From NCBI GenBank assembly GCA_963747875.1, contig CAVVGU010000002.1, forward strand, positions 70,829-134,828: DNA of 64,000 nucleotides, written 5' to 3'. The notes under the pieces were generated by a model that did not search any database, was not told the origin of the DNA, and was given only the letters and a program-made list of their open reading frames with translations. Shown piece after piece: positions 1-64,000 of this stretch; within the stretch, counting starts at the first letter, position 1; every line of letters begins with the position of its first letter. Source of the stretch: an uncultured Solirubrobacterales bacterium. GTDB taxonomy: Bacteria; Actinomycetota; Thermoleophilia; Solirubrobacterales; Solirubrobacteraceae. A program made the position numbers and the translations under genes.

Positions 1-32
1 GAGGCCTCGCACGCATTCCTCGGGCGTCGCCC

Positions 33-61
33 TTGACACATACTCAAAAGTAGATATACTC
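33..61 (+). promoter_or_regulatory. candidate promoter of the P450 gene (TTGACA-16 nt-TATACT) with a duplicated ATACTC hexamer
   Basis: TTGACA at 33-38 and TATACT at 55-60 lie in a locally AT-rich patch about 40 nt upstream of ATG 98. ATACTC occurs at 40-45 and 56-61. This is a motif match only. Confidence 0.35.
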
Positions 62-97
62 ATCGGTACGGTCATTCTAGTGCAAGGAGCGCTCCCC

Positions 98-1462
98 ATG
101 AAGAGCCAGCTTCCCCCGGGCCCACGCATGCCGAAGGCGTTGCAGACAATCGGTTTCTGGAACCGCCCCAACGCCTTCCCCGAGCGCTGCGCGGCGCGCT
201 ACGGCCGCCGCTTCACGCTGCGCATCCTCGGCCAGCCCCCGTTCGTAGTGCTCTCGGATCCGGATGAGATCAAGGAAGTCTTCCAGGCGCCCCCCGACGT
301 CCTGCACCCCGGCGAGGGGGCGCGGATCCTCGAACCGGTCCTGGGCCGCCACTCGGTGATCCTGCTCGACGAGGAGCCCCACCTGGCGCAGCGCAAGCTG
401 CTCTTGCCCGCCTTCCAGGGTGAGCGGATGCAGCGCCTCGCGGGGCTGATGGCGGAGCTCGCCGAGCGCGAGGTCGACTCGTGGCCGCGTGGGGAGGCGG
501 TCGCACTGCACCCGCGGCTGCAGCGGCTGACGCTCGAGATCGTGCTGCGCGCGGTCTTCGGCCTGGAGCAGGGCTCACAGCTGGACGAGCTGCGGGAACT
601 GCTCACGGGGATCCTCGCGTTCGCCGAGAACCCGCTGTCGATGCTGCCCCGCCCCCCGCGCCCGTTGACACTTCGTGGGCCGATCGCGCGCCAGGATCGA
701 CTGCACGCGCGCACCGACGAACTGATCTATGCGCTGATCGACGAGCGCCGGCGCGCGGGCGCGGAGGGCGAGGACGTGCTCGCGCTGTTACTTGGCGCCG
801 AACACGAGGACGGCTCGCCGATGAGCCCCGAGGAGCTGCGCGACGAGCTGATGACCGCGCTGGTGGCGGGCCACGAGACGACCGCCTCGGAGCTCGCGTG
901 GGGGTTCGAGCGGCTCGCCCGCGAGCCGGCGGTGCTGCAGCGCCTCTACCGAGAGCTTGGGGATGCGGACTCCGACGAGGCGTATCTCACGGCGACCGTC
1001 CAGGAGATCCTGCGCCTGCGCCCGGTGCTGCCCAACGCCGAGCCCCGCCTGGTCAAGCGCCCCGTGGAGATCGGCGGCTTTCGCTACCAGCCGGGAGCGG
1101 TGCTGTTCGCGCACATCCACCTGCTCCACCACAACCCCGAGCTCTACCCCGAGCCCCGCGCGTTCCGACCCGAGCGGTTCATCGAGGCCGAGGGCGGCAA
1201 GGCGCCGGGCACGTATACGTGGATCCCCTTCGGGGGCGGGCGGCGGCGCTGCCTGGGCGCGAGCTTCGCGCTGCTGGAGATGAAGCTCGTGCTGCGCGCG
1301 GTGCTGGAGCGTTGCGAGCTGAGCCCCGCGGGCGTGCGCCCCGAGCGCACGCGCCGGCGCAACATCACGGTCAGCCCAGCCGGCGGCTGCAAGGTGATCC
1401 TGCGCGAGCGCCCCGCCGCAAAGGCGCCCGCCGCGCCGCCGCCGGTGCTCGCCGCGGCCTGA
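98..1462 (+). CDS. cytochrome P450 monooxygenase
   Basis: The track ORF is 80-1462. I prefer ATG 98 because AAGGAG lies at 84-89. The I-helix AGHETT, an ExxR motif (EILRLR) and the Cys-ligand loop FGGGRRRCLGASFA are all present. Confidence 0.9.
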   Translation: MKSQLPPGPRMPKALQTIGFWNRPNAFPERCAARYGRRFTLRILGQPPFVVLSDPDEIKEVFQAPPDVLHPGEGARILEPVLGRHSVILLDEEPHLAQRKLLLPAFQGERMQRLAGLMAELAEREVDSWPRGEAVALHPRLQRLTLEIVLRAVFGLEQGSQLDELRELLTGILAFAENPLSMLPRPPRPLTLRGPIARQDRLHARTDELIYALIDERRRAGAEGEDVLALLLGAEHEDGSPMSPEELRDELMTALVAGHETTASELAWGFERLAREPAVLQRLYRELGDADSDEAYLTATVQEILRLRPVLPNAEPRLVKRPVEIGGFRYQPGAVLFAHIHLLHHNPELYPEPRAFRPERFIEAEGGKAPGTYTWIPFGGGRRRCLGASFALLEMKLVLRAVLERCELSPAGVRPERTRRRNITVSPAGGCKVILRERPAAKAPAAPPPVLAAA

Positions 1463-1465
1463 GCC

Positions 1466-1831
1466 CTACTCCACCACCCGCGAGGGTGCCTCGCCCCACA
1501 GTTGCTCGAGGCGGTAGAACTCGCGCGTGACCGGCGTGAAGATGTGCAGCACGACGTCGAGGTAGTCCATCAGGACCCACTGGCCGCGCCCCAGCCCTTC
1601 CACCCGCCGGGGGAAGATGCCGTGCTCGCGCTTGCATCCCTCGTGGACGCCATCGTGGATCGCCTTCACCTGGCGGTCGGTGTTTCCAGAGCAGACCAGG
1701 AAGAAGTCGGTGTACCCCACCAGGCCGCGCATGTCGAGCTCCAGAACCTCGTGCGCCTTCTTGTCCAGGGCGTAGCGGGCGATCTCACCGGCGAGCTCCT
1801 TGGGCGTGAGAGCTTGGACCGTGGCGCTCAC
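1466..1831 (-). CDS. rsfS: ribosomal silencing factor RsfS (iojap family)
   Basis: Contains GYTDFFLVCSGNTDRQVKAI and WVLMDYLDVVLHIF, typical of RsfS. The GTG start overlaps the nadD stop (GTGA, 1828-1831). The nadD-rsfS pairing is the classic arrangement. Confidence 0.85.
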   Translation of the reverse strand: MSATVQALTPKELAGEIARYALDKKAHEVLELDMRGLVGYTDFFLVCSGNTDRQVKAIHDGVHEGCKREHGIFPRRVEGLGRGQWVLMDYLDVVLHIFTPVTREFYRLEQLWGEAPSRVVE

Positions 1832-2487
1832 GATACTCCCGCTCCGGCGGGCGCGCGATAGAGATGGTGCTCGGCGATGTAGGCGGCGACCGCGGGCCCC
1901 ACGAGCTCCCCGACGGGTAGGCGGCGGCCGACGCGCTCGCGCACCAGGGAGGAGGAGACGTCATCGACGGGCATGCTCAGGAACATGATTGGAAAGCCGC
2001 TCGGCTCAGCCGCTCCGGGACGCAGCGCGACGGCGAAATCGGCAAGCGCCGGCAGCTTGTCGGACTCCTGCCAGGCGGACAGGGTGCGAGCGGCGTCGGC
2101 TCCGAGGATGAATGTGATTTCGATATCGGGATGCGCAGCATGGAGTGCTCTCAGAGTATCCACCGTGTAAGACGGGCCGTCCCGCTCGATCTCCAGCGCG
2201 CAGACCTCCACCCCCTCGACGCCGGCGACCGCGAGACGGCACATCTCCAGACGACGGACCGGTCCGGGATCATCCTCGGCGGGCTTGCCGGGGGAGCGGC
2301 GGGCCGGCATCAGCAGCACGCGATCGAGCTCGAGCTCCGCACGGGCGTGGCGCGCGAGCGCGAGGTGCCCGAGGTGGGGCGGGTTGAAGGTGCCGCCGAG
2401 GATGCCGAGGCGGGCGGGGTGCGACTCGCGGGCAACGGCGGGTGTGCTGCCGGCGCCGGGGCGCGAGGCGTCGTGGGAGTCCGCCAT
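1828..2487 (-). CDS. nadD: nicotinate-nucleotide adenylyltransferase
   Basis: GILGGTFNPPHLGHL carries the HxGH nucleotidyltransferase motif. The gene sits between proA and rsfS. Confidence 0.85.
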   Translation of the reverse strand: MADSHDASRPGAGSTPAVARESHPARLGILGGTFNPPHLGHLALARHARAELELDRVLLMPARRSPGKPAEDDPGPVRRLEMCRLAVAGVEGVEVCALEIERDGPSYTVDTLRALHAAHPDIEITFILGADAARTLSAWQESDKLPALADFAVALRPGAAEPSGFPIMFLSMPVDDVSSSLVRERVGRRLPVGELVGPAVAAYIAEHHLYRAPAGAGVS

Positions 2488-2494
2488 GGGCGCC

Positions 2495-3856
2495 TCAGGC
2501 GCGGACGTGCCCGTCGCCCTCGACGAGGTACTTGAAGGTGCACAGCTCGCGGAGCCCGATCGGGCCGCGGGCGTGGAGCTTCTGGGTGGAGTTGCCGATC
2601 TCCGCCCCCATCCCGAACTCGCCCCCGTCGGTGAAGCGGGTGGAGGCGTTGACGTACACGCACGCGGCGTCCACCCCGCGCTGGAAGGCGCGCGCGGCGG
2701 CGGTGTCGCGCGTGAGGATCGCCTCGGAGTGCCCCGAGCCGTAGCGGCCGATGTGCTCGATCGCCTCGTGCACCGAGTCCACCACGCCCACCGCGAGCGT
2801 CAGCGCGAGGTACTCCGTGGCCCAATCCTCCTCGGTTGCGGGCTCCGGTAGCGGCCCCGCGCCGGGCAGCCCCCCGGTCGCGAGACCCGCGTTCCCGCCG
2901 GAGGCCCCCGTTGAGCCCTCGCCGCGAGTGCCATTGCTCGACGCGCCGCCGGCCAAGGCCAGCGCGAGCGTGCGCTCGTCCCCGCGCACGAGCACCCCCG
3001 CTTCATGCAGCGCGCGCACGATGCGGGGGATGAACTCCTCCGCGGCGTCGCGGTGCACGAGCAGGGTCTCGGCGGCGTTGCACACGCCGGGGCGCTGGAC
3101 CTTCGCGTTGAGCACGATCCGCTCCGCGGCGTCGAGGTCCGCGGTGGCGTCGACGTAGACGTGGCAGTTGCCCGAGGCGGCGTAGATCACGGGCACCGTC
3201 GCGACCTCTTTGAGCGCCGCCTTCAGTCCCTCTCCCCCGCGCGGGATGATCAGATCGAGGGTGTCGGTCTGCGTGGCGAGCTCGGCGAGCTCCTCGCGCC
3301 CGCCGCCCGCGACGAGGCTCACGCAGCCCGCGGGCAGCCCTGCGGCGACGGCGGCCTCGGCGGCGATCGCGGCGAGCACCGCGTTGGAGTGCGCGGCGGT
3401 CGAGGAGCCCCGCAGCACGATCGCGTTGCCGGCCTTCAGGCAGAGCGCGGCGGCGTCGATCGTGACGTTGGGCCGCGCCTCGTAGACGACCGCGATCACG
3501 CCGAGCGGCACGCGCACCTTGCGCACGTCGAGGCCGTTGGGCAGCCGCCGCCCGTCGATCGCCTCCCCCACGGGGTCGGGCAGCGCCGCGATCTGGCGCA
3601 CCGCGGCGGCGATCGCGCCGATCCGCGTGGGGTCCAGGGCGAGGCGGTCGAGCAGCGCGTCGCCGATCCCCGTCTCCCGCCCGGCCTGCACGTCGAGCGC
3701 GTTGGCTGCCAGGATCTCCGGCGTGCGCGCGATCAGCGCGTCGGCGATCGCCTCCAGCGCGGCGTCCTTGACCGCGGTATCGACCGCGGCGAGTCGGCGC
3801 GCGGCGCGCTTCGCTGCGGCGCAGAGCTCGGGGATGGAGGTGGTTGCGAGGGCCAT
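2495..3856 (-). CDS. proA: gamma-glutamyl phosphate reductase
   Basis: Aldehyde-dehydrogenase-type core with NCHVYVD and the catalytic-Cys region RPGVCNAAETLLVH. I moved the start to ATG 3856 (MALATTSIPEL, GGAGGAA immediately upstream). The 559-aa track ORF extends into a non-coding-looking AT-rich spacer. Confidence 0.9.
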   Translation of the reverse strand: MALATTSIPELCAAAKRAARRLAAVDTAVKDAALEAIADALIARTPEILAANALDVQAGRETGIGDALLDRLALDPTRIGAIAAAVRQIAALPDPVGEAIDGRRLPNGLDVRKVRVPLGVIAVVYEARPNVTIDAAALCLKAGNAIVLRGSSTAAHSNAVLAAIAAEAAVAAGLPAGCVSLVAGGGREELAELATQTDTLDLIIPRGGEGLKAALKEVATVPVIYAASGNCHVYVDATADLDAAERIVLNAKVQRPGVCNAAETLLVHRDAAEEFIPRIVRALHEAGVLVRGDERTLALALAGGASSNGTRGEGSTGASGGNAGLATGGLPGAGPLPEPATEEDWATEYLALTLAVGVVDSVHEAIEHIGRYGSGHSEAILTRDTAAARAFQRGVDAACVYVNASTRFTDGGEFGMGAEIGNSTQKLHARGPIGLRELCTFKYLVEGDGHVRA

Positions 3857-3914
3857 TTCCTCCACACAGGGTACGACAGCGGGCGCGGCCCCGAGCGCGG
3901 AGAGGTCCGCACAC

Positions 3915-3960
3915 AGTAAACAAAAAACAGAGTTGCGTCTGACCATCGTTACACGCAACT
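3915..3960 (-). terminator. terminator/attenuator-like hairpin plus T-tract between proB and proA
   Basis: On the minus strand, AGTTGCGT (3960-3953) pairs with ACGCAACT (3938-3931) around a 14-nt loop and is followed by CTGTTTTTTGTTTAC. The region is AT-rich in a very GC-rich genome. The loop is large, so this is weak. Confidence 0.3.
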
Positions 3961-4166
3961 TCAAAAAAGATATATGTACATGCACCTCCCCCACCCCCCA
4001 AGCCGCCAAGCCCCAAGTCCCAAGTCCCCCCACCTCCCGATCACCCCGCCTCCGCCCTACCCGCAGCGCCGAGGCGCTGCGGGTCCACACCGCCCGGGCA
4101 CGGGCCACGAACGCCGCGGGCAGCCGGAGGCTGCTCATCATCAAAAAATTGGCGGCGACGCCCCGG

Positions 4167-5261
4167 TTAGGCAAGCACGAGCTGGTCGCGGTGCACAGCC
4201 TCCTCGGTAGCGTGCGGGAGGATCTGGCGGACTGCCTCGGACTGGAGGCCCTGCGCGCGGCGGAGCTCCGCGGCGGTGTAGTTGCAGAGGCCCTTGGCGA
4301 TCACGGGGCCGTCGCGCTCGGCGATCTCGACGGCCTCGCCGGCGTCGAAGTCCCCGCGGACCTCGACGACGCCGACGGGCAGGAGGCTGGTGCCGCGCTC
4401 GCGCAGCGCCCTGGCTGCCCCGGCGTCGACGAGCAGGGTGCCGCGCGCGGGCTTGGCGTAGCGCAGCCACAGCTTGAACGAGTTGTGGCGCGCGCCCCCG
4501 GGGTGAAAGCGGGTGCCCTCGGGCGCGCCCGCGAGCGCGGCCTCCAGGGCCCCGGGGCGCACGCCGTTACAGATCACCGCCGCGATCCCCGCCGCGCCGG
4601 CGACCTCCGCGGCGAGCACCTTCGAGCGCATCCCCCCCGAGCCCAGCGGCGAGGTGGAGTCGCCGATGGTGAGACCGTCGAGCTCCGCGAGGTCGTGCAC
4701 GTCGCGGATCAGCTGCGCCCCGGGGTCGATCCGCGGGTCGGCGCTGTGCAGCCCGTCGATGTCGGTGAGCAGCACCAGCAGCTGCGCCCCCACCAGCACC
4801 GCCACGTGCGCGGCGAGGAAGTCGTTGTCCCCGAAGGAGATCTCGTCGGTCGCGGTGGTGTCGTTCTCGTTGGCCACCGCGACGACCCCCCAGTCGAGCA
4901 GCTGGCGCAGGGTGTGGCGCGCGTTGAGGTACTGCGCGCGCCCCGCGATGTCCCCGACCGTGAGCAGCACCTGCGCCGAGGTCACCCCCCGCGCGCGCAG
5001 CAGCTCGTCGTACGCGCGGTACAGCTTCCCCTGCCCCACCGCGGAGGCCGCCTGCAACTCCGGGATCGCGGTCGGGCGCGCGGGCAGCCCCAAGATCTGC
5101 ACCCCCCGCGCGATCGCCCCCGAGGAGACCAGCACGCACTCCTCCCCCGCCCCCCGCAGCGCCGCCACCGTGTCGCAGATCCGCTCGAGGACGTCCACGC
5201 GCAGCTCCCCGTCCGCGCGGGCCACGATCGACGAGCCGAGCTTGATGACCACCGTTCGCAT
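4167..5261 (-). CDS. proB: glutamate 5-kinase with C-terminal PUA-like domain
   Basis: The N-terminus MRTVVIKLGSSIV, the amino-acid-kinase motifs (VLVSSGAIA) and the C-terminal LLPVGVVEVRGDF are typical. The start is set at ATG 5261, which is shorter than the 406-aa track ORF. Confidence 0.9.
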   Translation of the reverse strand: MRTVVIKLGSSIVARADGELRVDVLERICDTVAALRGAGEECVLVSSGAIARGVQILGLPARPTAIPELQAASAVGQGKLYRAYDELLRARGVTSAQVLLTVGDIAGRAQYLNARHTLRQLLDWGVVAVANENDTTATDEISFGDNDFLAAHVAVLVGAQLLVLLTDIDGLHSADPRIDPGAQLIRDVHDLAELDGLTIGDSTSPLGSGGMRSKVLAAEVAGAAGIAAVICNGVRPGALEAALAGAPEGTRFHPGGARHNSFKLWLRYAKPARGTLLVDAGAARALRERGTSLLPVGVVEVRGDFDAGEAVEIAERDGPVIAKGLCNYTAAELRRAQGLQSEAVRQILPHATEEAVHRDQLVLA

Positions 5262-5511
5262 CAGTGGGCTGGAGGGTAGATGCCGCGCGCGCCGGCTGCC
5301 CTCTCGGGGCCGTCCGCCCCGGGGCCGTCCTCGATGTTTTTTGGATGAGGACCCCTCCGGGGTCCCCGCGGCGTGCGTGGCCCGCACCCGCGCGGTGCGT
5401 CAGGACTAGCCACGGCACCTGGAGCCATCACCGAAGTCGTGTTATAAACGCCAATCATTACAGGGTCTCCGTAATGACCCAAAATTCGGGCAAGGAGCTC
5501 GGCGCGGGGAC

Positions 5512-6582
5512 TCAGCCCTCCACGATGCCGCCCTGCGCGTGGATCGTGCGCTGCAACTGCTCCCCGCGCAGCGTGAGCCGCCACGCGTTCGGCCCCCCAC
5601 GGCCGACCTCGCCGTCGCCGCCGTTGAGGATCAGCCCCAGGTGCAGCAGGCGCTGCAGCAGCTTCGAGGTCTGGCCCTGGTCCGCGATCCCCGCAGCGTC
5701 ACCCACCTGACGGTTCGACGCCCCCGGCCGCGCGGCGATCGCCAGCAGCACCCGCACCGTACGGTAGGTCAGGCGCATGTCCAGGCCCCTCAGCGGGTCC
5801 TCGCGCACACCGGGCCTCGCCGCCCGGACCTTCGGCGCGGGCCGCGCAAGCTCCCGAGCCGCCGCCGCCGACCCCAGGTAGGGCAGCACGACCATCCCCA
5901 TCAGCGGGCTCGCCAGGCTCGTCAACGGGAGTCCGTTGCGGGCCGGCGCCGCACCGCGCGTCCGCGCACCAGCACGCGTAGGCGCCCCGTCCGAGACCGA
6001 CTCAGAGCCCCGCGCCATCCCCGCGCCCCGCTCGGACAGGCGCGTGTGCAGCACCGCGAGCACCGCGCCGACGACACCCTCTCCCGTCAGCGGCGCCACC
6101 TCCCCGCGTCTGGCTTCCCCGCGGCCCTCCTCGACCACGGCGACGAGCACCCGCACCACCTCCGCACGGCGCTCCAACGCCCGCGGGCCCGCGCCGAGCG
6201 CATGCACCACACAAAGCGCGCCGAGATCGGGCTCCTCGTCGAAGAACCCCAGCAGCGCCACCAGCGCGCCGCGCACCCGCTCGCGCCAGCGCCCCGCGCC
6301 CTCCCACGCAGGCAGCACCCGCGCCGCTGCGCGCTCCACCGCCTGATCGAACGCCGCCAGAAAACACTCCTCGCGGTCCGCGAACAGTTCGTAGAACGTC
6401 CGGCGCGAAACGCCCGCGCGGGCGACAATGTGCGCGACCGTCGCGCCCCCGGCGCCGCGCTCGGCCACCACCTCACAGAGTGCGCCGAGGACCCGCGTGC
6501 GCTGGATCTCATCGACCTGCTCGCGCGCGAAGGAGACACCCTCCTCCCCGACCCGCAGCCGGGTGACGCTTTTCCTCGACAC
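5512..6582 (-). CDS. type R1: dual-HTH regulator (TetR-type N-terminal HTH plus C-terminal MarR-like winged helix)
   Basis: The N-terminus TVAHIVARAGVSRRTFYELFADREECFLAAF is a TetR_N signature. The C-terminus LTYRTVRVLLAIAARPGASNRQVGDAAGIADQGQTSKLLQRLLHLGLI looks like a MarR/ArsR-type wHTH. A Gly/Arg/Ala-rich linker joins them. The GTG start lies 28 nt downstream of the A1 stop. Confidence 0.8.
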   Translation of the reverse strand: MSRKSVTRLRVGEEGVSFAREQVDEIQRTRVLGALCEVVAERGAGGATVAHIVARAGVSRRTFYELFADREECFLAAFDQAVERAAARVLPAWEGAGRWRERVRGALVALLGFFDEEPDLGALCVVHALGAGPRALERRAEVVRVLVAVVEEGRGEARRGEVAPLTGEGVVGAVLAVLHTRLSERGAGMARGSESVSDGAPTRAGARTRGAAPARNGLPLTSLASPLMGMVVLPYLGSAAAARELARPAPKVRAARPGVREDPLRGLDMRLTYRTVRVLLAIAARPGASNRQVGDAAGIADQGQTSKLLQRLLHLGLILNGGDGEVGRGGPNAWRLTLRGEQLQRTIHAQGGIVEG

Positions 6583-6610
6583 GCCGTTGGCGACCCGTGC
6601 GATGGCTCAC

Positions 6611-9547
6611 TCACCCCCCCCGCTTCCCGCGACGGGCACCGGCCTTCCCGCCCTTACCGCGCCTGTGCGCAGCCTTCTTCTTGGACGCCTTCTTTGCCTT
6701 CGGGCAGCCGGTGACCGCGATCTTCGTGCTCTCCCGTATCAGATCCCCGTTCTGCGCAAGGAATTCCGTCGGCATCGCCAGCGCGCCCTTGCAGAGGTTC
6801 CCGTTCGCCGCCAGCGCCGAGTAGGGGCCCTGCGGCAGCGTCAGTTCGAAGCTGCCGATCGGGTCGTCGGGGACCGTGTGAAACGTGCTGCTCGTGATCC
6901 CGGTCTTTTCGTTGATGAACGTTTCCCCGTGCAGGTCGAGTGTCACGCCGTAGCCCTGGAGGACCATCACAAGTTCGGGGAACTTCGCGCCACCGTAGGA
7001 GACGAAGTACGCCGGGCCCGTCAACGGCACGGGCAGGATTGGAGTGGTCGCCGTGGCGTGCCCGACCGCGGAGTCCGCAGGGCACGATGCCGGGTTCGCC
7101 TCGAATGTCGCCGCGAGGCAGGCCTTGCGCAGTGTCGTCAGCCGGGAGGGTAGACGCTTGGGGAGTTCGACTTTGACGAGTTTGATGTTCGTCTGCGTGC
7201 CCTGCGGCGCATCCGGGTACGCCAGGTGCACCGTGAGGCTCGCCCCGTTCGCTTTGCTGGTCTTCCCCGAGCTCGAGACCTTGAACTGGGGTTTGAACTG
7301 CAGGTTCTGGCAGTTCGCCATCTGGAAGGAGTTCGTGACCGTCGCGAAATCCTGGTCGGCTGGGTTCGCCGGTTCGGCGCCCCCACCACCGACGGTCGCG
7401 GCGAAGCTCTCGGGGTCGCAGTTGGTCGGGTTGATCATGAAGTTCGGCCGGTCGATGTAGACGCGGATGTCACGGACATGGATCACGATCCCGTCGATGA
7501 TGTGCGGGATCGGGTCGGACGCTTTCGCGTCGACCGTCACAATCGCGGTTTCGGGGTTGATGACCAGCGCCTCCCTGACGACGACCGTCCCGAGGTCGAA
7601 CGGGCCGACCTTCGCGCTCGTGATCGCGACGATCGAGAACGGCGCACCGTTGTACGGGCCCGCCATGTAGACCTTCCCCGGCGTGTAGGCGAGCACCGAG
7701 CCGACCCCGGCGCCGACGAGGGAGTGCCCGATTTCGCTCGCCGCGGGACACGACGGTTCGGCCTCCTCCTGCGCCCCGCTCACGTGCTTGGCCGCTTCGA
7801 TGTCCGCGTCCGGGCAGAACGGGACCCCGGTCAGTTTCGCGGTCAACCCGGCGGGTAGGATCGAAGTGAACCTGGTGATCTCCTGTTCGCCGTCGTTGCG
7901 GGTGATGCGGATATCCATCGGGCTGTACGCTCCGGCGCTGTTATTCAACGTGCCAGCGACGATCCCCGGATGAAACGGCGGGACGCCACCCGCCGGGCAG
8001 GGGCCGCCGCCGATCCCGTTTTCGATCTGGAAGGAGCTCAGCAGGTGGCGCGCTTCAAGCGGCGCCGACCACGGCGAGAGCTCCGCTTCGGTCGTGTACG
8101 TCCCGCACGCCGCCGGGCTGATCAGCGGCGAGGCCGCTCCCTGGCGCAGCTTCAGCGTGAACTTGCTGAACGGGACCTGCGGGCTTTCATCGAACGTCGT
8201 GACGAGCTGGCCGGTCACGGGGTTCGGTTCGATATGCCCCTGCAGCCTGACGACGATCCCGCGGAACGGGTCCTTCACGACGACATACAGCGCGAGCAGC
8301 GACCCGAACTTATTATCGAACGGCGTCGCGATATAGATGTTGCCCGTCAGCTTTTCCGCGAGCACCGGTGTTTCCACTTCCACGGTGCCGATCTTCGATT
8401 CCGCCGGACAACCAGTGCCGGGCAGCGAGGAGAAGGTTTCCGCTTCAAGCTGCTGTGGCGTGCATGTGCCGAGACCGACGGCCAGCGAGGGGTTGGCGGT
8501 GTAGCCCACGGGCAGCACGACCGTTGTGTCCTTCAGGTTCGACGCCGCCACCACTTCCGGGAACGCCCAGTTCTGCGGCACCACAAGCGAGATGTTCAGG
8601 CCGCTTGAGGATTCCGCCGAGCCGGTCGTGGGCGCGACTTCGATCGATGGGTGAAACGGGACGCGTTCGCATTCCACGATCGGACCGACCTGGGTTTCAG
8701 CTTCGGAGTAGCGCCCCGGTTCCTCCCACGAGTCGGCCCGCATCCTCGCGGTGAACGGGCCACAGCTCGTCGGGTTCGCCAGAAACGGCAGGTGCGGGAT
8801 ATCGACCGCGTTTCCGCCCCCGAAGCATTCCACGGTTTCGCTGCTAGTCGTCGTCTGGCAGACCAGTCCGCGTTCGGCGTCGTGCACGTGCGAGGCGGGA
8901 ATGCCCCATGTCGTGACTGAGATTTCGTGGGGTTCGGTGAGCGAAGCGATATCGGGGGCTGTGACCGTCAGCCCGGAGTCCCCCGGGCGGACCGTGATCG
9001 GCAGCACCTGGACAAACCCGAGTGCCTTGAAGCCGAGCTCGGCCACGATCCCGGGCGAATTGACTTCCATGTTATACACCGGGAAGATCATCCTCACGGG
9101 GTGCTTGGTCCCGAACGTCAGAGCCAGCGCGATCGTCCCAACCTGCGTATCCGGCGGACAGCTCGAAGTCCCCGAGCCCCCACCACCAGACGCCACAGCA
9201 GTCAGCAGCGCAGACGTGCACGTTGGTAGGGCGGTGTTATTGCCAACAAAGCCGGCGGGCAGTTCGACGATCGTTTCACGGACGTCGCCCAACGGCTTAC
9301 CCAGCGCGTCATGCGTGAAATTGAAGGCGACCGTGAGATCCTCATTGGCGCCCGCCTGGCTCGTCGAGGTGCTCACGTGAAAGCTTCCCGGTTCTATTTC
9401 GAATGGCTGTTCGCTCGGCGCCGCCGCTGCCGATCCCACGAACAGAAGGCCCACCACAAGCGCAAGCATCGCAAACATACCCATGCGCCACCTGCCAGCA
9501 CCGACGCGCGCCACCCCAGCCCGATACCTGCCGTCAAGGGCGATCAT
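6611..9547 (-). CDS. type A1: large secreted Cys-motif repeat protein with polybasic C-terminal tail (unknown family)
   Basis: 978-codon ORF with a signal-peptide-like MGMFAMLALVVGLLFVGSAAAAP. It has four modules, each with C-x(9-23)-C-P-x(4)-[IV]-G (CPPDTQVG, CPAESKIG, CPAASEIG, CPADSAVG). It ends in VTGCPK plus a K/R tail finishing KRGG. The ATG overlaps the B1 stop (ATGA 9544-9547). Confidence 0.85.
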   Translation of the reverse strand: MIALDGRYRAGVARVGAGRWRMGMFAMLALVVGLLFVGSAAAAPSEQPFEIEPGSFHVSTSTSQAGANEDLTVAFNFTHDALGKPLGDVRETIVELPAGFVGNNTALPTCTSALLTAVASGGGGSGTSSCPPDTQVGTIALALTFGTKHPVRMIFPVYNMEVNSPGIVAELGFKALGFVQVLPITVRPGDSGLTVTAPDIASLTEPHEISVTTWGIPASHVHDAERGLVCQTTTSSETVECFGGGNAVDIPHLPFLANPTSCGPFTARMRADSWEEPGRYSEAETQVGPIVECERVPFHPSIEVAPTTGSAESSSGLNISLVVPQNWAFPEVVAASNLKDTTVVLPVGYTANPSLAVGLGTCTPQQLEAETFSSLPGTGCPAESKIGTVEVETPVLAEKLTGNIYIATPFDNKFGSLLALYVVVKDPFRGIVVRLQGHIEPNPVTGQLVTTFDESPQVPFSKFTLKLRQGAASPLISPAACGTYTTEAELSPWSAPLEARHLLSSFQIENGIGGGPCPAGGVPPFHPGIVAGTLNNSAGAYSPMDIRITRNDGEQEITRFTSILPAGLTAKLTGVPFCPDADIEAAKHVSGAQEEAEPSCPAASEIGHSLVGAGVGSVLAYTPGKVYMAGPYNGAPFSIVAITSAKVGPFDLGTVVVREALVINPETAIVTVDAKASDPIPHIIDGIVIHVRDIRVYIDRPNFMINPTNCDPESFAATVGGGGAEPANPADQDFATVTNSFQMANCQNLQFKPQFKVSSSGKTSKANGASLTVHLAYPDAPQGTQTNIKLVKVELPKRLPSRLTTLRKACLAATFEANPASCPADSAVGHATATTPILPVPLTGPAYFVSYGGAKFPELVMVLQGYGVTLDLHGETFINEKTGITSSTFHTVPDDPIGSFELTLPQGPYSALAANGNLCKGALAMPTEFLAQNGDLIRESTKIAVTGCPKAKKASKKKAAHRRGKGGKAGARRGKRGG

Positions 9548-12500
9548 TTCGCACCTCCCGGCCGCCGCACAGACCGTTTCACGCCGGCAGCCTTCCTTCG
9601 TCTCTTGACGGCGCGCCTCTGCCTCTGCTGCTTCTTCCTTTTCTTCGTTTTCGGCGTCGCCTTCTTGATCGTCTCACTGGATTCTGGGGCGCTGGCCACG
9701 ACGTCTCCGGCGCCCTGGAAGCTCGCGCTCGACGGCGTCAGATCGTTCGGGGCCACGAACGGCACCGCGCAGGAATCCCCTTCGCATTCCACCGCAGCAG
9801 GCGGCGGCGGCGGGAAGCCGCCATCGATCCGCGCGTCATAGACATCACCTGCCGTGTCCGTATCCTGGGGAACAAGCGATTCGTGGGTCGCAAAGAACAC
9901 GTCCCGGCCCGACGGACTCGCACCGACCAACTCGCTCAGATAACCACCGCCCCGGCCACCGGATATCAGCGCGAGACAGCCCTCCACAGCCGCACAGCCA
10001 TCGACACCCTCACGGCGCCACTCATACACATCGCTCGACCTCGACCGGAAGAATTCTTCAGGTTCGGCGCCAGGTTCGGTGGAAGGGCCTATTTCGCCGT
10101 CGCTGTCCTGCGGCACCAGAGCGTCCGGTGTTTCAAAGAAGACGAAGTCGCCGTTTTCCGACGCGAACACCTGACTCGGCGTGCCGTCGAAGCCATAGAT
10201 CGCATAGAGGGCGGTGGAGGCGAACCTCGGCCGCGGGTCGAATGGCGATGCGCACGAAATACACTCAATGACGTTTTCGCTGCTGTCGTAACGATAGATC
10301 TGCTTGCCCACTTCGTCTCGACCGAGGCCGCCGGGGACGCCGGGAAAGCCTCCCGAAGTTCCTTCGAAAACAAGGTAGCGCCCGTCGGCGCTCACGTTCA
10401 CTATTTCACTGAAATATAGGGGAACGTAGTGAAGGGTTTTGCTTGACACATCATACCGGTAAAGCGCTGACTGGCCTGTCCCAGCCTGACCTTCGGGCGT
10501 CAGGGCCGCTTGAGTCGAAATGTAGATCGTCGAAAAATCGGCTGAGACCTTGACGAAGAACTGTCCTGGCACAGTGAAGAGGTGTTCAGCCGTTTGCGTC
10601 CCGGTGTCATACAGGAAGGCTTCGTGAGCCCCTCCGTTGACGTGTTCGAGCAGGAGCGAGCTGCCCTGGGAATTCGCGGCCAGAAACTTGTATTCGCCGA
10701 TGTCGACGGTTTCCACACCATTGACGCGCTCATAAAGATGCGTCTGCGGTCCGCCGTTTTCCAGTTCGCTTTCAAGTTGTTCATGTGCGGGGCATTGACT
10801 GCCCGACACAGCGTAAAAGAAGACACGGGCGCCATCGGACGAGACGGAGTGCGCGCTGCTCGTCGGCGCACCGCCACCGCGCGGACGGATCGCGAGCCCT
10901 TCGATGCCCCGCGTCATCGCGGCACCACACGTACCGATCGGCGCACCCGGGGTCCCACTCTGCACATTGACCTGGCGCAACTGTCCTTCGGAGTATTCGT
11001 AGAGATCGTTCCCGCTCTTGGTCGCACTCACGTGCCCGGGCACCAGCGCACGATCTTCGGTGCCGATGATCAGCTTGCCTAGATCGGGGGACGCCGCAAC
11101 CAGGAGCGGATTGGAGGTCACGTACTTTCTCGGGATCGACGCGATCGACAGGTAGGGACCAGCGGGAGGACCGACCTGGAGCTCGACCGTCGGCGATGCG
11201 GACACTGGACTATCGTCCCATCCGACCTGCATACCGGCTTCGGTCAGGTCCGGATTGAACACCACCGGAACATAGGAGTCGATCGCGGCCTGCGGCTGCG
11301 GAGTCGCGGAGGTCATCTGCCACCCTCCGGATGTCCGCGAGAAGAAGTAGTTCGACTTGCTGGCGTCAGGACTCGACCCCCACTGCGTGCCCGGCGCATG
11401 CAACATGAAATGTTCACCATCTTCACTCACGCGAAATTCATCGGTGATACCAATGCCTGTATCCGTGTCCTGCGCTCCGTTCTTTTCGGCGGGCGTGACC
11501 TGCTCATAGGCACGACAGTCCGGCAACGCAGCCGACGGGCCAATGCGGAGCGCTTCATTGGGACAGCCTTCGCTCACACCTACCTCCGGCAAGACCGGCA
11601 CCGTCAAGGTCTGCTCACCGCTGTGAACACCCTGCGGGGCGGCTTCGTTGCTTGCAATCAGCCGGTAGCGGTAGGTGACGCCAGGCTGAAGTTCGGGGAG
11701 ATCCCCACCTGCGCCGACGTAAGCGTAGCCCGAGCCCGCATCCATTTCGGAGGTGGTGGCAGCCCCGGCAAACCCCTGTTCTTCGAAATGCTGCTGCGAT
11801 ACGTATTCAAAATGGTAGTGCGAATCGGCGCCGTGGGGGTCGACAGCCCCCAGCGCCACCATATCTTCGCCGCTCACAGAGTGCACCGCATACGTGGTGG
11901 CGGTGGGCGGCCCCGCCGTTTCAAAGCTCTTTACAGGCGAGGTGGCGCCCTTATGAACACCAGGTGCCGGTTCGGATTCTGCGAAGAGCCGGACATAGTA
12001 GGTGGTGGCAGGACTCAGGCCACTGAGATCCCCCGAGACAGAACTAAAGCCCGCTTCGTTTTCTTCCCCCGCAGGAGTGGTGCCACTCACTCCGGGCGCG
12101 ACATGGAATTCTCCATTTTCGCTGTTCGCGTATTCGAACTGCCAGTGGACTTCCTCGCCGTGAGGCTTGAAGAAGCCCTTCAATTCAGCAGCAGTTCCCT
12201 TGATGCCAGTAAATTCTTGTACCCTGACAAAGGTCGGATAAAACGGCACGGCTTCACAACGATAATCCCGCTTTTCGCCCGTAGATTCTTCGGTTTCGAA
12301 CGGGGCCGTTCTGGTGCCCGAGGCGTTGGTGGCAGTCAGACGCACGTAGTAGACAACTTCAGCTGTCAGTCCCGCAAACGTGGCAGCAAGAGGCACGTCC
12401 ATCGGATGGGCTTCCATTTCGGCCTGGGTCACCGTGCCGCTGGCGCCCGGAACCAGCGTCCAGGGACCGGCTTCGCTACCGGCATATTCAAAGGCCCAGC

Positions 12501-12819
12501 TTACAGGCTGATTTTCGGTGCTGAAATGCCCGAGCTCGCCTGTAAGTTTCATTGACATGTGAGTTACTCCCACACACATGGCTCCGTTAGGTTCTGGCGG
12601 CGAGCTAGCGAGAGCAGAGCCCGGTACAACCCAGAGGAAAAGCCCCACCAGTGATAAGGCCGAAAAGAGAGATACGCGATAAACGATGGGCGCTCCCCTC
12701 CTTTGGCTGCCCAGGAGGACACGGAGCATGGCGAAGCGACCGGTCTCCGGTGTGGAAGTGGACTTCGCGTAGTGCTCTGTGGTTTTCACGATCGTGCCTT
12801 TCTCGGTTTCAATGTTCAT
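9544..12819 (-). CDS. type B1: secreted Fn3-like repeats plus TolB/PD40-like beta-propeller protein with polybasic tail
   Basis: About four repeats have the pattern W.FEY...G.W....L.GL.P.T.YY.R (Fn3-like). These are followed by CPNEALR...LPDCRAYEQVTP, then repeated DG..VFF / SADGRYLVFE propeller-like blades. The C-terminus is ECEGDSC...SFQGAGDV plus a 40-aa K/R tail. The start is uncertain: ATG 12819 or ATG 12729, the latter directly preceding the signal-like LFSALSLVGLFLWVVPGSALA. Confidence 0.8.
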   Translation of the reverse strand: MNIETEKGTIVKTTEHYAKSTSTPETGRFAMLRVLLGSQRRGAPIVYRVSLFSALSLVGLFLWVVPGSALASSPPEPNGAMCVGVTHMSMKLTGELGHFSTENQPVSWAFEYAGSEAGPWTLVPGASGTVTQAEMEAHPMDVPLAATFAGLTAEVVYYVRLTATNASGTRTAPFETEESTGEKRDYRCEAVPFYPTFVRVQEFTGIKGTAAELKGFFKPHGEEVHWQFEYANSENGEFHVAPGVSGTTPAGEENEAGFSSVSGDLSGLSPATTYYVRLFAESEPAPGVHKGATSPVKSFETAGPPTATTYAVHSVSGEDMVALGAVDPHGADSHYHFEYVSQQHFEEQGFAGAATTSEMDAGSGYAYVGAGGDLPELQPGVTYRYRLIASNEAAPQGVHSGEQTLTVPVLPEVGVSEGCPNEALRIGPSAALPDCRAYEQVTPAEKNGAQDTDTGIGITDEFRVSEDGEHFMLHAPGTQWGSSPDASKSNYFFSRTSGGWQMTSATPQPQAAIDSYVPVVFNPDLTEAGMQVGWDDSPVSASPTVELQVGPPAGPYLSIASIPRKYVTSNPLLVAASPDLGKLIIGTEDRALVPGHVSATKSGNDLYEYSEGQLRQVNVQSGTPGAPIGTCGAAMTRGIEGLAIRPRGGGAPTSSAHSVSSDGARVFFYAVSGSQCPAHEQLESELENGGPQTHLYERVNGVETVDIGEYKFLAANSQGSSLLLEHVNGGAHEAFLYDTGTQTAEHLFTVPGQFFVKVSADFSTIYISTQAALTPEGQAGTGQSALYRYDVSSKTLHYVPLYFSEIVNVSADGRYLVFEGTSGGFPGVPGGLGRDEVGKQIYRYDSSENVIECISCASPFDPRPRFASTALYAIYGFDGTPSQVFASENGDFVFFETPDALVPQDSDGEIGPSTEPGAEPEEFFRSRSSDVYEWRREGVDGCAAVEGCLALISGGRGGGYLSELVGASPSGRDVFFATHESLVPQDTDTAGDVYDARIDGGFPPPPPAAVECEGDSCAVPFVAPNDLTPSSASFQGAGDVVASAPESSETIKKATPKTKKRKKQQRQRRAVKRRRKAAGVKRSVRRPGGAK

Positions 12820-12907
12820 CTATGCGTGGTGGCGTCGATGCTCCCGATGCTCTCCTTACATCGAGGAGTCACACAGCGGGTGGCAAGCTGCACTTAGACG
12901 ATTGGCG

Positions 12908-13705
12908 CTACCCAGCGCTCACCGCCCAGGTGCCGTCATAGCCCTCGTTTTCTCCAGCGGTCTGATGGGTCACGACGGCGCCGGTCGTTCCTGCCCCTGT
13001 TTCGGACACCCCGGGATGTTGGATGAAACCGATGCCTTCGCTGAAGCCGCCCGAGGCTCCACCTTCGAATAGACAGAGATTGCCTGGGTCCGCCTTCGGT
13101 TCGACCGGCGTCCCACCGCAACCGGCGGGGATTTCATTTTTCGCGACCTGTTCGGCGGTGACAAAGTGCGCTTCCGCCGTCGCGATCGGGGCAGCGAGCG
13201 GGATCGCGAAGGAGACCGCGAAGTGAATCACCTTCGAGGCGCCGGATTCGGCGAACCAGGCCCCCGTCTCCGTCTTGCCTCCAGGCAGGGTTTCGGTGAA
13301 GCCGGTCTGGCCGTTGCAGGCGTACGTCGCGCTCCCCGCCCCCGCCTTGAATTCCGCGCCGCCGCGTTCTTCGCACTTCGACACACCGACCGGCACAGCC
13401 GTGTTCGTGACGCTCGTACCCGGGGTGCCGTTCGTGCCGGCTTTGCCTTCCGGTCCCTGAGGACCCGGGGCACCCTTTTCGCCTGGGGCACCGTTGCTCC
13501 CGTTCGTCCCGTTGGTCCCATTCGCGCCCGCCGCGCCGGCCTTGCCCTGCAGCGCCTTCAGCACCTTCGGGCTGATCTGCTTCGTCGAGGTGATCACATA
13601 CCGGCTCGCGGCATACGCCCCACCGCTCATCGCGAACACCACAGCGACTGTCACCGCGACGTTCGCGTACGTGACGCGCCTACGTATCCCAGAGAACATC
13701 AGCAC
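12908..13705 (-). CDS. type C1: secreted collagen-like (GXY repeat) protein with C-terminal globular domain
   Basis: The signal peptide ends AYA/AS. About 15 uninterrupted G-X-Y triplets (GKAGAAGANGTNGTNGSNGAPGEKGAPGPQGPEGKAGTNGTPGTS) are encoded at about 13412-13546. A domain of about 165 aa follows. GAGGAGG lies just upstream of the GTG/ATG start. Confidence 0.85.
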   Translation of the reverse strand: MLMFSGIRRRVTYANVAVTVAVVFAMSGGAYAASRYVITSTKQISPKVLKALQGKAGAAGANGTNGTNGSNGAPGEKGAPGPQGPEGKAGTNGTPGTSVTNTAVPVGVSKCEERGGAEFKAGAGSATYACNGQTGFTETLPGGKTETGAWFAESGASKVIHFAVSFAIPLAAPIATAEAHFVTAEQVAKNEIPAGCGGTPVEPKADPGNLCLFEGGASGGFSEGIGFIQHPGVSETGAGTTGAVVTHQTAGENEGYDGTWAVSAG

Positions 13706-13862
13706 AGAACCTCCTCGACGGTCGTGTTAAGACATAGGGCCGCCCTCCCCCCGGGGAGGCCGGCAGATACCCGCCCGCGCGCGGGCAGCAGAAGACCGCC
13801 GCGGGCACGCGCCCCGCGGCGGTCGCAGAAAAGGGGGCCTCAGCGGCTAGCTGAGGCGCACA

Positions 13863-13882
13863 AGAGAGAGAGAGAGAGAGAG
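13863..13882. repeat. (AG)10 / (CT)10 microsatellite in leader copy 1
   Basis: Counted directly as 10 AG units, immediately adjacent to the hairpin GATGCGGCAG-gctg-CTGCCGCATC. Confidence 0.9.
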
Positions 13883-14121
13883 ATGCGGCAGGCTGCTGCC
13901 GCATCTAGCTACGCTCCCCTGACGGGGCGCGAGAACTCTCATCACGTCTGTCCCTCCAGAACTCACGCGTAAACAACTCCCTCGAGCAATTCGACCCAGG
14001 CTCCCTCTCCCAAGGGCTCCCATTTACAAGTGCTTCAGCGGGCCGGCCGCGAGGGCCCGGACCCAAACCTGATCTATGTTGAAAAACACCCGGCGACCCA
14101 AAAGACCACCGTGTGTTGCCC

Positions 14122-14151
14122 ATCATATACACGTTCGTAGGTCCGCGTCAA
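14122..14151 (-). promoter_or_regulatory. near-consensus promoter TTGACG-18 nt-TATGAT (minus strand), copy 1
   Basis: On the plus strand, cgtcaa lies at 14146-14151 and atcata at 14122-14127. The sequence is identical in all three repeat copies. This is a motif match only, with no TSS data. Confidence 0.5.
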
Positions 14152-14209
14152 GCCCCCAACCACGAACACCTCCGGAGGCCGCCCTCGGAGGTCATCAAAC
14201 CGGGGGCAA

Positions 14210-14627
14210 GGCGCCGATGCGCGCCGACTCAGAGTCGCCCGCCAACCCCCCACCACGCGTCCGCGCCCCACCACGCGCCGGCGCCCCACCCCCAACCAAC
14301 TCAGAGCCCAGCGCCGGCCCCGCACCACGCTCCGACAGCCGTGTGTGCAGCACCGCGAGCACCGCACCGACGACACCCTCACCGCTCAGCGGCGCCACCT
14401 CGCCACGCCTCGCTTCCCCGCGGCCCTCCTCGACCGCGACGACGAGCACACCCACCACCGCCGCCCGGCGCTCCAGCGCCCGCGGACCCGCGCCGAGCGC
14501 ATGCACCACACAGCGCACCGAGATCCGGCTCCTCATCGAAGAACCCCAGTAGCGCCACCAACGCCCCCCGCACCCGCTCCCGCCAACGACCACCGCCCGC
14601 GAACACCGGCACCACCCGCGCCGCCGC
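14210..14627 (-). pseudogene. type R2 remnant: internal fragment of the dual-HTH regulator
   Basis: Only the central part is present (SAAARVVPVF...GALVALLGFFDEEPDLGAL / CVVHALGAGPRALERR...GDSESARIG). The TetR HTH and the C-terminal wHTH are both missing. Relative to R4 there is also a 2-nt loss in a CA run near 14510, which splits the frame across track ORFs 14379-14615 and 14195-14593. Confidence 0.8.
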
Positions 14628-14633
14628 GCTTAC

Positions 14634-17600
14634 TCACCCCCTCCGCTTCTTAGCACGCGGATGGGCATGCCGGTTCTTCGGCTTCTTGTGCACCGCCTTC
14701 TTGGCCTTCGGACAGCCGGTGACCGCGATCTTCGTACTCGTATGGATCTGCGCGCCGTTCTGCCCCACGAATTCCGTCGGCATCGCCAGCGACGTTTTGC
14801 AGAGATTGCGGTTCGCCGCAAGCGCCGAGAACTGGCCCTGGGGCAGTGTCAATTCAAACGTACCGACCGGAACGTCGGGGATCGCCTTGAACGTACTACT
14901 CGTAATCCCCGTCTTTTCATTGATGAATGTCGAACCGACCAGATGCACCGTCGCGCCATAGCCCTGCAACACGATCACCAGGCTCGGGAACTGTTCCCCA
15001 CCGTGCGAAACGAAGTACGCCGGACCCGTCAACGGCACCGGCAACACCGGTGTGCTCGCAGTCGCGTGGCCGACGATCGACGCCGCGGGGCACCCCGCGG
15101 GGTTCGCTTCGAACGTTTCCGCCTTGCACGCCTTCTGCAGCGTCGTCAACCGCGAGGGCAGCGCCTTCGGCAGTTCCACTTTGACCCTGGCGATGTTCGC
15201 ATCGTACGGCCCCGCCGGGTAGCCCAGTTTGACGGTCAGGCTCGCGCCGCCCGCCCTGGTGGTTTTCCCCGACGTCGAAGCAGTCAGCTTCGGCTTGAAC
15301 GCGAGCACCGCGCAGTTCGTGATCTGAAACGGCACCGAGAGCGCCGAGGTGGACCCTTCGCTCGAACCGAGGTTCCCGGTGATCGCGAGCGGGCTGCAGT
15401 TCGTCGGGTTGAACGTGAAATCGGGCCGGTCGATCGACACGTTCACGTGCTTGATCTGCAGGGGGATCCCGTCGATGATGTGCGGGATCGCGTACGGACC
15501 CGAGGGGTCCGTCGTGATCGTCAACTGCGCGGTCGTCGGATCGACTTCGATCTTCGCGCGGACGATCACCTTCCCCAGGTCGAACGGGCCCGCCTTCGCC
15601 GGGTTCACGATCGACAGACCATACGGCGCGCCGTCGTACGGGCCGGTGATGAACACTTCGCCGCCTGTCACGGTGTACGGGTTCCCCCCGAGGCCGACAC
15701 TGACGATCGTATGCCCGATCAGGCTTTCCGCCCCGCAGGTGCCCTGGTCGGCCTGCGGTTCCCCGCACAGCTTCACGGTGGAGAGCGTGCCGAGCAGCCC
15801 CGGGGGCATCTTCAGCTGGATCGCCTGCAGGTTCTGCTCCCCGTCCCCGCGGGACATCGTCATCCGGAACGGGCTGAACCCGCCGGCCTGGATACTCGTC
15901 GTACCCGCCGTCAGGCTCGGCTCGAACGGCAACGGGTCAGAGCACGCCGCGCCGTTCGGACCCGAGGCGATCTGGAACTCCGAGGAGGATTCCACCGGTG
16001 CGTTCCCCGACCACGGCGTGATTGACGCCGTCGTCGTATATGTGCCGCACAGAGCCGGAGTACCCAACGGCGCCCGCGACCCACCGAAGAAATGCAGACT
16101 TAGATCTTCGAACGGAAGCTGCGGGGTGTTTTCGAACGTCGAGACCAACTGCCCGGTCACCGGGCTCGGCGTGACCTGCCCCGCGAGCTTCACCAGCACA
16201 CCCGACACGGGGTCCCGCGCGACGACGTACAGCGCGATCAGCGACCCGAACGGGTTCGCGTCCTGCTGCGCCAGATACACCGCGCCGACCAGCGGATTCG
16301 GCAGTAGCGGCGTATGGATTTCCACCGTCCCGACCTTCGCCGATTCCGGGCACGTCTGTTCAGCTGAGCTTTCGAGGCCGATTTCGCCCAGGCCACATGC
16401 GGACAGGTCATCCGCGCCGGCCGGATTCAACGCCACGCCCGCCGGCAGCGTCACCGTGGTGTTCCTCACGTTCGCCTCCCCGTCACCGGCCGGGTTCAAA
16501 TCGGCAGCCTGGGGAACGTGCACGCCGACAGTCAAACCCGTCGGCGAACTGCCGGCCTGCCCATCCGGCGCGACCTCGATCGACGGTTCGAAGCTCAAGC
16601 GGTTGCACCCGTCCAGCCCGTACGGTTCACCGGCGACATTCGCAGAGGTGTATTCCGTGGTCGCGAACTTCCCGGGCTGCTCCCACGAATCGGCTTCCAT
16701 ACTGGTCCGCAACGGGCCCGTACACGACGTCGGCAGCACCAGGAACGGCTGCCCGTTCGCCTGCCCCGGACAGGAGACTTCCTGAAGTCCGCTTTCTCCG
16801 AAGCTGAACTCATCCAGGCATCCACCGCGCACAGTGTCGTGCCGGGTTTCGCTCGGGTCGCCCCAAAACGTAACCTGGCTGCCGATGAAGGCGACGTCCT
16901 GGAGGATATTGGGCACCGTGACGACAACGCCATAGTCTCCCCCGGTGCGCACCGATGTGTCGAGCACCACCGGTCCGGCAAGCGTCGTGAAGCCGAACTT
17001 CGCGGGCTCTCCCACCGATGGTGTGAGGTTGTACAGAGGCTTCGATTCGGCCCACGGCACCTGTGTGCCTGCGCGTACATTGGTGACTATCACCGTGGCG
17101 ACGCCGATGGCTGAGTCGGCAGGGCATTCGACCTGTTCTTCGCTGGTCAGAGTCGACTGGTGCGTGAAGACGTATGTGCTGCACTGCGGCAGCACAGTTG
17201 GGTTACCGACCAGCCCAGGCGGCAGATTGAAGCGCAGGTCCTTGGTCAGTCCGAGCGGCTCGACTTCCGCGAGAGCTTCGTTGGCCCCTGAACCGGACTG
17301 GCGAGGCACCGACTGCGCGCTCAGCCCGAACGTCGTCGTGAACTGAAACGGATGCGATCCAGCCTGGGTATCCAGCGCGCCGCCCTCTTCTTCGGGAGTC
17401 AATTCATAGTTTTCGACCCCGTACGGTGCCGGCGCGCCCCCGAGCGCCAGCGGCCGCCGCTGGACGACCGGGGACGTCCCGCCGCCAGACACGCTCACTT
17501 CGTTCTCGCCACGGCCCGCACCGGGCGCCACCGTGACCGTCATCGCGATCATCAACCGTTCGTAAGGCAGCAGCGGCCCGCTGTAGGTGCACGTCAGCGT

Positions 17601-17939
17601 CGCCAGCGTGCAGCTCGTGAAGGCCGCCGCGTTCGTCCTGTTCAGTTCGCTGCCTCCCCCTTCTCCGTAGATATTGGTCGCAGTCACGCCCGCGGGCAAC
17701 CTGTCCACAACAGTCACAGGCTGTTCGAACCCGTTGGCCATCGCGTCGCCCAGATTGCTCACTTCCACCACCACCCGGTCTTCGATAGCCGCAGTGTTCG
17801 CCGGCGCGGAGACGGTATCGACATGCCACCACGGCGTCGCCGCAGACGCCCGGCCCGCACCGCATGACGCGACCAACACCACCGCGACAGCCGACAGGCC
17901 CGCCCTCACGACAACTCTCCTGAGCGTATATCCACTCAT
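14634..17939 (-). CDS. type A2: large secreted Cys-motif repeat protein with polybasic tail
   Basis: The start is set at ATG 17939 (MSGYTLRRVVVRAGLSAVAVVLVASCGAGRASA), overlapping the B2 stop as ATGA 17936-17939. The mature N-terminus is TPWWHV, followed by a DUF11/CARDB-like first domain (VEVSNLGDAMANG...VVDRLPAGV). Further motifs are AGSHPFQFTTTF, CPADSAIG, CPESAKVG, CGAESLIG and CPAASIVG. The C-terminus is VTGCPKAKKAVHKKPKNRHAHPRAKKRRG. Confidence 0.85.
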   Translation of the reverse strand: MSGYTLRRVVVRAGLSAVAVVLVASCGAGRASAATPWWHVDTVSAPANTAAIEDRVVVEVSNLGDAMANGFEQPVTVVDRLPAGVTATNIYGEGGGSELNRTNAAAFTSCTLATLTCTYSGPLLPYERLMIAMTVTVAPGAGRGENEVSVSGGGTSPVVQRRPLALGGAPAPYGVENYELTPEEEGGALDTQAGSHPFQFTTTFGLSAQSVPRQSGSGANEALAEVEPLGLTKDLRFNLPPGLVGNPTVLPQCSTYVFTHQSTLTSEEQVECPADSAIGVATVIVTNVRAGTQVPWAESKPLYNLTPSVGEPAKFGFTTLAGPVVLDTSVRTGGDYGVVVTVPNILQDVAFIGSQVTFWGDPSETRHDTVRGGCLDEFSFGESGLQEVSCPGQANGQPFLVLPTSCTGPLRTSMEADSWEQPGKFATTEYTSANVAGEPYGLDGCNRLSFEPSIEVAPDGQAGSSPTGLTVGVHVPQAADLNPAGDGEANVRNTTVTLPAGVALNPAGADDLSACGLGEIGLESSAEQTCPESAKVGTVEIHTPLLPNPLVGAVYLAQQDANPFGSLIALYVVARDPVSGVLVKLAGQVTPSPVTGQLVSTFENTPQLPFEDLSLHFFGGSRAPLGTPALCGTYTTTASITPWSGNAPVESSSEFQIASGPNGAACSDPLPFEPSLTAGTTSIQAGGFSPFRMTMSRGDGEQNLQAIQLKMPPGLLGTLSTVKLCGEPQADQGTCGAESLIGHTIVSVGLGGNPYTVTGGEVFITGPYDGAPYGLSIVNPAKAGPFDLGKVIVRAKIEVDPTTAQLTITTDPSGPYAIPHIIDGIPLQIKHVNVSIDRPDFTFNPTNCSPLAITGNLGSSEGSTSALSVPFQITNCAVLAFKPKLTASTSGKTTRAGGASLTVKLGYPAGPYDANIARVKVELPKALPSRLTTLQKACKAETFEANPAGCPAASIVGHATASTPVLPVPLTGPAYFVSHGGEQFPSLVIVLQGYGATVHLVGSTFINEKTGITSSTFKAIPDVPVGTFELTLPQGQFSALAANRNLCKTSLAMPTEFVGQNGAQIHTSTKIAVTGCPKAKKAVHKKPKNRHAHPRAKKRRG

Positions 17940-20900
17940 CGCCCGCCCCCCTTTCCACTCGTTCTCGTAGCGCGAGCCCGTCGCGCTCGCCTGACCTCGT
18001 GTCCTCTCGCTTTCCCTCTGCGCCTCTTCCCTTTCGCCCTGCGCTTCGTCTTTTTTTTGCGCTTGGAAACGTGCGGCTTGACCACTTCCGGCTTGGCTTC
18101 TTCGAGTATGTTGCCGGCCCCCGAGAACGTCCCGCTCGGCGGAGCTCCGAACACTTCGGGCTGCGGGGACGGTGCGGCCTTGCACGAATCCCCAGAAGTG
18201 CACGGTGGCGGCGCCACCGGAGCGGTCGTACACGGCACGCTCGTCGTGCAGACGTGGGCGTCATACACGTCAAGGCTGTTGTCGTAGTCCGCGGCGCTCA
18301 GTCGGCTCGCGGTCAGGAAGAACACGTCGTTCCCCGTTTCGCTGGCATCCACAAACGCCGATTCCTGATCGGACGTACCCGAGGAGATCAGGCTCACACA
18401 GCCCCCGGAACGCGTGCTGAACGTAGCGCTCCCCATTTCGCAGCTGCCGATACCCGCGGGCTCATACTCGTATGCGTCCAGCAGCCCGTTCGTGTCCTGC
18501 GGCACGAGCGCGTCGGGGCTATCGAAGAACAGCCGGCCGCTGTCCGATAGATACCGCGGCTGATACAGCGAGCGTTCAAAGCGAACTTCGACCCAGCCCG
18601 GGACGAAGCCAGCGACCCACTGACCCTTCAGGGCGGCGTCGGTCCTGAGATTGCGGTCCCCGAGCACGTTTGTCGCCGTGTCGAGCACCCCCACGGGCCG
18701 TGCCCCCGTCGGATCGCACGACGCGCACACCAGATGCCCGGTGAGCGCGTCGTACAGGTACACCTCGTCGTCGGGCTGTCCACTGCCCGCGTCGATGTTG
18801 TCATAGCCGGTCAGCGACCTGCTCGACATGAACGCCAGGTAGCGGCCGCCCGGCGAGACCCTCGATCTCACGCCGTTGAGATTCACCGGCCCCCCGAACG
18901 CCTTGCTGTACCAGTCATGTTCGTCGGCGCTCGACAGCGTGGCGATATAGCCGATCGTCCATTCGCCGCCGTGCTCGTGCGCCACATAGAGGTTGTCTTC
19001 GCCCGCCACCGCGGCGCTCCCGCTTGCCAGGACGCCCGTCGCCACGAAATACACGTACGAACCGTCTTCGCTTGCGCCGAGCACGGCGTCCTTCACGCCC
19101 GCGCTGGCTTCGCCGGCGAGGTGGTCGACCGTGAGATCCATCTGTGTAGCGGTTCCTGTGTCGAACTCGTACAATTCACCATCTTCCAGAAAGAAGATCC
19201 GTGACCCGTCACTGCTCATCGTCTGCAGGATCGGATTATGACGGGCGCCGATCTGCGTGGTCTTCCCGGCGGTCATGTCGCGGACGTACAGCGTCGCGTG
19301 TTCCCGTTCAGAGTAGTACGGGTTACCCCCCAACGACCAGACCACCCAGCGGCCGTCGCTCGATACCGCGCGTCGGGCCGAGCCGAACCCATTCCCTTCG
19401 CCACCCAGCTGCGCCCCGGCCGTCGCTTCTTCGTCGGGCAGGACGCTCACCAGCTGCGGTCGCCCGGCGCTCCACTCATATAAATATTGATCCACGTTTT
19501 CTGTCCTGACTTCCGGGATTCCGGGGGTCAGCGCCAACTCGGACTTGATGATCACGTGACTCAAATCCGGTGTCGCTGCGACGAATTCCACCGCGGATTC
19601 ACGGTTTTTTAGCGATTCCCCCACTTCCCCTTCGAGTTTTGTGCCCGCTGGGACATTCGCCGCCGTGAGGAGCGGCCTATAGCTCCCATCGGTATCGTTG
19701 CGCAGGTACAGTTTTCCTTCCGTCGCTTCAGGCGAAAGAGGCGTCCGTGCGGTCCCCTCCTGCCGGACCGCGGCAAGCGACAGGTCCGGGGAGAATACCC
19801 GATATTCAGGGCCCTCGACGTCGATTTCCTGCTGTGTTCCAAGGCTGTGCGGCGGCGTGATGTCCTGCGACTCCCAGCCGGCGGGGCCGCGCCTGGAGAG
19901 GATCTGCGAGATCGGGGTCTTGCCCACCGGGTTTTCCCCGATCGCTTCGGTCGCCGCATAGGCGATCCCGCTGCCATCGTCCGCCGCCTGCACCGGGGTA
20001 CCGCCGAAGACTTCGATCAGGGCGCCGCTCTTGTTTGGCGGCGACACGAGTTCCCAGGCGCGCCCATCCGCCAGAGCCGCCCCCTGTCCGGCGACCACCT
20101 GCGTGCTGAACGTACGATCGGCGCCTGCGACGGTCCCGACTGCGCTGACCGTCACGACCCGGTAGTGATAGACCGTGCCCGCCTGCAGTCCCTGCACGTG
20201 ATAGCCGACCGGCACATAGCCCATACCGCTACCCACACTCCCGGACAGGGCGTGTCCGTAGGAGGTGTCCGTCCCGTATTCGAGCCGGTATTCCGTGCTC
20301 GCGCCCAACGGGTCTACCCGCGCTGACAGCGTCGCGCTCGTGCCCGCAACATTCGTCGCCCACGGGCCTTCGATCAGCGCCGGCGGCGTCGTTTCGAGCA
20401 CCCGGTCCGGGCCGACGGTCGCATGGCCGGCCGAATCGTCGGCCACGAGCCGGTAGTGGTAGGTCCCTCCCGGGACCAGGCCCGTCAATTCGACGACGGC
20501 CGTGTGATCTTCGAAGAGGCCGGACGCGGCCGTGGCGCTGGGCGTGCTCGTTGCGCTCGCGAAGCCCCCGCTCAGATATTGAGTCTCACCGACGTATTCG
20601 AAATGGTAGGTCGTTGCGTTGCCCTCAGGGTCGACCTGGGCTTCGAGCGTCGCGGCGCCCCGCAGCCCGGACACGGATGACTCGCTATCGATCAACGGCC
20701 CCGGCGGGGGCGCCGCCAACACCCATACCCTGTTCTGTTCAAAGGCTGACGCATACAGCCGTTGCGTGACCGCCGAGAACGCCAGGCCCCCGTTGCCGCC
20801 AGCGACGGTGCCAGACCCGAAGTTCGCAAGCTCCCCGCCGGCCGAGTCGTACTCCAGCACATGGAAGCCGCCGCCGGAATCGCCGACATACACATCGCCC

Positions 20901-21766
20901 GCGGCATCGAGCGCCAGCGCCGTCACCGACGTGCTGCCCGGATCGAGCTGAAAGCCGGCTTCGATCCCTCCCGGTTCGAACTCCCGCACCCCTGGGACGC
21001 CCCGGTCATACACATACACGTCCCCCGTCGCGTTCACCGCCAACGCCTTCACAGCGGCCGTGCTGGAGAGACCAGACAGCGAGATGCTTTCCTTCCAGGC
21101 GCCCGCGGCTGTGAACACCTGCACACGCGCCATATCGCCGACGTACACGTCGCCGCCCGGACCGACAGCGACGAAGCCGCCGCCCGACCAGCTGAATTCC
21201 CCGTCCCCGGCCCCTTCAGTCCCAAAGCCGCATTCTTCTGTGGCGAGACACACATCCCCGCTCGTGCGCCGGTTCACATGCCCGCCGAACATCAATAGAA
21301 ATTCCCCGTTCGGCCCGTACTTCTCCACGCGTTCGCGCGGGTAATCGGCCACATACACATCCCCGAGGGAGGGGCTTCCAAGTTCGTCGTCGACCGCCAC
21401 TCCGCTGGGGTATCCACCGAATGGACCACCGACCGTCGAGCGTTCCTTCTGTTCACGCCCTTCTTCACATACGCTCGTGCAGATCTGAAATTCTTCGAGC
21501 CCGCTCAGCACCCCTTCGCCCCACGCCAGCGCGAAGGGGCCCCCCGCTTCGAACTTGTCGACGCGATGGTTTCCAGAATCCCCGACATACACGTCACCGG
21601 CCGCGTCGACCGCGACACCGGTCGGAGATAGGAGCTGTCCCGCGCCGTTACCGGTGCTGCCGAACTGGGTCGCCGCCCCCGCGCAATCCACGGAGAGCGT
21701 GAAGACACCACCAAACGCACACACCGATACCAACAGAGGCACGACAAGCCGGCGCACACCCCACAT
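17936..21766 (-). CDS. type B2: secreted NHL-repeat plus Fn3-like plus PD40-like beta-propeller protein with polybasic tail
   Basis: The start is set at ATG 21766 (MWGVRRLVVPLLVSVCAFGGVFTLSVDCAGA). NHL-type blades include GDVYVGDSGNHRVDKF, GDVYVADYPRERVEKY and GDVYVGDMARVQVF. Two Fn3-like units carry TYHYRLVA and TVYHYRVV. Propeller blades include SSDGRWVVW and SPGGRYLAFMSSRSLTGYDN. The C-terminus is CTSGDSC...TFSGAGNI plus a K/R tail. Confidence 0.85.
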   Translation of the reverse strand: MWGVRRLVVPLLVSVCAFGGVFTLSVDCAGAATQFGSTGNGAGQLLSPTGVAVDAAGDVYVGDSGNHRVDKFEAGGPFALAWGEGVLSGLEEFQICTSVCEEGREQKERSTVGGPFGGYPSGVAVDDELGSPSLGDVYVADYPRERVEKYGPNGEFLLMFGGHVNRRTSGDVCLATEECGFGTEGAGDGEFSWSGGGFVAVGPGGDVYVGDMARVQVFTAAGAWKESISLSGLSSTAAVKALAVNATGDVYVYDRGVPGVREFEPGGIEAGFQLDPGSTSVTALALDAAGDVYVGDSGGGFHVLEYDSAGGELANFGSGTVAGGNGGLAFSAVTQRLYASAFEQNRVWVLAAPPPGPLIDSESSVSGLRGAATLEAQVDPEGNATTYHFEYVGETQYLSGGFASATSTPSATAASGLFEDHTAVVELTGLVPGGTYHYRLVADDSAGHATVGPDRVLETTPPALIEGPWATNVAGTSATLSARVDPLGASTEYRLEYGTDTSYGHALSGSVGSGMGYVPVGYHVQGLQAGTVYHYRVVTVSAVGTVAGADRTFSTQVVAGQGAALADGRAWELVSPPNKSGALIEVFGGTPVQAADDGSGIAYAATEAIGENPVGKTPISQILSRRGPAGWESQDITPPHSLGTQQEIDVEGPEYRVFSPDLSLAAVRQEGTARTPLSPEATEGKLYLRNDTDGSYRPLLTAANVPAGTKLEGEVGESLKNRESAVEFVAATPDLSHVIIKSELALTPGIPEVRTENVDQYLYEWSAGRPQLVSVLPDEEATAGAQLGGEGNGFGSARRAVSSDGRWVVWSLGGNPYYSEREHATLYVRDMTAGKTTQIGARHNPILQTMSSDGSRIFFLEDGELYEFDTGTATQMDLTVDHLAGEASAGVKDAVLGASEDGSYVYFVATGVLASGSAAVAGEDNLYVAHEHGGEWTIGYIATLSSADEHDWYSKAFGGPVNLNGVRSRVSPGGRYLAFMSSRSLTGYDNIDAGSGQPDDEVYLYDALTGHLVCASCDPTGARPVGVLDTATNVLGDRNLRTDAALKGQWVAGFVPGWVEVRFERSLYQPRYLSDSGRLFFDSPDALVPQDTNGLLDAYEYEPAGIGSCEMGSATFSTRSGGCVSLISSGTSDQESAFVDASETGNDVFFLTASRLSAADYDNSLDVYDAHVCTTSVPCTTAPVAPPPCTSGDSCKAAPSPQPEVFGAPPSGTFSGAGNILEEAKPEVVKPHVSKRKKKTKRRAKGKRRRGKARGHEVRRARRARATRTSGKGGGR

Positions 21767-21895
21767 CCCATCCCCCTCTCCTCTAGTAAAGACACGACCA
21801 CCGCCCGAAGCCCGGACGGCGGCAGAAGCACAAGCGACGAGACCGAGCTCGTCCCACGAGCGCGGGATCACGGCGGGTGGCGCCCCCAGTTCATC

Positions 21896-22762
21896 TCAGC
21901 GGCCCCCCTTCATATCGGCCGGCCCGTGCTCCGCGCGCGTCTGCGCATGGATCGTGCGCTGCAGTTGCTCCCCGCGCAGCGTGAGCTGCCACGCGTTCGG
22001 CCCCCCGCGACCGACCTCGCCGTCGCCCGCGTTGAGGATCAACCCGAGGTGCAGCAGGCGCTGCAGCAGCTTCGAGGTCTGACCCTGGTCGGCGATCCCC
22101 GCCGCGTTCCCGACCTGACGGTTCGACGCCCCCGGCCGCGCCGCGATCGCCAACAGCACCCGCACCGTGCGGTAGGTCAGGCGCATGTCGAGACCCTTCA
22201 GGGGGTCCTCGCGCGCACTGGACCGCACCGCCATGACCTTCGGCGCGGGCCGCGCCAGCTCCCGCGCCGCCGCCGCAGGGCCCAGGTAGGGCAGCACGAT
22301 CATCCCCATCAGCGGGCCCGCCAGGCTTGTCAAGGGCGGGCCATTACGCGTCGACTCCCTGTCGAGGTCGGATAGGCGCGTGTGCAGCACCGCGAGCACC
22401 GCGCCGACGACGCCCTCTCCGCTGAGCGGCGCCACCTCGCCCCGCCTCGCTTCCTCGCAACCCTCCTCGACCGCTGCGACGAGCACGCGCACCATCTCCG
22501 CTCGGCGCTCCAGCGCTCGCGGGCCCGCGCCGAGCGCATGCACCACACAGAGCGCGCCGAGATCGGGCTCCTCGTCGAAGAGCCCCAGCAGCGCCACCAA
22601 AGCACCCCGCATCCGCTCCCGCCAGCGCCCCGCGCCCTCGAACACGGGGACCACCCTGGCCGCCGAGCGCTCCACCGCGTGATCGAACGCCGCCAAGAAG
22701 CAGTCCTCGCGGTCCGCGAACAGTTCGTAGAACGTCCGGCGCGATACGCCCGCCCGGGCCAC
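21896..22762 (-). CDS. type R3: dual-HTH regulator paralog lacking a canonical start upstream of its TetR HTH (possibly defective)
   Basis: Homology to R1/R4 continues upstream of the GTG at 22762 (ISDGVSFAREQVDEIQRTRVLGALCEVVAERGASGATVAHI) up to an in-frame TGA at 22904-22906. That stretch contains no ATG, GTG, TTG or CTG, so translation from 22762 would start inside the HTH. The C-terminal wHTH is intact and the linker is short. Confidence 0.6.
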   Translation of the reverse strand: MARAGVSRRTFYELFADREDCFLAAFDHAVERSAARVVPVFEGAGRWRERMRGALVALLGLFDEEPDLGALCVVHALGAGPRALERRAEMVRVLVAAVEEGCEEARRGEVAPLSGEGVVGAVLAVLHTRLSDLDRESTRNGPPLTSLAGPLMGMIVLPYLGPAAAARELARPAPKVMAVRSSAREDPLKGLDMRLTYRTVRVLLAIAARPGASNRQVGNAAGIADQGQTSKLLQRLLHLGLILNAGDGEVGRGGPNAWQLTLRGEQLQRTIHAQTRAEHGPADMKGGR

Positions 22763-22907
22763 GATGTGCGCGACTGTCGCACCAGACGCACCCCGTTCGG
22801 CGACGACCTCGCAGAGCGCACCGAGAACCCTGGTGCGCTGGATCTCGTCGACCTGCTCGCGCGCGAAGGAAACCCCGTCGCTGATAGCGGCACGTGGGAT
22901 GACTCAC

Positions 22908-25900
22908 TCACCCTCTCCGCTTCTTGGCACGCGTATGGGCATGCCGGTTCTTCCGCTTCTTGTGCGACGCCTTCTTGACCTTCGGACAGCCCGTGACCGC
23001 GATCTTCGTGCTCGTGTGGATCTGCGCGCCGTTCTGCCCGGTGAATTCGGTCGGCATCGCCAGCGACGTCTTGCAGAGGTTGCGGTTCGCCGCCAGCGCC
23101 GAGTACTGGCCCTGGGGCAGCGTCAATTCGAACGTCCCCACCGGCACATCCGGGATCGTCTTGAACGTGCTGCTCGTGATCCCCGTCTTTTCGTTGATGA
23201 ACGTCGAGCCCACCAGGTGCACTGTCGCGCCGTAGCCCTGCAGCACGATGATCAGGCTGGGGAACTGTTCCCCACCATGCGAAACGAAGTACGCCGGGCC
23301 CGTCAACGGCACCGGGATCACCGGCGTCGACGCGGTCGCGTGACCGACGATCGACGCCGCCGGGCATTCCGCGGGGTTCGCTTCGAAGGTGGCCGCCTTG
23401 CACGCCTTCTGCAACGTCGTCAACCGCGACGGCAGCGCCTTCGGCAGTTCCACTTTGACTCTGGCGATGTTCGCGTCGTACGGCCCCGCGGGGTAGCCCA
23501 ATTTGACCGTCAGGCTCGCGCCGCCCGCCCTGGTTGTCTTCCCCGACGTGGACGCGGTCAGCTTCGGCTTGAATGCGAGCACCGCGCAGTTCGTGATCTG
23601 GAACGGCACCGCGAGCGCCGATGTGGACCCTTCGCTCGAGCCGAGGCTGCCGGTGAGCGCCAGCGGGCTGCAGTCCGTCGGGTTGAACGTGAACTGCGGC
23701 CGGTCGATCGAGACGTTCACGTGCTTGATCTGCAACGGGATTCCGTCGAGGATGTGCGGGATCGCGTACGGACCCGATGGGTCGGTCGTGATCGTCAATG
23801 CAGCCGTCGTCTGGTCCACTTCGATCTTCGCACGGACGATCACTTTCCCCAGGTCGAACGGCCCGGCCTTCGCCGGGTTCACGATCGACAGGCCGTACGG
23901 CGCTCCCTCGTACGGCCCAGTGATGAATACTTCACCGCCGGTTACGCTATACGGGTTCCCACCCAAGCCAACACTGACCGTCGTGTGCCCGATCAGGCTT
24001 TCCGGGCCGCACGTCCCCTGGTCGGCCTGGGGTTCCCCACACAGCTTTACGGTGGAGAGCGTGCCGAGCAGTCCCGGGGGCATGTGCAACTGGATCGACT
24101 GCAGGTTCTGTTCGCCGTCTTCGCGGCCCATGGTCATCGTGAAGGGGCTGAAGCCCCCCGCCTGGATACTCGTCGTACCCGCCGTCAGGTTCGGCTTGAA
24201 CGGCAGCGGGCTGCTGCACGGTGTGCCATTCGGCCCGCTCGTGATCCCGAATTCCGAGGAGGAGTCGATCGGTTCGGTCCCCGACCACGGTTCGATCGAC
24301 GCCGTCGTCGTATAGCCACCGCACAACGCCGGGGTCCCCAGTGGCGCGCGGGAGCCGCCGAAGAAGTTCACGTTCAGGTCTTCGAAGGGCAGTTGCGGCG
24401 TTTCCTTGAACGTCGAGACGAGCTGGCCCGTCACCGGATCTGGGGTGACCTGTCCAGCGAGCTTCACCAGGACGCCGGACACCGGGTCCCGCGCGACGAT
24501 ATACAGAGCGACGAGCGACCCGAACGGGTTCGCGTCCTGGTCGGCGAGGTACACCGCGCCGACCAGCGGGTTAGGCAGCAGCGGCGAGCGGATTTCCACG
24601 GTCCCGACCTTCGAGGATTCCGGGCAGGTCACTTCTTCGGGGGAGTTCAGGCCGACCTCGCTCTCCCCACACGCGGACAGCCCATCCGCCCCGGCTGGGT
24701 TCAACACGACGCCCGCCGGCAGCGTGACCGTGGTGTTCCGCACAGTCGCCTGGGCATCCCCCGTCGGGTTCAACCCAGCTGTCTGCGGCACGTGGATGCC
24801 GACCGTCAACCCCGTCGGCGTGCTTCCCGCCTGCCCATCCGGCGTCAAACTCACCGATGGATCGAACGTCAAACGGTTACACCCGGTCAACTCCAGCGGA
24901 TGTTCAAATTCGTCGTGCAGCCTGTATTCCCCCGCGGCCTGCACGGTCGGCTCCGCCCATGAATCCACGGTGACCGTTGGGCTCCATGGCGTCGTGCAGG
25001 ATGTCGGGAGCGTCAGCAGTGGCTGGTAGCCGGTTTCGTTGGACGCTATACACGGGAAGCTGTTGAGGAGTCCGCCGGCGAGGCAGCCCCAACCCCGGGC
25101 CCGGTTGTGCCGCGGATCGCCCGGGGCGCCCCAGAACGTCACCTGGCTACCCAAGAGCTCCGTCAGCTCCGGGATGTCGCTGACGGTGACGACGACGCCA
25201 TAGTCCCCGCCGGTCCGCACCGAGGTATCGAGGATCACCGGGACACCGAGCACCTCGAACCCGAAGCGCGCCGGCTCACCGGGATTCGGCACCAGATTGA
25301 ACAGCGGCGTCGGGAACGTGAACGGCCGCGGCACCAAACCGGGAAACAGCACGGTCGTGTTCGCAACACCAACCGCCGTGGCCGGCGGGCACTCATTCGC
25401 ATAGCCGACTATCGTGGAGAACTCCCCGCTCGTGCACTGCGGGACCGCCTGCGGATTTCCGACCATGCCCGCGGGGAGATAGAACCGCAGGTCCTTCGCC
25501 AACGCCGGGGTCTCCGCGATACCCGACAGTTGACCGGATTCTTTGATCCGCTGGTTGAGATTCAGCGTCGTCGTAAACTGAAAGGGATGTGACCCGGCCT
25601 GCGTATCGACCAAGCCGCCGACACCCTCCGGGGCCTCTTCGAACCATTCCACACCAAACGGCGTCGCTTTTTCACCGATCGTAAACGGCTGGCGCTTGGC
25701 GACCGCTGTCGCGCCGCCGCCTTCAACAACCGCTTCATTCACACCCGACTGCGCGTCCGCTTCGACGCGCACCTTCAATTCGATCACGACCTGTTCATAC
25801 GGGCGGATGCTCTGACGGAACGTGCAGCTCACCGCTTCAAGGGAGCATTCCCCTTCACCGGAGAACCCGACCGGGCCAGCCTCGCCGACGATACCGATCG

Positions 25901-26168
25901 GCACGACCCCCGCCGGCAGGTCATCGGTGAGCGTGATCGGCAGACTGGAGCCATTCGCTTCGTCGTCCCCGAGATTGCTCGCCGCCACCACCACCTTACC
26001 GATGCCCCCGTGCACGAGGTCGGCGGGCGCGACCGTCGCCAGCACATGCCACCACGGCGTTTCGCCTTCGGCGAACGCCGACGCGACACCCACACCAGCT
26101 GTCACACACACCAGCACCAGCGCCAGGACCACCTTTAGAACAGCCAGCTTACCGACTCTTATCATCAT
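22908..26168 (-). CDS. type A3: large secreted Cys-motif repeat protein with polybasic tail
   Basis: The signal-like N-terminus MMIRVGKLAVLKVVLALVLVCVTAGVGVASAFA is followed by TPWWHV. The C-terminal half is about nine-tenths identical to A2 by eye and ends VTGCPKVKKASHKKRKNRHAHTRAKKRRG. The gene starts 5 nt after the B3 stop, with GGAGGA overlapping that stop. Confidence 0.85.
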   Translation of the reverse strand: MMIRVGKLAVLKVVLALVLVCVTAGVGVASAFAEGETPWWHVLATVAPADLVHGGIGKVVVAASNLGDDEANGSSLPITLTDDLPAGVVPIGIVGEAGPVGFSGEGECSLEAVSCTFRQSIRPYEQVVIELKVRVEADAQSGVNEAVVEGGGATAVAKRQPFTIGEKATPFGVEWFEEAPEGVGGLVDTQAGSHPFQFTTTLNLNQRIKESGQLSGIAETPALAKDLRFYLPAGMVGNPQAVPQCTSGEFSTIVGYANECPPATAVGVANTTVLFPGLVPRPFTFPTPLFNLVPNPGEPARFGFEVLGVPVILDTSVRTGGDYGVVVTVSDIPELTELLGSQVTFWGAPGDPRHNRARGWGCLAGGLLNSFPCIASNETGYQPLLTLPTSCTTPWSPTVTVDSWAEPTVQAAGEYRLHDEFEHPLELTGCNRLTFDPSVSLTPDGQAGSTPTGLTVGIHVPQTAGLNPTGDAQATVRNTTVTLPAGVVLNPAGADGLSACGESEVGLNSPEEVTCPESSKVGTVEIRSPLLPNPLVGAVYLADQDANPFGSLVALYIVARDPVSGVLVKLAGQVTPDPVTGQLVSTFKETPQLPFEDLNVNFFGGSRAPLGTPALCGGYTTTASIEPWSGTEPIDSSSEFGITSGPNGTPCSSPLPFKPNLTAGTTSIQAGGFSPFTMTMGREDGEQNLQSIQLHMPPGLLGTLSTVKLCGEPQADQGTCGPESLIGHTTVSVGLGGNPYSVTGGEVFITGPYEGAPYGLSIVNPAKAGPFDLGKVIVRAKIEVDQTTAALTITTDPSGPYAIPHILDGIPLQIKHVNVSIDRPQFTFNPTDCSPLALTGSLGSSEGSTSALAVPFQITNCAVLAFKPKLTASTSGKTTRAGGASLTVKLGYPAGPYDANIARVKVELPKALPSRLTTLQKACKAATFEANPAECPAASIVGHATASTPVIPVPLTGPAYFVSHGGEQFPSLIIVLQGYGATVHLVGSTFINEKTGITSSTFKTIPDVPVGTFELTLPQGQYSALAANRNLCKTSLAMPTEFTGQNGAQIHTSTKIAVTGCPKVKKASHKKRKNRHAHTRAKKRRG

Positions 26169-26173
26169 TCCTC

Positions 26174-29100
26174 CTAGCGCCTGGTCCCGGCGGACAAGCT
26201 CCTGCGCGCCCGCGAACTCTTACCCTTACCCCTGCCCCTACCCCTGCTTCTGCCCTTCGGTTTGGGTTTGCGCTTTGCGTGAGAGGGCTTCCGCTTCGCG
26301 CCCCGCTTCGGCATGCTTACGCTTTCCGCCGCCACGGACGGCGCGACGTTGCCCGCCCCCGCGAACGTCGCACTCGACGGCGCACCGAAGATCGCCGGCT
26401 GCGGCGAAGGCGCCGCCTTGCACGCATCCCCACTGGTGCATGGCGGCGGCGAAACCGGCTCGCTCACACACGGCACCGCCTGCGAGCAGATATGCGCGTC
26501 ATACACATCATACGAGCTATCGACATCCTGCCGCACGAGCCTCGCCGCCGTCAGGAAGAACACATCGTCGCCGTTTTCGCTCGCATCCAGGAACGCCGAT
26601 TCTTCACCCGAGGTCCCCGACGAGATCAATGCGACACAGCCGCCCGGGCGCGCACAGCCGACTCCCTCGGGCTCGTACTCGTACACATCCGCCTTCCCGT
26701 TCGTATCCTGCGCCACCAGCGAATCGAAGCTGTTGAAGAACAGTCGCCCTTCGTCGGAAACCACACGCGACGGATAGCCGGTCTCCACTTCGCCGCCGGG
26801 ATTGCTCACATGCGTCCACTCGGGGATATTCCCCGCCAGCCAGCGACCTACCCAGAGCTGGGACTTGTCCGCGAGCGGCTGGTTCTGTTCTCTCCCCACG
26901 AGGAGACCGTCGGGTCGCGCTCCCGTCGGATCGCATGACACGCACTTCAGCTGACCGGTCTGCTCGTCGTAGAGGAAGACCTCCTCGTCCGGCTGTCCGC
27001 TGATCGCGTCACGATTGTCATACCCCGTCAAGCTGCGATCCGACATGAACGCCAGGTACCGCCCATTCCTCGATACCCTCGACGTGAGATCCACAAGGCT
27101 GTTCACGGCATTGGCTCCCCAGTCGTTGCTGTCTTCTTCAGAGAGAACCCCGATAAGCCGTGGCGCCGACCAAGACGAGCTCGTCTCGGACTCCACATAC
27201 AGGTTGTCCGCGCCCGCTTCCGCACCGCCGGCCAGCACACCCCTGGCCACAAAGTATACAACCGTGCCATCTCCATTCGTGCCCACGACCTGACGCTGAA
27301 CACTCGCCTGTTCCCCCGTATTCCGGGTAACCGACAGATCCGTCAACGAACCCGTATCGGTGTCATACACATACAGGTCGCTGGGACCTCCCTGCCCTGG
27401 CGGCAGAGGGTTCAGCTTCGAATCGAGCGTCAGAGGCTCTTCGTCGGTGAAGAACACCATCGAGCCATCCGCGCTCGCGATCTGAAACGCCGCGTCGTGG
27501 AAAGGGGGCGGCGAGACTCCTGGCGCCGGTTCATCCACCTCAACCATCTCACCCGTCACCATATCGCGGGAATAGAGACGCACACCACCGTTGTTACTTT
27601 CGAAGGCGACCCGCGAACCGTCACTCGACAACATACCCCGCTCAAAATACCGATCCCGTCCAGCGATGGCGCCTTCACGGACAGTGCCACCCGGGACATT
27701 TACGAGCTGCAACCGGCCCGCAGACCACTCGTAGAGATTTTTATGGGCGGGTTCGAGCGGGAGTCCCGTAGTGGTCAGCGCGTCGTTGGACAGGATAAGC
27801 TCGTGCGATAGATCCGGCGTTGCGGCAATGACAAGAAGGCTTTCGGCGTCACCGAATTTGGTTCCCGGCGCCACGTCGTTGGGCTCCACCAGCGGCAAAT
27901 AGGTCCCGCTGGCATTTTCGCGCAGATATGGGGTGCGTTCCGTCGCTTCGGGCGAGAGCGGCGCTTCGGCGGTCGGATCCACCAGGCCTAAAGAGAGGTC
28001 GGACGAAAAGAACTGGTATTCATTCTCCCCGACTTCGCCAGCCGCCCTGTGCGGTGGCGAGATGTCTTCCGAGGACCAGCCGTCCGCGCCGCGCCGCGAG
28101 AGCACCTGCGTCGGCGCGAGTGGAGCCGGATTACCGAGCACGTTGCTCCCGACCGGGCCGCTCGCGACATAGCTGATCGCGCTGCCGTCGACCGAGGACT
28201 CGATCAACCCTCCACCACTCAAGGTGTATGGCCCGATCGGTTCGATGCTCGCGCCGTCCTTGACGGGCGGTGAGACCAGTTCCCACTCCCGGCCATCGGG
28301 CAGCGAGAACGCGCCACCACCGGTCTGCGTCGTGAACGTCTCATCCGGCCCATACACCGTGCCGAGCACGTTGCTCGCGACGACACGGACGTGATACGTC
28401 GTCTCGTCCGGCAGATCCTCGGCGCGCACAGCGACCGCCTCGCTGCTCGTCTCCGGGCCGAGATCCCCGGCTGGGATGGGCACACTCTGTCCGTAGGAGA
28501 CGCTCGTCCCGTATTCGAAGGCGTACGTCGTGTCCGAGCCCCCCGGGTCGACTGACGCCTGGAACAGCGCGCTCGTCGAGGAGACGTCTGTCACGCCCTC
28601 TTCGCTGAGCACGACCGGCTCGGGCGTCAGGAACGTGCGGTCGCTACCGATGTTGGCGCCGTTTGCGTTGGATGCCTTCAGCCGGAAGTGGTACTTGGTC
28701 AACGGTTCCAGGCCGGTCAGGTTCGCGCTCACATCGACCGGGCCGCTGCCGGAGCCCGGACTGGGGGAACATGCCGCACTCTGCCCGTATGCCGTGGTTG
28801 TGCCGTATTCGAACACGCATTCGGTGACGGGCAGCCCGTCGGGGTTCACGACGCCGCTTACCGTCATCGATGTTTCGGCGAAGTTCGACGCCGAGCCCGT
28901 ACTCACGTCCGGGACGACGAATGCCGAGAACACATCGACCGCATCCCCCGACGCGCTGGAGACGTAGACGATCCCCGTCGCCGAGTCGACCGCGATGCCT
29001 TCACTGGCCTGCATCTGCGGCGAGCCGAACCGCTCGATCAGCGAGTTCGACGGGCCGTAGGCCGCGACGCTCGTTTCGTGATCGACGTACACGTCGTCGC

Positions 29101-29941
29101 TCGACAGATCGACGGCGAGACCGCTCGTTTCTTCGCCGTCCAGTTCTTGATCGAGCACTTCGCCTGCCTTCGAGAACTTAGCCGGGGTCGCGAACCGAGA
29201 GAGATCAAACGGGCGATACCCGATATAGAAGTTGTCTTCCGATTCAAGCGCGAAACCGAACAATGCCGGCGCGCTTTCCGCGCTCAGACCCTTGAAGTTC
29301 GACTTGACCTCGGTCGACGAAAGGAATGCGTTCGTCACGGCATCGTTGAAAACGTACATCCTCGAGGCCAGTTCGCCGACCTGCACCCACAGCTCACCGC
29401 TGGGGTCGACCGCGATTGCAGCCAGGTGGATTGCACCTGGCCTAGGCTGGGCGGGAAAGGGAGCGGTTGGGGATGAGCCCGTCACCTGTCCCAAATATTC
29501 GCCGCTCGCGCTGAACTTATCGACCACGCCTCGGCCCTGATCGGCCACGTACACGTCGCCTCTCGAAGGATCGCTAGGGTTCATCGAGCTGTCGACGGCC
29601 ACCGAGCCCCCCTCCCCTTCCCTGGAATCTTCAACCAACCACGAGAATCGCCCGGTCGGCGATCCTTCACCATTGAACTGCCCCACATACGCCCCCGTCG
29701 AGCTGAAGATCTCCACGCGCTCGTTACCCCGGTCGACCACGTACACATCGCCGGTCGCTTCGTTCACCGCCACCGCGCCGGGCTGCGCCAGCTCCCCGTC
29801 GCCCGAGCCTTCGCTCCCGAACGATTTGCTGAACACGTGCTCGCGCTGCGCCAGCGCCGGCGCGCTCCACACGAACAGCAACCCGCCGACCACGGCGCAC
29901 AACACAACGAGCGTTCTCGACAGCGACCGGCGAGCAATCAT
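26174..29941 (-). CDS. type B3: secreted NHL-repeat plus Fn3-like plus PD40-like beta-propeller protein with polybasic tail
   Basis: The start is set at ATG 29941 (MIARRSLSRTLVVLCAVVGGLLFVWSAPALA, with GGGAGGGGA upstream). NHL blades include GDVYVVDRGNERVEIF and GDVYVADQGRGVVDKF. Fn3-like units carry TKYHFRLKA and TTYHVRVVA. The C-terminus is CTSGDAC...TFAGAGNV plus a K/R tail. Confidence 0.85.
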   Translation of the reverse strand: MIARRSLSRTLVVLCAVVGGLLFVWSAPALAQREHVFSKSFGSEGSGDGELAQPGAVAVNEATGDVYVVDRGNERVEIFSSTGAYVGQFNGEGSPTGRFSWLVEDSREGEGGSVAVDSSMNPSDPSRGDVYVADQGRGVVDKFSASGEYLGQVTGSSPTAPFPAQPRPGAIHLAAIAVDPSGELWVQVGELASRMYVFNDAVTNAFLSSTEVKSNFKGLSAESAPALFGFALESEDNFYIGYRPFDLSRFATPAKFSKAGEVLDQELDGEETSGLAVDLSSDDVYVDHETSVAAYGPSNSLIERFGSPQMQASEGIAVDSATGIVYVSSASGDAVDVFSAFVVPDVSTGSASNFAETSMTVSGVVNPDGLPVTECVFEYGTTTAYGQSAACSPSPGSGSGPVDVSANLTGLEPLTKYHFRLKASNANGANIGSDRTFLTPEPVVLSEEGVTDVSSTSALFQASVDPGGSDTTYAFEYGTSVSYGQSVPIPAGDLGPETSSEAVAVRAEDLPDETTYHVRVVASNVLGTVYGPDETFTTQTGGGAFSLPDGREWELVSPPVKDGASIEPIGPYTLSGGGLIESSVDGSAISYVASGPVGSNVLGNPAPLAPTQVLSRRGADGWSSEDISPPHRAAGEVGENEYQFFSSDLSLGLVDPTAEAPLSPEATERTPYLRENASGTYLPLVEPNDVAPGTKFGDAESLLVIAATPDLSHELILSNDALTTTGLPLEPAHKNLYEWSAGRLQLVNVPGGTVREGAIAGRDRYFERGMLSSDGSRVAFESNNGGVRLYSRDMVTGEMVEVDEPAPGVSPPPFHDAAFQIASADGSMVFFTDEEPLTLDSKLNPLPPGQGGPSDLYVYDTDTGSLTDLSVTRNTGEQASVQRQVVGTNGDGTVVYFVARGVLAGGAEAGADNLYVESETSSSWSAPRLIGVLSEEDSNDWGANAVNSLVDLTSRVSRNGRYLAFMSDRSLTGYDNRDAISGQPDEEVFLYDEQTGQLKCVSCDPTGARPDGLLVGREQNQPLADKSQLWVGRWLAGNIPEWTHVSNPGGEVETGYPSRVVSDEGRLFFNSFDSLVAQDTNGKADVYEYEPEGVGCARPGGCVALISSGTSGEESAFLDASENGDDVFFLTAARLVRQDVDSSYDVYDAHICSQAVPCVSEPVSPPPCTSGDACKAAPSPQPAIFGAPSSATFAGAGNVAPSVAAESVSMPKRGAKRKPSHAKRKPKPKGRSRGRGRGKGKSSRARRSLSAGTRR

Positions 29942-30188
29942 CACACCATCCCCTCCCAGAAGGAATCCATACAAAACCCACCCGCACGCGGGCAGCACAA
30001 GGCCACCGCGCACGGGCGGCCCGCGGCGGCGAAGAAGTTAGATGCACGCACGCGTTGCGTGAAAGACAGGCTGCGGACCATCAAAAACAGCCAGCGAAGC
30101 GCAGGTCTACCCCACCCCCCCGGGGGGGATACCGGACGGCCCGCCAGGACCGGCCGCAGAGGGCTCTCAGCGGCTAGCCGAGAGGCAC

Positions 30189-30210
30189 AAGAGAGAGAGA
30201 GAGAGAGAGA
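30189..30210. repeat. (AG)11 / (CT)11 microsatellite in leader copy 2
   Basis: Counted directly as 11 AG units. Confidence 0.9.
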
Positions 30211-30449
30211 GATGCGGCAGGCTGCTGCCGCATCTAGCTACGCCCCCCTGACGGGGCGCGAGAACTCTCATCACGTCTGTCCCTCCAGAACTCACGCGTA
30301 AACAACTCCCTCGAGCAATTCGACCCAGGCTCCCTCTCCCAAGGGCTCCCATTTACAAGCGCTTCAGCGGGCCGGCCGCGAGGGCCCGGACCCAAACCTG
30401 ATCTATGTTGAAAAACACCCGGCGACCCAAAAGACCACCGTGTGTTGCC

Positions 30450-30479
30450 CATCATATACACGTTCGTAGGCCCGCGTCA
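30450..30479 (-). promoter_or_regulatory. near-consensus promoter TTGACG-18 nt-TATGAT (minus strand), copy 2
   Basis: On the plus strand, atcata lies at 30450-30455 and cgtcaa at 30474-30479. On the minus strand it is preceded by the hairpin ACCTCCG-n11-CGGAGGT (plus-strand coordinates about 30496-30520), which could terminate the R4 transcript. Confidence 0.5.
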
Positions 30480-30579
30480 AGCCCCCAACCACGAACACCT
30501 CCGGAGGCCGCCCTCGGAGGTCGTCAAACCAGGGGCAAACCCCCGTTTCCTCATCGCTATGCCGTTCGCACCCAGGCGC

Positions 30580-31746
30580 TCAGCGACCCTCCTCCGCGCC
30601 GGCCGGCCCGTCATCCGCGCGGGCCTGGGCGTGGATCGTACGCTGCAACTGCTCCCCACGGAGCGTGAGCCGCCACGCGTTCGGCCCCCCGCGACGGACC
30701 TCGCCGTCGCCCGCGTTGAGGATCAACCCGAGGTGCAGCAGGCGCTGCAGCAACTTCGAGGTCTGGCCCTGGTCCGCGATCCCCGCCGCGTCGCCCACCT
30801 GCCGGTTCGACGCCCCTGGCGCCGCGGCGATCGCCAACAACACTCGCACCGTGCGGTAGGTCAAGCGCATGTCTAGCCCCCTCAGCGGGTCCTCGCGCAC
30901 ACTGGGTCCCGCCGCCGTGACCTTCGGTACCGGCCGCGCCAGCTCCCGCGCCGCCGCCGCCGACCCCAGGTAGGGCAGCACGACCATCCCCATCAAGGGA
31001 CCCGCCAAGCTCGTCAGCGGCCCCCCGTTACGCGCCCGCACCCTGCCGCGCGCCCGAGCGCTGATGCGCGCCGACTCGGAGTCGCCCCCCGACCCCCCAC
31101 CACGCGTCCGCCCCCCACCACGCGCCGACGCCCCACCGCGCACCGGCGCCCCACCCCCGACCAACTCGGAGCCCCGCGCCGGCCCCGCGCCACGCTCCGA
31201 CAGCCGTGTGTGCAGCACCGCGAGCACCGCACCGACGACACCCTCACCACTGAGCGGCGCCGCCTCGCCGCGCCTCGCTTCCCCGCGGCCCTCCTCGACC
31301 GCGGCGACGAGCACACGCACCACCGCCGTGCGGCGCTCCAGCGCCCGCGGACCCGCGCCGAGCGCATGCACCACACACAACGCTCCCAGATCCGGCTCCT
31401 CATCGAAGAACCCCAGCAGCGCCACCAGCGCACCGCGGACCCGCTCGCGCCAGCGCCCCGCACCCTCGAACACGGGCACTACCCTGGCCGCCGCGCGCTC
31501 CACCGCCTGGTCGAACGCCGCCAGGAAGCACTCCTCGCGATCCGCGAACAGTTCATAGAACGTCCTGCGCGAGACGCCCGCCCGGGCGACTATATGCGCG
31601 ACCGTCGCCCCCGTTGCGCCACGTTCCGCTACGACCTCGCAGAGCGCCCCCAGCACCCTGCTGCGCTGGATCTCATCGACCTGCTCGCGCGCGAAGGAGA
31701 CACCCTGCTCCCCGACCCGCAGCCGAATGACGCTCTTGCGCGACAC
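30580..31746 (-). CDS. type R4: dual-HTH regulator (TetR-type HTH plus MarR-like wHTH) with a long RGG-rich linker
   Basis: The start is set at GTG 31746 (VSRKSVIRLRVGEQGVSFAREQ), homologous to the R1 start and again 28 nt after the A stop. The linker is GGGAPVRGGASARGGGRTRGGGSGGDSESARISARARGRVRARNGG. The C-terminal wHTH matches that of R1. Confidence 0.8.
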   Translation of the reverse strand: MSRKSVIRLRVGEQGVSFAREQVDEIQRSRVLGALCEVVAERGATGATVAHIVARAGVSRRTFYELFADREECFLAAFDQAVERAAARVVPVFEGAGRWRERVRGALVALLGFFDEEPDLGALCVVHALGAGPRALERRTAVVRVLVAAVEEGRGEARRGEAAPLSGEGVVGAVLAVLHTRLSERGAGPARGSELVGGGAPVRGGASARGGGRTRGGGSGGDSESARISARARGRVRARNGGPLTSLAGPLMGMVVLPYLGSAAAARELARPVPKVTAAGPSVREDPLRGLDMRLTYRTVRVLLAIAAAPGASNRQVGDAAGIADQGQTSKLLQRLLHLGLILNAGDGEVRRGGPNAWRLTLRGEQLQRTIHAQARADDGPAGAEEGR

Positions 31747-31774
31747 GCCGTTGGCGACCCGGGCGATGGCCCAC

Positions 31775-34645
31775 TCACCCTCTCCGCTTCCCATCGCGAG
31801 CACTGGCCTTCCTGCCCCTCTTGCGCTTGTGCGTGGCCCTCTTCGCCTTGGCCTTGTGCTTGGGGCAGCCCGTGACCGCGATCTTCATGCTCTGGCGGAT
31901 CTCCGCGCCGTTCTGCGCGAGGAATTCCGTCGGCATCGACAACGCCTTGCCGGTGCAGAGGTTGCGGTTCGCCGCGAGTGCGGAGAACGGCCCCTGGGGC
32001 AGCGTCAATTCGAACGTGCCGACCGGGACGTCCGGGACGGTCTTGAACGTGCTGCTCGTAATCCCCGTCTTTTCGTCGATGAACGTCGATCCGACGAGGT
32101 CGACGGTGATGCCGTAGCCCTGCAGCACAATGATCAGGCTCGGGAACGCTTCCCCGCCGTGGGAGACGAAGTACGCCGGCCCCGTGAGCGGCACCGGCAC
32201 GATCGGCGTGCTCGCGACCGCGTGCCCGACGATCGACTCCGCGGGGCAGTCCGCCGGGTTCGCTTCGAACGTCGCCGCGACGCACGCCTTGCGCAGCGTC
32301 GTCAACCGCGAGGGCAGCGCCTTGGGGAGTTCGACTTTGACCTTCGCGATGTTCGCCTGGGTGCCGAGCACGCCCGGAACGGTGAGCTTCACGCTGAGGC
32401 TCGCCCCGTTCGCTCTACTCGTCTTCCCCGCCGTGGAGACCTTGAACCCGGGTTTGAACGCGAGGCTCGAGCAGTCCGCGGCCTGAAACGGCGCAGTCGC
32501 ACCAACCGGAACCTGGTCGGCGGGGTTCGCGGGGTCCGCGCCGGCGCCGCTGATCGTCTCGGAGATCGACATCGGGTCACAGTTCGTGGGGTTCAGAATG
32601 AACTTTTCGCGGTCCACGTACACCCGGATTTCGCGGACATGCACGACGATCCCGTCGATGATGTGCGGGATCGGATCCGAGCCGTTCGCGCTGACTTCGA
32701 CCTGCGCGGTGCTCGGGTTGATGTGCAGCGCGAAGCGAATCACGACGGTCCCCAGATCGAACGGGCCGACCTTCGCGCTCGTGACCGACACAAGCGACAG
32801 CGCCGAGCCGTTGTAGGGCCCGGCGAGGTAAAGCTTGCCGGGAGTCTGCGCGAGCACCGTGCCGACGCCGGCGCTGACGATCGTGTGTCCGATTTCGCTC
32901 GCGGCGGGACACGAGGGGTTTTCGATCTCCTGCTGGCCGGTAGCCGTGCGGGCGGCTTCGATGTCCGCCTCGGAGCAGAACGGGATCCCCGAGAGGTTCC
33001 CCGACAGACCCGGCGGCAGCACAGTCGTGAACCGCGTGATCTCCTGTTCACCGTCCTGGCGCAGGATCCGCAGGTAGAGCGGGCTGTAGGAGCCGGCATC
33101 GTTGTTCTGCGTCCCCGAAATCACCTGCGGATCGAACGGCGGGACGCCGCCCGCGGGGCAGGATCCTTCATGCACACCCTGCGTCACTTCGAAGGCGCTC
33201 TGCACCAGCCGTGGTTCGGTCGGCGCGGACCACGGCGTCAGTGCCGCCAGCGTCGTGTACGTCCCGCACGCCGGCGGGGAGACCAGCGGCGCGGTCGCAC
33301 CCGGACGGAACTTCAGGGTGAAGCGGCTGAACGGCTGTTGGGGATTGTCGTCGAACGTAGTCGTGAGCTGTCCGGTAACCGGGTTCGGTTCGATCTTGCC
33401 GGCGACTTTGACGAGGATCCCGCGCGCGGGATCCTTCGCGACGACATACAGCACGAGCAGAGAATCGAAGGGGTTCTCGTAGGGCTTGGCGACGTAGATC
33501 GCCCCAGGGATCTTTTCCGCGAGGACCGGCGTTTCGATTTCGATCGAGCCGATCTTCGATTCCGCCGGGCACCCTTCGCCGGGCAGCGAGGAACTCGTTT
33601 CCGCGGCGTACTGTGCCGGCGTGCAGGCCGCCAGCCCCGAACCCGCCGACGGATTGACCGTGACGCCTTCCGGCAATGTCACTGTCGCGTCCTTCAGGTT
33701 CGCCGTCGCGAGCGTTTCTGGATTTTCCCAGGTCTGCGAGACCACCAGCGAGACATCCATCCCGGTGGGAGATTCCGCGGAGCGCGTCGAGGGCTGCACT
33801 TCGATCGCGGGGTCGAAGTGCAACCGTTCGCAGCCCGCGATCGGGCCCGTTTCGCTCTCGCCTTCGCTCCATGCTTCCGGCGTCTCCCACGAGTCGGCCT
33901 CCATCGTCGGGGTGAACACGCCGCAGCTCGTCGGGTTCGACAGGAACGGCTTCACCGGGACGGTGACCTGCTCATCGCCCAGGATGCACTCTTCCCTGCC
34001 GCTCCCGACGACTTCTTCGCAGATACGGCCACGCTGAGCGTCGTGCGCCGGGGAGTCCGGGACACCCCATACGGTGACCGACACGGCGTGTGGTTCGGCG
34101 GCTTTTTCGACTGGGCTCGCGATGCTCAGGCCCTCATCGCCGGGGCGGACGTGCACGATCAGAGTCCCGGTGATCAGAAACTTGTAGCCGAGCTCCGCCG
34201 TCACTCCGAAGCTCGTCGTTTCCAAGTTGAAGAGCGGAGTCGTCGCCTTCAGCAACTCGCCCGACGGCGCCGTCAGCGTGAACGTGATCTGGCCGACCTG
34301 GCTCGCCGGCGGGCATTCCGGTTCTGTGACGGTCGTGCCGAGCAGTTCCGCCTCCGTGCAGGTCGGCACGGCCGTGTTGTTCGCCGTGAACCCGGCGGGC
34401 AGGTTGACCACCACTTCTCGCAGATCGTCGTTCGTCTGCCCCCTGGCGTTGTGGGCTAAGTCGAACTCAGTCGTGAGGTCCTCGTGCGCACCGGCCTGCG
34501 CGGTCGAGGAGAGCACGTGAAAGCTGCCGGGGATCACTTCGAAGGGCTCTTCAGGTGTGGGCTTGGCCCAGGCCCCGGCCGGCCACGGACCGCCCACCGC
34601 CACGCACACACCGACCACGAACAGCGCAATTGATCTGAGTCTCAT
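31775..34645 (-). CDS. type A4: large secreted Cys-motif repeat protein with polybasic tail
   Basis: The start is set at ATG 34645 (MRLRSIALFVVGVCVAVGGPWPAGAWA), overlapping the B4 stop as ATGA 34642-34645. PFEVIPGSFHV matches the A1 pattern. The protein ends VTGCPKHKAKAKRATHKRKRGRKASARDGKRRG. The track ORF extension to 35419 is an out-of-frame read through the 3' end of B4. Confidence 0.85.
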   Translation of the reverse strand: MRLRSIALFVVGVCVAVGGPWPAGAWAKPTPEEPFEVIPGSFHVLSSTAQAGAHEDLTTEFDLAHNARGQTNDDLREVVVNLPAGFTANNTAVPTCTEAELLGTTVTEPECPPASQVGQITFTLTAPSGELLKATTPLFNLETTSFGVTAELGYKFLITGTLIVHVRPGDEGLSIASPVEKAAEPHAVSVTVWGVPDSPAHDAQRGRICEEVVGSGREECILGDEQVTVPVKPFLSNPTSCGVFTPTMEADSWETPEAWSEGESETGPIAGCERLHFDPAIEVQPSTRSAESPTGMDVSLVVSQTWENPETLATANLKDATVTLPEGVTVNPSAGSGLAACTPAQYAAETSSSLPGEGCPAESKIGSIEIETPVLAEKIPGAIYVAKPYENPFDSLLVLYVVAKDPARGILVKVAGKIEPNPVTGQLTTTFDDNPQQPFSRFTLKFRPGATAPLVSPPACGTYTTLAALTPWSAPTEPRLVQSAFEVTQGVHEGSCPAGGVPPFDPQVISGTQNNDAGSYSPLYLRILRQDGEQEITRFTTVLPPGLSGNLSGIPFCSEADIEAARTATGQQEIENPSCPAASEIGHTIVSAGVGTVLAQTPGKLYLAGPYNGSALSLVSVTSAKVGPFDLGTVVIRFALHINPSTAQVEVSANGSDPIPHIIDGIVVHVREIRVYVDREKFILNPTNCDPMSISETISGAGADPANPADQVPVGATAPFQAADCSSLAFKPGFKVSTAGKTSRANGASLSVKLTVPGVLGTQANIAKVKVELPKALPSRLTTLRKACVAATFEANPADCPAESIVGHAVASTPIVPVPLTGPAYFVSHGGEAFPSLIIVLQGYGITVDLVGSTFIDEKTGITSSTFKTVPDVPVGTFELTLPQGPFSALAANRNLCTGKALSMPTEFLAQNGAEIRQSMKIAVTGCPKHKAKAKRATHKRKRGRKASARDGKRRG

Positions 34646-37600
34646 CGCCCGCTCCTTCCCGAACCGACACCTCGCCGCCCTGCGGCGGCCCGCACCGCAC
34701 CATTCGCTCCGCGGCCTGCCGGCGCTTTGCGTCGTCGCGCCCTGCGCCCCCGCTTCGCTCTCGGCCGTTTCGATTTGGGCCTGTGCTTCACCTTCTTCGT
34801 CTTTGCCGCTCTCGGCGCTGCCAGCGCGGGCGATGTGAGATCGCCCGCACCGGAGAACGTGAAGCTCGCGGGCGTCGCGTCGACCGGCGGGCTCGCCGGC
34901 GTCGAGCATGCATCCCCTTCGCATTCGACCGGACGCGCCGCTTCCGGGAACCCGCCGTCGATCCGCACGTCGTAGATATCGCCCGCGCTGTCTTGATCGG
35001 AGGGCACGAGCTGGGAGTCCGTCTCGATGAACACGTCCCGACCCGACGCGTCTGTCCCCAGCAGCAGGTTCGCGACGCCGCCGGTGCCGGGCGTGATCAG
35101 GCTCAGGCAGCCCTCGACGCGGGTGCACCCGTCGAGCCCGGCGCGCCGCCACTCGTAGATATCGCTCGACAGCGAGACGGTGGTGCTGTTGTGTTTTCCC
35201 GTCCCCCCAAGACTCGATTCGGGTTCGATTTCGCCGTCGACGTCTTCGGGCACGAGCGCCGCCGGTGTCGTGAAGAACACGTAGTCGCCGCCCGCGGAGA
35301 CGAATTTCGTCCGTGGGAGACCGTCGATCGCCGGCTCGATTCCCCCAAACCCGTCGGGTTCGGGGAACGTGGCCAGCAGCCGCGGTTCCGGGTCGAACGG
35401 CGACGCGCACGAGATGCACTCCAGCGCTTTTTCGACGCTGTCGTACCGCAGGATCTGCGGCACCAGATCCTGCTTGGTCCCGAAGACAGCGGCGAAGTTC
35501 GCCACCGGGCTGATGTAGTTCAACGCGTTCCAGTTGAGGTAGGGAGTGAGTTCCGCCGGGACGCCGTAGGAGTAGCGTCTGGCGATCCCGACCTGTTCCT
35601 CCGCGATTGCCACCTCGGCTTCGGAGGCGAGGCGAGCTACGGCTCCCCGTTGCGGTTCATAGAGGAAATCTCCGTCGGTACTGTCTTGCACCAGCACCTT
35701 AGAGCCGGCGCTGTCCGCGGCGACGAACTTGTACGCGCCGATATCGACCGTTTCCGCACCGTTCACCCGCATGAAGAGGTGCGAGGCCCCACCGCAGCTT
35801 TCCCCGGGGACCGCTTCGAAGAAGACACGCGACCCATCCGCGGAGACAGCATGATGATCGTACTCTTCGCGGCCGCCTTCTCCGTCGATGCTGTAGAAAT
35901 TTCGGACTGCCTGGCCTTCGGGAAGCACCGCACCGCACCGCCCGACGCCGACGTTGACCTGCCGCAGCTGCCCCCCCGAGTATTCATAGAGATCAAAGCC
36001 GCTCACGGTACTCGTCTGCGGCTCGACGAGCCTGCGATCTTCGACCATCAGGATCAGCTTGGAGAAATCTTCGGAGGCGCCGACCCAGCCTCCATCTTGA
36101 CCCAACTCGTTGCGCGGGACGACCGCGACGGTCGCATACGGCCCTCCGGCGGGACCGACCCTGAATTCGATGTTCGCCGACTGGCCGCCCTGGGCCTGGT
36201 TGAGGTTCACTTCCGAGCGCAGCCCGAACTGCGTGAGATCTGGGCTGTACACTTCGGGAAGGTATCTGCTGACACCCGCTTCGGGCTCCGGCGTACCGGG
36301 AGTCAGCTGCCAGCCGGAGGAGCCACGAGCGAAGAAGTACGGCGCCTGACCGGTAAGGCCCCAGTTCGTAAACGGCGCCTGCTCCATCACGTGTTCGCCG
36401 TCTTCTCCGATCATCGCACCGCCGTTCGTGCTGGTGCCGTACGAGAAGAGTTCCTCGGCGCCGCGCTTCTGCGTCGGTGTGATCTGCTCGTACGCCCGGC
36501 AATCCGGCAGGTGACTGGAGAGGCTGCCGCGGAAGCGTCCGTTGGGGCACGGTTGCGCGGGCGCCGCGGGCGCCACCACAGGCACCCTCAGGCTCTCAGC
36601 TTCGCCGTAGGCGACATGCTGCCCGCCGCTTTCGCCTTCGCCGGTCGCTACCGCGCGGAAGCGGTATTCCACCCCCGGCTGCAGGCTGGGCAGATCCGCG
36701 CCGACGACGCACGGGCTCCCCTGGCATTTGGAGGGCGCGAGCTCAGGGGTGACCGACGCCCCCGCGAACCCTTTGGCCGCGAAGCGTTCGGCGGTGACGT
36801 ATTCGAAGTGGTAGTCGGTCGGACGGCCGTGGCTGTAGATCAGGCCGAGGGCCCGCATCGCTTCCCCATCGACGACGTGCGTCGCGAATGTGCTCGCACT
36901 CGGCGGGCCCTCCGTTTCAAAGGAGCGGATGCCCGTGGCGGTGCCTTCGGGCCTGGAGGGGCCAAACACATTTTCAGCGCTCGTCCGGAAGTAGTAGACG
37001 GAGTCGGGACTCAGCCCGGTGATCTCAGCGAGCGGAAAATGATGGCGTTCGTCGGCTTCCGCGGCCGCAATCACGCCTTCAGAGCCCGGGACCACCGTCC
37101 ACGGGCCGCCTTCGGACCGCGCGACTTCGAAGCGATAGTGCGTTTCACTGCTGTGCGGCGCGATGTTCCCCAAGAGACGCGCAGATGTTTCCGTAACCGC
37201 TTCGGTTTTATCGCCGCTGGCGAAGGGGTAGAGTGGTGCGGTTGTGAATGAAAGCGGTTCTGTGCTGAATTCGCCCTGTTCGTTCCTGGTAAGGATGCGG
37301 ATATAGTATTGCCGTTCAGGAGCGAGACCGGTTATATGCGCGGCGACTCGAACGGAATCTTCGACTGCAGTGACTACGCCTTCGGCCCCATGCACGGGCG
37401 TCCATGGGCCACCTGCCGATTCAGCCGTTTCGAAGACATAGTGGGTTTCAGCCCCGTTGGTCTGAATACCTGGTGTTGGGCCGCCGGTTTCGAAGTCCGC
37501 ATAGTCGGTCCCGATCGCGTTATCTTCTCCGCTCAGCCTAACGCCGCCGGGGACTTCGGGCGCTGCCACAGGGTGTGTGGTGAATTGGAGATTTGCTTCG

Positions 37601-37989
37601 GCGAAGCCCTTCGACCCCTGGGCCTGGATGCGGGCGAAGTAGTGGGTGTCGGGGACGAGATGCTGAATCAAGACGGCACCAGGTGATTCTCCACAGCAAT
37701 TCAGCCCGTGGGCCACGAGCACGCCCGTTCCGTTGTCGAGGGCAGCTTCGGTGGTGGCGTATTCCACCTTCCAGGTTGTGGCCGGAGGTGCCCCTTCCTC
37801 GCCGTAAGCGATCTCATTGGTGGCGAGGATGACCCGGGTGGAGAAGGGCCCTTCCGCAACTGCGAAGCCCCTGACTTCAAGTGAAGCGGCGGCCGCTGTC
37901 GCAGCGCCGCAGGCAAGACAGAGTAACAGCACGATCGGAAGAGTCATCGACGGTTTCTGAGCACTGCGTTTGATGCTGTTCACTGTCAT
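34642..37989 (-). CDS. type B4: secreted Fn3-like repeats plus PD40-like beta-propeller protein with polybasic tail
   Basis: The start is set at ATG 37989 (MTVNSIKRSAQKPSMTLPIVLLLCLACGAATAAAA). Fn3-like units carry THYFARIQA, RQYYIRILT and SVYYFRTSA. CPNGRFRGSLSSHLPDCRAYEQITP follows, then propeller blades. The C-terminus is ECEGDAC...FTFSGAGDL plus a K/R tail of about 50 aa. Confidence 0.85.
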   Translation of the reverse strand: MTVNSIKRSAQKPSMTLPIVLLLCLACGAATAAAASLEVRGFAVAEGPFSTRVILATNEIAYGEEGAPPATTWKVEYATTEAALDNGTGVLVAHGLNCCGESPGAVLIQHLVPDTHYFARIQAQGSKGFAEANLQFTTHPVAAPEVPGGVRLSGEDNAIGTDYADFETGGPTPGIQTNGAETHYVFETAESAGGPWTPVHGAEGVVTAVEDSVRVAAHITGLAPERQYYIRILTRNEQGEFSTEPLSFTTAPLYPFASGDKTEAVTETSARLLGNIAPHSSETHYRFEVARSEGGPWTVVPGSEGVIAAAEADERHHFPLAEITGLSPDSVYYFRTSAENVFGPSRPEGTATGIRSFETEGPPSASTFATHVVDGEAMRALGLIYSHGRPTDYHFEYVTAERFAAKGFAGASVTPELAPSKCQGSPCVVGADLPSLQPGVEYRFRAVATGEGESGGQHVAYGEAESLRVPVVAPAAPAQPCPNGRFRGSLSSHLPDCRAYEQITPTQKRGAEELFSYGTSTNGGAMIGEDGEHVMEQAPFTNWGLTGQAPYFFARGSSGWQLTPGTPEPEAGVSRYLPEVYSPDLTQFGLRSEVNLNQAQGGQSANIEFRVGPAGGPYATVAVVPRNELGQDGGWVGASEDFSKLILMVEDRRLVEPQTSTVSGFDLYEYSGGQLRQVNVGVGRCGAVLPEGQAVRNFYSIDGEGGREEYDHHAVSADGSRVFFEAVPGESCGGASHLFMRVNGAETVDIGAYKFVAADSAGSKVLVQDSTDGDFLYEPQRGAVARLASEAEVAIAEEQVGIARRYSYGVPAELTPYLNWNALNYISPVANFAAVFGTKQDLVPQILRYDSVEKALECISCASPFDPEPRLLATFPEPDGFGGIEPAIDGLPRTKFVSAGGDYVFFTTPAALVPEDVDGEIEPESSLGGTGKHNSTTVSLSSDIYEWRRAGLDGCTRVEGCLSLITPGTGGVANLLLGTDASGRDVFIETDSQLVPSDQDSAGDIYDVRIDGGFPEAARPVECEGDACSTPASPPVDATPASFTFSGAGDLTSPALAAPRAAKTKKVKHRPKSKRPRAKRGRRARRRKAPAGRGANGAVRAAAGRRGVGSGRSGR

Positions 37990-38144
37990 GCCTTTCCTAT
38001 CTCGGGTGGAGCACTGCCTCGATCCTCGCTGTGGCACCGGCCTCATCCTCGGATGTGGCGCTAGTCATCCTTGGTATCGCCGTCGCCGGGCTCCCCGAAG
38101 GCGCAGCTGTGGGCCTCGGGGAGCCGCATGTGCAGGCGTGGGGT

Positions 38145-38864
38145 TTATTCAGCGGTCACCGCCCAGGTACCATACGCGAGGCCGCCGCTTTCTTCAAAAG
38201 GTGATAGGAGCCCGGCCCCGGTCGTGCCAGCGCCCAATTCGCCACCCAACAGCGGCGGCTCCGCATTGGGTGAGAAGATCTCGAACGCTTCCTTGAGGCC
38301 GCTCGCGAGCTTGGCGTACACACAGAGATTCCCTTCCTCGGCCTGCGGTTCGGCAACACTGCCCGGACACGCCGCCGGCGGAGCGGCGGCCCCGGGTTCG
38401 ACGTAGTGCACCTGCGGGGCGCCCAGCGCTTCGGCGAGCGGGATGTCGAAGGAGATCGCGGCCATCCCGAAGGGGTCCTTTTCAGAGGCCCGCATGATCC
38501 ACGCGCCCGTCTCGGTGGCCCCCTTGGGCAGGGTCTTGGTGAAGCCCGTCGTGCCGTTTTTGCCGTTTTCTCCGTTTTTGCCCGCTGGCCCCTGTGGGCC
38601 CACGGCGCCGGTTTCGCCCTTCCCACCGGCCGGTCCCTGCGGACCAGCGGGACCAGCGGGCCCCGCCGGACCCTGGGCGCCGCCCGTCCCCGCCTTGCCC
38701 TTCAGCTGCGCGAGCACGCTCGGCTTGATCTGCTTCGTCGAGGTGATCACGTACCGGCTCGCGGCATACGCCCCTCCGCTCATTGCGAACACCAGCGCAA
38801 GCGTGGCGATCACCGTCGCGGGACTAACATGGACGCGCCTACGTATCCCTGAGAACATCAGCAC
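38145..38864 (-). CDS. type C2: secreted collagen-like (GXY repeat) protein
   Basis: The N-terminus matches C1 ([10 protein letters not shown]..., [18 protein letters not shown]). About 18 G-X-Y triplets ([54 protein letters not shown]) are encoded at about 38538-38699. The C-terminal domain is paralogous to that of C1. Confidence 0.85.
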
Positions 38865-39022
38865 AGAACCTCCTCGACGGTCGTGTTGAAGACATAAGGC
38901 CGCCCTCCCCCCAGGGAGGCCGGCGAATACCCGCCCGCGCGCGGGCAGCAGAAGACCGCCGCGGGCACGCGCCCCGCGACGGTCGCAGAAAAGGGAGCCT
39001 CAGCGGTTAGCCAAGGCACACA

Positions 39023-39044
39023 AGAGAGAGAGAGAGAGAGAGAG
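39023..39044. repeat. (AG)11 / (CT)11 microsatellite in leader copy 3
   Basis: Counted directly as 11 AG units. Confidence 0.9.
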
Positions 39045-39280
39045 ATGCGGCAGGCTGCTGCCGCATCTAGCTACGCCCCCCTGATGGGGCGCGAGAACTC
39101 TCATCACGTCTGTCCCTCCAGAACTCACGCGTAAACAACTCCCTCGAGCAATTCGACCCAGGCTCCCTCTCCCAAGGGCTCCCATTTAGCGCTTCAGCGG
39201 GCCGGCCAAGAGGGCTCGGACCCAAACCTGATCTATGTTGAAAAACACCCGGCGACCCAAAAGACCACCGTGTGTTGCCC

Positions 39281-39310
39281 ATCATATACACGTTCGTAGG
39301 CCCGCGTCAA
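39281..39310 (-). promoter_or_regulatory. near-consensus promoter TTGACG-18 nt-TATGAT (minus strand), copy 3
   Basis: On the plus strand, atcata lies at 39281-39286 and cgtcaa at 39305-39310. Confidence 0.5.
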
Positions 39311-39357
39311 GCCCCCTGCGGGAACGGACTCCGGGGAATGGGCTCCGGAGGCCGGCC

Positions 39358-39390
39358 GAGCGTCCCGTCCCAAGCGGCGCGTAGCTTGGC
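39358..39390. repeat. left copy of a ~30-nt imperfect direct repeat bracketing the TA-SDR module
   Basis: GAGCGTCCCGTCCCAAGCGGCGCGTAGCTTGG here matches GAGCGTACCGTCCCAAGTCCGGCGTAGCCTGA at 40752-40785. Confidence 0.7.
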
Positions 39391-39405
39391 CTGCGTGCCC
39401 CCAAC

Positions 39406-39744
39406 ATGTACCGAGAAACCCGCATGAGCCGCCGTAGCGCAGAGCGCCCGGTGGCGATCCACGACCTGCTCGGCACCGAGACCGCGGCCGAGAAGCTCGA
39501 TGCGCGCGGGATCTCAGTCGAGGAAGCCCAGCAACTCATTGACAACCGCTACAGGATCCTTCCCAACAAGGGACGTGCCCGCCACGGGCGCCGCAAGCTC
39601 CGAGCGCGACGGCTGCTGATCGGCAACACCGACGGCGGGCGCACCCTCACCGTAGTCATTGAACGTACCAATGACCCCACCACCTGGCTGATCGTCACCG
39701 GATGGACCGCGACAGACAATCAGCGTAGAATCCTCGAGGACTGA
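39406..39744 (+). CDS. putative type II toxin, BrnT/DUF497-like (tentative)
   Basis: A small basic protein. The pattern ...RGISVEEAQQLI... LLIGNTDGGRTLTVVIERTNDPTTWLIVTGWTATDNQRR resembles the BrnT fold pattern (..IG....GR.L.VV......IIS.R.A...E). A small acidic ORF follows 4 nt downstream, giving the toxin-first order of brnTA. This is a weak, memory-based match. Confidence 0.4.
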   Translation: MYRETRMSRRSAERPVAIHDLLGTETAAEKLDARGISVEEAQQLIDNRYRILPNKGRARHGRRKLRARRLLIGNTDGGRTLTVVIERTNDPTTWLIVTGWTATDNQRRILED

Positions 39745-39747
39745 ACA

Positions 39748-39990
39748 ATGACCAAGGATCCCTGGACAGACCCAGACCCCCAGCCCGAGGACTTCGACGA
39801 CTTCTTCTCGTCGTTGGATCCGAGTGAGATTCAGGTAGTCGAGGCGGGTTCCGGCGCTAAGGTCACAATCGTCTCAGAGGCCACTGGCGAGGAAGCCAAG
39901 CGCCTGGAACGCCTCGCGCTCGAATCCGACCCTCCCCTCTACGACGTCCTCGCCGACCTCCGCCGCGCCGCGAAGCGCAACGCAGCCTAG
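39748..39990 (+). CDS. putative cognate antitoxin (small acidic protein)
   Basis: An 80-aa protein with an acidic N-terminus and a helical C-terminus (EEAKRLERLALESD...LADLRRAAKR), tightly coupled to the upstream ORF. The call rests on context only. Confidence 0.35.
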   Translation: MTKDPWTDPDPQPEDFDDFFSSLDPSEIQVVEAGSGAKVTIVSEATGEEAKRLERLALESDPPLYDVLADLRRAAKRNAA

Positions 39991-40694
39991 TGGCCACCAC
40001 ACCCTCACAGGAGCAGCCCGTCTTCCTGATCACCGGCGCCTCGACTGGGATCGGAGCGGCGACCGCGCGCCTCGCCGCGCAGGACGGTTACCGGCTGGTG
40101 CTGGCGGCTCGCTCTGAGAACCGTCTGCAGGAGCTCGCCGCCGAGCTGGGCGGCCCTGAGCGCGCGCTGGCCATCCCCTGCGACGTGACCGAGTGGGAGC
40201 AGCAGGAGCAGATGGTGACGCGGGCGCTGGGGGCCTTCGGGCGCATCGACGTGGCGTTCGCGAACGCCGGCTTCGGCGCGACGCGGGGCTTTCTCAACGA
40301 GACGCCCGAGCACTGGCGCGAGATGGTGCTCACCAATGTGTACGGGGCGGCGCTGACCCTGCGCGCCACGATCCCCGCGCTCACCGAGTCCCGCGGACAC
40401 CTGCTGCTGACCTCGAGCGTCGCCGGGCGTCGCGTGCTCCCCGGCTCGCTGTACTCGTGCACCAAGCACGCCGTCACCGCGATGGGCGAGGCCGTGCGCC
40501 AGGAGCTGCACGGCAGCGGCATCCGCGTCACCGTGATCGAGCCCGGCATGACCGACACCCCCTTCTTCGAGAACCGCCCCACCAACCCCCTCGAGGCCGA
40601 GGACATCGCCCGTGGTGTCCTCTACGCCGTCTCCCAGCCCGCGCACGTCAACGTCAACGAGATCCTGATCCGCCCCACCGCGCAGCAGGGGTGA
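39990..40694 (+). CDS. short-chain dehydrogenase/reductase (SDR)
   Basis: Contains TGASTGIG (the TGxxxGxG Rossmann motif), NAG, and the YxxxK region (YSCTKHAV). The GTG start shares base 39990 with the TAG stop of the upstream ORF. Confidence 0.85.
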   Translation: MATTPSQEQPVFLITGASTGIGAATARLAAQDGYRLVLAARSENRLQELAAELGGPERALAIPCDVTEWEQQEQMVTRALGAFGRIDVAFANAGFGATRGFLNETPEHWREMVLTNVYGAALTLRATIPALTESRGHLLLTSSVAGRRVLPGSLYSCTKHAVTAMGEAVRQELHGSGIRVTVIEPGMTDTPFFENRPTNPLEAEDIARGVLYAVSQPAHVNVNEILIRPTAQQG

Positions 40695-40751
40695 GCAGGT
40701 CCATCACCAGATCCGCCCGACGGCGCCGGGCCGTCGCGACCAGTCCGGGAC

Positions 40752-40785
40752 GAGCGTACCGTCCCAAGTCCGGCGTAGCCTGAGC
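40752..40785. repeat. right copy of the ~30-nt imperfect direct repeat bracketing the TA-SDR module
   Basis: See 39358-39390. It lies in the convergent spacer between the SDR stop (40694) and the obg stop (40825). Confidence 0.7.
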
Positions 40786-40824
40786 TCTACCCGGCTGACG
40801 CAAACAGGCCACCCCGCAGTGCAC

Positions 40825-42426
40825 CTACTCCGCCGGGTCAAGCTCCAGCGCGACCCCTGCGATCTGCAGCTCATCTCCGGGCTGGAAGCCCTCGGCCTCC
40901 AGGGCTTTCAAGACGCCGAGGCGGCGCAGGCGGCTCTCGACGTGGGCCATCGCCTCCTCGTTCTCCACATCGAAGCGCGCGAGCAAACGCTCGACCGCGC
41001 GACCGCGGACGGCGAAGGCGCCGGGGCGGAGTTGCTCGACGGTGAAGCCGGTGCGCTCCGCGGGGCGGAAGACCATGTGCTCGGCCAGATCCTCCGCGCC
41101 AGGGCCCGCCGCGCTGCGGCCGGCAGGATTCGCGCCTGCGGTTGCCGCGCCACGACCGGCAAGACCCCCGCCCACGGCCGCGGCCCCACTGCTAGCCCCG
41201 AGCAGGTCCCCACCCCGATCGCCGGCCGCACCGAGGTCGCCCCCCGCTCCCAGCGCGGGGATACGCCGCATCAGCTCCCCCGCCAGCTCCGCGAGGCCCG
41301 CGCGGGTGGCGCTCGAGGTCGCGATCACCGGGACCTCGGGACCGAGGCGCTCTGCCCACTGCGCCACCGCCTCCGCCACGCGCTCCGGCGGGACGAGGTC
41401 GGCCTTCGAGAGCGCGAGCACCCGCGGCAGGGCCGCCAGGCGCGGGTCGTGGGCGGCGAGCTCCTGCTCGATCGTCGCGTGGTTCGCTACCGCATCCGCT
41501 GGGTTGGCCGGGTCCAGATCGCCGGTCAGCTCAGGGGCGATGTCGAGCACGTGTACCAGCAGGCGCGTGCGCTCCACGTGCGCGAGGAACTCGTGGCCCA
41601 GACCCGCCCCCTCGCTCGCGCCCTCGATCAGGCCCGGGATGTCCGCCACGATCAGCTGGCGCTCGTCGTTTTCGAGCACCCCCAACACCGGCTCGAGCGT
41701 CGTGAACGGGTAGGCCGCCACCTTCGGAGCCGCGCGCGTGAGGCGCGCCAGCAGCGAGGACTTGCCCGCGTTCGGCAGGCCCACCAGGCCCACGTCCGCG
41801 AGCAGCCGCAGGCGCAGCTCCAGCCACCCCGCCTCGCCCGGCACGCCCCGCTCGGCGAAGCGCGGGGCCTGGCGCGTGGGGGTCGTGAAGCGCTTGTTGC
41901 CGCGCCCGCCCCCGCCGCCGCGGGCGACCGGCGCGCGCTGGCCGTGACGCATCAGCTCCCAGCGGCGGCCCGCGAGGTCGTCCTCCCCGTCGACGCCGGA
42001 ATCGCCCTCGCCGCCTGTCCGCTTCCCCAAAGCCTCGCCGCCTGTCCGCTTCCCCAAACCCTCACCGCCCGTCCCCAACCCCTGACCCTCGCCGCCAGCC
42101 ACCCCGGCAAGAGCGCCCGTTGGGCCCCCCATGCCGATCACCTCGGTCCCCGGGGGGACCCGCAGCACCAGCTCCCCCCCGTCGGCGCCGTGGCGCTGCG
42201 AGCCTTCCCCGTTGCCCCCCCGCGGGGCGCGGTAGTGGGTGCGCCGCGTGAAGCTCTGCAGGTCGCGCAGCGAGTCGTCGCACAGCAGCACCACCTCCCC
42301 CCCACGGCCCCCGTCGCCGCCGTCCGGGCCACCGCGCGGGACGTGCGCTTCGCGGCGGAAGCTCGAGCAGCCATCGCCGCCAGCGCCAGCCTGGACATAA
42401 ATGCGTGCGCGGTCGTGGAGCATCAC
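40825..42426 (-). CDS. obg: GTPase Obg, with in-frame Gly-rich insertion
   Basis: The Obg-fold Gly repeats (GGDGG, GGNGEG, GGGGGRGN), G1 GLPNAGKSSLL, G3 DIPGLIEGA and the C-terminal OCT-like domain (FTVEQL...FQPGDELQIAGVALELD) are present. At 533 aa it is longer than usual. Confidence 0.9.
   Translation of the reverse strand: MMLHDRARIYVQAGAGGDGCSSFRREAHVPRGGPDGGDGGRGGEVVLLCDDSLRDLQSFTRRTHYRAPRGGNGEGSQRHGADGGELVLRVPPGTEVIGMGGPTGALAGVAGGEGQGLGTGGEGLGKRTGGEALGKRTGGEGDSGVDGEDDLAGRRWELMRHGQRAPVARGGGGGRGNKRFTTPTRQAPRFAERGVPGEAGWLELRLRLLADVGLVGLPNAGKSSLLARLTRAAPKVAAYPFTTLEPVLGVLENDERQLIVADIPGLIEGASEGAGLGHEFLAHVERTRLLVHVLDIAPELTGDLDPANPADAVANHATIEQELAAHDPRLAALPRVLALSKADLVPPERVAEAVAQWAERLGPEVPVIATSSATRAGLAELAGELMRRIPALGAGGDLGAAGDRGGDLLGASSGAAAVGGGLAGRGAATAGANPAGRSAAGPGAEDLAEHMVFRPAERTGFTVEQLRPGAFAVRGRAVERLLARFDVENEEAMAHVESRLRRLGVLKALEAEGFQPGDELQIAGVALELDPAE
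42007..42060 (-). repeat. 27-nt in-frame tandem duplication inside obg (encodes [AG]LGKRTGGE twice)
   Basis: ctcgccgcctgtccgcttccccaaagc (42007-42033) and ctcgccgcctgtccgcttccccaaacc (42034-60) are adjacent. A degenerate third unit follows. Confidence 0.85.
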
Positions 42427-42466
42427 CGCATCCTGACACGCGGAGCGCGCCGCGCTGGAGAGGAGC

Positions 42467-42727
42467 TTAGGACTGCTCGCCCGGCAGCACGTTCACCACG
42501 CGACCACGTCTGCCCGTGGTGAACTGCACGGTACCCGCCGCACGCGCGTACAGCGTGTCGTCCTTGCCGATCCCCACACCATCGCCCGGCTTGAAGCGCG
42601 TGCCGCGCTGGCGCACGATGATCTCGCCGCCCGTCACGGTCTGGCCCGCGAACGTCTTCACGCCCAGGCGTTTGGCGTTGGAGTCGCGGCCGTTGCGGCT
42701 GGAGCCCAGCCCCTTCTTATGCGCCAT
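42467..42727 (-). CDS. rpmA: 50S ribosomal protein L27
   Basis: [24 protein letters not shown]... is the canonical L27 N-terminus. Confidence 0.95.
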
Positions 42728-43184
42728 CCTCGCTCGCCTCCTTCGCGGCCGCGGCCGGTGTCGCGGGTTTGTGCGCCGCCGCCGGCTTGACTGGCGGCGC
42801 GGGGGAGGCCGCGGCCGCCGACTCGGGATGCTGGCTCGCCGCAGTCGGTTTCGCCGTCTTGTGCGCCGCCTTGGCCGCGCCCATGCCGATCTCCGTGATT
42901 TCGATCCGGGTCAGCTCCTGGCGGTGGCCGGTGCGGCGTTTGTAGCCGCGCTTGGGCTTGAACTTCACGACGCGCAGCTTCTCCCCGCGCTCGTGCGCGA
43001 GGATCTTCGCGGTGACGTGCACCTGCTCGAGGCCCTGCGCGTCGAAGACCGCCTCATCGGAGCGGTACATCAGCGGCTTCAGCGCCACGCTCGCGCCCAC
43101 CTCCTCCGGCAGGCGCTCGACCAGCAGGTACTGGCCGCGCTCCACGCGGTACTGCTTGCCACCTGTCTTCACGATCGCGTACAT
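42717..43184 (-). CDS. rplU: 50S ribosomal protein L21 with Ala/Pro/Lys-rich C-terminal extension
   Basis: [18 protein letters not shown]... is a canonical L21 core of about 100 aa. A low-complexity tail of about 50 aa follows. The gene overlaps rpmA by 11 nt. Confidence 0.9.
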
Positions 43185-43193
43185 GGTCCTCTT

Positions 43194-45344
43194 CTACTCC
43201 GTGCTCGCCTCTGCCTTAGCAGCCGAACGGCGCCGTCCGCCCCTGCGGCCTCGGCGCCGAGGTTTGGATTGTACGGCATCCTCCTCGCCGACCTCCACCG
43301 ACGCCTCCCCGTGCTCGCCCGGCGGCTCGGAATGCTCCGAGGCCCCGTTCGCCGAGGGCTCGCCTGCGGGAGCGCCCGCCAGCACCAGCGCAGGCGCCCC
43401 AGGGCTCGGCTGCTCGATCGCCGGCGCCTGCACCTCCGCCTGCTCTGGCTCCTGCACGGCCGCGGTCGGTTTCGGTTTCGGCGCGGTCCGCGGTTTGCGC
43501 TGGCCGATCTTCGATCGGTCACGGCGCCGTGGCGACGCGGCCGGACGGGGCGCGGGGCGCACCACCTCGCCGTGCTCGTCCAGCAGCAGCGCGCTCGCCG
43601 CGGTCCGGCCCACCTGCTCGATGCGCACCATCCGCTTCTCCCCCACGTGCGGAGAGGCACCCGCGATCGAGATTATGTAGCCGTCGATCTTCGCCACCGC
43701 GTCGTCCACGTCGTACATGTGCGGCTCCACGATCTCCACCAGCACCTCGTCGCCCACGTGGAAGGGCAGCGCGCGCTCCTCCACCTCCTCGCGGGTCCCC
43801 TGGAAGGTGATCGCGAAGTGGTCGAGCGCGAGGCCTTCGGAGCCCTCGAAGTGAAACGAGCGCCCCGTGTCGTGCTCCAGCGCGTGCAGCACCCGTGAGT
43901 GCTGGCCGGTGAACTGAGCCGTCACCCGCGGGTTGATTTGCACCAGGAACGCCTCCACGTCGGGGCTCTCAGCGGCGATCTCGCGCAGGCGGCGCTCGAA
44001 GTCGATCGCGAACGTCTCCTCCGAGCGGATCACCCCGTCCCCGTCGCACGTCGGGCAGGGGCGGCTCATGATCTCGCGCACCCCCTCCGTCACGTTCTGG
44101 CGGGTCATCTCCACCAGACCGAGCTTTGAGATCTCCGCCGTGAACGTCTTCGTGCGGTCCTCGTCGAGCGATTTTCTGAGGGTCTTCATCACCGCGTCGC
44201 GGTTGCGCGCCCGCGCCATGTCGATGAAGTCGATCACGATGATCCCCCCGATGTCGCGCAGGCGCAGCTGGTTGACCACCGCCTCCGCCGCCTCCAGGTT
44301 CGTGCGCGTGATCGTCTCCTCCAGGCCCGCGCTGCGCCCCCGACCCGTGAAGCTGCCGGAGTTCACGTCGATCACCGTCAGCGCCTCCGCGTAGTCGATC
44401 ATCAGGTACCCCCCGCTCGGCAGGTCCACGCGCCGGGACATCACCCCCTCGATCGCCTGCTCCACCCCGTAGACCTCGAACAGCGGGCGCTCCTCCTCCC
44501 ACAGCTCCACCCGCTCCACGAGCTCCGGCGCGGTGCGCGTGAAGAACGACACCAGCCGGCGGTACTGCTGCTCGTCATCCACGATCGCGCGCTCGAAGTG
44601 TTCGGAGAAGATGTCCCGCACCACCCGCACCGAGAGGTCGGCCTCCTGGAAGACCATCTCCGGCGCCGCCGTCTCCTCCACGCGTTTGACCAGCACCTCG
44701 TGGAGCTTGTGCAAGTAGAGCAACTCCCGCTCGAAGTCCTCGCGCTTGGCGCCGTGCGCTGCGGTGCGGATGATCGCCCCGCCGCTACCCAAGTCGAGTT
44801 TCGCGGTCTGCTTGCGTAGGCGCTCGCGCTCCTTGTCCTCCAGGCGCCGGGAGACCCCCACGCCCTCGCCCGTGGGCTGGTAGACCATGTAGCGGCCTGC
44901 GATCGTCAGATCCATCGACAGGCGCGCCCCCTTCGTCTTCAGGGGGTCCTTGATCACCTGCACCACAACCTCCTGGCCCGGCTTCAGGAGCTCTGAGATC
45001 TTGCGCCCCCCACCGCGCCCGCGGCGCGGGGCCTCCACGCCCGGGAGCACGATCTCATCGACGTGCAGGAAGCCGTTCTTCTCCAGGCCGATATCCACGA
45101 ACGCCGCCTCCAGCCCCGGCAGCACGTTGTCGACCTTGCCCTTGTAGATGTTGCCCACGATCGAGCGCGCCCCCCGGCGCTCGATGTAGAGCTCAGCGAT
45201 CCGGTAAGCCGCGCCCGGGGGAGCGCTCCCGCGCCGCCGGCGCCGGCCCGAGGGTGTGCGTGCGGCGACCGGCGTGCCGGTCGCCTCCATGAGCGCCACG
45301 CGCGTCTCCGCGCGATCGACGCTGACGAGTACTTGCTTTTTCAA
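43194..45344 (-). CDS. rne: ribonuclease E/G family endoribonuclease
   Basis: An S1-like N-terminus (GNIYKGKVDNVLPGLEAAFVDIG), a catalytic core (GGIIVIDFIDM) and a basic/Pro-rich C-terminal tail are present. The start is uncertain. I propose TTG 45344 (LKKQVLVSVDRAETRVALME) rather than the track start at 45470. Confidence 0.8.
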   Translation of the reverse strand: MKKQVLVSVDRAETRVALMEATGTPVAARTPSGRRRRRGSAPPGAAYRIAELYIERRGARSIVGNIYKGKVDNVLPGLEAAFVDIGLEKNGFLHVDEIVLPGVEAPRRGRGGGRKISELLKPGQEVVVQVIKDPLKTKGARLSMDLTIAGRYMVYQPTGEGVGVSRRLEDKERERLRKQTAKLDLGSGGAIIRTAAHGAKREDFERELLYLHKLHEVLVKRVEETAAPEMVFQEADLSVRVVRDIFSEHFERAIVDDEQQYRRLVSFFTRTAPELVERVELWEEERPLFEVYGVEQAIEGVMSRRVDLPSGGYLMIDYAEALTVIDVNSGSFTGRGRSAGLEETITRTNLEAAEAVVNQLRLRDIGGIIVIDFIDMARARNRDAVMKTLRKSLDEDRTKTFTAEISKLGLVEMTRQNVTEGVREIMSRPCPTCDGDGVIRSEETFAIDFERRLREIAAESPDVEAFLVQINPRVTAQFTGQHSRVLHALEHDTGRSFHFEGSEGLALDHFAITFQGTREEVEERALPFHVGDEVLVEIVEPHMYDVDDAVAKIDGYIISIAGASPHVGEKRMVRIEQVGRTAASALLLDEHGEVVRPAPRPAASPRRRDRSKIGQRKPRTAPKPKPTAAVQEPEQAEVQAPAIEQPSPGAPALVLAGAPAGEPSANGASEHSEPPGEHGEASVEVGEEDAVQSKPRRRGRRGGRRRSAAKAEASTE

Positions 45345-45599
45345 GGTGTTCCAGTCTTTCGGTATCGGTATGGACCGAGGCCCAGGGGGCTGTCCCGCAG
45401 CGCAACCCGGTGGAGCGGCCAATGGGCGGCCGACGCACGGGCGGCGGGGACCCCTCGTCCGCGGAGGCACCTGGCGGTGCGAAGTTCACGCGGGCATCTC
45501 GTCTGGGGGTTTCGGTAAGCATCGCTTCAGGACTTCTGGGTGCTCTCTTGTCTGTCTCTTCTCGGAAAGCGTTGGCTCTCCTCTACGAATCTTGTCCTG

Positions 45600-46823
45600 C
45601 TAGGGCCGCAAGACGCGACCCTTCAAAGCCTCTGCGGTGCGCGCCTGAACGTAGATCGACTGCAGCAGGCCGATAGCCAGCAGCGTGGCGATCACCGACG
45701 AGCCGCCATAGCTCATGAGCGGCAGCGTAACGCCGGTCACGGGCATGATGCCAATCGTCACGCCCACGTTGACGAACACCTGAAACATAAGCATAGCCAC
45801 CACCCCCCCGGCAACCAGCGCCCCGAACAGATCCTTCGACATCGTCATGATCCGCAGCGTGCGCCAGATCAACAGCGCATACAGCGAAAGCACCAGCGCC
45901 GCCCCGACAAAGCCATAGCGCGCGCCGATCGACGCGAACACGAAGTCGGTGTTGTTCTCCGGCACATAGTCGCCCTTGATCTGGGTGTCATTCACGGCGC
46001 TGCCGGTCTTCTGCCCCGCGCCAATCGCGATCTTCGACTGCTGCTGCTGGTAGCCGGCCTGTTCGGAGCTGTAGTCCTTCGAGGGGTTCAGGAAGTCCGT
46101 CAGGCGTTCCACCTCGTAGGGCTTGAGCACGTGCACCCCCACCGCCGGGGCGCCACCGAGCACGAGCGCGAACGCCACCGCGCCGAGCGCCGCCAGCCCC
46201 GCCAGGTGGCGCCACGGGACACCCGCCACGAACAGCACCGTCAGCGCGATCGTCACGTAGACCAGGCCCGAGCCGAGGTCCGGCTGGGCGATCACGAACA
46301 TCGCCGGCACCAGCGCCGCGAGCATCACGCGGGCCGTGGTCTCGCGCTCGGCCAGCTGGCGTGAGCGGTCCACCAGCAGCGCCGCCAGCGCGAGGATCAG
46401 CAGCACCTTGCCGAGCTCGGAGGCCTGGAAGGAGAACAGCGGGAAGCTGATCGCCCGCACCGACCCCTTCCCATCCTGGTGCCCCAGGCCCAGCACCGCG
46501 AGGATGCTCAGCATCAGCGCCCCGTAGGTCCAGTTTTTGAGGTTGCGCAGGCGCGCGTAGTCGAGCCGCGCGACCACCAGCATCAGCACCGCGCCGATCA
46601 GCAGATAGACCCCTTGGCGCTCGGAGTAGTAGTCCGGCCGGCCCGCCACCGCTTCGGAGGTGGTCGTCGTCAGGATCTTCACCGAGCACAGCCCCAGCCC
46701 CAGCACCGCGAGCGTCAGCAGCGGGTCCAGCATCAGCCGCGGGCCCGTGCGCGGCTCCGGCTGCGCCGTCTGCGCGCGGCGGCTCGGCTCGGGGGCGGTG
46801 ATCGGGCTCAGCGGCGGGGGCAT
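45600..46823 (-). CDS. rodA: SEDS-family peptidoglycan polymerase RodA
   Basis: A multi-TM protein carrying NTDFVFASIG and MPVTGVTLPLMSYGGSS, the FtsW/RodA signatures. It is adjacent to pbp2. The start may be the internal ATG at 46733. Confidence 0.85.
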   Translation of the reverse strand: MPPPLSPITAPEPSRRAQTAQPEPRTGPRLMLDPLLTLAVLGLGLCSVKILTTTTSEAVAGRPDYYSERQGVYLLIGAVLMLVVARLDYARLRNLKNWTYGALMLSILAVLGLGHQDGKGSVRAISFPLFSFQASELGKVLLILALAALLVDRSRQLAERETTARVMLAALVPAMFVIAQPDLGSGLVYVTIALTVLFVAGVPWRHLAGLAALGAVAFALVLGGAPAVGVHVLKPYEVERLTDFLNPSKDYSSEQAGYQQQQSKIAIGAGQKTGSAVNDTQIKGDYVPENNTDFVFASIGARYGFVGAALVLSLYALLIWRTLRIMTMSKDLFGALVAGGVVAMLMFQVFVNVGVTIGIMPVTGVTLPLMSYGGSSVIATLLAIGLLQSIYVQARTAEALKGRVLRP

Positions 46824-46935
46824 CGCGCCTTCAGGATCGCGGGTTCGGGTTCGCTTCGGCCTCGCAGCTCGGCGGCGCCGGGCGCAACGCGCGGGGCGAG
46901 GCGCACGGAGGCGCGGATCGGACCCAGTGGCGCCA

Positions 46936-48963
46936 TCAGTGATCCGGGTTCGATCCGCTCATCAGCTTCAGCGGCTGGTTGAACCACTTCGAGGCGATCA
47001 GCCGCGCCACCGGGGCCGCCGCCTGGTCGCCGAAACCGCCCTGTTCGACCGTCACCGCGATCACGATCGGCCGGCCCGCGTCCGGCAGGATGCACATGTA
47101 CCACGCCTGTTCGATCTGGCCCGCGCGTTCGGCCGTGCCCGTCTTGCCGTAGACCGGGTACTTCGCCTGGTTCCACCCCGACCACACGTCCGCCGAGGTA
47201 CCCCCCGTCTCGGAGGTCGCGTCGTGGATGCCTTCCATCACCAGGTTCAGGTTGGCGGCGTCGAAGCGCACCTTGCGCCGCGTGGGGAAGTTGAGCGTCT
47301 GCAAGATCCCCCCGCCCGGGTTTTCGATCGCCATCCCCAGGTGCGGAGTCGGGACGGTGCCTTCGCCGCCGTTCATGAACGCGTTCGCGAGCGCCGAGTA
47401 GGCCACCGCCATCTGCAGCGGGTCGGTCTGCAGGTCGCCCTGGCCGACCGCGAGGTTCATGTTGTCGCCCGGCTCCCACGGGCGGATTTCGGCCACGTAG
47501 CCGCATCCCACGCGGGGGGGATGGCGCAGGCACTTGGCCTGCTTACGATTCTGCGCTTCGCGCCACTGCGGCGAGGGCAGCACACCTTCGGATTCGTTGG
47601 GCAGGTCGATCCCCGTCGGGCGCCCGATCCCCAGCTTGTGGGCCATCGTCTGGATCACCGGGGGTTCGTGGCCGTTGTCGTGCTCGCCCACTTCGAAGAA
47701 GTACGTGTCCGAGGAGACCTTGAGCGCTTCCACCAGCCCCAGGGAGCCGTAATCCGTTTTGCCGGCGTTGCAGAATTCCCTGCCGCCCTGCGCCACGATG
47801 CAGCTGCCCCCACCCATCCCCACGCTGGGGTCCAGGAGGCCCGCTTCGAGGCTCCCGATCGCGGTGATCGGCTTGAACGTCGAGCCCGTCGGGTAGTGGC
47901 CTTCGGTCGCGCGGTCGAGCAGCGGATCGGGCGGGTTGGCGCCTTCTGGTCCCTGGCCGATCTGCTCGACTTCCTTCAGTTCGCGTTCCGTCAGCGGCTT
48001 GGTGAAGCGGTTGGGGTCGAAGCTCGGGTAGGAGCCCAACGCGAGAATCCCCCCGCTGCGCGGTTCCATCGCCAGGAACGCCCCCCCGTTGCCCGGGTGC
48101 CCGAGCGCGCGGGCCAGTTCCATGCCCTTGCGCAACGCGATTTCGCCCTCGCGCTGCAGCGGCAGGTTCAGCGTCAAGCGCAGGCTGTAGCCCGTGCGCG
48201 GCTTCGTGACCGGCTGGTTGGCCGAGACCACCTGGTTTTCGGAGTTGACCTCCACCGGGCGCACCCCCGGGGTGCCGCGCAGATAGCGGTCGTACCGGTA
48301 CTCGAGGCCCTCCTGGCCGACCATCGTCCCCGCTTCGACGCCCTTGAAATGAGGGTGCAGGGGGCTCTTTGGTTCCACCTCTTCTTTGGTCACCTGGCTG
48401 ACGTAGCCGAACACCTGCGCAGCCATTTCGCCGTGCGGGTAATCGCGCACCGAGACCTGTTCCTGCTTGACCCCCGGGAATTCGTTCTGGCGCTCCCCCA
48501 GCACCGTCAGCACACCCCGGCCGGCGTCGGAGGCGATCGTCACGGGGGCGTAGGACACTTCCCTGTGCCCCTTTTCCTCGATTTCCACGATCCGCCGCGG
48601 GCTCATCCCGATCAGCTTCCCGAGGCGCCTGTACAGCGCCCTGCGGCGAGGCCCCGCCGGGGGCAGTTCGGAGGGGACGATCTCGACCGCGTTGGTGACC
48701 TTGCTCGTGACCAGCACATTGCCTTCGCTGTCGAGGATCTGCCCGCGCGGCGCGGCGATCGGCAGGTCGCGCAGCGTGTTCGCCGCCGCCTGCTGGACAT
48801 ACTGTTCGCCGCTCAAAATCTGCAGATACCACAGGCGGAAGAAGATGATCCCGAACACGATCAACGCCACCCCCCCCAGGATCGCCACCCGCAGCCCCAA
48901 CTGCGAGGCGCCCGGCGGGGGCACCCGCGGATCGGGGGTGCGTACGCGTTCCAGGGAGCTCAT
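46936..48963 (-). CDS. mrdA: penicillin-binding protein 2 (elongation transpeptidase)
   Basis: An N-terminal TM segment, a PBP dimerisation region and the active-site STFK are present. The gene sits in the mreBCD-pbp2-rodA context and overlaps mreD by 4 nt. Confidence 0.85.
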   Translation of the reverse strand: MSSLERVRTPDPRVPPPGASQLGLRVAILGGVALIVFGIIFFRLWYLQILSGEQYVQQAAANTLRDLPIAAPRGQILDSEGNVLVTSKVTNAVEIVPSELPPAGPRRRALYRRLGKLIGMSPRRIVEIEEKGHREVSYAPVTIASDAGRGVLTVLGERQNEFPGVKQEQVSVRDYPHGEMAAQVFGYVSQVTKEEVEPKSPLHPHFKGVEAGTMVGQEGLEYRYDRYLRGTPGVRPVEVNSENQVVSANQPVTKPRTGYSLRLTLNLPLQREGEIALRKGMELARALGHPGNGGAFLAMEPRSGGILALGSYPSFDPNRFTKPLTERELKEVEQIGQGPEGANPPDPLLDRATEGHYPTGSTFKPITAIGSLEAGLLDPSVGMGGGSCIVAQGGREFCNAGKTDYGSLGLVEALKVSSDTYFFEVGEHDNGHEPPVIQTMAHKLGIGRPTGIDLPNESEGVLPSPQWREAQNRKQAKCLRHPPRVGCGYVAEIRPWEPGDNMNLAVGQGDLQTDPLQMAVAYSALANAFMNGGEGTVPTPHLGMAIENPGGGILQTLNFPTRRKVRFDAANLNLVMEGIHDATSETGGTSADVWSGWNQAKYPVYGKTGTAERAGQIEQAWYMCILPDAGRPIVIAVTVEQGGFGDQAAAPVARLIASKWFNQPLKLMSGSNPDH

Positions 48964-49535
48964 GCTCTTGACAGGGGGCTCAACCCACCCGTGGTGTAGG
49001 CCCGCCGCCGGCGGCGGCGGGGGTCATCGGGGAGGCTCGGCTCGAGCCAACGGCGCGTGAGCGCCCACACCGGCAGCGCCACCAGCGTATCCAGCGCCAC
49101 CCCCACCAGGATCTGGCGCAGCAGCTCGAAGCTCACCGGGGCATCCACCCCGAGCATGAACTCCATCATCGAGTAGCCCACCAGCGAGGCCGCCGCCGCC
49201 GCCGCGCCCACCAACAGCGGGGTGATCACCCCCTGCGGATCGCGCAGCTCACGTAGGCGCCCCGCCGCGTAGCCGATCACCGTGAAGATCAGCGAGGTCA
49301 AGCCGAGCGTCTGGACCAGCGTCAAGTCCACCAGCAGCCCGATCGCAAAGCCCGCGCACGCCCCCGCCAGCGAGCCGCACAGCAGGCCCACGAAGGCCAC
49401 CACCAAGGGAGACAGGTCGATGGCCACGCCGAAGACCGGTACCTCCGAGACCACCCCCGTCTGCAGGAACACGACCACCGCCGCGAGCGCCGCCACCCGC
49501 GCCACCATTGCCCCCGGGATTCCGCTCCCCTCCAT
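48960..49535 (-). CDS. mreD: rod shape-determining protein MreD
   Basis: A small polytopic membrane protein between mreC and pbp2. The call rests on context and hydrophobicity. Confidence 0.65.
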   Translation of the reverse strand: MEGSGIPGAMVARVAALAAVVVFLQTGVVSEVPVFGVAIDLSPLVVAFVGLLCGSLAGACAGFAIGLLVDLTLVQTLGLTSLIFTVIGYAAGRLRELRDPQGVITPLLVGAAAAAASLVGYSMMEFMLGVDAPVSFELLRQILVGVALDTLVALPVWALTRRWLEPSLPDDPRRRRRRAYTTGGLSPLSRA

Positions 49536-50497
49536 CAGCCCCCGCTCCCCGTCGAGGCCAGCTGGGCTTCGGCGGAGCCGCCGCCGCCCGCGGGGGCCGA
49601 TTTTCCGGGGGGCAGGCTTTCAGCGATGCGGCTCGCCTGGGCCTGCGCCGAGGCCGTCGTGTAGGTGAGCACCTGCACGTTTTCCAAGCCGTGCAGGTTC
49701 GCCAGCGGGCTCACTTCCACCGATTTGTACGGGCCTTCTTCGCCTACCGAGCTGACCTGGCCGATGCCGATACCCCGTGGGTACAGCGATTCTCCCGGTC
49801 CCGCGATCGTGCCCGACGTGACCACGTAGTCGCCCACGTTCACCGAGGTGTTCGCCGGTAGGTACTCCATCACCAGGGTGCTCGGGTCGCCCACCTTCGG
49901 CAGCACCATCCCCGGCGCGCCCGTGCGATTGATCATCGCCGTGACCGCCATCGAGCTGTCCGTGATCAGGCTCACCTGCGCCCCATCCGGGTCCGCCGTC
50001 GTGACCCTCCCGACCAGGCCTTCCCCGTCGATCACCGGGTCGTTGACCTGCACGCCCGCTCCGGTCCCCTTGTCGATGTCCACCGTCGAGTACCACAGGT
50101 TCGGGCTCTGCCCGAACACCGTCGCGTTCACCGGGCGGTAGGCCGAGATCCCCAGGCCGCGATCGAGGTTGGCGAGCTGCAGCAACCGTTTGTGCGTCCG
50201 TTCTTCGCCTTCTCGTGCGATCAGATCGGCCTGCAGCCGGTCGTAGCGCTTGCGCAGCTCGCTGAGGCGGCTTTTCGCGTGCAGCGTGTTCCCAAACCAC
50301 CCGAACAGGTTGCGCACCGGTTTCAGTGCCGCGTTCGCGCCCTCCTGGATCGGCGAGACGACCGTCAGGAAACCACGCTGCACCGAGTGCAGGCGTCCAC
50401 TCTGGGCCTCGCCAAAGTAGGCAGTCAGCAGGATCAGTGAGAGCGCCACGAGGACGACGAGCACAGCTCGCCGCCGCCTGGCCGTCTTGTCGGACAC
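49535..50497 (-). CDS. mreC: rod shape-determining protein MreC
   Basis: An N-terminal TM segment, a coiled-coil (LSELRKRYDRLQADL) and beta-rich domains (GLVGRVTTA..., VVTSG) are present, directly downstream of mreB. Confidence 0.8.
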   Translation of the reverse strand: MSDKTARRRRAVLVVLVALSLILLTAYFGEAQSGRLHSVQRGFLTVVSPIQEGANAALKPVRNLFGWFGNTLHAKSRLSELRKRYDRLQADLIAREGEERTHKRLLQLANLDRGLGISAYRPVNATVFGQSPNLWYSTVDIDKGTGAGVQVNDPVIDGEGLVGRVTTADPDGAQVSLITDSSMAVTAMINRTGAPGMVLPKVGDPSTLVMEYLPANTSVNVGDYVVTSGTIAGPGESLYPRGIGIGQVSSVGEEGPYKSVEVSPLANLHGLENVQVLTYTTASAQAQASRIAESLPPGKSAPAGGGGSAEAQLASTGSGG

Positions 50498-50576
50498 GCG
50501 GGGGGACCCTTCCGGAGCTTTTTGTCAAAGAGTACGCGCCGCCCCCCCGCCGCCGCGGCGCCGTAGCTCACGTCCA

Positions 50577-51782
<1,206 letters not shown>

Positions 51783-51835
51783 TCATCCGTCTACGAACGC
51801 CGCGCGGCGCCGCAGGCGCCTATCCTCTCTGAAGC

Positions 51836-52414
51836 TCAGTGCCCAAGCAGCTCTGGGCACATGTCCAGCAGGATTGCCAGCGGCAGCCCCACCACATTCT
51901 CGTAGTCCCCCCGCACCGCCCGCACGAGCGCCGCCCCAGCGCCCTGGATCGCGTAGCCGCCGGCCCGCCCACGCCACTCGCCAGTGCCAACGTACCAATC
52001 GATCAACCGCTCGTCGAGCGGGCGGAATGTGACCTCCGTGGCGGCCAGCGCCGTGCGCTCCCGCCCGCCCGCAAGCAGCGCCACGCCGCTCATGACCGTG
52101 TGCGTCGCGCCGCTCAGCGCGCCCAACGTCTCCCGCGCATGGCGCTCGTCCGCCGGCTTGCCGTAGATCCCCCCCTCGAGCGCCACCAGTGTGTCGACGC
52201 CCAACACCGTCGCCCGAGCGTCCACATCCGCCACCGCGCGCGCCTTGCGCAGGGCGTTCTCCACCGCCACCTCCGTCGGGTCCCCCGCGTCCAGCTCCGC
52301 TATGTCCGCCGGACACACCGTGAACGCAACACCCACACGCTCGAGGATCGCCCGGCGCTGGGGCGAGCGCGAGGCGAGGACCAGCGCCGGTATACCTCCC
52401 ACTCCCTGTGTCAT
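51836..52414 (-). CDS. maf: Maf-like nucleotide pyrophosphatase
   Basis: LVLASRSPQRRAILERVGVAF and GAYAIQG-type motifs (GGYAIQGAGAALV) are present. Confidence 0.8.
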   Translation of the reverse strand: MTQGVGGIPALVLASRSPQRRAILERVGVAFTVCPADIAELDAGDPTEVAVENALRKARAVADVDARATVLGVDTLVALEGGIYGKPADERHARETLGALSGATHTVMSGVALLAGGRERTALAATEVTFRPLDERLIDWYVGTGEWRGRAGGYAIQGAGAALVRAVRGDYENVVGLPLAILLDMCPELLGH

Positions 52415-52480
52415 GGCTCCTCGCGCCCTGCAGCTCTCCCTATCTCGCTCGCTCTCTCTCTCTGGGCCCCCGGCGCTCCG

Positions 52481-52888
52481 TCAACTCAGCTCCCCGAAGA
52501 ACAGCGCCGTCTCGCGCGCCGCCGACTCTGGCGAGTCCGAGCCGTGCACCAGGTTCTGGCCCGTCTCGATCGCGAAGTCACCCCGGATCGAGCCCGTTGC
52601 GGCCTCCAGCGGGTTTGTCGCCCCGATCGCCTGCCGCGCCGCCCGCACCGCGTCCGTGCCCTCCAACACCATCGCCACCAGCGGGCCCGACGTGATGAAC
52701 TCCACCAACTCCCCGAAGAACGGCCGCTCCGCGTGCTCCGCGTAGTGGCGTTCCGCCAGCTCCCGCCCCATCGTCATCTGGCGCAGCGCCACAATGCGCA
52801 GGCCCTTGCGCTCGAAGCGAGCGATGATCTCACCCGTCAACGAGCGGGCGAAGGCGTCCGGCTTCACGAGGATAAGCGTACGGTCCAT
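52481..52888 (-). CDS. ndk: nucleoside diphosphate kinase
   Basis: Contains [13 protein letters not shown] and the active-site NLVHGSDS. Confidence 0.95.
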
Positions 52889-53023
52889 GGGTTCCTTTAC
52901 GGTCGGGATTTACGGTCGGGATTGCTCAGGGTCGCGCTCTGCGGCCCCGTATTCAGGGCCGCAGCCCTCGTACTCCGGTCGCGATCGGATGAGCATCGCC
53001 CACTGCCTCCGTGGGGCAGCACA

Positions 53024-53695
53024 CTAAACGAGGTCTTCGGTGCGTTCGCTGCCCGCCCGCGGACGACCGACCGGAGAGCGCCCACCACGGTCCGTGCCGC
53101 GTGCGCGCGACGCCGGCTCCGGAGCCGCACCCGCCGTCCGACTGTCCTCGGGTGCCACCACCGCCACCCCTTCCGCCTCGGGCTCCTCCGTCGCCGTGCT
53201 CCGACGGCGACTGCGACGGCGCGACGGGGCCATCTCCGGGGGGACGTCCGTCTCGCAGTACGGGCAGATCGTCCACGCCCTGTCCAACGGCTTCCCGCAG
53301 CTCCCACAGCGCTCCTTCAGCTTGCGCAGACAGCTCGGGCAGCGGATGAAATCGCGCTCCACCGGGTAGTCGCAGTGCGGACACAGGCCCTGCTCCTGAC
53401 CCCGCAGCCGCGCTTCCGCAGCCCGCACCTCCAGTTCACGCTCATGCACATCCTCCAAGTACTCCGGCGGGCGCAGGATGATGTACACCAGCGTCCCCAC
53501 AAACGGGATCATCGACGCCACCACCGCGCACCCCACCAACATCGGGTCCAGGATCCGTCGCCGTGCGTCCCCGTAGGTCCAGTAGATCAGCGAGAAGTAC
53601 AGCACCACCGCAAACACGATCAACAGGTCGATCACCAGGTTGAACGCGTTGCTTTCGATTCCAAAGTACGCAACGGGCGGCATCGCTCGCCTCAC
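53024..53695 (-). CDS. membrane protein with PLDc_N-like N-terminal domain and double zinc ribbon
   Basis: Two TM helices flank IYWTYGDARRR. Two CxxC pairs appear twice (CPHCDYP...CPSC and CGSCGKP...CPYC). Confidence 0.6.
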   Translation of the reverse strand: MRRAMPPVAYFGIESNAFNLVIDLLIVFAVVLYFSLIYWTYGDARRRILDPMLVGCAVVASMIPFVGTLVYIILRPPEYLEDVHERELEVRAAEARLRGQEQGLCPHCDYPVERDFIRCPSCLRKLKERCGSCGKPLDRAWTICPYCETDVPPEMAPSRRRSRRRSTATEEPEAEGVAVVAPEDSRTAGAAPEPASRARGTDRGGRSPVGRPRAGSERTEDLV

Positions 53696-53849
53696 ACGGG
53701 TCCCGGGACGGACATAGGGTGGCGGAGTTTAGTCGCTCCCGCGCGAGAACCCGCAATTTGCACGCAAAACGCCACCCCACCCACGCTCCCGCGAGCGCCC
53801 CCGCACGAGCGCTCCCCAATCCCTCGGGAGCTCAACGATCGCCCGCCGC

Positions 53850-53966
53850 TCACAGGAACAGCCTCCCCACCGCGTAGCCCCCCGCGAAGAACACCAGGAT
53901 CACCAGCGCCACAATCAGCGCCACCGCCCCCACCATCGCGAGCACCGAAGGACCCTCCTCGTTCAC
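53850..53966 (-). CDS. putative 38-aa single-TM membrane peptide translationally coupled to folC
   Basis: The GTG at 53966 overlaps the folC TGA (GTGA), and GGAGGGAGG lies just upstream. The product is VNEEGPSVLAMVGAVALIVALVILVFFAGGYAVGRLFL. There is no homology evidence. Confidence 0.4.
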   Translation of the reverse strand: MNEEGPSVLAMVGAVALIVALVILVFFAGGYAVGRLFL

Positions 53967-55270
53967 GCCTCCCTCCGTCCCACGTGCGATGAGTGCGTCA
54001 CCCCTCCCAGTATGTCGCCCACGAGGTAGATCGAACCCGTCGCGAGCACCACCGCCGGCTCTGACCCGCAACCCTGCGCCAAAGCCCACTCCTGCGCCAA
54101 TTGCACCGCCCGCCGTGGTTGGGGCTCGCAGACCGCCCGCTCGAAGCCCATCTGGCGCGCCAGCGACTGCAGCGCCGCCGGTGAGAGCGCCCGGCTGCTC
54201 GGCGGAGCCGTGAACCACGCCCGCGCGCACCGCGGCAGCAGCGTCGTCAACATGCTCGCCGCATCCTTGTCCTCCAACACCCCCATCACCAGCCCTAGCT
54301 CCCGATCTCCGACCAGCTCGGGCAGCGACTCCACGAGCGCGCCGACCGCATCCGGGTTGTGAGCCCCGTCGAGTACCGTCAGCGGCTCCTCCGAGAACAC
54401 CTGCAGGCGACCCGGCACCGTCGCCGCCAGCGCCGCCTCACGGACCGCGTCCTCGCGCAGCGCAATCCCCACGCTCGCCAGATACGCCTCCGCCGCCGCC
54501 CGGGCCAGGGCGAAATTGCGTCGCTGAAAGGCCACCGACAGCGGCACGCCCGCCACCTCCTCGGCGGTGACCTGGACGATCCGCGCCCCACACTCCGTCG
54601 CCACTCCCCCCGCCACCTCCAGCGCCTCCGCGTGCAGATCCGCCCCCAGCGCCAGCGTCGTGCCCGCCCGCAGCACCGCCAGCTTCTCCGCCGCGATATC
54701 CCGCACCGTTGGGCCCAGCCAGCGCGTGTGCTCCAAGCCCACGTTCGTCAGCGCCGTCACCGTCGACTCCACCACCGCCGTCGCGTCGTAGCGGCCCCCC
54801 AGGCCCGCCTCCACCGCCGCCACCTCCACGCCCCGCTCCGCCAGCGTCCACAACGCCGCCGCCGTCAGCAGTTCGAACTGCGTCACATGGTCATCCTCCG
54901 CAAGCGTCCGGTTCACCCGTTCCGCCGCCCACGCCGCGCGCGCCACCGCCGCCGCAAACGCCGAGCTCGAAAGGTCCCGCTCGCGCACCTGCACCCGTTC
55001 GGTGTAGGACACCAAGTGCGGCGAGAGATACGCCCCCGTACGCAGGCCATGACGCTCCAGGATCGCCGCCACCATGCGTGTCGTCGATGTCTTGCCGTTG
55101 GTCCCCACCACGTGCACCGCGCGCAGGCGCCGTTGCGGCGAACCCAGCACGGTCATCATCCGCCGCATCCGGTCCAACCCAAAGCGCATCCCAAACAGCT
55201 CCAGCGAGCGCAAGTGGCGCTCCGCCCGCTCCCCACTCCACGCGCGCTCCTCGCCGCGACGCGCGTTCAC
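53963..55270 (-). CDS. folC: folylpolyglutamate synthase / dihydrofolate synthase
   Basis: Contains the Mur-ligase P-loop VVGTNGKTSTTRM, in the folC-ndk context. The start is set at GTG 55270 (GGAGG 5 nt upstream). The 572-aa track ORF runs into the upstream gene. Confidence 0.85.
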   Translation of the reverse strand: MNARRGEERAWSGERAERHLRSLELFGMRFGLDRMRRMMTVLGSPQRRLRAVHVVGTNGKTSTTRMVAAILERHGLRTGAYLSPHLVSYTERVQVRERDLSSSAFAAAVARAAWAAERVNRTLAEDDHVTQFELLTAAALWTLAERGVEVAAVEAGLGGRYDATAVVESTVTALTNVGLEHTRWLGPTVRDIAAEKLAVLRAGTTLALGADLHAEALEVAGGVATECGARIVQVTAEEVAGVPLSVAFQRRNFALARAAAEAYLASVGIALREDAVREAALAATVPGRLQVFSEEPLTVLDGAHNPDAVGALVESLPELVGDRELGLVMGVLEDKDAASMLTTLLPRCARAWFTAPPSSRALSPAALQSLARQMGFERAVCEPQPRRAVQLAQEWALAQGCGSEPAVVLATGSIYLVGDILGGVTHSSHVGRREA

Positions 55271-55367
55271 AGCGCCTCCGATTGTCGCGAGCCCGTGCGG
55301 TGCTTGCCCATTGAGCTGAGTGTAGGGGCCGCAACGGCCGTCTTTAGAAGTCGGCGGCGCCCGCGCG

Positions 55368-55997
55368 TCAGTTCGCGAGGCCGCCCAGGTAGGCGTAGGG
55401 GTGCAGCAGTTTCCAGTACTCCAAGCCGTTGCCCTCCGCCAGGATCTCGCTGCCCTCCGGGGCCTCCACGCGAATCCGCTCCGCGAGCGCCTTCGCGTCA
55501 TCCTCGTCGTTGGCCCCCACCAGCAGGTGTCGCCAGCGCTGGTTGACCGGGATGCCCTCCTCGCGCAGGCGCTCCGCGAATGCCCGCGCGTCGTGGTGCG
55601 TGGGCAGCGTGACCCGCACCTCCCATTCCGCGTGGCCCGCGTGCAGCGACTCTTCGGTCTCGAGCTCCTCCAGGCGCGCATGCTCGGTCGCGCGCTCGGT
55701 CTCCGTCGCCGGCAACGGCTGCGCAGCGTCCTCCCAGCGCTCCTCCAGCGGATGCCAGCGCGAGAGCACCACCTCGCCCTTCAGGCCGCGACCCGCCATC
55801 GCCTCCTGCGCCATCTCCCGCCCCCGTTGGGCCGCCTCCAACGAGTCCGCGTACATGAAGATGTGGTGCCCCTCGTGCGTCACGGCAAACCGCGGCAACT
55901 CCCGGTTCGCGCCGTCGCTCAACTTGACCGTCTTCAGTGCGTCGAGCAGCTCGCCCGGCGCCTGCACCTCGACCTGCACGCGAAACTCATCGTGCAT
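55368..55997 (-). CDS. hypothetical acidic protein with two similar halves
   Basis: A clean ORF with host-like codon usage. I recognise no motif. Confidence 0.6.
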   Translation of the reverse strand: MHDEFRVQVEVQAPGELLDALKTVKLSDGANRELPRFAVTHEGHHIFMYADSLEAAQRGREMAQEAMAGRGLKGEVVLSRWHPLEERWEDAAQPLPATETERATEHARLEELETEESLHAGHAEWEVRVTLPTHHDARAFAERLREEGIPVNQRWRHLLVGANDEDDAKALAERIRVEAPEGSEILAEGNGLEYWKLLHPYAYLGGLAN

Positions 55998-56076
55998 CGC
56001 TGGCTACTGTCCTCTCGACTCGGGCACGGCCGTGGATGGTAGCGGCGCTCCCCCCACCGCGGCGCGCCCGGTGCGG

Positions 56077-56179
56077 CGCCGACACCGGACACCAGGCCCC
56101 CAGCGCCGCCACCGGACACTGGGCGCGCCGCCACCAGACACCAGGCTCCCAGCGTCGCCACCGGACGCCAGGCCCCACG
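56077..56179. repeat. four imperfect ~25-nt tandem repeats in the clpX-downstream spacer
   Basis: The units are cgccgacaccggacaccaggcccccag, cgccgccaccggacactgggcgcg, ccgccaccagacaccaggctcccag and cgtcgccaccggacgccaggccccacg. Confidence 0.7.
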
Positions 56180-56185
56180 GGAGCG

Positions 56186-57484
<1,299 letters not shown>

Positions 57485-57520
57485 GTTTTCTACCTCAACG
57501 CGCCCGCAGTCCCTGAGCTT

Positions 57521-58105
57521 TCAGTGCTCAGAGATGACGCGGTCGATGATTCCGTACTCCTTCGCCTCCTCCGAGCTCATGAAGTAGTCCCGCTCGGTGT
57601 CCCTACCAACCTGCTCCAGCTCTTTGCCCGTGTGCTTGGCGATGATCTCATCCAAGCGCTGGCGCACATCGATGATCTCTTTGGCGTGGATCTCGATGTC
57701 GGTCGCCTGCCCCTGGAAGCTCGAGGAGACCTGATGGATCAGGATCTTCGCGTTGGGCAGCGCCATGCGCTTGCCTTTCGCTCCCCCCGCCAGCAGCAGC
57801 GCGCCCATCGACATCGCGATCCCCACGCAGATCGTCTGCACGTCCGGCTTGATGAACTGCATCGTGTCGTAGATCGCAAGGCCCGCATAGACCGAGCCCC
57901 CCGGTGAGTTGACGTACAGCGAGACATCCTTCTCCGGGTCCTCCGACTCCAGATGCAACAGCTGAGCGACCACCAGGTTCGCGATCTGATCGTCCACCGG
58001 GGTCCCCAGGAAGATGATTCGCTCGTTCAGCAGGCGGCTGTAGATGTCGAACGCACGCTCTCCGCGAGAGGTCTGCTCGACGACCATCGGTACAAGTGGG
58101 CTCAT
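57521..58105 (-). CDS. clpP: ATP-dependent Clp protease proteolytic subunit
   Basis: Contains [12 protein letters not shown], the active-site Ser context GIAMSMGA, and IHQ. Confidence 0.95.
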
Positions 58106-58163
58106 AGTCCTCGCTTCTGTTTCGCCTCGCCGACCGGATTCCTTCCACGCCTCACCATAGAGG

Positions 58164-59606
58164 CTACCGATCCGGCGTCCACAGACCGCTCCCCGCGGCG
58201 GCCTCGCTCTGCGTCTGATCCTCTAGTGCGCGCTCCGCGCGCTCCTTCTCGGGCGTCCACAGCTGCTCGCGCGCACGCGCCTGCTCGATCGGGATCGGCT
58301 TTGCCGCCGTCGCGATCAGCTCCATCGCCTCACGCGCCGCGAGATCCTCACGCACCTCATCCAAGCGCCCCGCCTCGCGCAGACGTCCCAGCAGTTGCTC
58401 CGGTGGCGTCTCCTCGCGCTCGGCCGCCGGACGGATCGCCTCCAGCAGCTCCTGCTCGCCCGGCTCGATCTCCTCCGCCGCCACCACCGCCGTGAGCACC
58501 GCCTCCCTGCGCAGCGCCCGCTCCGCCGCCGGGGCGGTGTCGGCGAGGATCTCCTCCTCGCCTCGGCCCGTGAGCTGCAGGTAGGTCTCACGGGAGATCC
58601 CCTGGTGTGAGAGAGAGTGCAGCACCCGCTCCCACATCTCCTGCGCACGCGCCTGAATCAGCCCCGTCGGCACCTCTACCGTCGCCTGCTCCACCGCCGC
58701 GTCCAACGCCGCTTCGCGGAAGACTCCCTCCAACCGTCGCTCCTCCACCTCGAGCAGGCGTCCATGGATGTCATCGCGCAACTGCGCCAGCGTGTCGAAG
58801 CCGGTGTCGATCGCCAGGTCGTCGTCGAGCGCCGGCAGCTCCTTGCGCTTGACCTGCTTGATCGTCACCTCGAACACCGCCTCGCGGTCGGCGAGCTCCG
58901 CGCGGTCATAGTCACCCGGGAATCGCAACTCGATTGTGCGGCTCTCCCCCGCGGCACCCCCCGCGAGTCCCTCTTCCAGGCCCTCGATCAAGTTGCCCGC
59001 GCCCAGCTCCACCAGCTGGTCGCGCCCCTCCCCCTCCGCGAGCGGCTCACGTTCGCCGGACTCCCCCACCAGCGCCCCCACGTAGTCGATCACCACGAAG
59101 TCACCCGTGCCCGCCGCCCGCTCCACCGTCTCCAGGCGCGCCAAGCGCTCGCGCAAGCCATCCAGCTCACGCTGCACCGCCTCCTCCTCCACCTCCGGCT
59201 CGGCGCGAGGAACCTCGAGGCCCCGGTACTCGCCAAGGGTCGCCTGTGGGAGCACGCCGATCTCGAAAAAGAACTCCAGAGACTCCCCCCGCGGGGGGAG
59301 CTCGCCGAGGTCCACCTTGGGGTCTCCCACCGGAACGATCCCGCTGCTCTCCAGCGCATCCACGTACCAGCTGCTCAACGTGTCGCGCACCGCCTCCTCC
59401 AGCACCGCCTCGCGACCAATCCGCTGGATCACCAGTGGAGCTGGAACCTTGCCGCGGCGAAAGCCCGGCAGTTTCAGCTCCCGGCCCAGCTCGAGCGCCT
59501 TGCCTTCGATACTCCGCTCGACCTCGCTCGCAGGTACCTGCACCTGCACCCGCACCCGCGACTCGGGCAGCTCCGTGATGGTGGTCGAGAGGGCGTCGCT
59601 CGGCAT
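58164..59606 (-). CDS. tig: trigger factor
   Basis: The start is set at ATG 59606 ([20 protein letters not shown]). The ribosome-binding motif context GFRRGKVP is present. The tig-clpP-clpX order is the usual one. Confidence 0.9.
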
Positions 59607-59890
59607 GAGCTCGCCACGATACCGTGCTACCCCATGCGCGCGACGCGACGGTTTGAGACGTGGCTGTGGACCGGACCAGTCGGGCACCTCCTCGGCGTCG
59701 GCCTGGATTTCACGCAGGCGCTAGTGCGCTATCTGCTTGCACGTCGCGCCAGCCGATCCCCGCTACGTTGAGGTCCGCCCGACGAGGCCCTATCCGACGA
59801 TCTCCGGTACGACGGCAATTGGCTTGAGTCGAGCCATCGCAGCATTTCGCATGGCCCACGGATTGGGCCACGTCCCGAGGATGGAAAATA

Positions 59891-59931
59891 GCGGCGCCCG
59901 CCGGGAGCGGGGGGCAACGAGCGGGCGCCGC
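59891..59931 (-). terminator. candidate intrinsic terminator downstream of the USP gene
   Basis: An 11-bp GC stem (gcggcgcccgc / gcgggcgccgc) is followed on the minus strand by TATTTTCC. Confidence 0.35.
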
Positions 59932-59967
59932 CGGAAAGGGTATCCAACCGAGGTGCGTCGCGCCCCT

Positions 59968-60672
59968 TTAGGCGACCGTCGCGTGGGCCGGGACCCCGAA
60001 CGTCAGGGCTACGCCACGCGGCAGCACCAGCACCGCCCCGGCATCGTCCTCGACCAGGTTCAATGCCGCTGCGCTGAGCGCTACCTGGCCCTGCCCCGCC
60101 TCCGGGCGGGAGCCGAGCACCAGCAGATCGGCGTCGTGGCCTCGCTCCGCAGCGACCACGCTCGCCCCGAACACGCCCGCGAGCGCGTCCGCCGTGCTGC
60201 GTGCACTGGTATCCGTCGGGTCCTCCAGAGCCGCGATGCGGCCCACGGCATCCCCTGCGAGCTCCGCCAGGCCCGCACCCGCAATCGCGATCGCGAAGCG
60301 TCCCCCGTCCAGCAGGCGCTGGGCCGAGTTGCCCACCGTCACATGGCGAGGCGCCGTGTGGGAGTCCGAGCAGAACACGATCACATCGGCCTGCTCGCGC
60401 TCGGCCAGAGCGCGCAGCCCCTCAGGCGTCGAGCGGTCTGAGACCACATGAAGGGCCGCTTCAGAGTCCCCGAGCAGCGCCGCGCCGCGCTCCAGCAGCT
60501 CCCGCGCCTCATGCTGAGCGAGAACCTCGCGCTCCGGCTCCGGCTCCTGTGTGTGACGTACATAAGCAAGCGCAACCTCCGCGCCCGCGCGTGCGAACAG
60601 GCGGCCCAACGCCACCGCGTCGTCCTCATTGTTCGTGCCGTCGTAAGAAACGATGATCTTGATGGCTGACAT
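59968..60672 (-). CDS. universal stress protein family protein
   Basis: The start is set at ATG 60672 (MSAIKIIVSYDG, AGGAGA upstream). The layout is Usp-like (IIVSYDG...ADVIVFCS...LVLGS). Confidence 0.7.
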   Translation of the reverse strand: MSAIKIIVSYDGTNNEDDAVALGRLFARAGAEVALAYVRHTQEPEPEREVLAQHEARELLERGAALLGDSEAALHVVSDRSTPEGLRALAEREQADVIVFCSDSHTAPRHVTVGNSAQRLLDGGRFAIAIAGAGLAELAGDAVGRIAALEDPTDTSARSTADALAGVFGASVVAAERGHDADLLVLGSRPEAGQGQVALSAAALNLVEDDAGAVLVLPRGVALTFGVPAHATVA

Positions 60673-60773
60673 GGCCTCTATCTCCTGTGTCGTCAATAAC
60701 CGATGCTCTCAGCTTGCCAACTCTCTGCCATCAGTGCAAGTAAAGTTTATGATAGATGCGATAAGCTGTACTT

Positions 60774-61715
60774 ATGCTAAGCGTCGCTCGTCTACGGGTC
60801 CTCAGGGAGGTCGCGTCGCGGGGCTCGTTCTCCGCTGCCGCCGAGGCGCTCTCCTACACCCAGTCCGCCGTCTCGCAGCAGATCGCCGCACTGGAGGCCC
60901 AGACCGGCGTGATGCTCCTCGAACGTCGCCCGCGCGGGGTCCGTCTGACGGGGGCGGGCCAGACGCTCGTGGAGCACGCCGAGGGAATCCTCGCGCGCCT
61001 CGACGCCGCCGAGGAGGAGCTCGCAGCGATCGCGGGCCTGCGCGGAGGTGAACTGAGGATGGCCTCCTTCCCCACCGCGGGCTCCACCCTCATGCCCCTC
61101 GCCATCGCGCGCTTCCGCGCCAGCTACCCCGAGGTCGAGCTGACCCTCGCGGAGGGCGAACCCGAGCAGATCGCTCCCCGGCTGCACGCCGGCGAGTTCG
61201 ATCTCGCCCTCCTGTTCGAGTTCGACGGCGCCGAGGAGCCCGCAAGCCTCAAGCGGGTGAAGCTGCTGGAGGATCCCATGTACCTTGCGCTCCCCCATGG
61301 GCACCCGCTGGCGCACAAGTCCACGCTGCGCCTGGAGGATCTGCGCGGCGAGGCGTGGGTACAGACCTCACGGTCGAGCACCTGCGCCCGACACGTTGTG
61401 CGCTGCTGCCACGCCGCGGGCTTCGAGCCCAACGTCTCCTTCGAGAGCGACGACTACCAGACCGTCCAGGGACTCGTCGCCGCGGGTGTTGGCGTGGCCC
61501 TGATCCCCGAGCTTGCCCTCTCCGTCGTACGCGAGGACATCGTCGTGCGAGCCCTCTCCCCCGGTCCGCCCGTGCGCACCGTGATCGCTGCCCTGCCCGG
61601 CAGTGTGGGCGCTCACACACGTATGATTCCCGCCGCATCCGCGATGCTGCGGATCCTCGAAGAGGCCGCCGCCACGCACGATCGGCCCCTCGGGACCGAG
61701 CACGCGGCAGCTTGA
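60774..61715 (+). CDS. LysR-family transcriptional regulator
   Basis: The N-terminal HTH LRVLREVASRGSFSAAAEALSYTQSAVSQQIAALE is followed by a LysR substrate-binding domain. The gene is divergent from the USP gene. Confidence 0.9.
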   Translation: MLSVARLRVLREVASRGSFSAAAEALSYTQSAVSQQIAALEAQTGVMLLERRPRGVRLTGAGQTLVEHAEGILARLDAAEEELAAIAGLRGGELRMASFPTAGSTLMPLAIARFRASYPEVELTLAEGEPEQIAPRLHAGEFDLALLFEFDGAEEPASLKRVKLLEDPMYLALPHGHPLAHKSTLRLEDLRGEAWVQTSRSSTCARHVVRCCHAAGFEPNVSFESDDYQTVQGLVAAGVGVALIPELALSVVREDIVVRALSPGPPVRTVIAALPGSVGAHTRMIPAASAMLRILEEAAATHDRPLGTEHAAA

Positions 61716-61829
61716 GCCCTGCGTCGAAGGCCGCCGCCCCGCCGGGCGCGTGCCGCACGCTCCTGCCAGCGAGCGACCCCGACGCACGATAAGACGGGCA
61801 ATCCGATCAGCGCACGAGTACGGCGACCT

Positions 61830-62837
61830 CTACCGGACCAACCCCCAAGCCGCGGCATGAAACCTCTGCATCGGCCACCGCGCGAACGGTGGCAGGCCGA
61901 GCACGTACTGGCGTAGGATCAGCCCCCCCAACACGGCGTAGCCCAGGTCGGTGGGGTGAATGTCCACGAGCGGGGTGCACATGTTGGTCAGCAGGCAGAT
62001 CGTCGGCCGTTCACGTGGCCCCGGGGGGTTGAAGACCGGCAGCGGATCGGCGAAGCGGGCCCCCACCCCAGCGGCCACCGAGGCGATCACTTCGTTGAGC
62101 TCCCCCGTGAGCAGGTTCCCCCCGGAAATCGTTTCCCCAAACGGGTTGTAGAGACCGAGCACGATGATCTGCGCGTGCGGGGCCGCGGCGCGCAGCTCGC
62201 CCAGGATCAGACCCAGGTTGGCCCCGATGTGTGCGAACGTCGCCGGGGCGCCCGCAGCGATGCAGGCCGGTTCCAGTTTGCAGGTGCCCTCGATCAGACC
62301 CAGTGCGTCGTTGGCACCGATGTCGATCGTGATCGGATTCACGCTCCCCGGGTGCGCACCCAGGTAGCTCAAGGCATCCGCGAGCTGCGAGGTGCTCGGC
62401 CCACCGCTGTAGGGGTGGTGCAGGGGAAAGCCCTCCGCCACATATGGGCAGGGCCCTTCGATGAACGATTCCGTCGTCTCCCCCGGACAGCCGTCGTTGA
62501 CGGTCTGCAAACTCGGGTCGAACAGTTTCAGGACCTTCCCGAAGTCATCCACGTAGCCCGTGTCGTACTGCGAGGGTTCCTCGTTCGGGTAGAGGCTGTT
62601 GAACTTCGCCTGCGAGTACCCAAACGCGAGCGAGTCCCCCAGCGCGAGGTATGTCGTGGGCGGCGCCATGTGCCGGGCAACCGGCCGTGGCGGACCGTGC
62701 CACGACCCCGTCGCCCCCGCGGAGGGCACGAGCAGTACGAGTAACAGGGCGGACAGCGCCGTCAAGACGGACAGCGCCATCGCGAGTGCCACGCGGCGCC
62801 CCCTCAGACGTAAGTCAGAACGGAACCGGGCAGCCAT
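61830..62837 (-). CDS. secreted SGNH/GDSL-family hydrolase
   Basis: A signal/TM segment is followed by block I YLALGDSLAFGY and by GAND-type and terminal D..H (HPTDLGY) blocks. Confidence 0.8.
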   Translation of the reverse strand: MAARFRSDLRLRGRRVALAMALSVLTALSALLLVLLVPSAGATGSWHGPPRPVARHMAPPTTYLALGDSLAFGYSQAKFNSLYPNEEPSQYDTGYVDDFGKVLKLFDPSLQTVNDGCPGETTESFIEGPCPYVAEGFPLHHPYSGGPSTSQLADALSYLGAHPGSVNPITIDIGANDALGLIEGTCKLEPACIAAGAPATFAHIGANLGLILGELRAAAPHAQIIVLGLYNPFGETISGGNLLTGELNEVIASVAAGVGARFADPLPVFNPPGPRERPTICLLTNMCTPLVDIHPTDLGYAVLGGLILRQYVLGLPPFARWPMQRFHAAAWGLVR

Positions 62838-63156
62838 CGCATCCTCCCTCAGGCAGGTATGTCATCCACCGGACGAGCCAAGTCTCTGCACCCGCCCGGA
62901 GACCTGCACCCACCGTAGCTCGCCCCCATCAGCTTGTCAAACGGAAACTCGCGGTTCCCGTGAGCGCCCAATGGTCTCGCGGCTGCCCCGCGTCCAAGTT
63001 GCTTCGCGACTACTCCGCGTAAAACCCGAGCCCGCCGGCCCCTCCCAATCCGAGAGACGGCCGGCGCTGAACCCTCCACTGCGATCAAGCCTGCAACCCT
63101 TCCGAACGGCCCGGCCACCGGGGACGCGTGCCCCCGGTGGCCCACCGCCGCCGCGA

Positions 63157-63549
63157 TCAGCCGCGCTGGACGATCATGAAGTTGTTCCCGTCGGGGTCGC
63201 GGAAGAACAGCATCGGCGGCACAGGGTCTCCCATGCGCATCACGTCATCCACGTCGACTCCCTGGGCGCTGAGACTCGCATGGTCGGCATCCACGTCGTC
63301 CGTCGCGAAGCCCACCCGCGTCTGGATCCCAACCGGCTCCCCCTCGCGTGGGGGCACCAGCGCGATCGTCGTCGCCGCGCCCGGCGCGGCCACTTCTACC
63401 CAGCGTTCGCCACGTCCATATGGGATGTCCGCGCGCTTCTCGAAGCCGAGCTTCTGGATGTAGAACTCCAGTGCTCGATCCTGGTCGCTGACGGGGACCA
63501 TCACCGTCCCCACCTGGGTTATGCGGGTGCCAGTTGTCTTCTCGGGCAT
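63157..63549 (-). CDS. VOC (glyoxalase/bleomycin-resistance/dioxygenase) family protein
   Basis: The start is set at ATG 63549 (AGGAGG 6 nt upstream). VMVPVSDQDRALEFYIQKLGFE and FFRDPDGN are typical of the family. Confidence 0.8.
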   Translation of the reverse strand: MPEKTTGTRITQVGTVMVPVSDQDRALEFYIQKLGFEKRADIPYGRGERWVEVAAPGAATTIALVPPREGEPVGIQTRVGFATDDVDADHASLSAQGVDVDDVMRMGDPVPPMLFFRDPDGNNFMIVQRG

Positions 63550-63674
63550 ATCAATCCTCCTGTTCGTAGATCTCCGACAGTCCATTGCATTCTGCAACCA
63601 AAAAGATCGCGGGAGGCCACGAGCTCATCGGTCGCGATCGATGCGCCTGGGCACGGGCTCAGGATCGTGTCATC

Positions 63675-64000
63675 TCAGCTTGCTGGGACCGTGCTTCTCG
63701 CGTAGGACTCGATCATCTCGAGCACAGTCTCTTCGGCCTGGGGGCGGCTGAGCTGCATGTCGAGTCGCAGGAGCTTCCACACGAGCACGTCCGTGGCGAT
63801 GACGACGGCCGCGAGCCGGCGCTCTCTGGATGCCCGCCGCAGGCCGACGAGCAGCGGCTGGAAGACCCTGCTCGCCCAATCGCGGTGGTAGTCCCTGCCC
63901 CTGTCGGTGAGGTAGCGGACCGCGGGGATGCGGTCCTCCTGGGAGAGCATGCGCAGAATCGCCGTTCCGTGCGCCTCGTAGTGATCGAACACGTTGGCGA
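63675..64000 (-). CDS. TetR/AcrR-family regulator, C-terminal part only (5' end beyond the window)
   Basis: The helical C-terminal domain looks like a TetR ligand-binding domain. The HTH would lie outside the window, so this is tentative. Confidence 0.45.
   Translation of the reverse strand, partial: ANVFDHYEAHGTAILRMLSQEDRIPAVRYLTDRGRDYHRDWASRVFQPLLVGLRRASRERRLAAVVIATDVLVWKLLRLDMQLSRPQAEETVLEMIESYARSTVPAS

Follow-up and report, generated by a model that had tools for sequence, protein, structure and literature searches.

Organisation of the locus

The window, that is the whole 64-kb stretch of DNA analysed here, carries three transcription units on its (-) strand (Table 1), with genes for a TetR+MarR regulator (R), a collagen-like protein (COL) and giant secreted proteins of 1000-1300 aa (A and B). 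When the A and B proteins were compared with Pfam, NCBIfam, PDB sequences, PADLOC and PHROGs, only fn3/NHL and collagen repeats were matched. As originally predicted, all three units are headed by a copy of the same non-coding element, and no second leader was found among the genes that follow copy 2.

The cores of the three near-identical copies lie at positions 14157-13830, 30486-30160 and 39316-38990, all on the (-) strand, and are 95-98% identical to one another, whereas the genes flanking them share ~50-75% identity. In blastn comparisons, copy 1 aligned with copy 2 over 381 nt at 96.9% identity and with copy 3 over 455 nt at 94.9%, while copies 2 and 3 aligned over 321 nt at 96.3%. The block common to all three spans ~330 nt, from GGGGGCTTGACG to TCTGCG. 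Copies 1 and 2 are also alike over an extra ~50 nt upstream, which belong to the R gene (its 3' end with the terminal hairpin), and copies 1 and 3 are alike over the entire leader as far as the COL start codon. Leader length is ~410 nt for copies 1 and 3 and no less than 430 nt for copy 2, compared with the 400-500 nt estimated at first. The differences among copies had been given as substitutions and a single 3-nt indel. This indel was found, but a difference of one CT unit and a 4-nt deletion in copy 2, by which a T-run is lost, have to be added.

Several details predicted for copy 1 could be read off the sequence, including two occurrences each of the words GGGAGCC and GAGTTCT, and a hairpin at 13882-13905 with a perfect 10-bp stem (11 bp if taken as 13881-13906). 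The inverted repeat of GACCGCCGCGGG and CCCGCGGCGGTC is a perfect 12 bp, with a loop of 7 nt and not the 6 given at first. A profile built exclusively from copies in other genomes located exactly these three sites in the 64 kb, with E values of 1e-53 to 1e-56.

Table 1. Coordinates of features assigned to the three copies of the element and to the genes that follow them.
Feature	Position	Strand	Details or basis
Operon headed by copy 1	5512..13705	(-)	COL1 12908-13705, B1 9544-12819, A1 6611-9547, R1 5512-6582
Copy 1 distal leader	13706..13826	(-)	GC-rich hairpins (13794-13824 and others), GAGGAGG ribosome-binding site; common to copy 3 only
Copy 1 SL6, terminator-like hairpin and CCCCTTTTCT	13827..13857	(-)	3' end of the block shared by three copies
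Copy 1 (CT)10 tract, (CU)10 in RNA	13863..13883	(-)	Repeat count
Copy 1 SL5, 11-bp hairpin abutting the CT tract	13881..13906	(-)	Inverted-repeat search
Copy 1 GCGTG-GA3-ACGTG block with small hairpin (GUUC/GGAC)	13943..13968	(-)	Covariation check
Copy 1 GA2 block (GAGGGAG)	13974..13984	(-)	Near-invariant across family
Copy 1 GGG blocks GA0 and GA1 (GGGAGCCCTTGGGAGAGGGAGCC)	13999..14023	(-)	Alignments, RNAfold
Copy 1 SL2 hairpin (GGGTC..GGCC..GGCC..)	14040..14064	(-)	93.6% of cells paired
Copy 1 conserved block ACATAG..GGTTTGGGTC	14060..14079	(-)	Family alignments
Copy 1 SL1, 5' hairpin just past predicted transcription start	14091..14111	(-)	Followed by U-run in window
Copy 1 promoter TTGACG-18-TATGAT	14122..14151	(-)	5' border of element is GGGGG at 14157
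Genes after copy 2	14195..30013	(-)	B3, A3, R3, then B2, A2, degenerate R2
Copy 2 leader RNA core	30160..30450	(-)	SL1 30420-30440, SL5 30210-30235, (CT)11 30190-30212, SL6 30164-30184 without T-run
Copy 2 promoter	30451..30480	(-)	Promoter scan
Operon headed by copy 3	30580..38864	(-)	COL3, B4, A4, R4
Copy 3 distal leader	38865..38989	(-)	Extends to COL3 start
Copy 3 leader RNA core	38990..39280	(-)	SL1 39250-39270, SL5 39043-39068, (CT)11 39023-39045, SL6 and T-run 38997-39017
Copy 3 promoter	39281..39310	(-)	Promoter scan

Predicted promoter

Each copy opens with a strong predicted promoter of the sigma-70 type, from which the putative transcription start was placed. The TTGACG-18-TATGAT sequence recognised in the original prediction is the sole promoter-like site in each intergenic region, where 0.0-0.1 would be expected by chance, and none other was detected between the element and the first gene for any of the three window copies. 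Across the family (see below), TTGAC[AGT]-17/18-TAnnnT is present at the same position in 103 of 119 copies (consensus TTGACA-17/18-TAnnnT), and conservation begins abruptly, exactly at the -35 box. The family alignment includes no conserved palindrome within or close to the -35/-10 region, and the stretch between the two boxes, which differs between paralogues, could hold paralogue-specific sites.

Distribution of the element and its gene context

In a pattern scan, 43 Solirubrobacterales genome assemblies yielded at least 120 more copies, no genome contributing more than 9 to the sample, and a second scan of soil metagenomes, in which the CT tract was not required, added another 47. Homologues in the 43 other assemblies are ~75% identical. 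In 116 of the 117 copies that were testable, the gene directly downstream and on the same strand is R (82 copies), B (33) or COL (1). However, the element is not a feature of the whole operon family, since the leaders of three operons further removed (L002, L219 and L222) bear no relation to it, and it therefore belongs to one subclade of that family. Solirubrobacterales are abundant soil Actinomycetota for which experimental genetics is almost absent. The element marks a large set of operons in them (5-9 or more per genome, ~8 kb each) for collagen-like and giant secreted proteins, and its strong predicted promoter and 290-nt RNA offer a handle for their study.

The original prediction could not assign the sequence to an RNA family, and no hit was obtained across the window at the gathering thresholds of Rfam 15. 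When the region 13650-14250 was scanned by E-value, the best match was the sodF sRNA (20 bits against a threshold of 46, E = 0.9), which is on the wrong strand and outside the core. A search of the literature on Solirubrobacter/Conexibacter RNA motifs or collagen-like operons returned nothing relevant. The module of a promoter and a structured leader RNA with a near-invariant (CU)11 tract is previously undescribed in Rfam or in the papers found and, with at least 150 members and clear boundaries, is a candidate RNA family for databases. That the element behaves as a structured leader RNA and is conserved in other genomes answers the concern, raised with the original prediction, that the copies might be conserved nowhere else.

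Hairpins and conserved blocks of the leader RNA

The encoded RNA is ~290 nt long and G-rich, and includes several hairpins and three GA-rich GGG blocks. The sequence of SL1 is variable across the family (81 of 84 are unique) but the hairpin is retained (z = -1.8, with G.U making up 22% of pairs). Both SL1 and SL2 fold better than shuffled sequences, have 22-25% G.U pairs, and are more stable on the sense strand than on the antisense strand in 89% of copies. Whole helices of SL2 are swapped between subfamilies, GUCA..UGAC in one replacing GGCC..GGCC in another. In SL5, compensatory changes were seen at four stem positions, and all paired changes are Watson-Crick with G.U absent. SL5 occurs in forms of 24 nt and 27 nt, which are exactly 3 nt apart, and is a palindrome (for example, GCGCCA-GCT-TGGCGC) located ~215 nt downstream of the promoter. 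The small GA3 hairpin is 92.8% paired, mainly through U.G wobble pairs, some of which are replaced by G-C or U-A. Outside of SL5, SL2 and GA3, covariation is modest.

The GA0 and GA1 blocks, together with TGGG at 13995-13998 in copy 1, make up a canonical G4 motif. The sequence TGGGAGAGGGA is conserved in the family alignments and is the partner of the CU tract in the RNAfold prediction. Three to four AGGGA motifs are spaced ~26 nt apart, with one of them partly in a small hairpin. Overall, the RNA-like strand is 39% G and enriched for G4 motifs (44% versus 11% in shuffles).

RNAalifold recovered almost no consensus from plain MAFFT alignments of either the whole RNA or its 5' half, because the variable hairpins misalign. 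A CAUAGGG/CUUGUGG pairing suggested by RNAalifold for one subfamily was rejected, as it fails in the GGCC-type subfamily, where SL2 still holds. A guessed hairpin, SL4a, was dropped since it is just 50% paired, and an A/C-U/G pair flanking GCGUG that was picked up by mutual information looks like lineage coupling rather than a helix. Of the traits expected of a riboswitch, the family has conserved blocks, hairpins and a constant gene context, and a complete covarying fold was not obtained.

The (CU)11 tract and the stems downstream

In the window, the tract given originally as (CT)n has 10 CT units in copy 1 and 11 in each of the other two copies. Across the family, n is 11 in 124 of 156 copies (79%), and the same length was found in 30 of the 47 copies from the tract-independent scan. 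Length variants range from 4 to 14 units, with a single copy of 22. The tract starts at the base of SL5 in every copy, ~250 nt past the -10 box, and lies outside any conserved reading frame and outside the -35/-10 spacer. A dinucleotide repeat with a mode held at exactly 11 units is unusual in regulatory RNA. Conservation of this length and the terminator-like stem at the end of the element had both been missed in the original prediction.

In folding predictions, ~83% of the CU tract is paired, and its partner is always one of the conserved GA blocks. At its 3' end, the tract is also built into the SL6 stem (CUCUUCGG..CCGAAGAG), and hence two alternative pairings are predicted for a tract whose invariance yields no covariation in favour of either. 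The idea that the tract might serve as a molecular ruler, with CT length tracking the total length of the purine blocks, was rejected in the absence of a positive correlation (rho = -0.20). SL5 and the tract do not resemble an intrinsic terminator, as the 10-11 bp hairpin there is followed by alternating CU and not by the U-run of ~7-9 nt that defines one, and the terminator scan was negative.

Further downstream, SL6 is terminator-like (a hairpin with a T-run) in window copies 1 and 3, while copy 2 has the stem only, held by two compensatory changes. A hairpin and T-run within 200 nt was found in ~40% of family copies. Ahead of the R start codon, SL6 is followed by CCUCCUC, a GGGCGC-n4-GCGCC stem and then a U-rich stretch, and conserved leader sequence runs beyond the tract to that start codon.

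Selection and local homogenisation

The near-identity of the three copies had been attributed to either strong constraint or homogenisation, and both hold, the former across genomes and the latter inside the window. For 81 of 105 copies, the nearest relative is in another genome, and the copies are therefore old paralogues under purifying selection; as judged from these comparisons, conservation across the family reflects selection. Paralogues within one genome are mostly just ~75% alike. Inside the window, the three copies agree even at family-variable positions, and identity falls from 95% to ~50% at sharp borders, which indicates local conversion or recent copying among the tandem units. 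The near-identity in the window thus has, on the sequence comparisons, an additional cause in one or the other of these processes.

Copies that are 95-98% identical with sharp borders could also have arisen by a recent segmental duplication or from a mobile element (a MITE, for example), in either case without any function of their own. However, ~75%-identical homologues in 43 other assemblies share the same context (116 of 117 loci), no terminal inverted repeats or target duplications were found at the borders, and the conserved blocks and retained hairpins show purifying selection. With the window copies recovered by the profile from other genomes as well, this explanation is already refuted and its probability is practically nil.

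Possible function of the element

The reading that we favour, and to which we give an even chance, is that the element is a cis-acting regulatory leader of the attenuator type, a self-contained module of promoter and ~290-nt RNA with a mechanism deduced from the predicted pairings. Under this reading, the leader RNA would set in cis the transcription, and possibly the translation, that proceeds from the promoter into the long downstream operon. The G-free (CU)11 tract, as the one pyrimidine strand of the RNA, would zip with the three GA-rich GGG blocks ~130, 104 and 78 nt upstream of it, and its 3' end may alternatively join SL6, which would be a terminator in this window. The winning partner would decide whether RNA polymerase terminates, a termination factor releases the polymerase, or read-through occurs. 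The signal that would flip such a switch is presumed. Several observations speak against an attenuator, namely that CT length does not rise with purine-block content, that a canonical hairpin with T-run is confined to ~40% of copies, with copy 2 having lost its T-run, that covariation beyond SL5, SL2 and GA3 is modest and RNAalifold recovered little, and that the tract is too short for a classical rut site. If the RNA is a switch, it would represent a new architecture among bacterial leader regulators and possibly co-ordinate many paralogous surface-protein loci.

Alternatively, the element could be a free-standing gene for a trans-acting sRNA that is transcribed from its own promoter, has a body of ~290-350 nt and terminates at SL6 or at the stem after it. 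An exposed (CU)11 or the GGGA blocks would then act on other RNAs or on a protein, for example by pairing with purine-rich ribosome-binding sites or by titrating a GGA-binding protein as CsrB does, and adjacency to the operon would mean co-regulation only. This would account for a shared block that extends from the -35 box to a terminator-like stem with T-run, for several copies in each genome, for the regular spacing of the three to four AGGGA motifs (~26 nt, one in a small hairpin), and for a 5' hairpin typical of stable RNAs. It is nevertheless doubtful, as the operon would be left promoterless when no other promoter-like site precedes the first gene, the position directly upstream on the same strand is strict (116 of 117 loci), the leader is conserved past the tract up to the R start codon, and canonical terminators accompany just ~40% of copies. 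Control might instead be exerted on the DNA, with the SL5 palindrome and the repeated GGGTC/GAGGGA words bound by the TetR+MarR regulator of the operon or another factor, (GA.TC)11 serving as a structural or roadblock element, and the RNA being incidental. SL5 is a good palindrome, its all-Watson-Crick changes fit symmetric half-sites equally well, and a gene for a DNA-binding regulator adjoins 82 of 117 copies. Yet the other hairpins are rich in G.U and much more stable when folded from the gene strand than from the opposite one, the shapes of SL1 and SL2 persist despite sequence change, and variants of SL5 are common to different paralogues and genomes rather than specific to a regulator. 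The position of SL5 so far past the promoter, when no palindrome is conserved over the -35/-10 region, also leaves the operator platform for R regulators that was originally suggested unsupported, given that the evidence elsewhere is at the RNA level. DNA-level control is therefore considered unlikely.

Multi-copy operons for secreted proteins that are headed by a perfect dinucleotide repeat also recall devices for generating variation. In one form, the (CT)n tract would be prone to slippage, as contingency repeats are, and in the other the G-rich transcribed leader would act as a recombination 'switch region' by which the many paralogous surface-protein operons are turned on or shuffled (cf. 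the pilE G4 small RNA and antibody class-switch regions). Length variants of 4-14 units and one of 22 are known, copy 1 is one unit off copies 2 and 3, conversion tracts are centred on the leader in the tandem units, and the G content and G4 motifs of the RNA-like strand (39% G; 44% versus 11% in shuffles) are in keeping with this idea. Against it, a length of 11 units that persists in 79% of copies despite deep divergence is the opposite of free slippage, the tract is in neither a conserved reading frame nor the -35/-10 spacer, exchange is not general given that within-genome paralogues are mostly ~75% alike, and no recombinase is linked to the element, making a variation device quite unlikely. 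Attenuation by a leader peptide was also considered, in which the position of a ribosome on a short frame that runs from a conserved ATG in GCTAGATG through the tract, with Ser-Leu repeats, would control the downstream stems. A frame of 15-33 codons from this ATG is present in most copies, and the two forms of SL5 differ by exactly 3 nt. However, the ATG is buried in the SL5 stem without a GGAGG-type ribosome-binding site, a stop follows after 5 codons in a whole clade including L003, L014, L127 and L128, and neither the end nor the length of the peptide is conserved, so a role for such a peptide is very unlikely.

A broader version of the switch can also be envisaged, though it is improbable. 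The RNA would belong to a new class of large structured bacterial RNA in which the GGG blocks, either as G-quadruplex or paired with CU, and the CU strand form a switch that a genome would share among as many as nine or more paralogous operons. Expression of these operons could thereby be linked, for instance by choosing one of them at a time, or else the leader, as a transcribed G-rich switch region, could drive recombination from leader to leader, with surface-protein cassettes being reshuffled or replaced.

Comparison with known systems

Simple-sequence contingency loci include the CTCTT repeats of Neisseria opa genes, and the pilE G4 small RNA is an example of a G4-linked transcript. As in these systems, a pyrimidine repeat or G-tract and a non-coding transcript lie upstream of multi-copy surface-protein genes, and conversion is seen among tandem copies of the element. 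In contrast, its repeat is conserved in length and falls outside any conserved reading frame and outside the promoter spacer, and neither silent cassettes nor a recombinase was seen. CsrB/RsmZ-type sponge small RNAs carry 9-22 (A)GGGA motifs. They resemble the element in size (~300-350 nt), regularly spaced (A)GGGA motifs of which some are in hairpins, a terminator-like end, and several copies per genome, but the element has only three to four such motifs, is fixed in cis to one operon type and has no Rfam match. Processive-antitermination leader RNAs, such as EAR of the Bacillus eps operon and put of phage HK022, are likewise conserved and structured. Like the element, they sit close to or at the beginning of a long operon for a surface polymer or structure, where polymerase has to pass terminator-like stems further along. 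The element does not match them in sequence or structure (the Rfam scan being negative), is larger, G-rich and equipped with a CU repeat, and yielded no sign of terminators within its operons.

A classical rut site is C-rich, G-poor and unstructured over 60-90 nt, and its YC dinucleotides are separated by 7 nt or more (PMC5314796). Rho sites in Actinobacteria (mycobacteria) are not YC-rich (PMC13650167). The CU tract falls short of a rut site, as the G-free stretch is 22-26 nt and strong hairpins stand on either side. A Rho rut site as the whole explanation is thus weakened by a 22-nt tract that is too short and by the composition of actinobacterial Rho sites (PMC5314796, PMC13650167). The element does share with the Rho-dependent corA/mgtA leaders (PMC5314796) alternative hairpins in a long leader and a sole G-free, C-rich stretch of a G-rich RNA that can be hidden or exposed by pairing. 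However, its 22-nt tract would fill about three of the six YC pockets of Rho, far below a rut site of 60-90 nt.

Attenuation has a precedent in long leaders that head long operons, as for the zipper-type attenuator (cATT) of the pLS20 conjugation operon and the corA leader (PMC13401043, PMC5314796). Like the pLS20 cATT (PMC13401043), the element has a leader of ~450 nt ahead of a very long operon with regulators among its first genes, and a long central stem-loop between mutually pairable sequences, of which the one further downstream overlaps a terminator. Neither has a known ligand. The two are not related in sequence and come from different phyla. The terminator overlap is clear in some copies of the element only. 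Unlike that of the pLS20 cATT, the 3' strand of the element is a perfect (CU)11, with three separate purine partners and many registers.

Organisation of the locus and its leaders

The high-GC window, whose collagen-like protein has its named relatives in Solirubrobacteraceae, carries four tandem paralogous minus-strand units between proA/proB and obg (see table). A full unit comprises COL (a collagen-like protein of ~250 aa), B (1100-1300 aa, with fn3 and NHL repeats), A (1000-1200 aa, without known domain) and R (a regulator with TetR-type and MarR-type DNA-binding domains). The minus-strand order is copy 3 - COL3-B4-A4-R4 - copy 2 - B3-A3-R3 - B2-A2-(degenerate R2) - copy 1 - COL1-B1-A1-R1, where each copy is one occurrence of the leader element. 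Searches of Pfam, NCBIfam, PDB sequences, PADLOC and PHROGs with proteins A and B turned up nothing informative.

Aligned pairwise, the three copies are 95-97% identical, and a block of ~330 nt from GGGGGCTTGACG to TCTGCG is common to all. The details listed in the original prediction, which had described near-identical non-coding repeats with a promoter and leader, were all found, save that one hairpin loop is of 7 nt, not 6. In a sliding comparison of units 1 and 4, identity was ~40% upstream of the -35 box, 95% over the whole leader (14143-13697), and 74%, then 57%, then ~50% in the coding sequence.

From 5' to 3', the promoter (GGGG(C)TTGACA, 17-18 nt, TAnnnT, in 103 of 119 copies) is followed by hairpin SL1, of very variable sequence, ACAUAGGGUCUGGUUUGGGUC, hairpin SL2 and AAGCGC. 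Next are the GA-rich blocks GA1 (UGGGAGAGGGA) and GA2 (UGAGGGAG) on either side of UGGGUCG, then GCGUG, the small hairpin UUUC-GAGAG-GGAG (GA3), ACGUG and a variable region. Hairpin SL5 (GAUGCGnCAGC-loop-GCUGnCGCAUC) is continuous with (CU)n, the last units of which form part of the stem of SL6. In loci with R as first gene, CCUCCUCGUCG, GGGCGC-n4-GCGCC, a U-rich stretch and CCCCGCGGGGGG follow, and R starts ~165 nt past the tract. In the region 5' of SL5, G accounts for 39% and C for 20% of the sequence; 37 of the 63 most conserved columns are G, nearly all within GGG runs, and more copies than shuffles carry G4 motifs (44% versus 11%).

Features of the window and of related loci
Feature	Position	Strand	Remark
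proA/proB	2495-5387
Array of four units	5512-38864	minus	~33 kb; proB on one side, obg on the other
R2	14195-14593	minus	truncated or degenerate TetR+MarR regulator
B2-A2	14634-21871	minus	lacks its own leader element; B2 begins 24 nt past R3
R3	21896-22762	minus	first half of TetR helix-turn-helix missing
18-nt repeats, R2 linker	14248-14290		2.4 copies
18-nt repeats, R4 linker	31089-31155		3.7 copies
Hairpin CCTCCGAGGGCGGCCTCCGGAGG, copy 1	14168-14192	minus	directly 5' of -35 box
Hairpin CCTCCGAGGGCGGCCTCCGGAGG, copy 2	30497-30521	minus	directly 5' of -35 box
ACGCGTGCGTGCATC	~30050-30075	minus	downstream of copy 2
BrnT/DUF4258-like toxin gene (weak)	39406-39744	plus	divergent from copy 3
80-aa partner	39748-39990	plus	divergent from copy 3
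Short-chain dehydrogenase	39990-40694	plus	divergent from copy 3
obg	40825-42426
27-nt array	42005-42096		3.4 copies, within obg reading frame
27-nt array	56076-56176		3.9 copies
Box CGCGTGCGTAGCGCT, L001	~9935-9955
Box CGCGTGCGTAGCGCT, L002	~9960-9980
Box CGCGTGCGTAGCGCT, L003	~9955-9975
L002 leader	9700-9830		no CT tract
SL5-tract duplication, L078	~5910-6010	minus	tandem

Distribution and gene context

A version ~75% identical lies upstream of R-COL-B-A in L001, a MAG contig with a COL 84% identical, and the element also precedes COL-B-A-R in L003, a contig with a COL only 50% identical. A pattern scan (GCTAGATG-N12-24-ATCTCTCTCTCTCTC, one genome per species) gave at least 120 loci, those listed all being Solirubrobacterales or Solirubrobacteraceae MAGs; among the matches listed were 43 assemblies, with a maximum of nine sampled copies in one genome. 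As only loci with the hairpin base and 6.5 or more CT units can match this pattern, metagenomes were scanned with the purine blocks alone (GGGAGAGGGA..TGAGGGAG..GCGTG). Of 89 usable matches, 47 clearly belonged to the family, the hairpin and CT tract following 81-84 nt downstream in every case. The other 42 were unrelated purine-rich sequences, save one apparent decayed copy (L188), which resembles a family member after loss of SL5 and the tract. A profile from which the window copies had been left out matched exactly the three window sites (E = 1e-53 to 1e-56).

Outside the window, 117 copies have 500 nt or more of sequence downstream, and in 116 of them the next same-strand gene was R (82), B (33) or COL (1). 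Sequences 5' of the -35 box are unrelated between loci. Promoter and leader thus form a portable module that keeps to one operon type. Family-wide, COL-B-A-R-type operons number 5-9 or more per genome.

The distant COL-B-A operons L002, L219 and L222 have leaders unrelated to the element. As the L002 leader has five AGGGA-like words (CACAGGGACAAG, CCAGGGACAAA, GCAGGGAGC, CAGAGGGCT and CACGGGACAAGGAGAGA) and no CT tract, repeated GGGA motifs may be a more general feature than the tract. In three other genomes the conserved box CGCGTGCGTAGCGCT sits just 5' of the COL ribosome-binding site; in the window, the similar ACGCGTGCGTGCATC follows copy 2 but precedes neither COL1 nor COL3.

Selection on the leader

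The 64 kb contain no perfect dinucleotide arrays other than the tracts of the element. Among 156 distinct copies, 11 CT units were found in 124, 10 in 13, 12 in six and 13-14 in seven, the rest including some tracts that are short, interrupted or very long; 11 units also occur in 30 of the 47 metagenomic copies, for which no tract was required. Such a repeat should slip easily, and its constant unit number implies selection on length. Tract length did not track purine-block content across copies. Variants include (CT)22 in L071, (CT)4 in L132 and tandem duplication of SL5 and tract in L078.

For 81 of 105 copies the nearest relative lies in another genome (median best match 88% between genomes versus 75% within), indicating old paralogues under purifying selection. 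Near-identical pairs are confined to tandem neighbours (L033/L097, L080/L116 and the window copies), and of 131 columns that vary across the family, 104 are the same in all three window copies, most of the other 27 probably lying in flanks outside the shared core. These observations point to local conversion or recent leader copying in the window, added to family-wide selection; hence both constraint and homogenisation, originally posed as alternatives, apply.

RNA structure and possible function

At SL5 stem positions 3, 6, 7 and 9, paired changes (U-A to C-G, G-C to A-U, U-A to G-C) are Watson-Crick throughout, so that SL5 alone could also be a protein-binding palindrome. Outside SL5 the signal is RNA-specific. 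Pairing reaches 92.8% in the GA3 hairpin, mostly through U.G that switches to G-C and U-A, and SL2 is 93.6% paired, the entire helix being exchanged between subfamilies. Folding z-scores of SL1 and SL2 are near -1.85 on the gene strand versus -0.95 and -1.2 on the complement; stability favours the gene strand in 89% of copies, and G.U makes up 22-25% of pairs. In two alignments, the named structures had 77-83% paired cells versus 32-57% in slid controls, and their covariation score was matched in 0 and 6 of 500 shuffles. This support is solid for individual hairpins, but a complete fold was not obtained. In partition-function folding the CU tract is ~83% paired, always with two or three GA blocks (about -130, -104 and -78); this predicted pairing needs G.U pairs, could form in many registers and lies beyond a covariation check.

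We consider, with about even confidence, that the element is an attenuator-type regulatory leader that acts in cis. The operon has no other candidate promoter, the RNA structure is conserved, the RNA would end in stems resembling terminators, and the CU tract could pair either with the GA blocks upstream or within SL6 downstream. Elsewhere, comparable long leaders govern long operons (PMC13401043, PMC5314796). The single G-free stretch would be an attractive loading site for Rho, but published criteria call for a longer one; equal candidates may be pausing at the SL5/CU junction that depends on the hairpin, a protein that binds pyrimidines, or a switch between G-quadruplex and duplex.

Among the rivals, ranked by weight, a trans-acting small RNA is unlikely. 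A DNA-level operator or roadblock, compatible with the SL5 palindrome and set against the RNA-specific signal elsewhere, is improbable, and a variation or recombination device, which would use a repeat here mostly constant in length, slightly more so; a leader peptide is more improbable still. Functionless duplication is refuted. The element matched no family in Rfam 15, and a literature search found no published description. A structured cis-regulatory leader is a familiar kind of object; what is unfamiliar is the combination of a G-rich body that has three GA blocks with a hairpin-fused (CU)11 of conserved length, at the head of multi-copy operons that encode giant secreted proteins.

Other features of the locus

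As B2-A2 lacks its own leader and closely follows R3, five large genes appear to be served by the copy 2 promoter. The R2 and R4 genes end with hairpin CCTCCGAGGGCGGCCTCCGGAGG, which likely insulates neighbouring units or terminates transcription between them; copy 3, where the upstream neighbour differs, lacks it. The 18-nt repeats encode a Gly/Arg-rich stretch. Where the window has the three genes divergent from copy 3, the related locus L003 carries a DUF4160/DUF2442 pair. Two 27-nt tandem arrays lie outside the locus, in coding regions.
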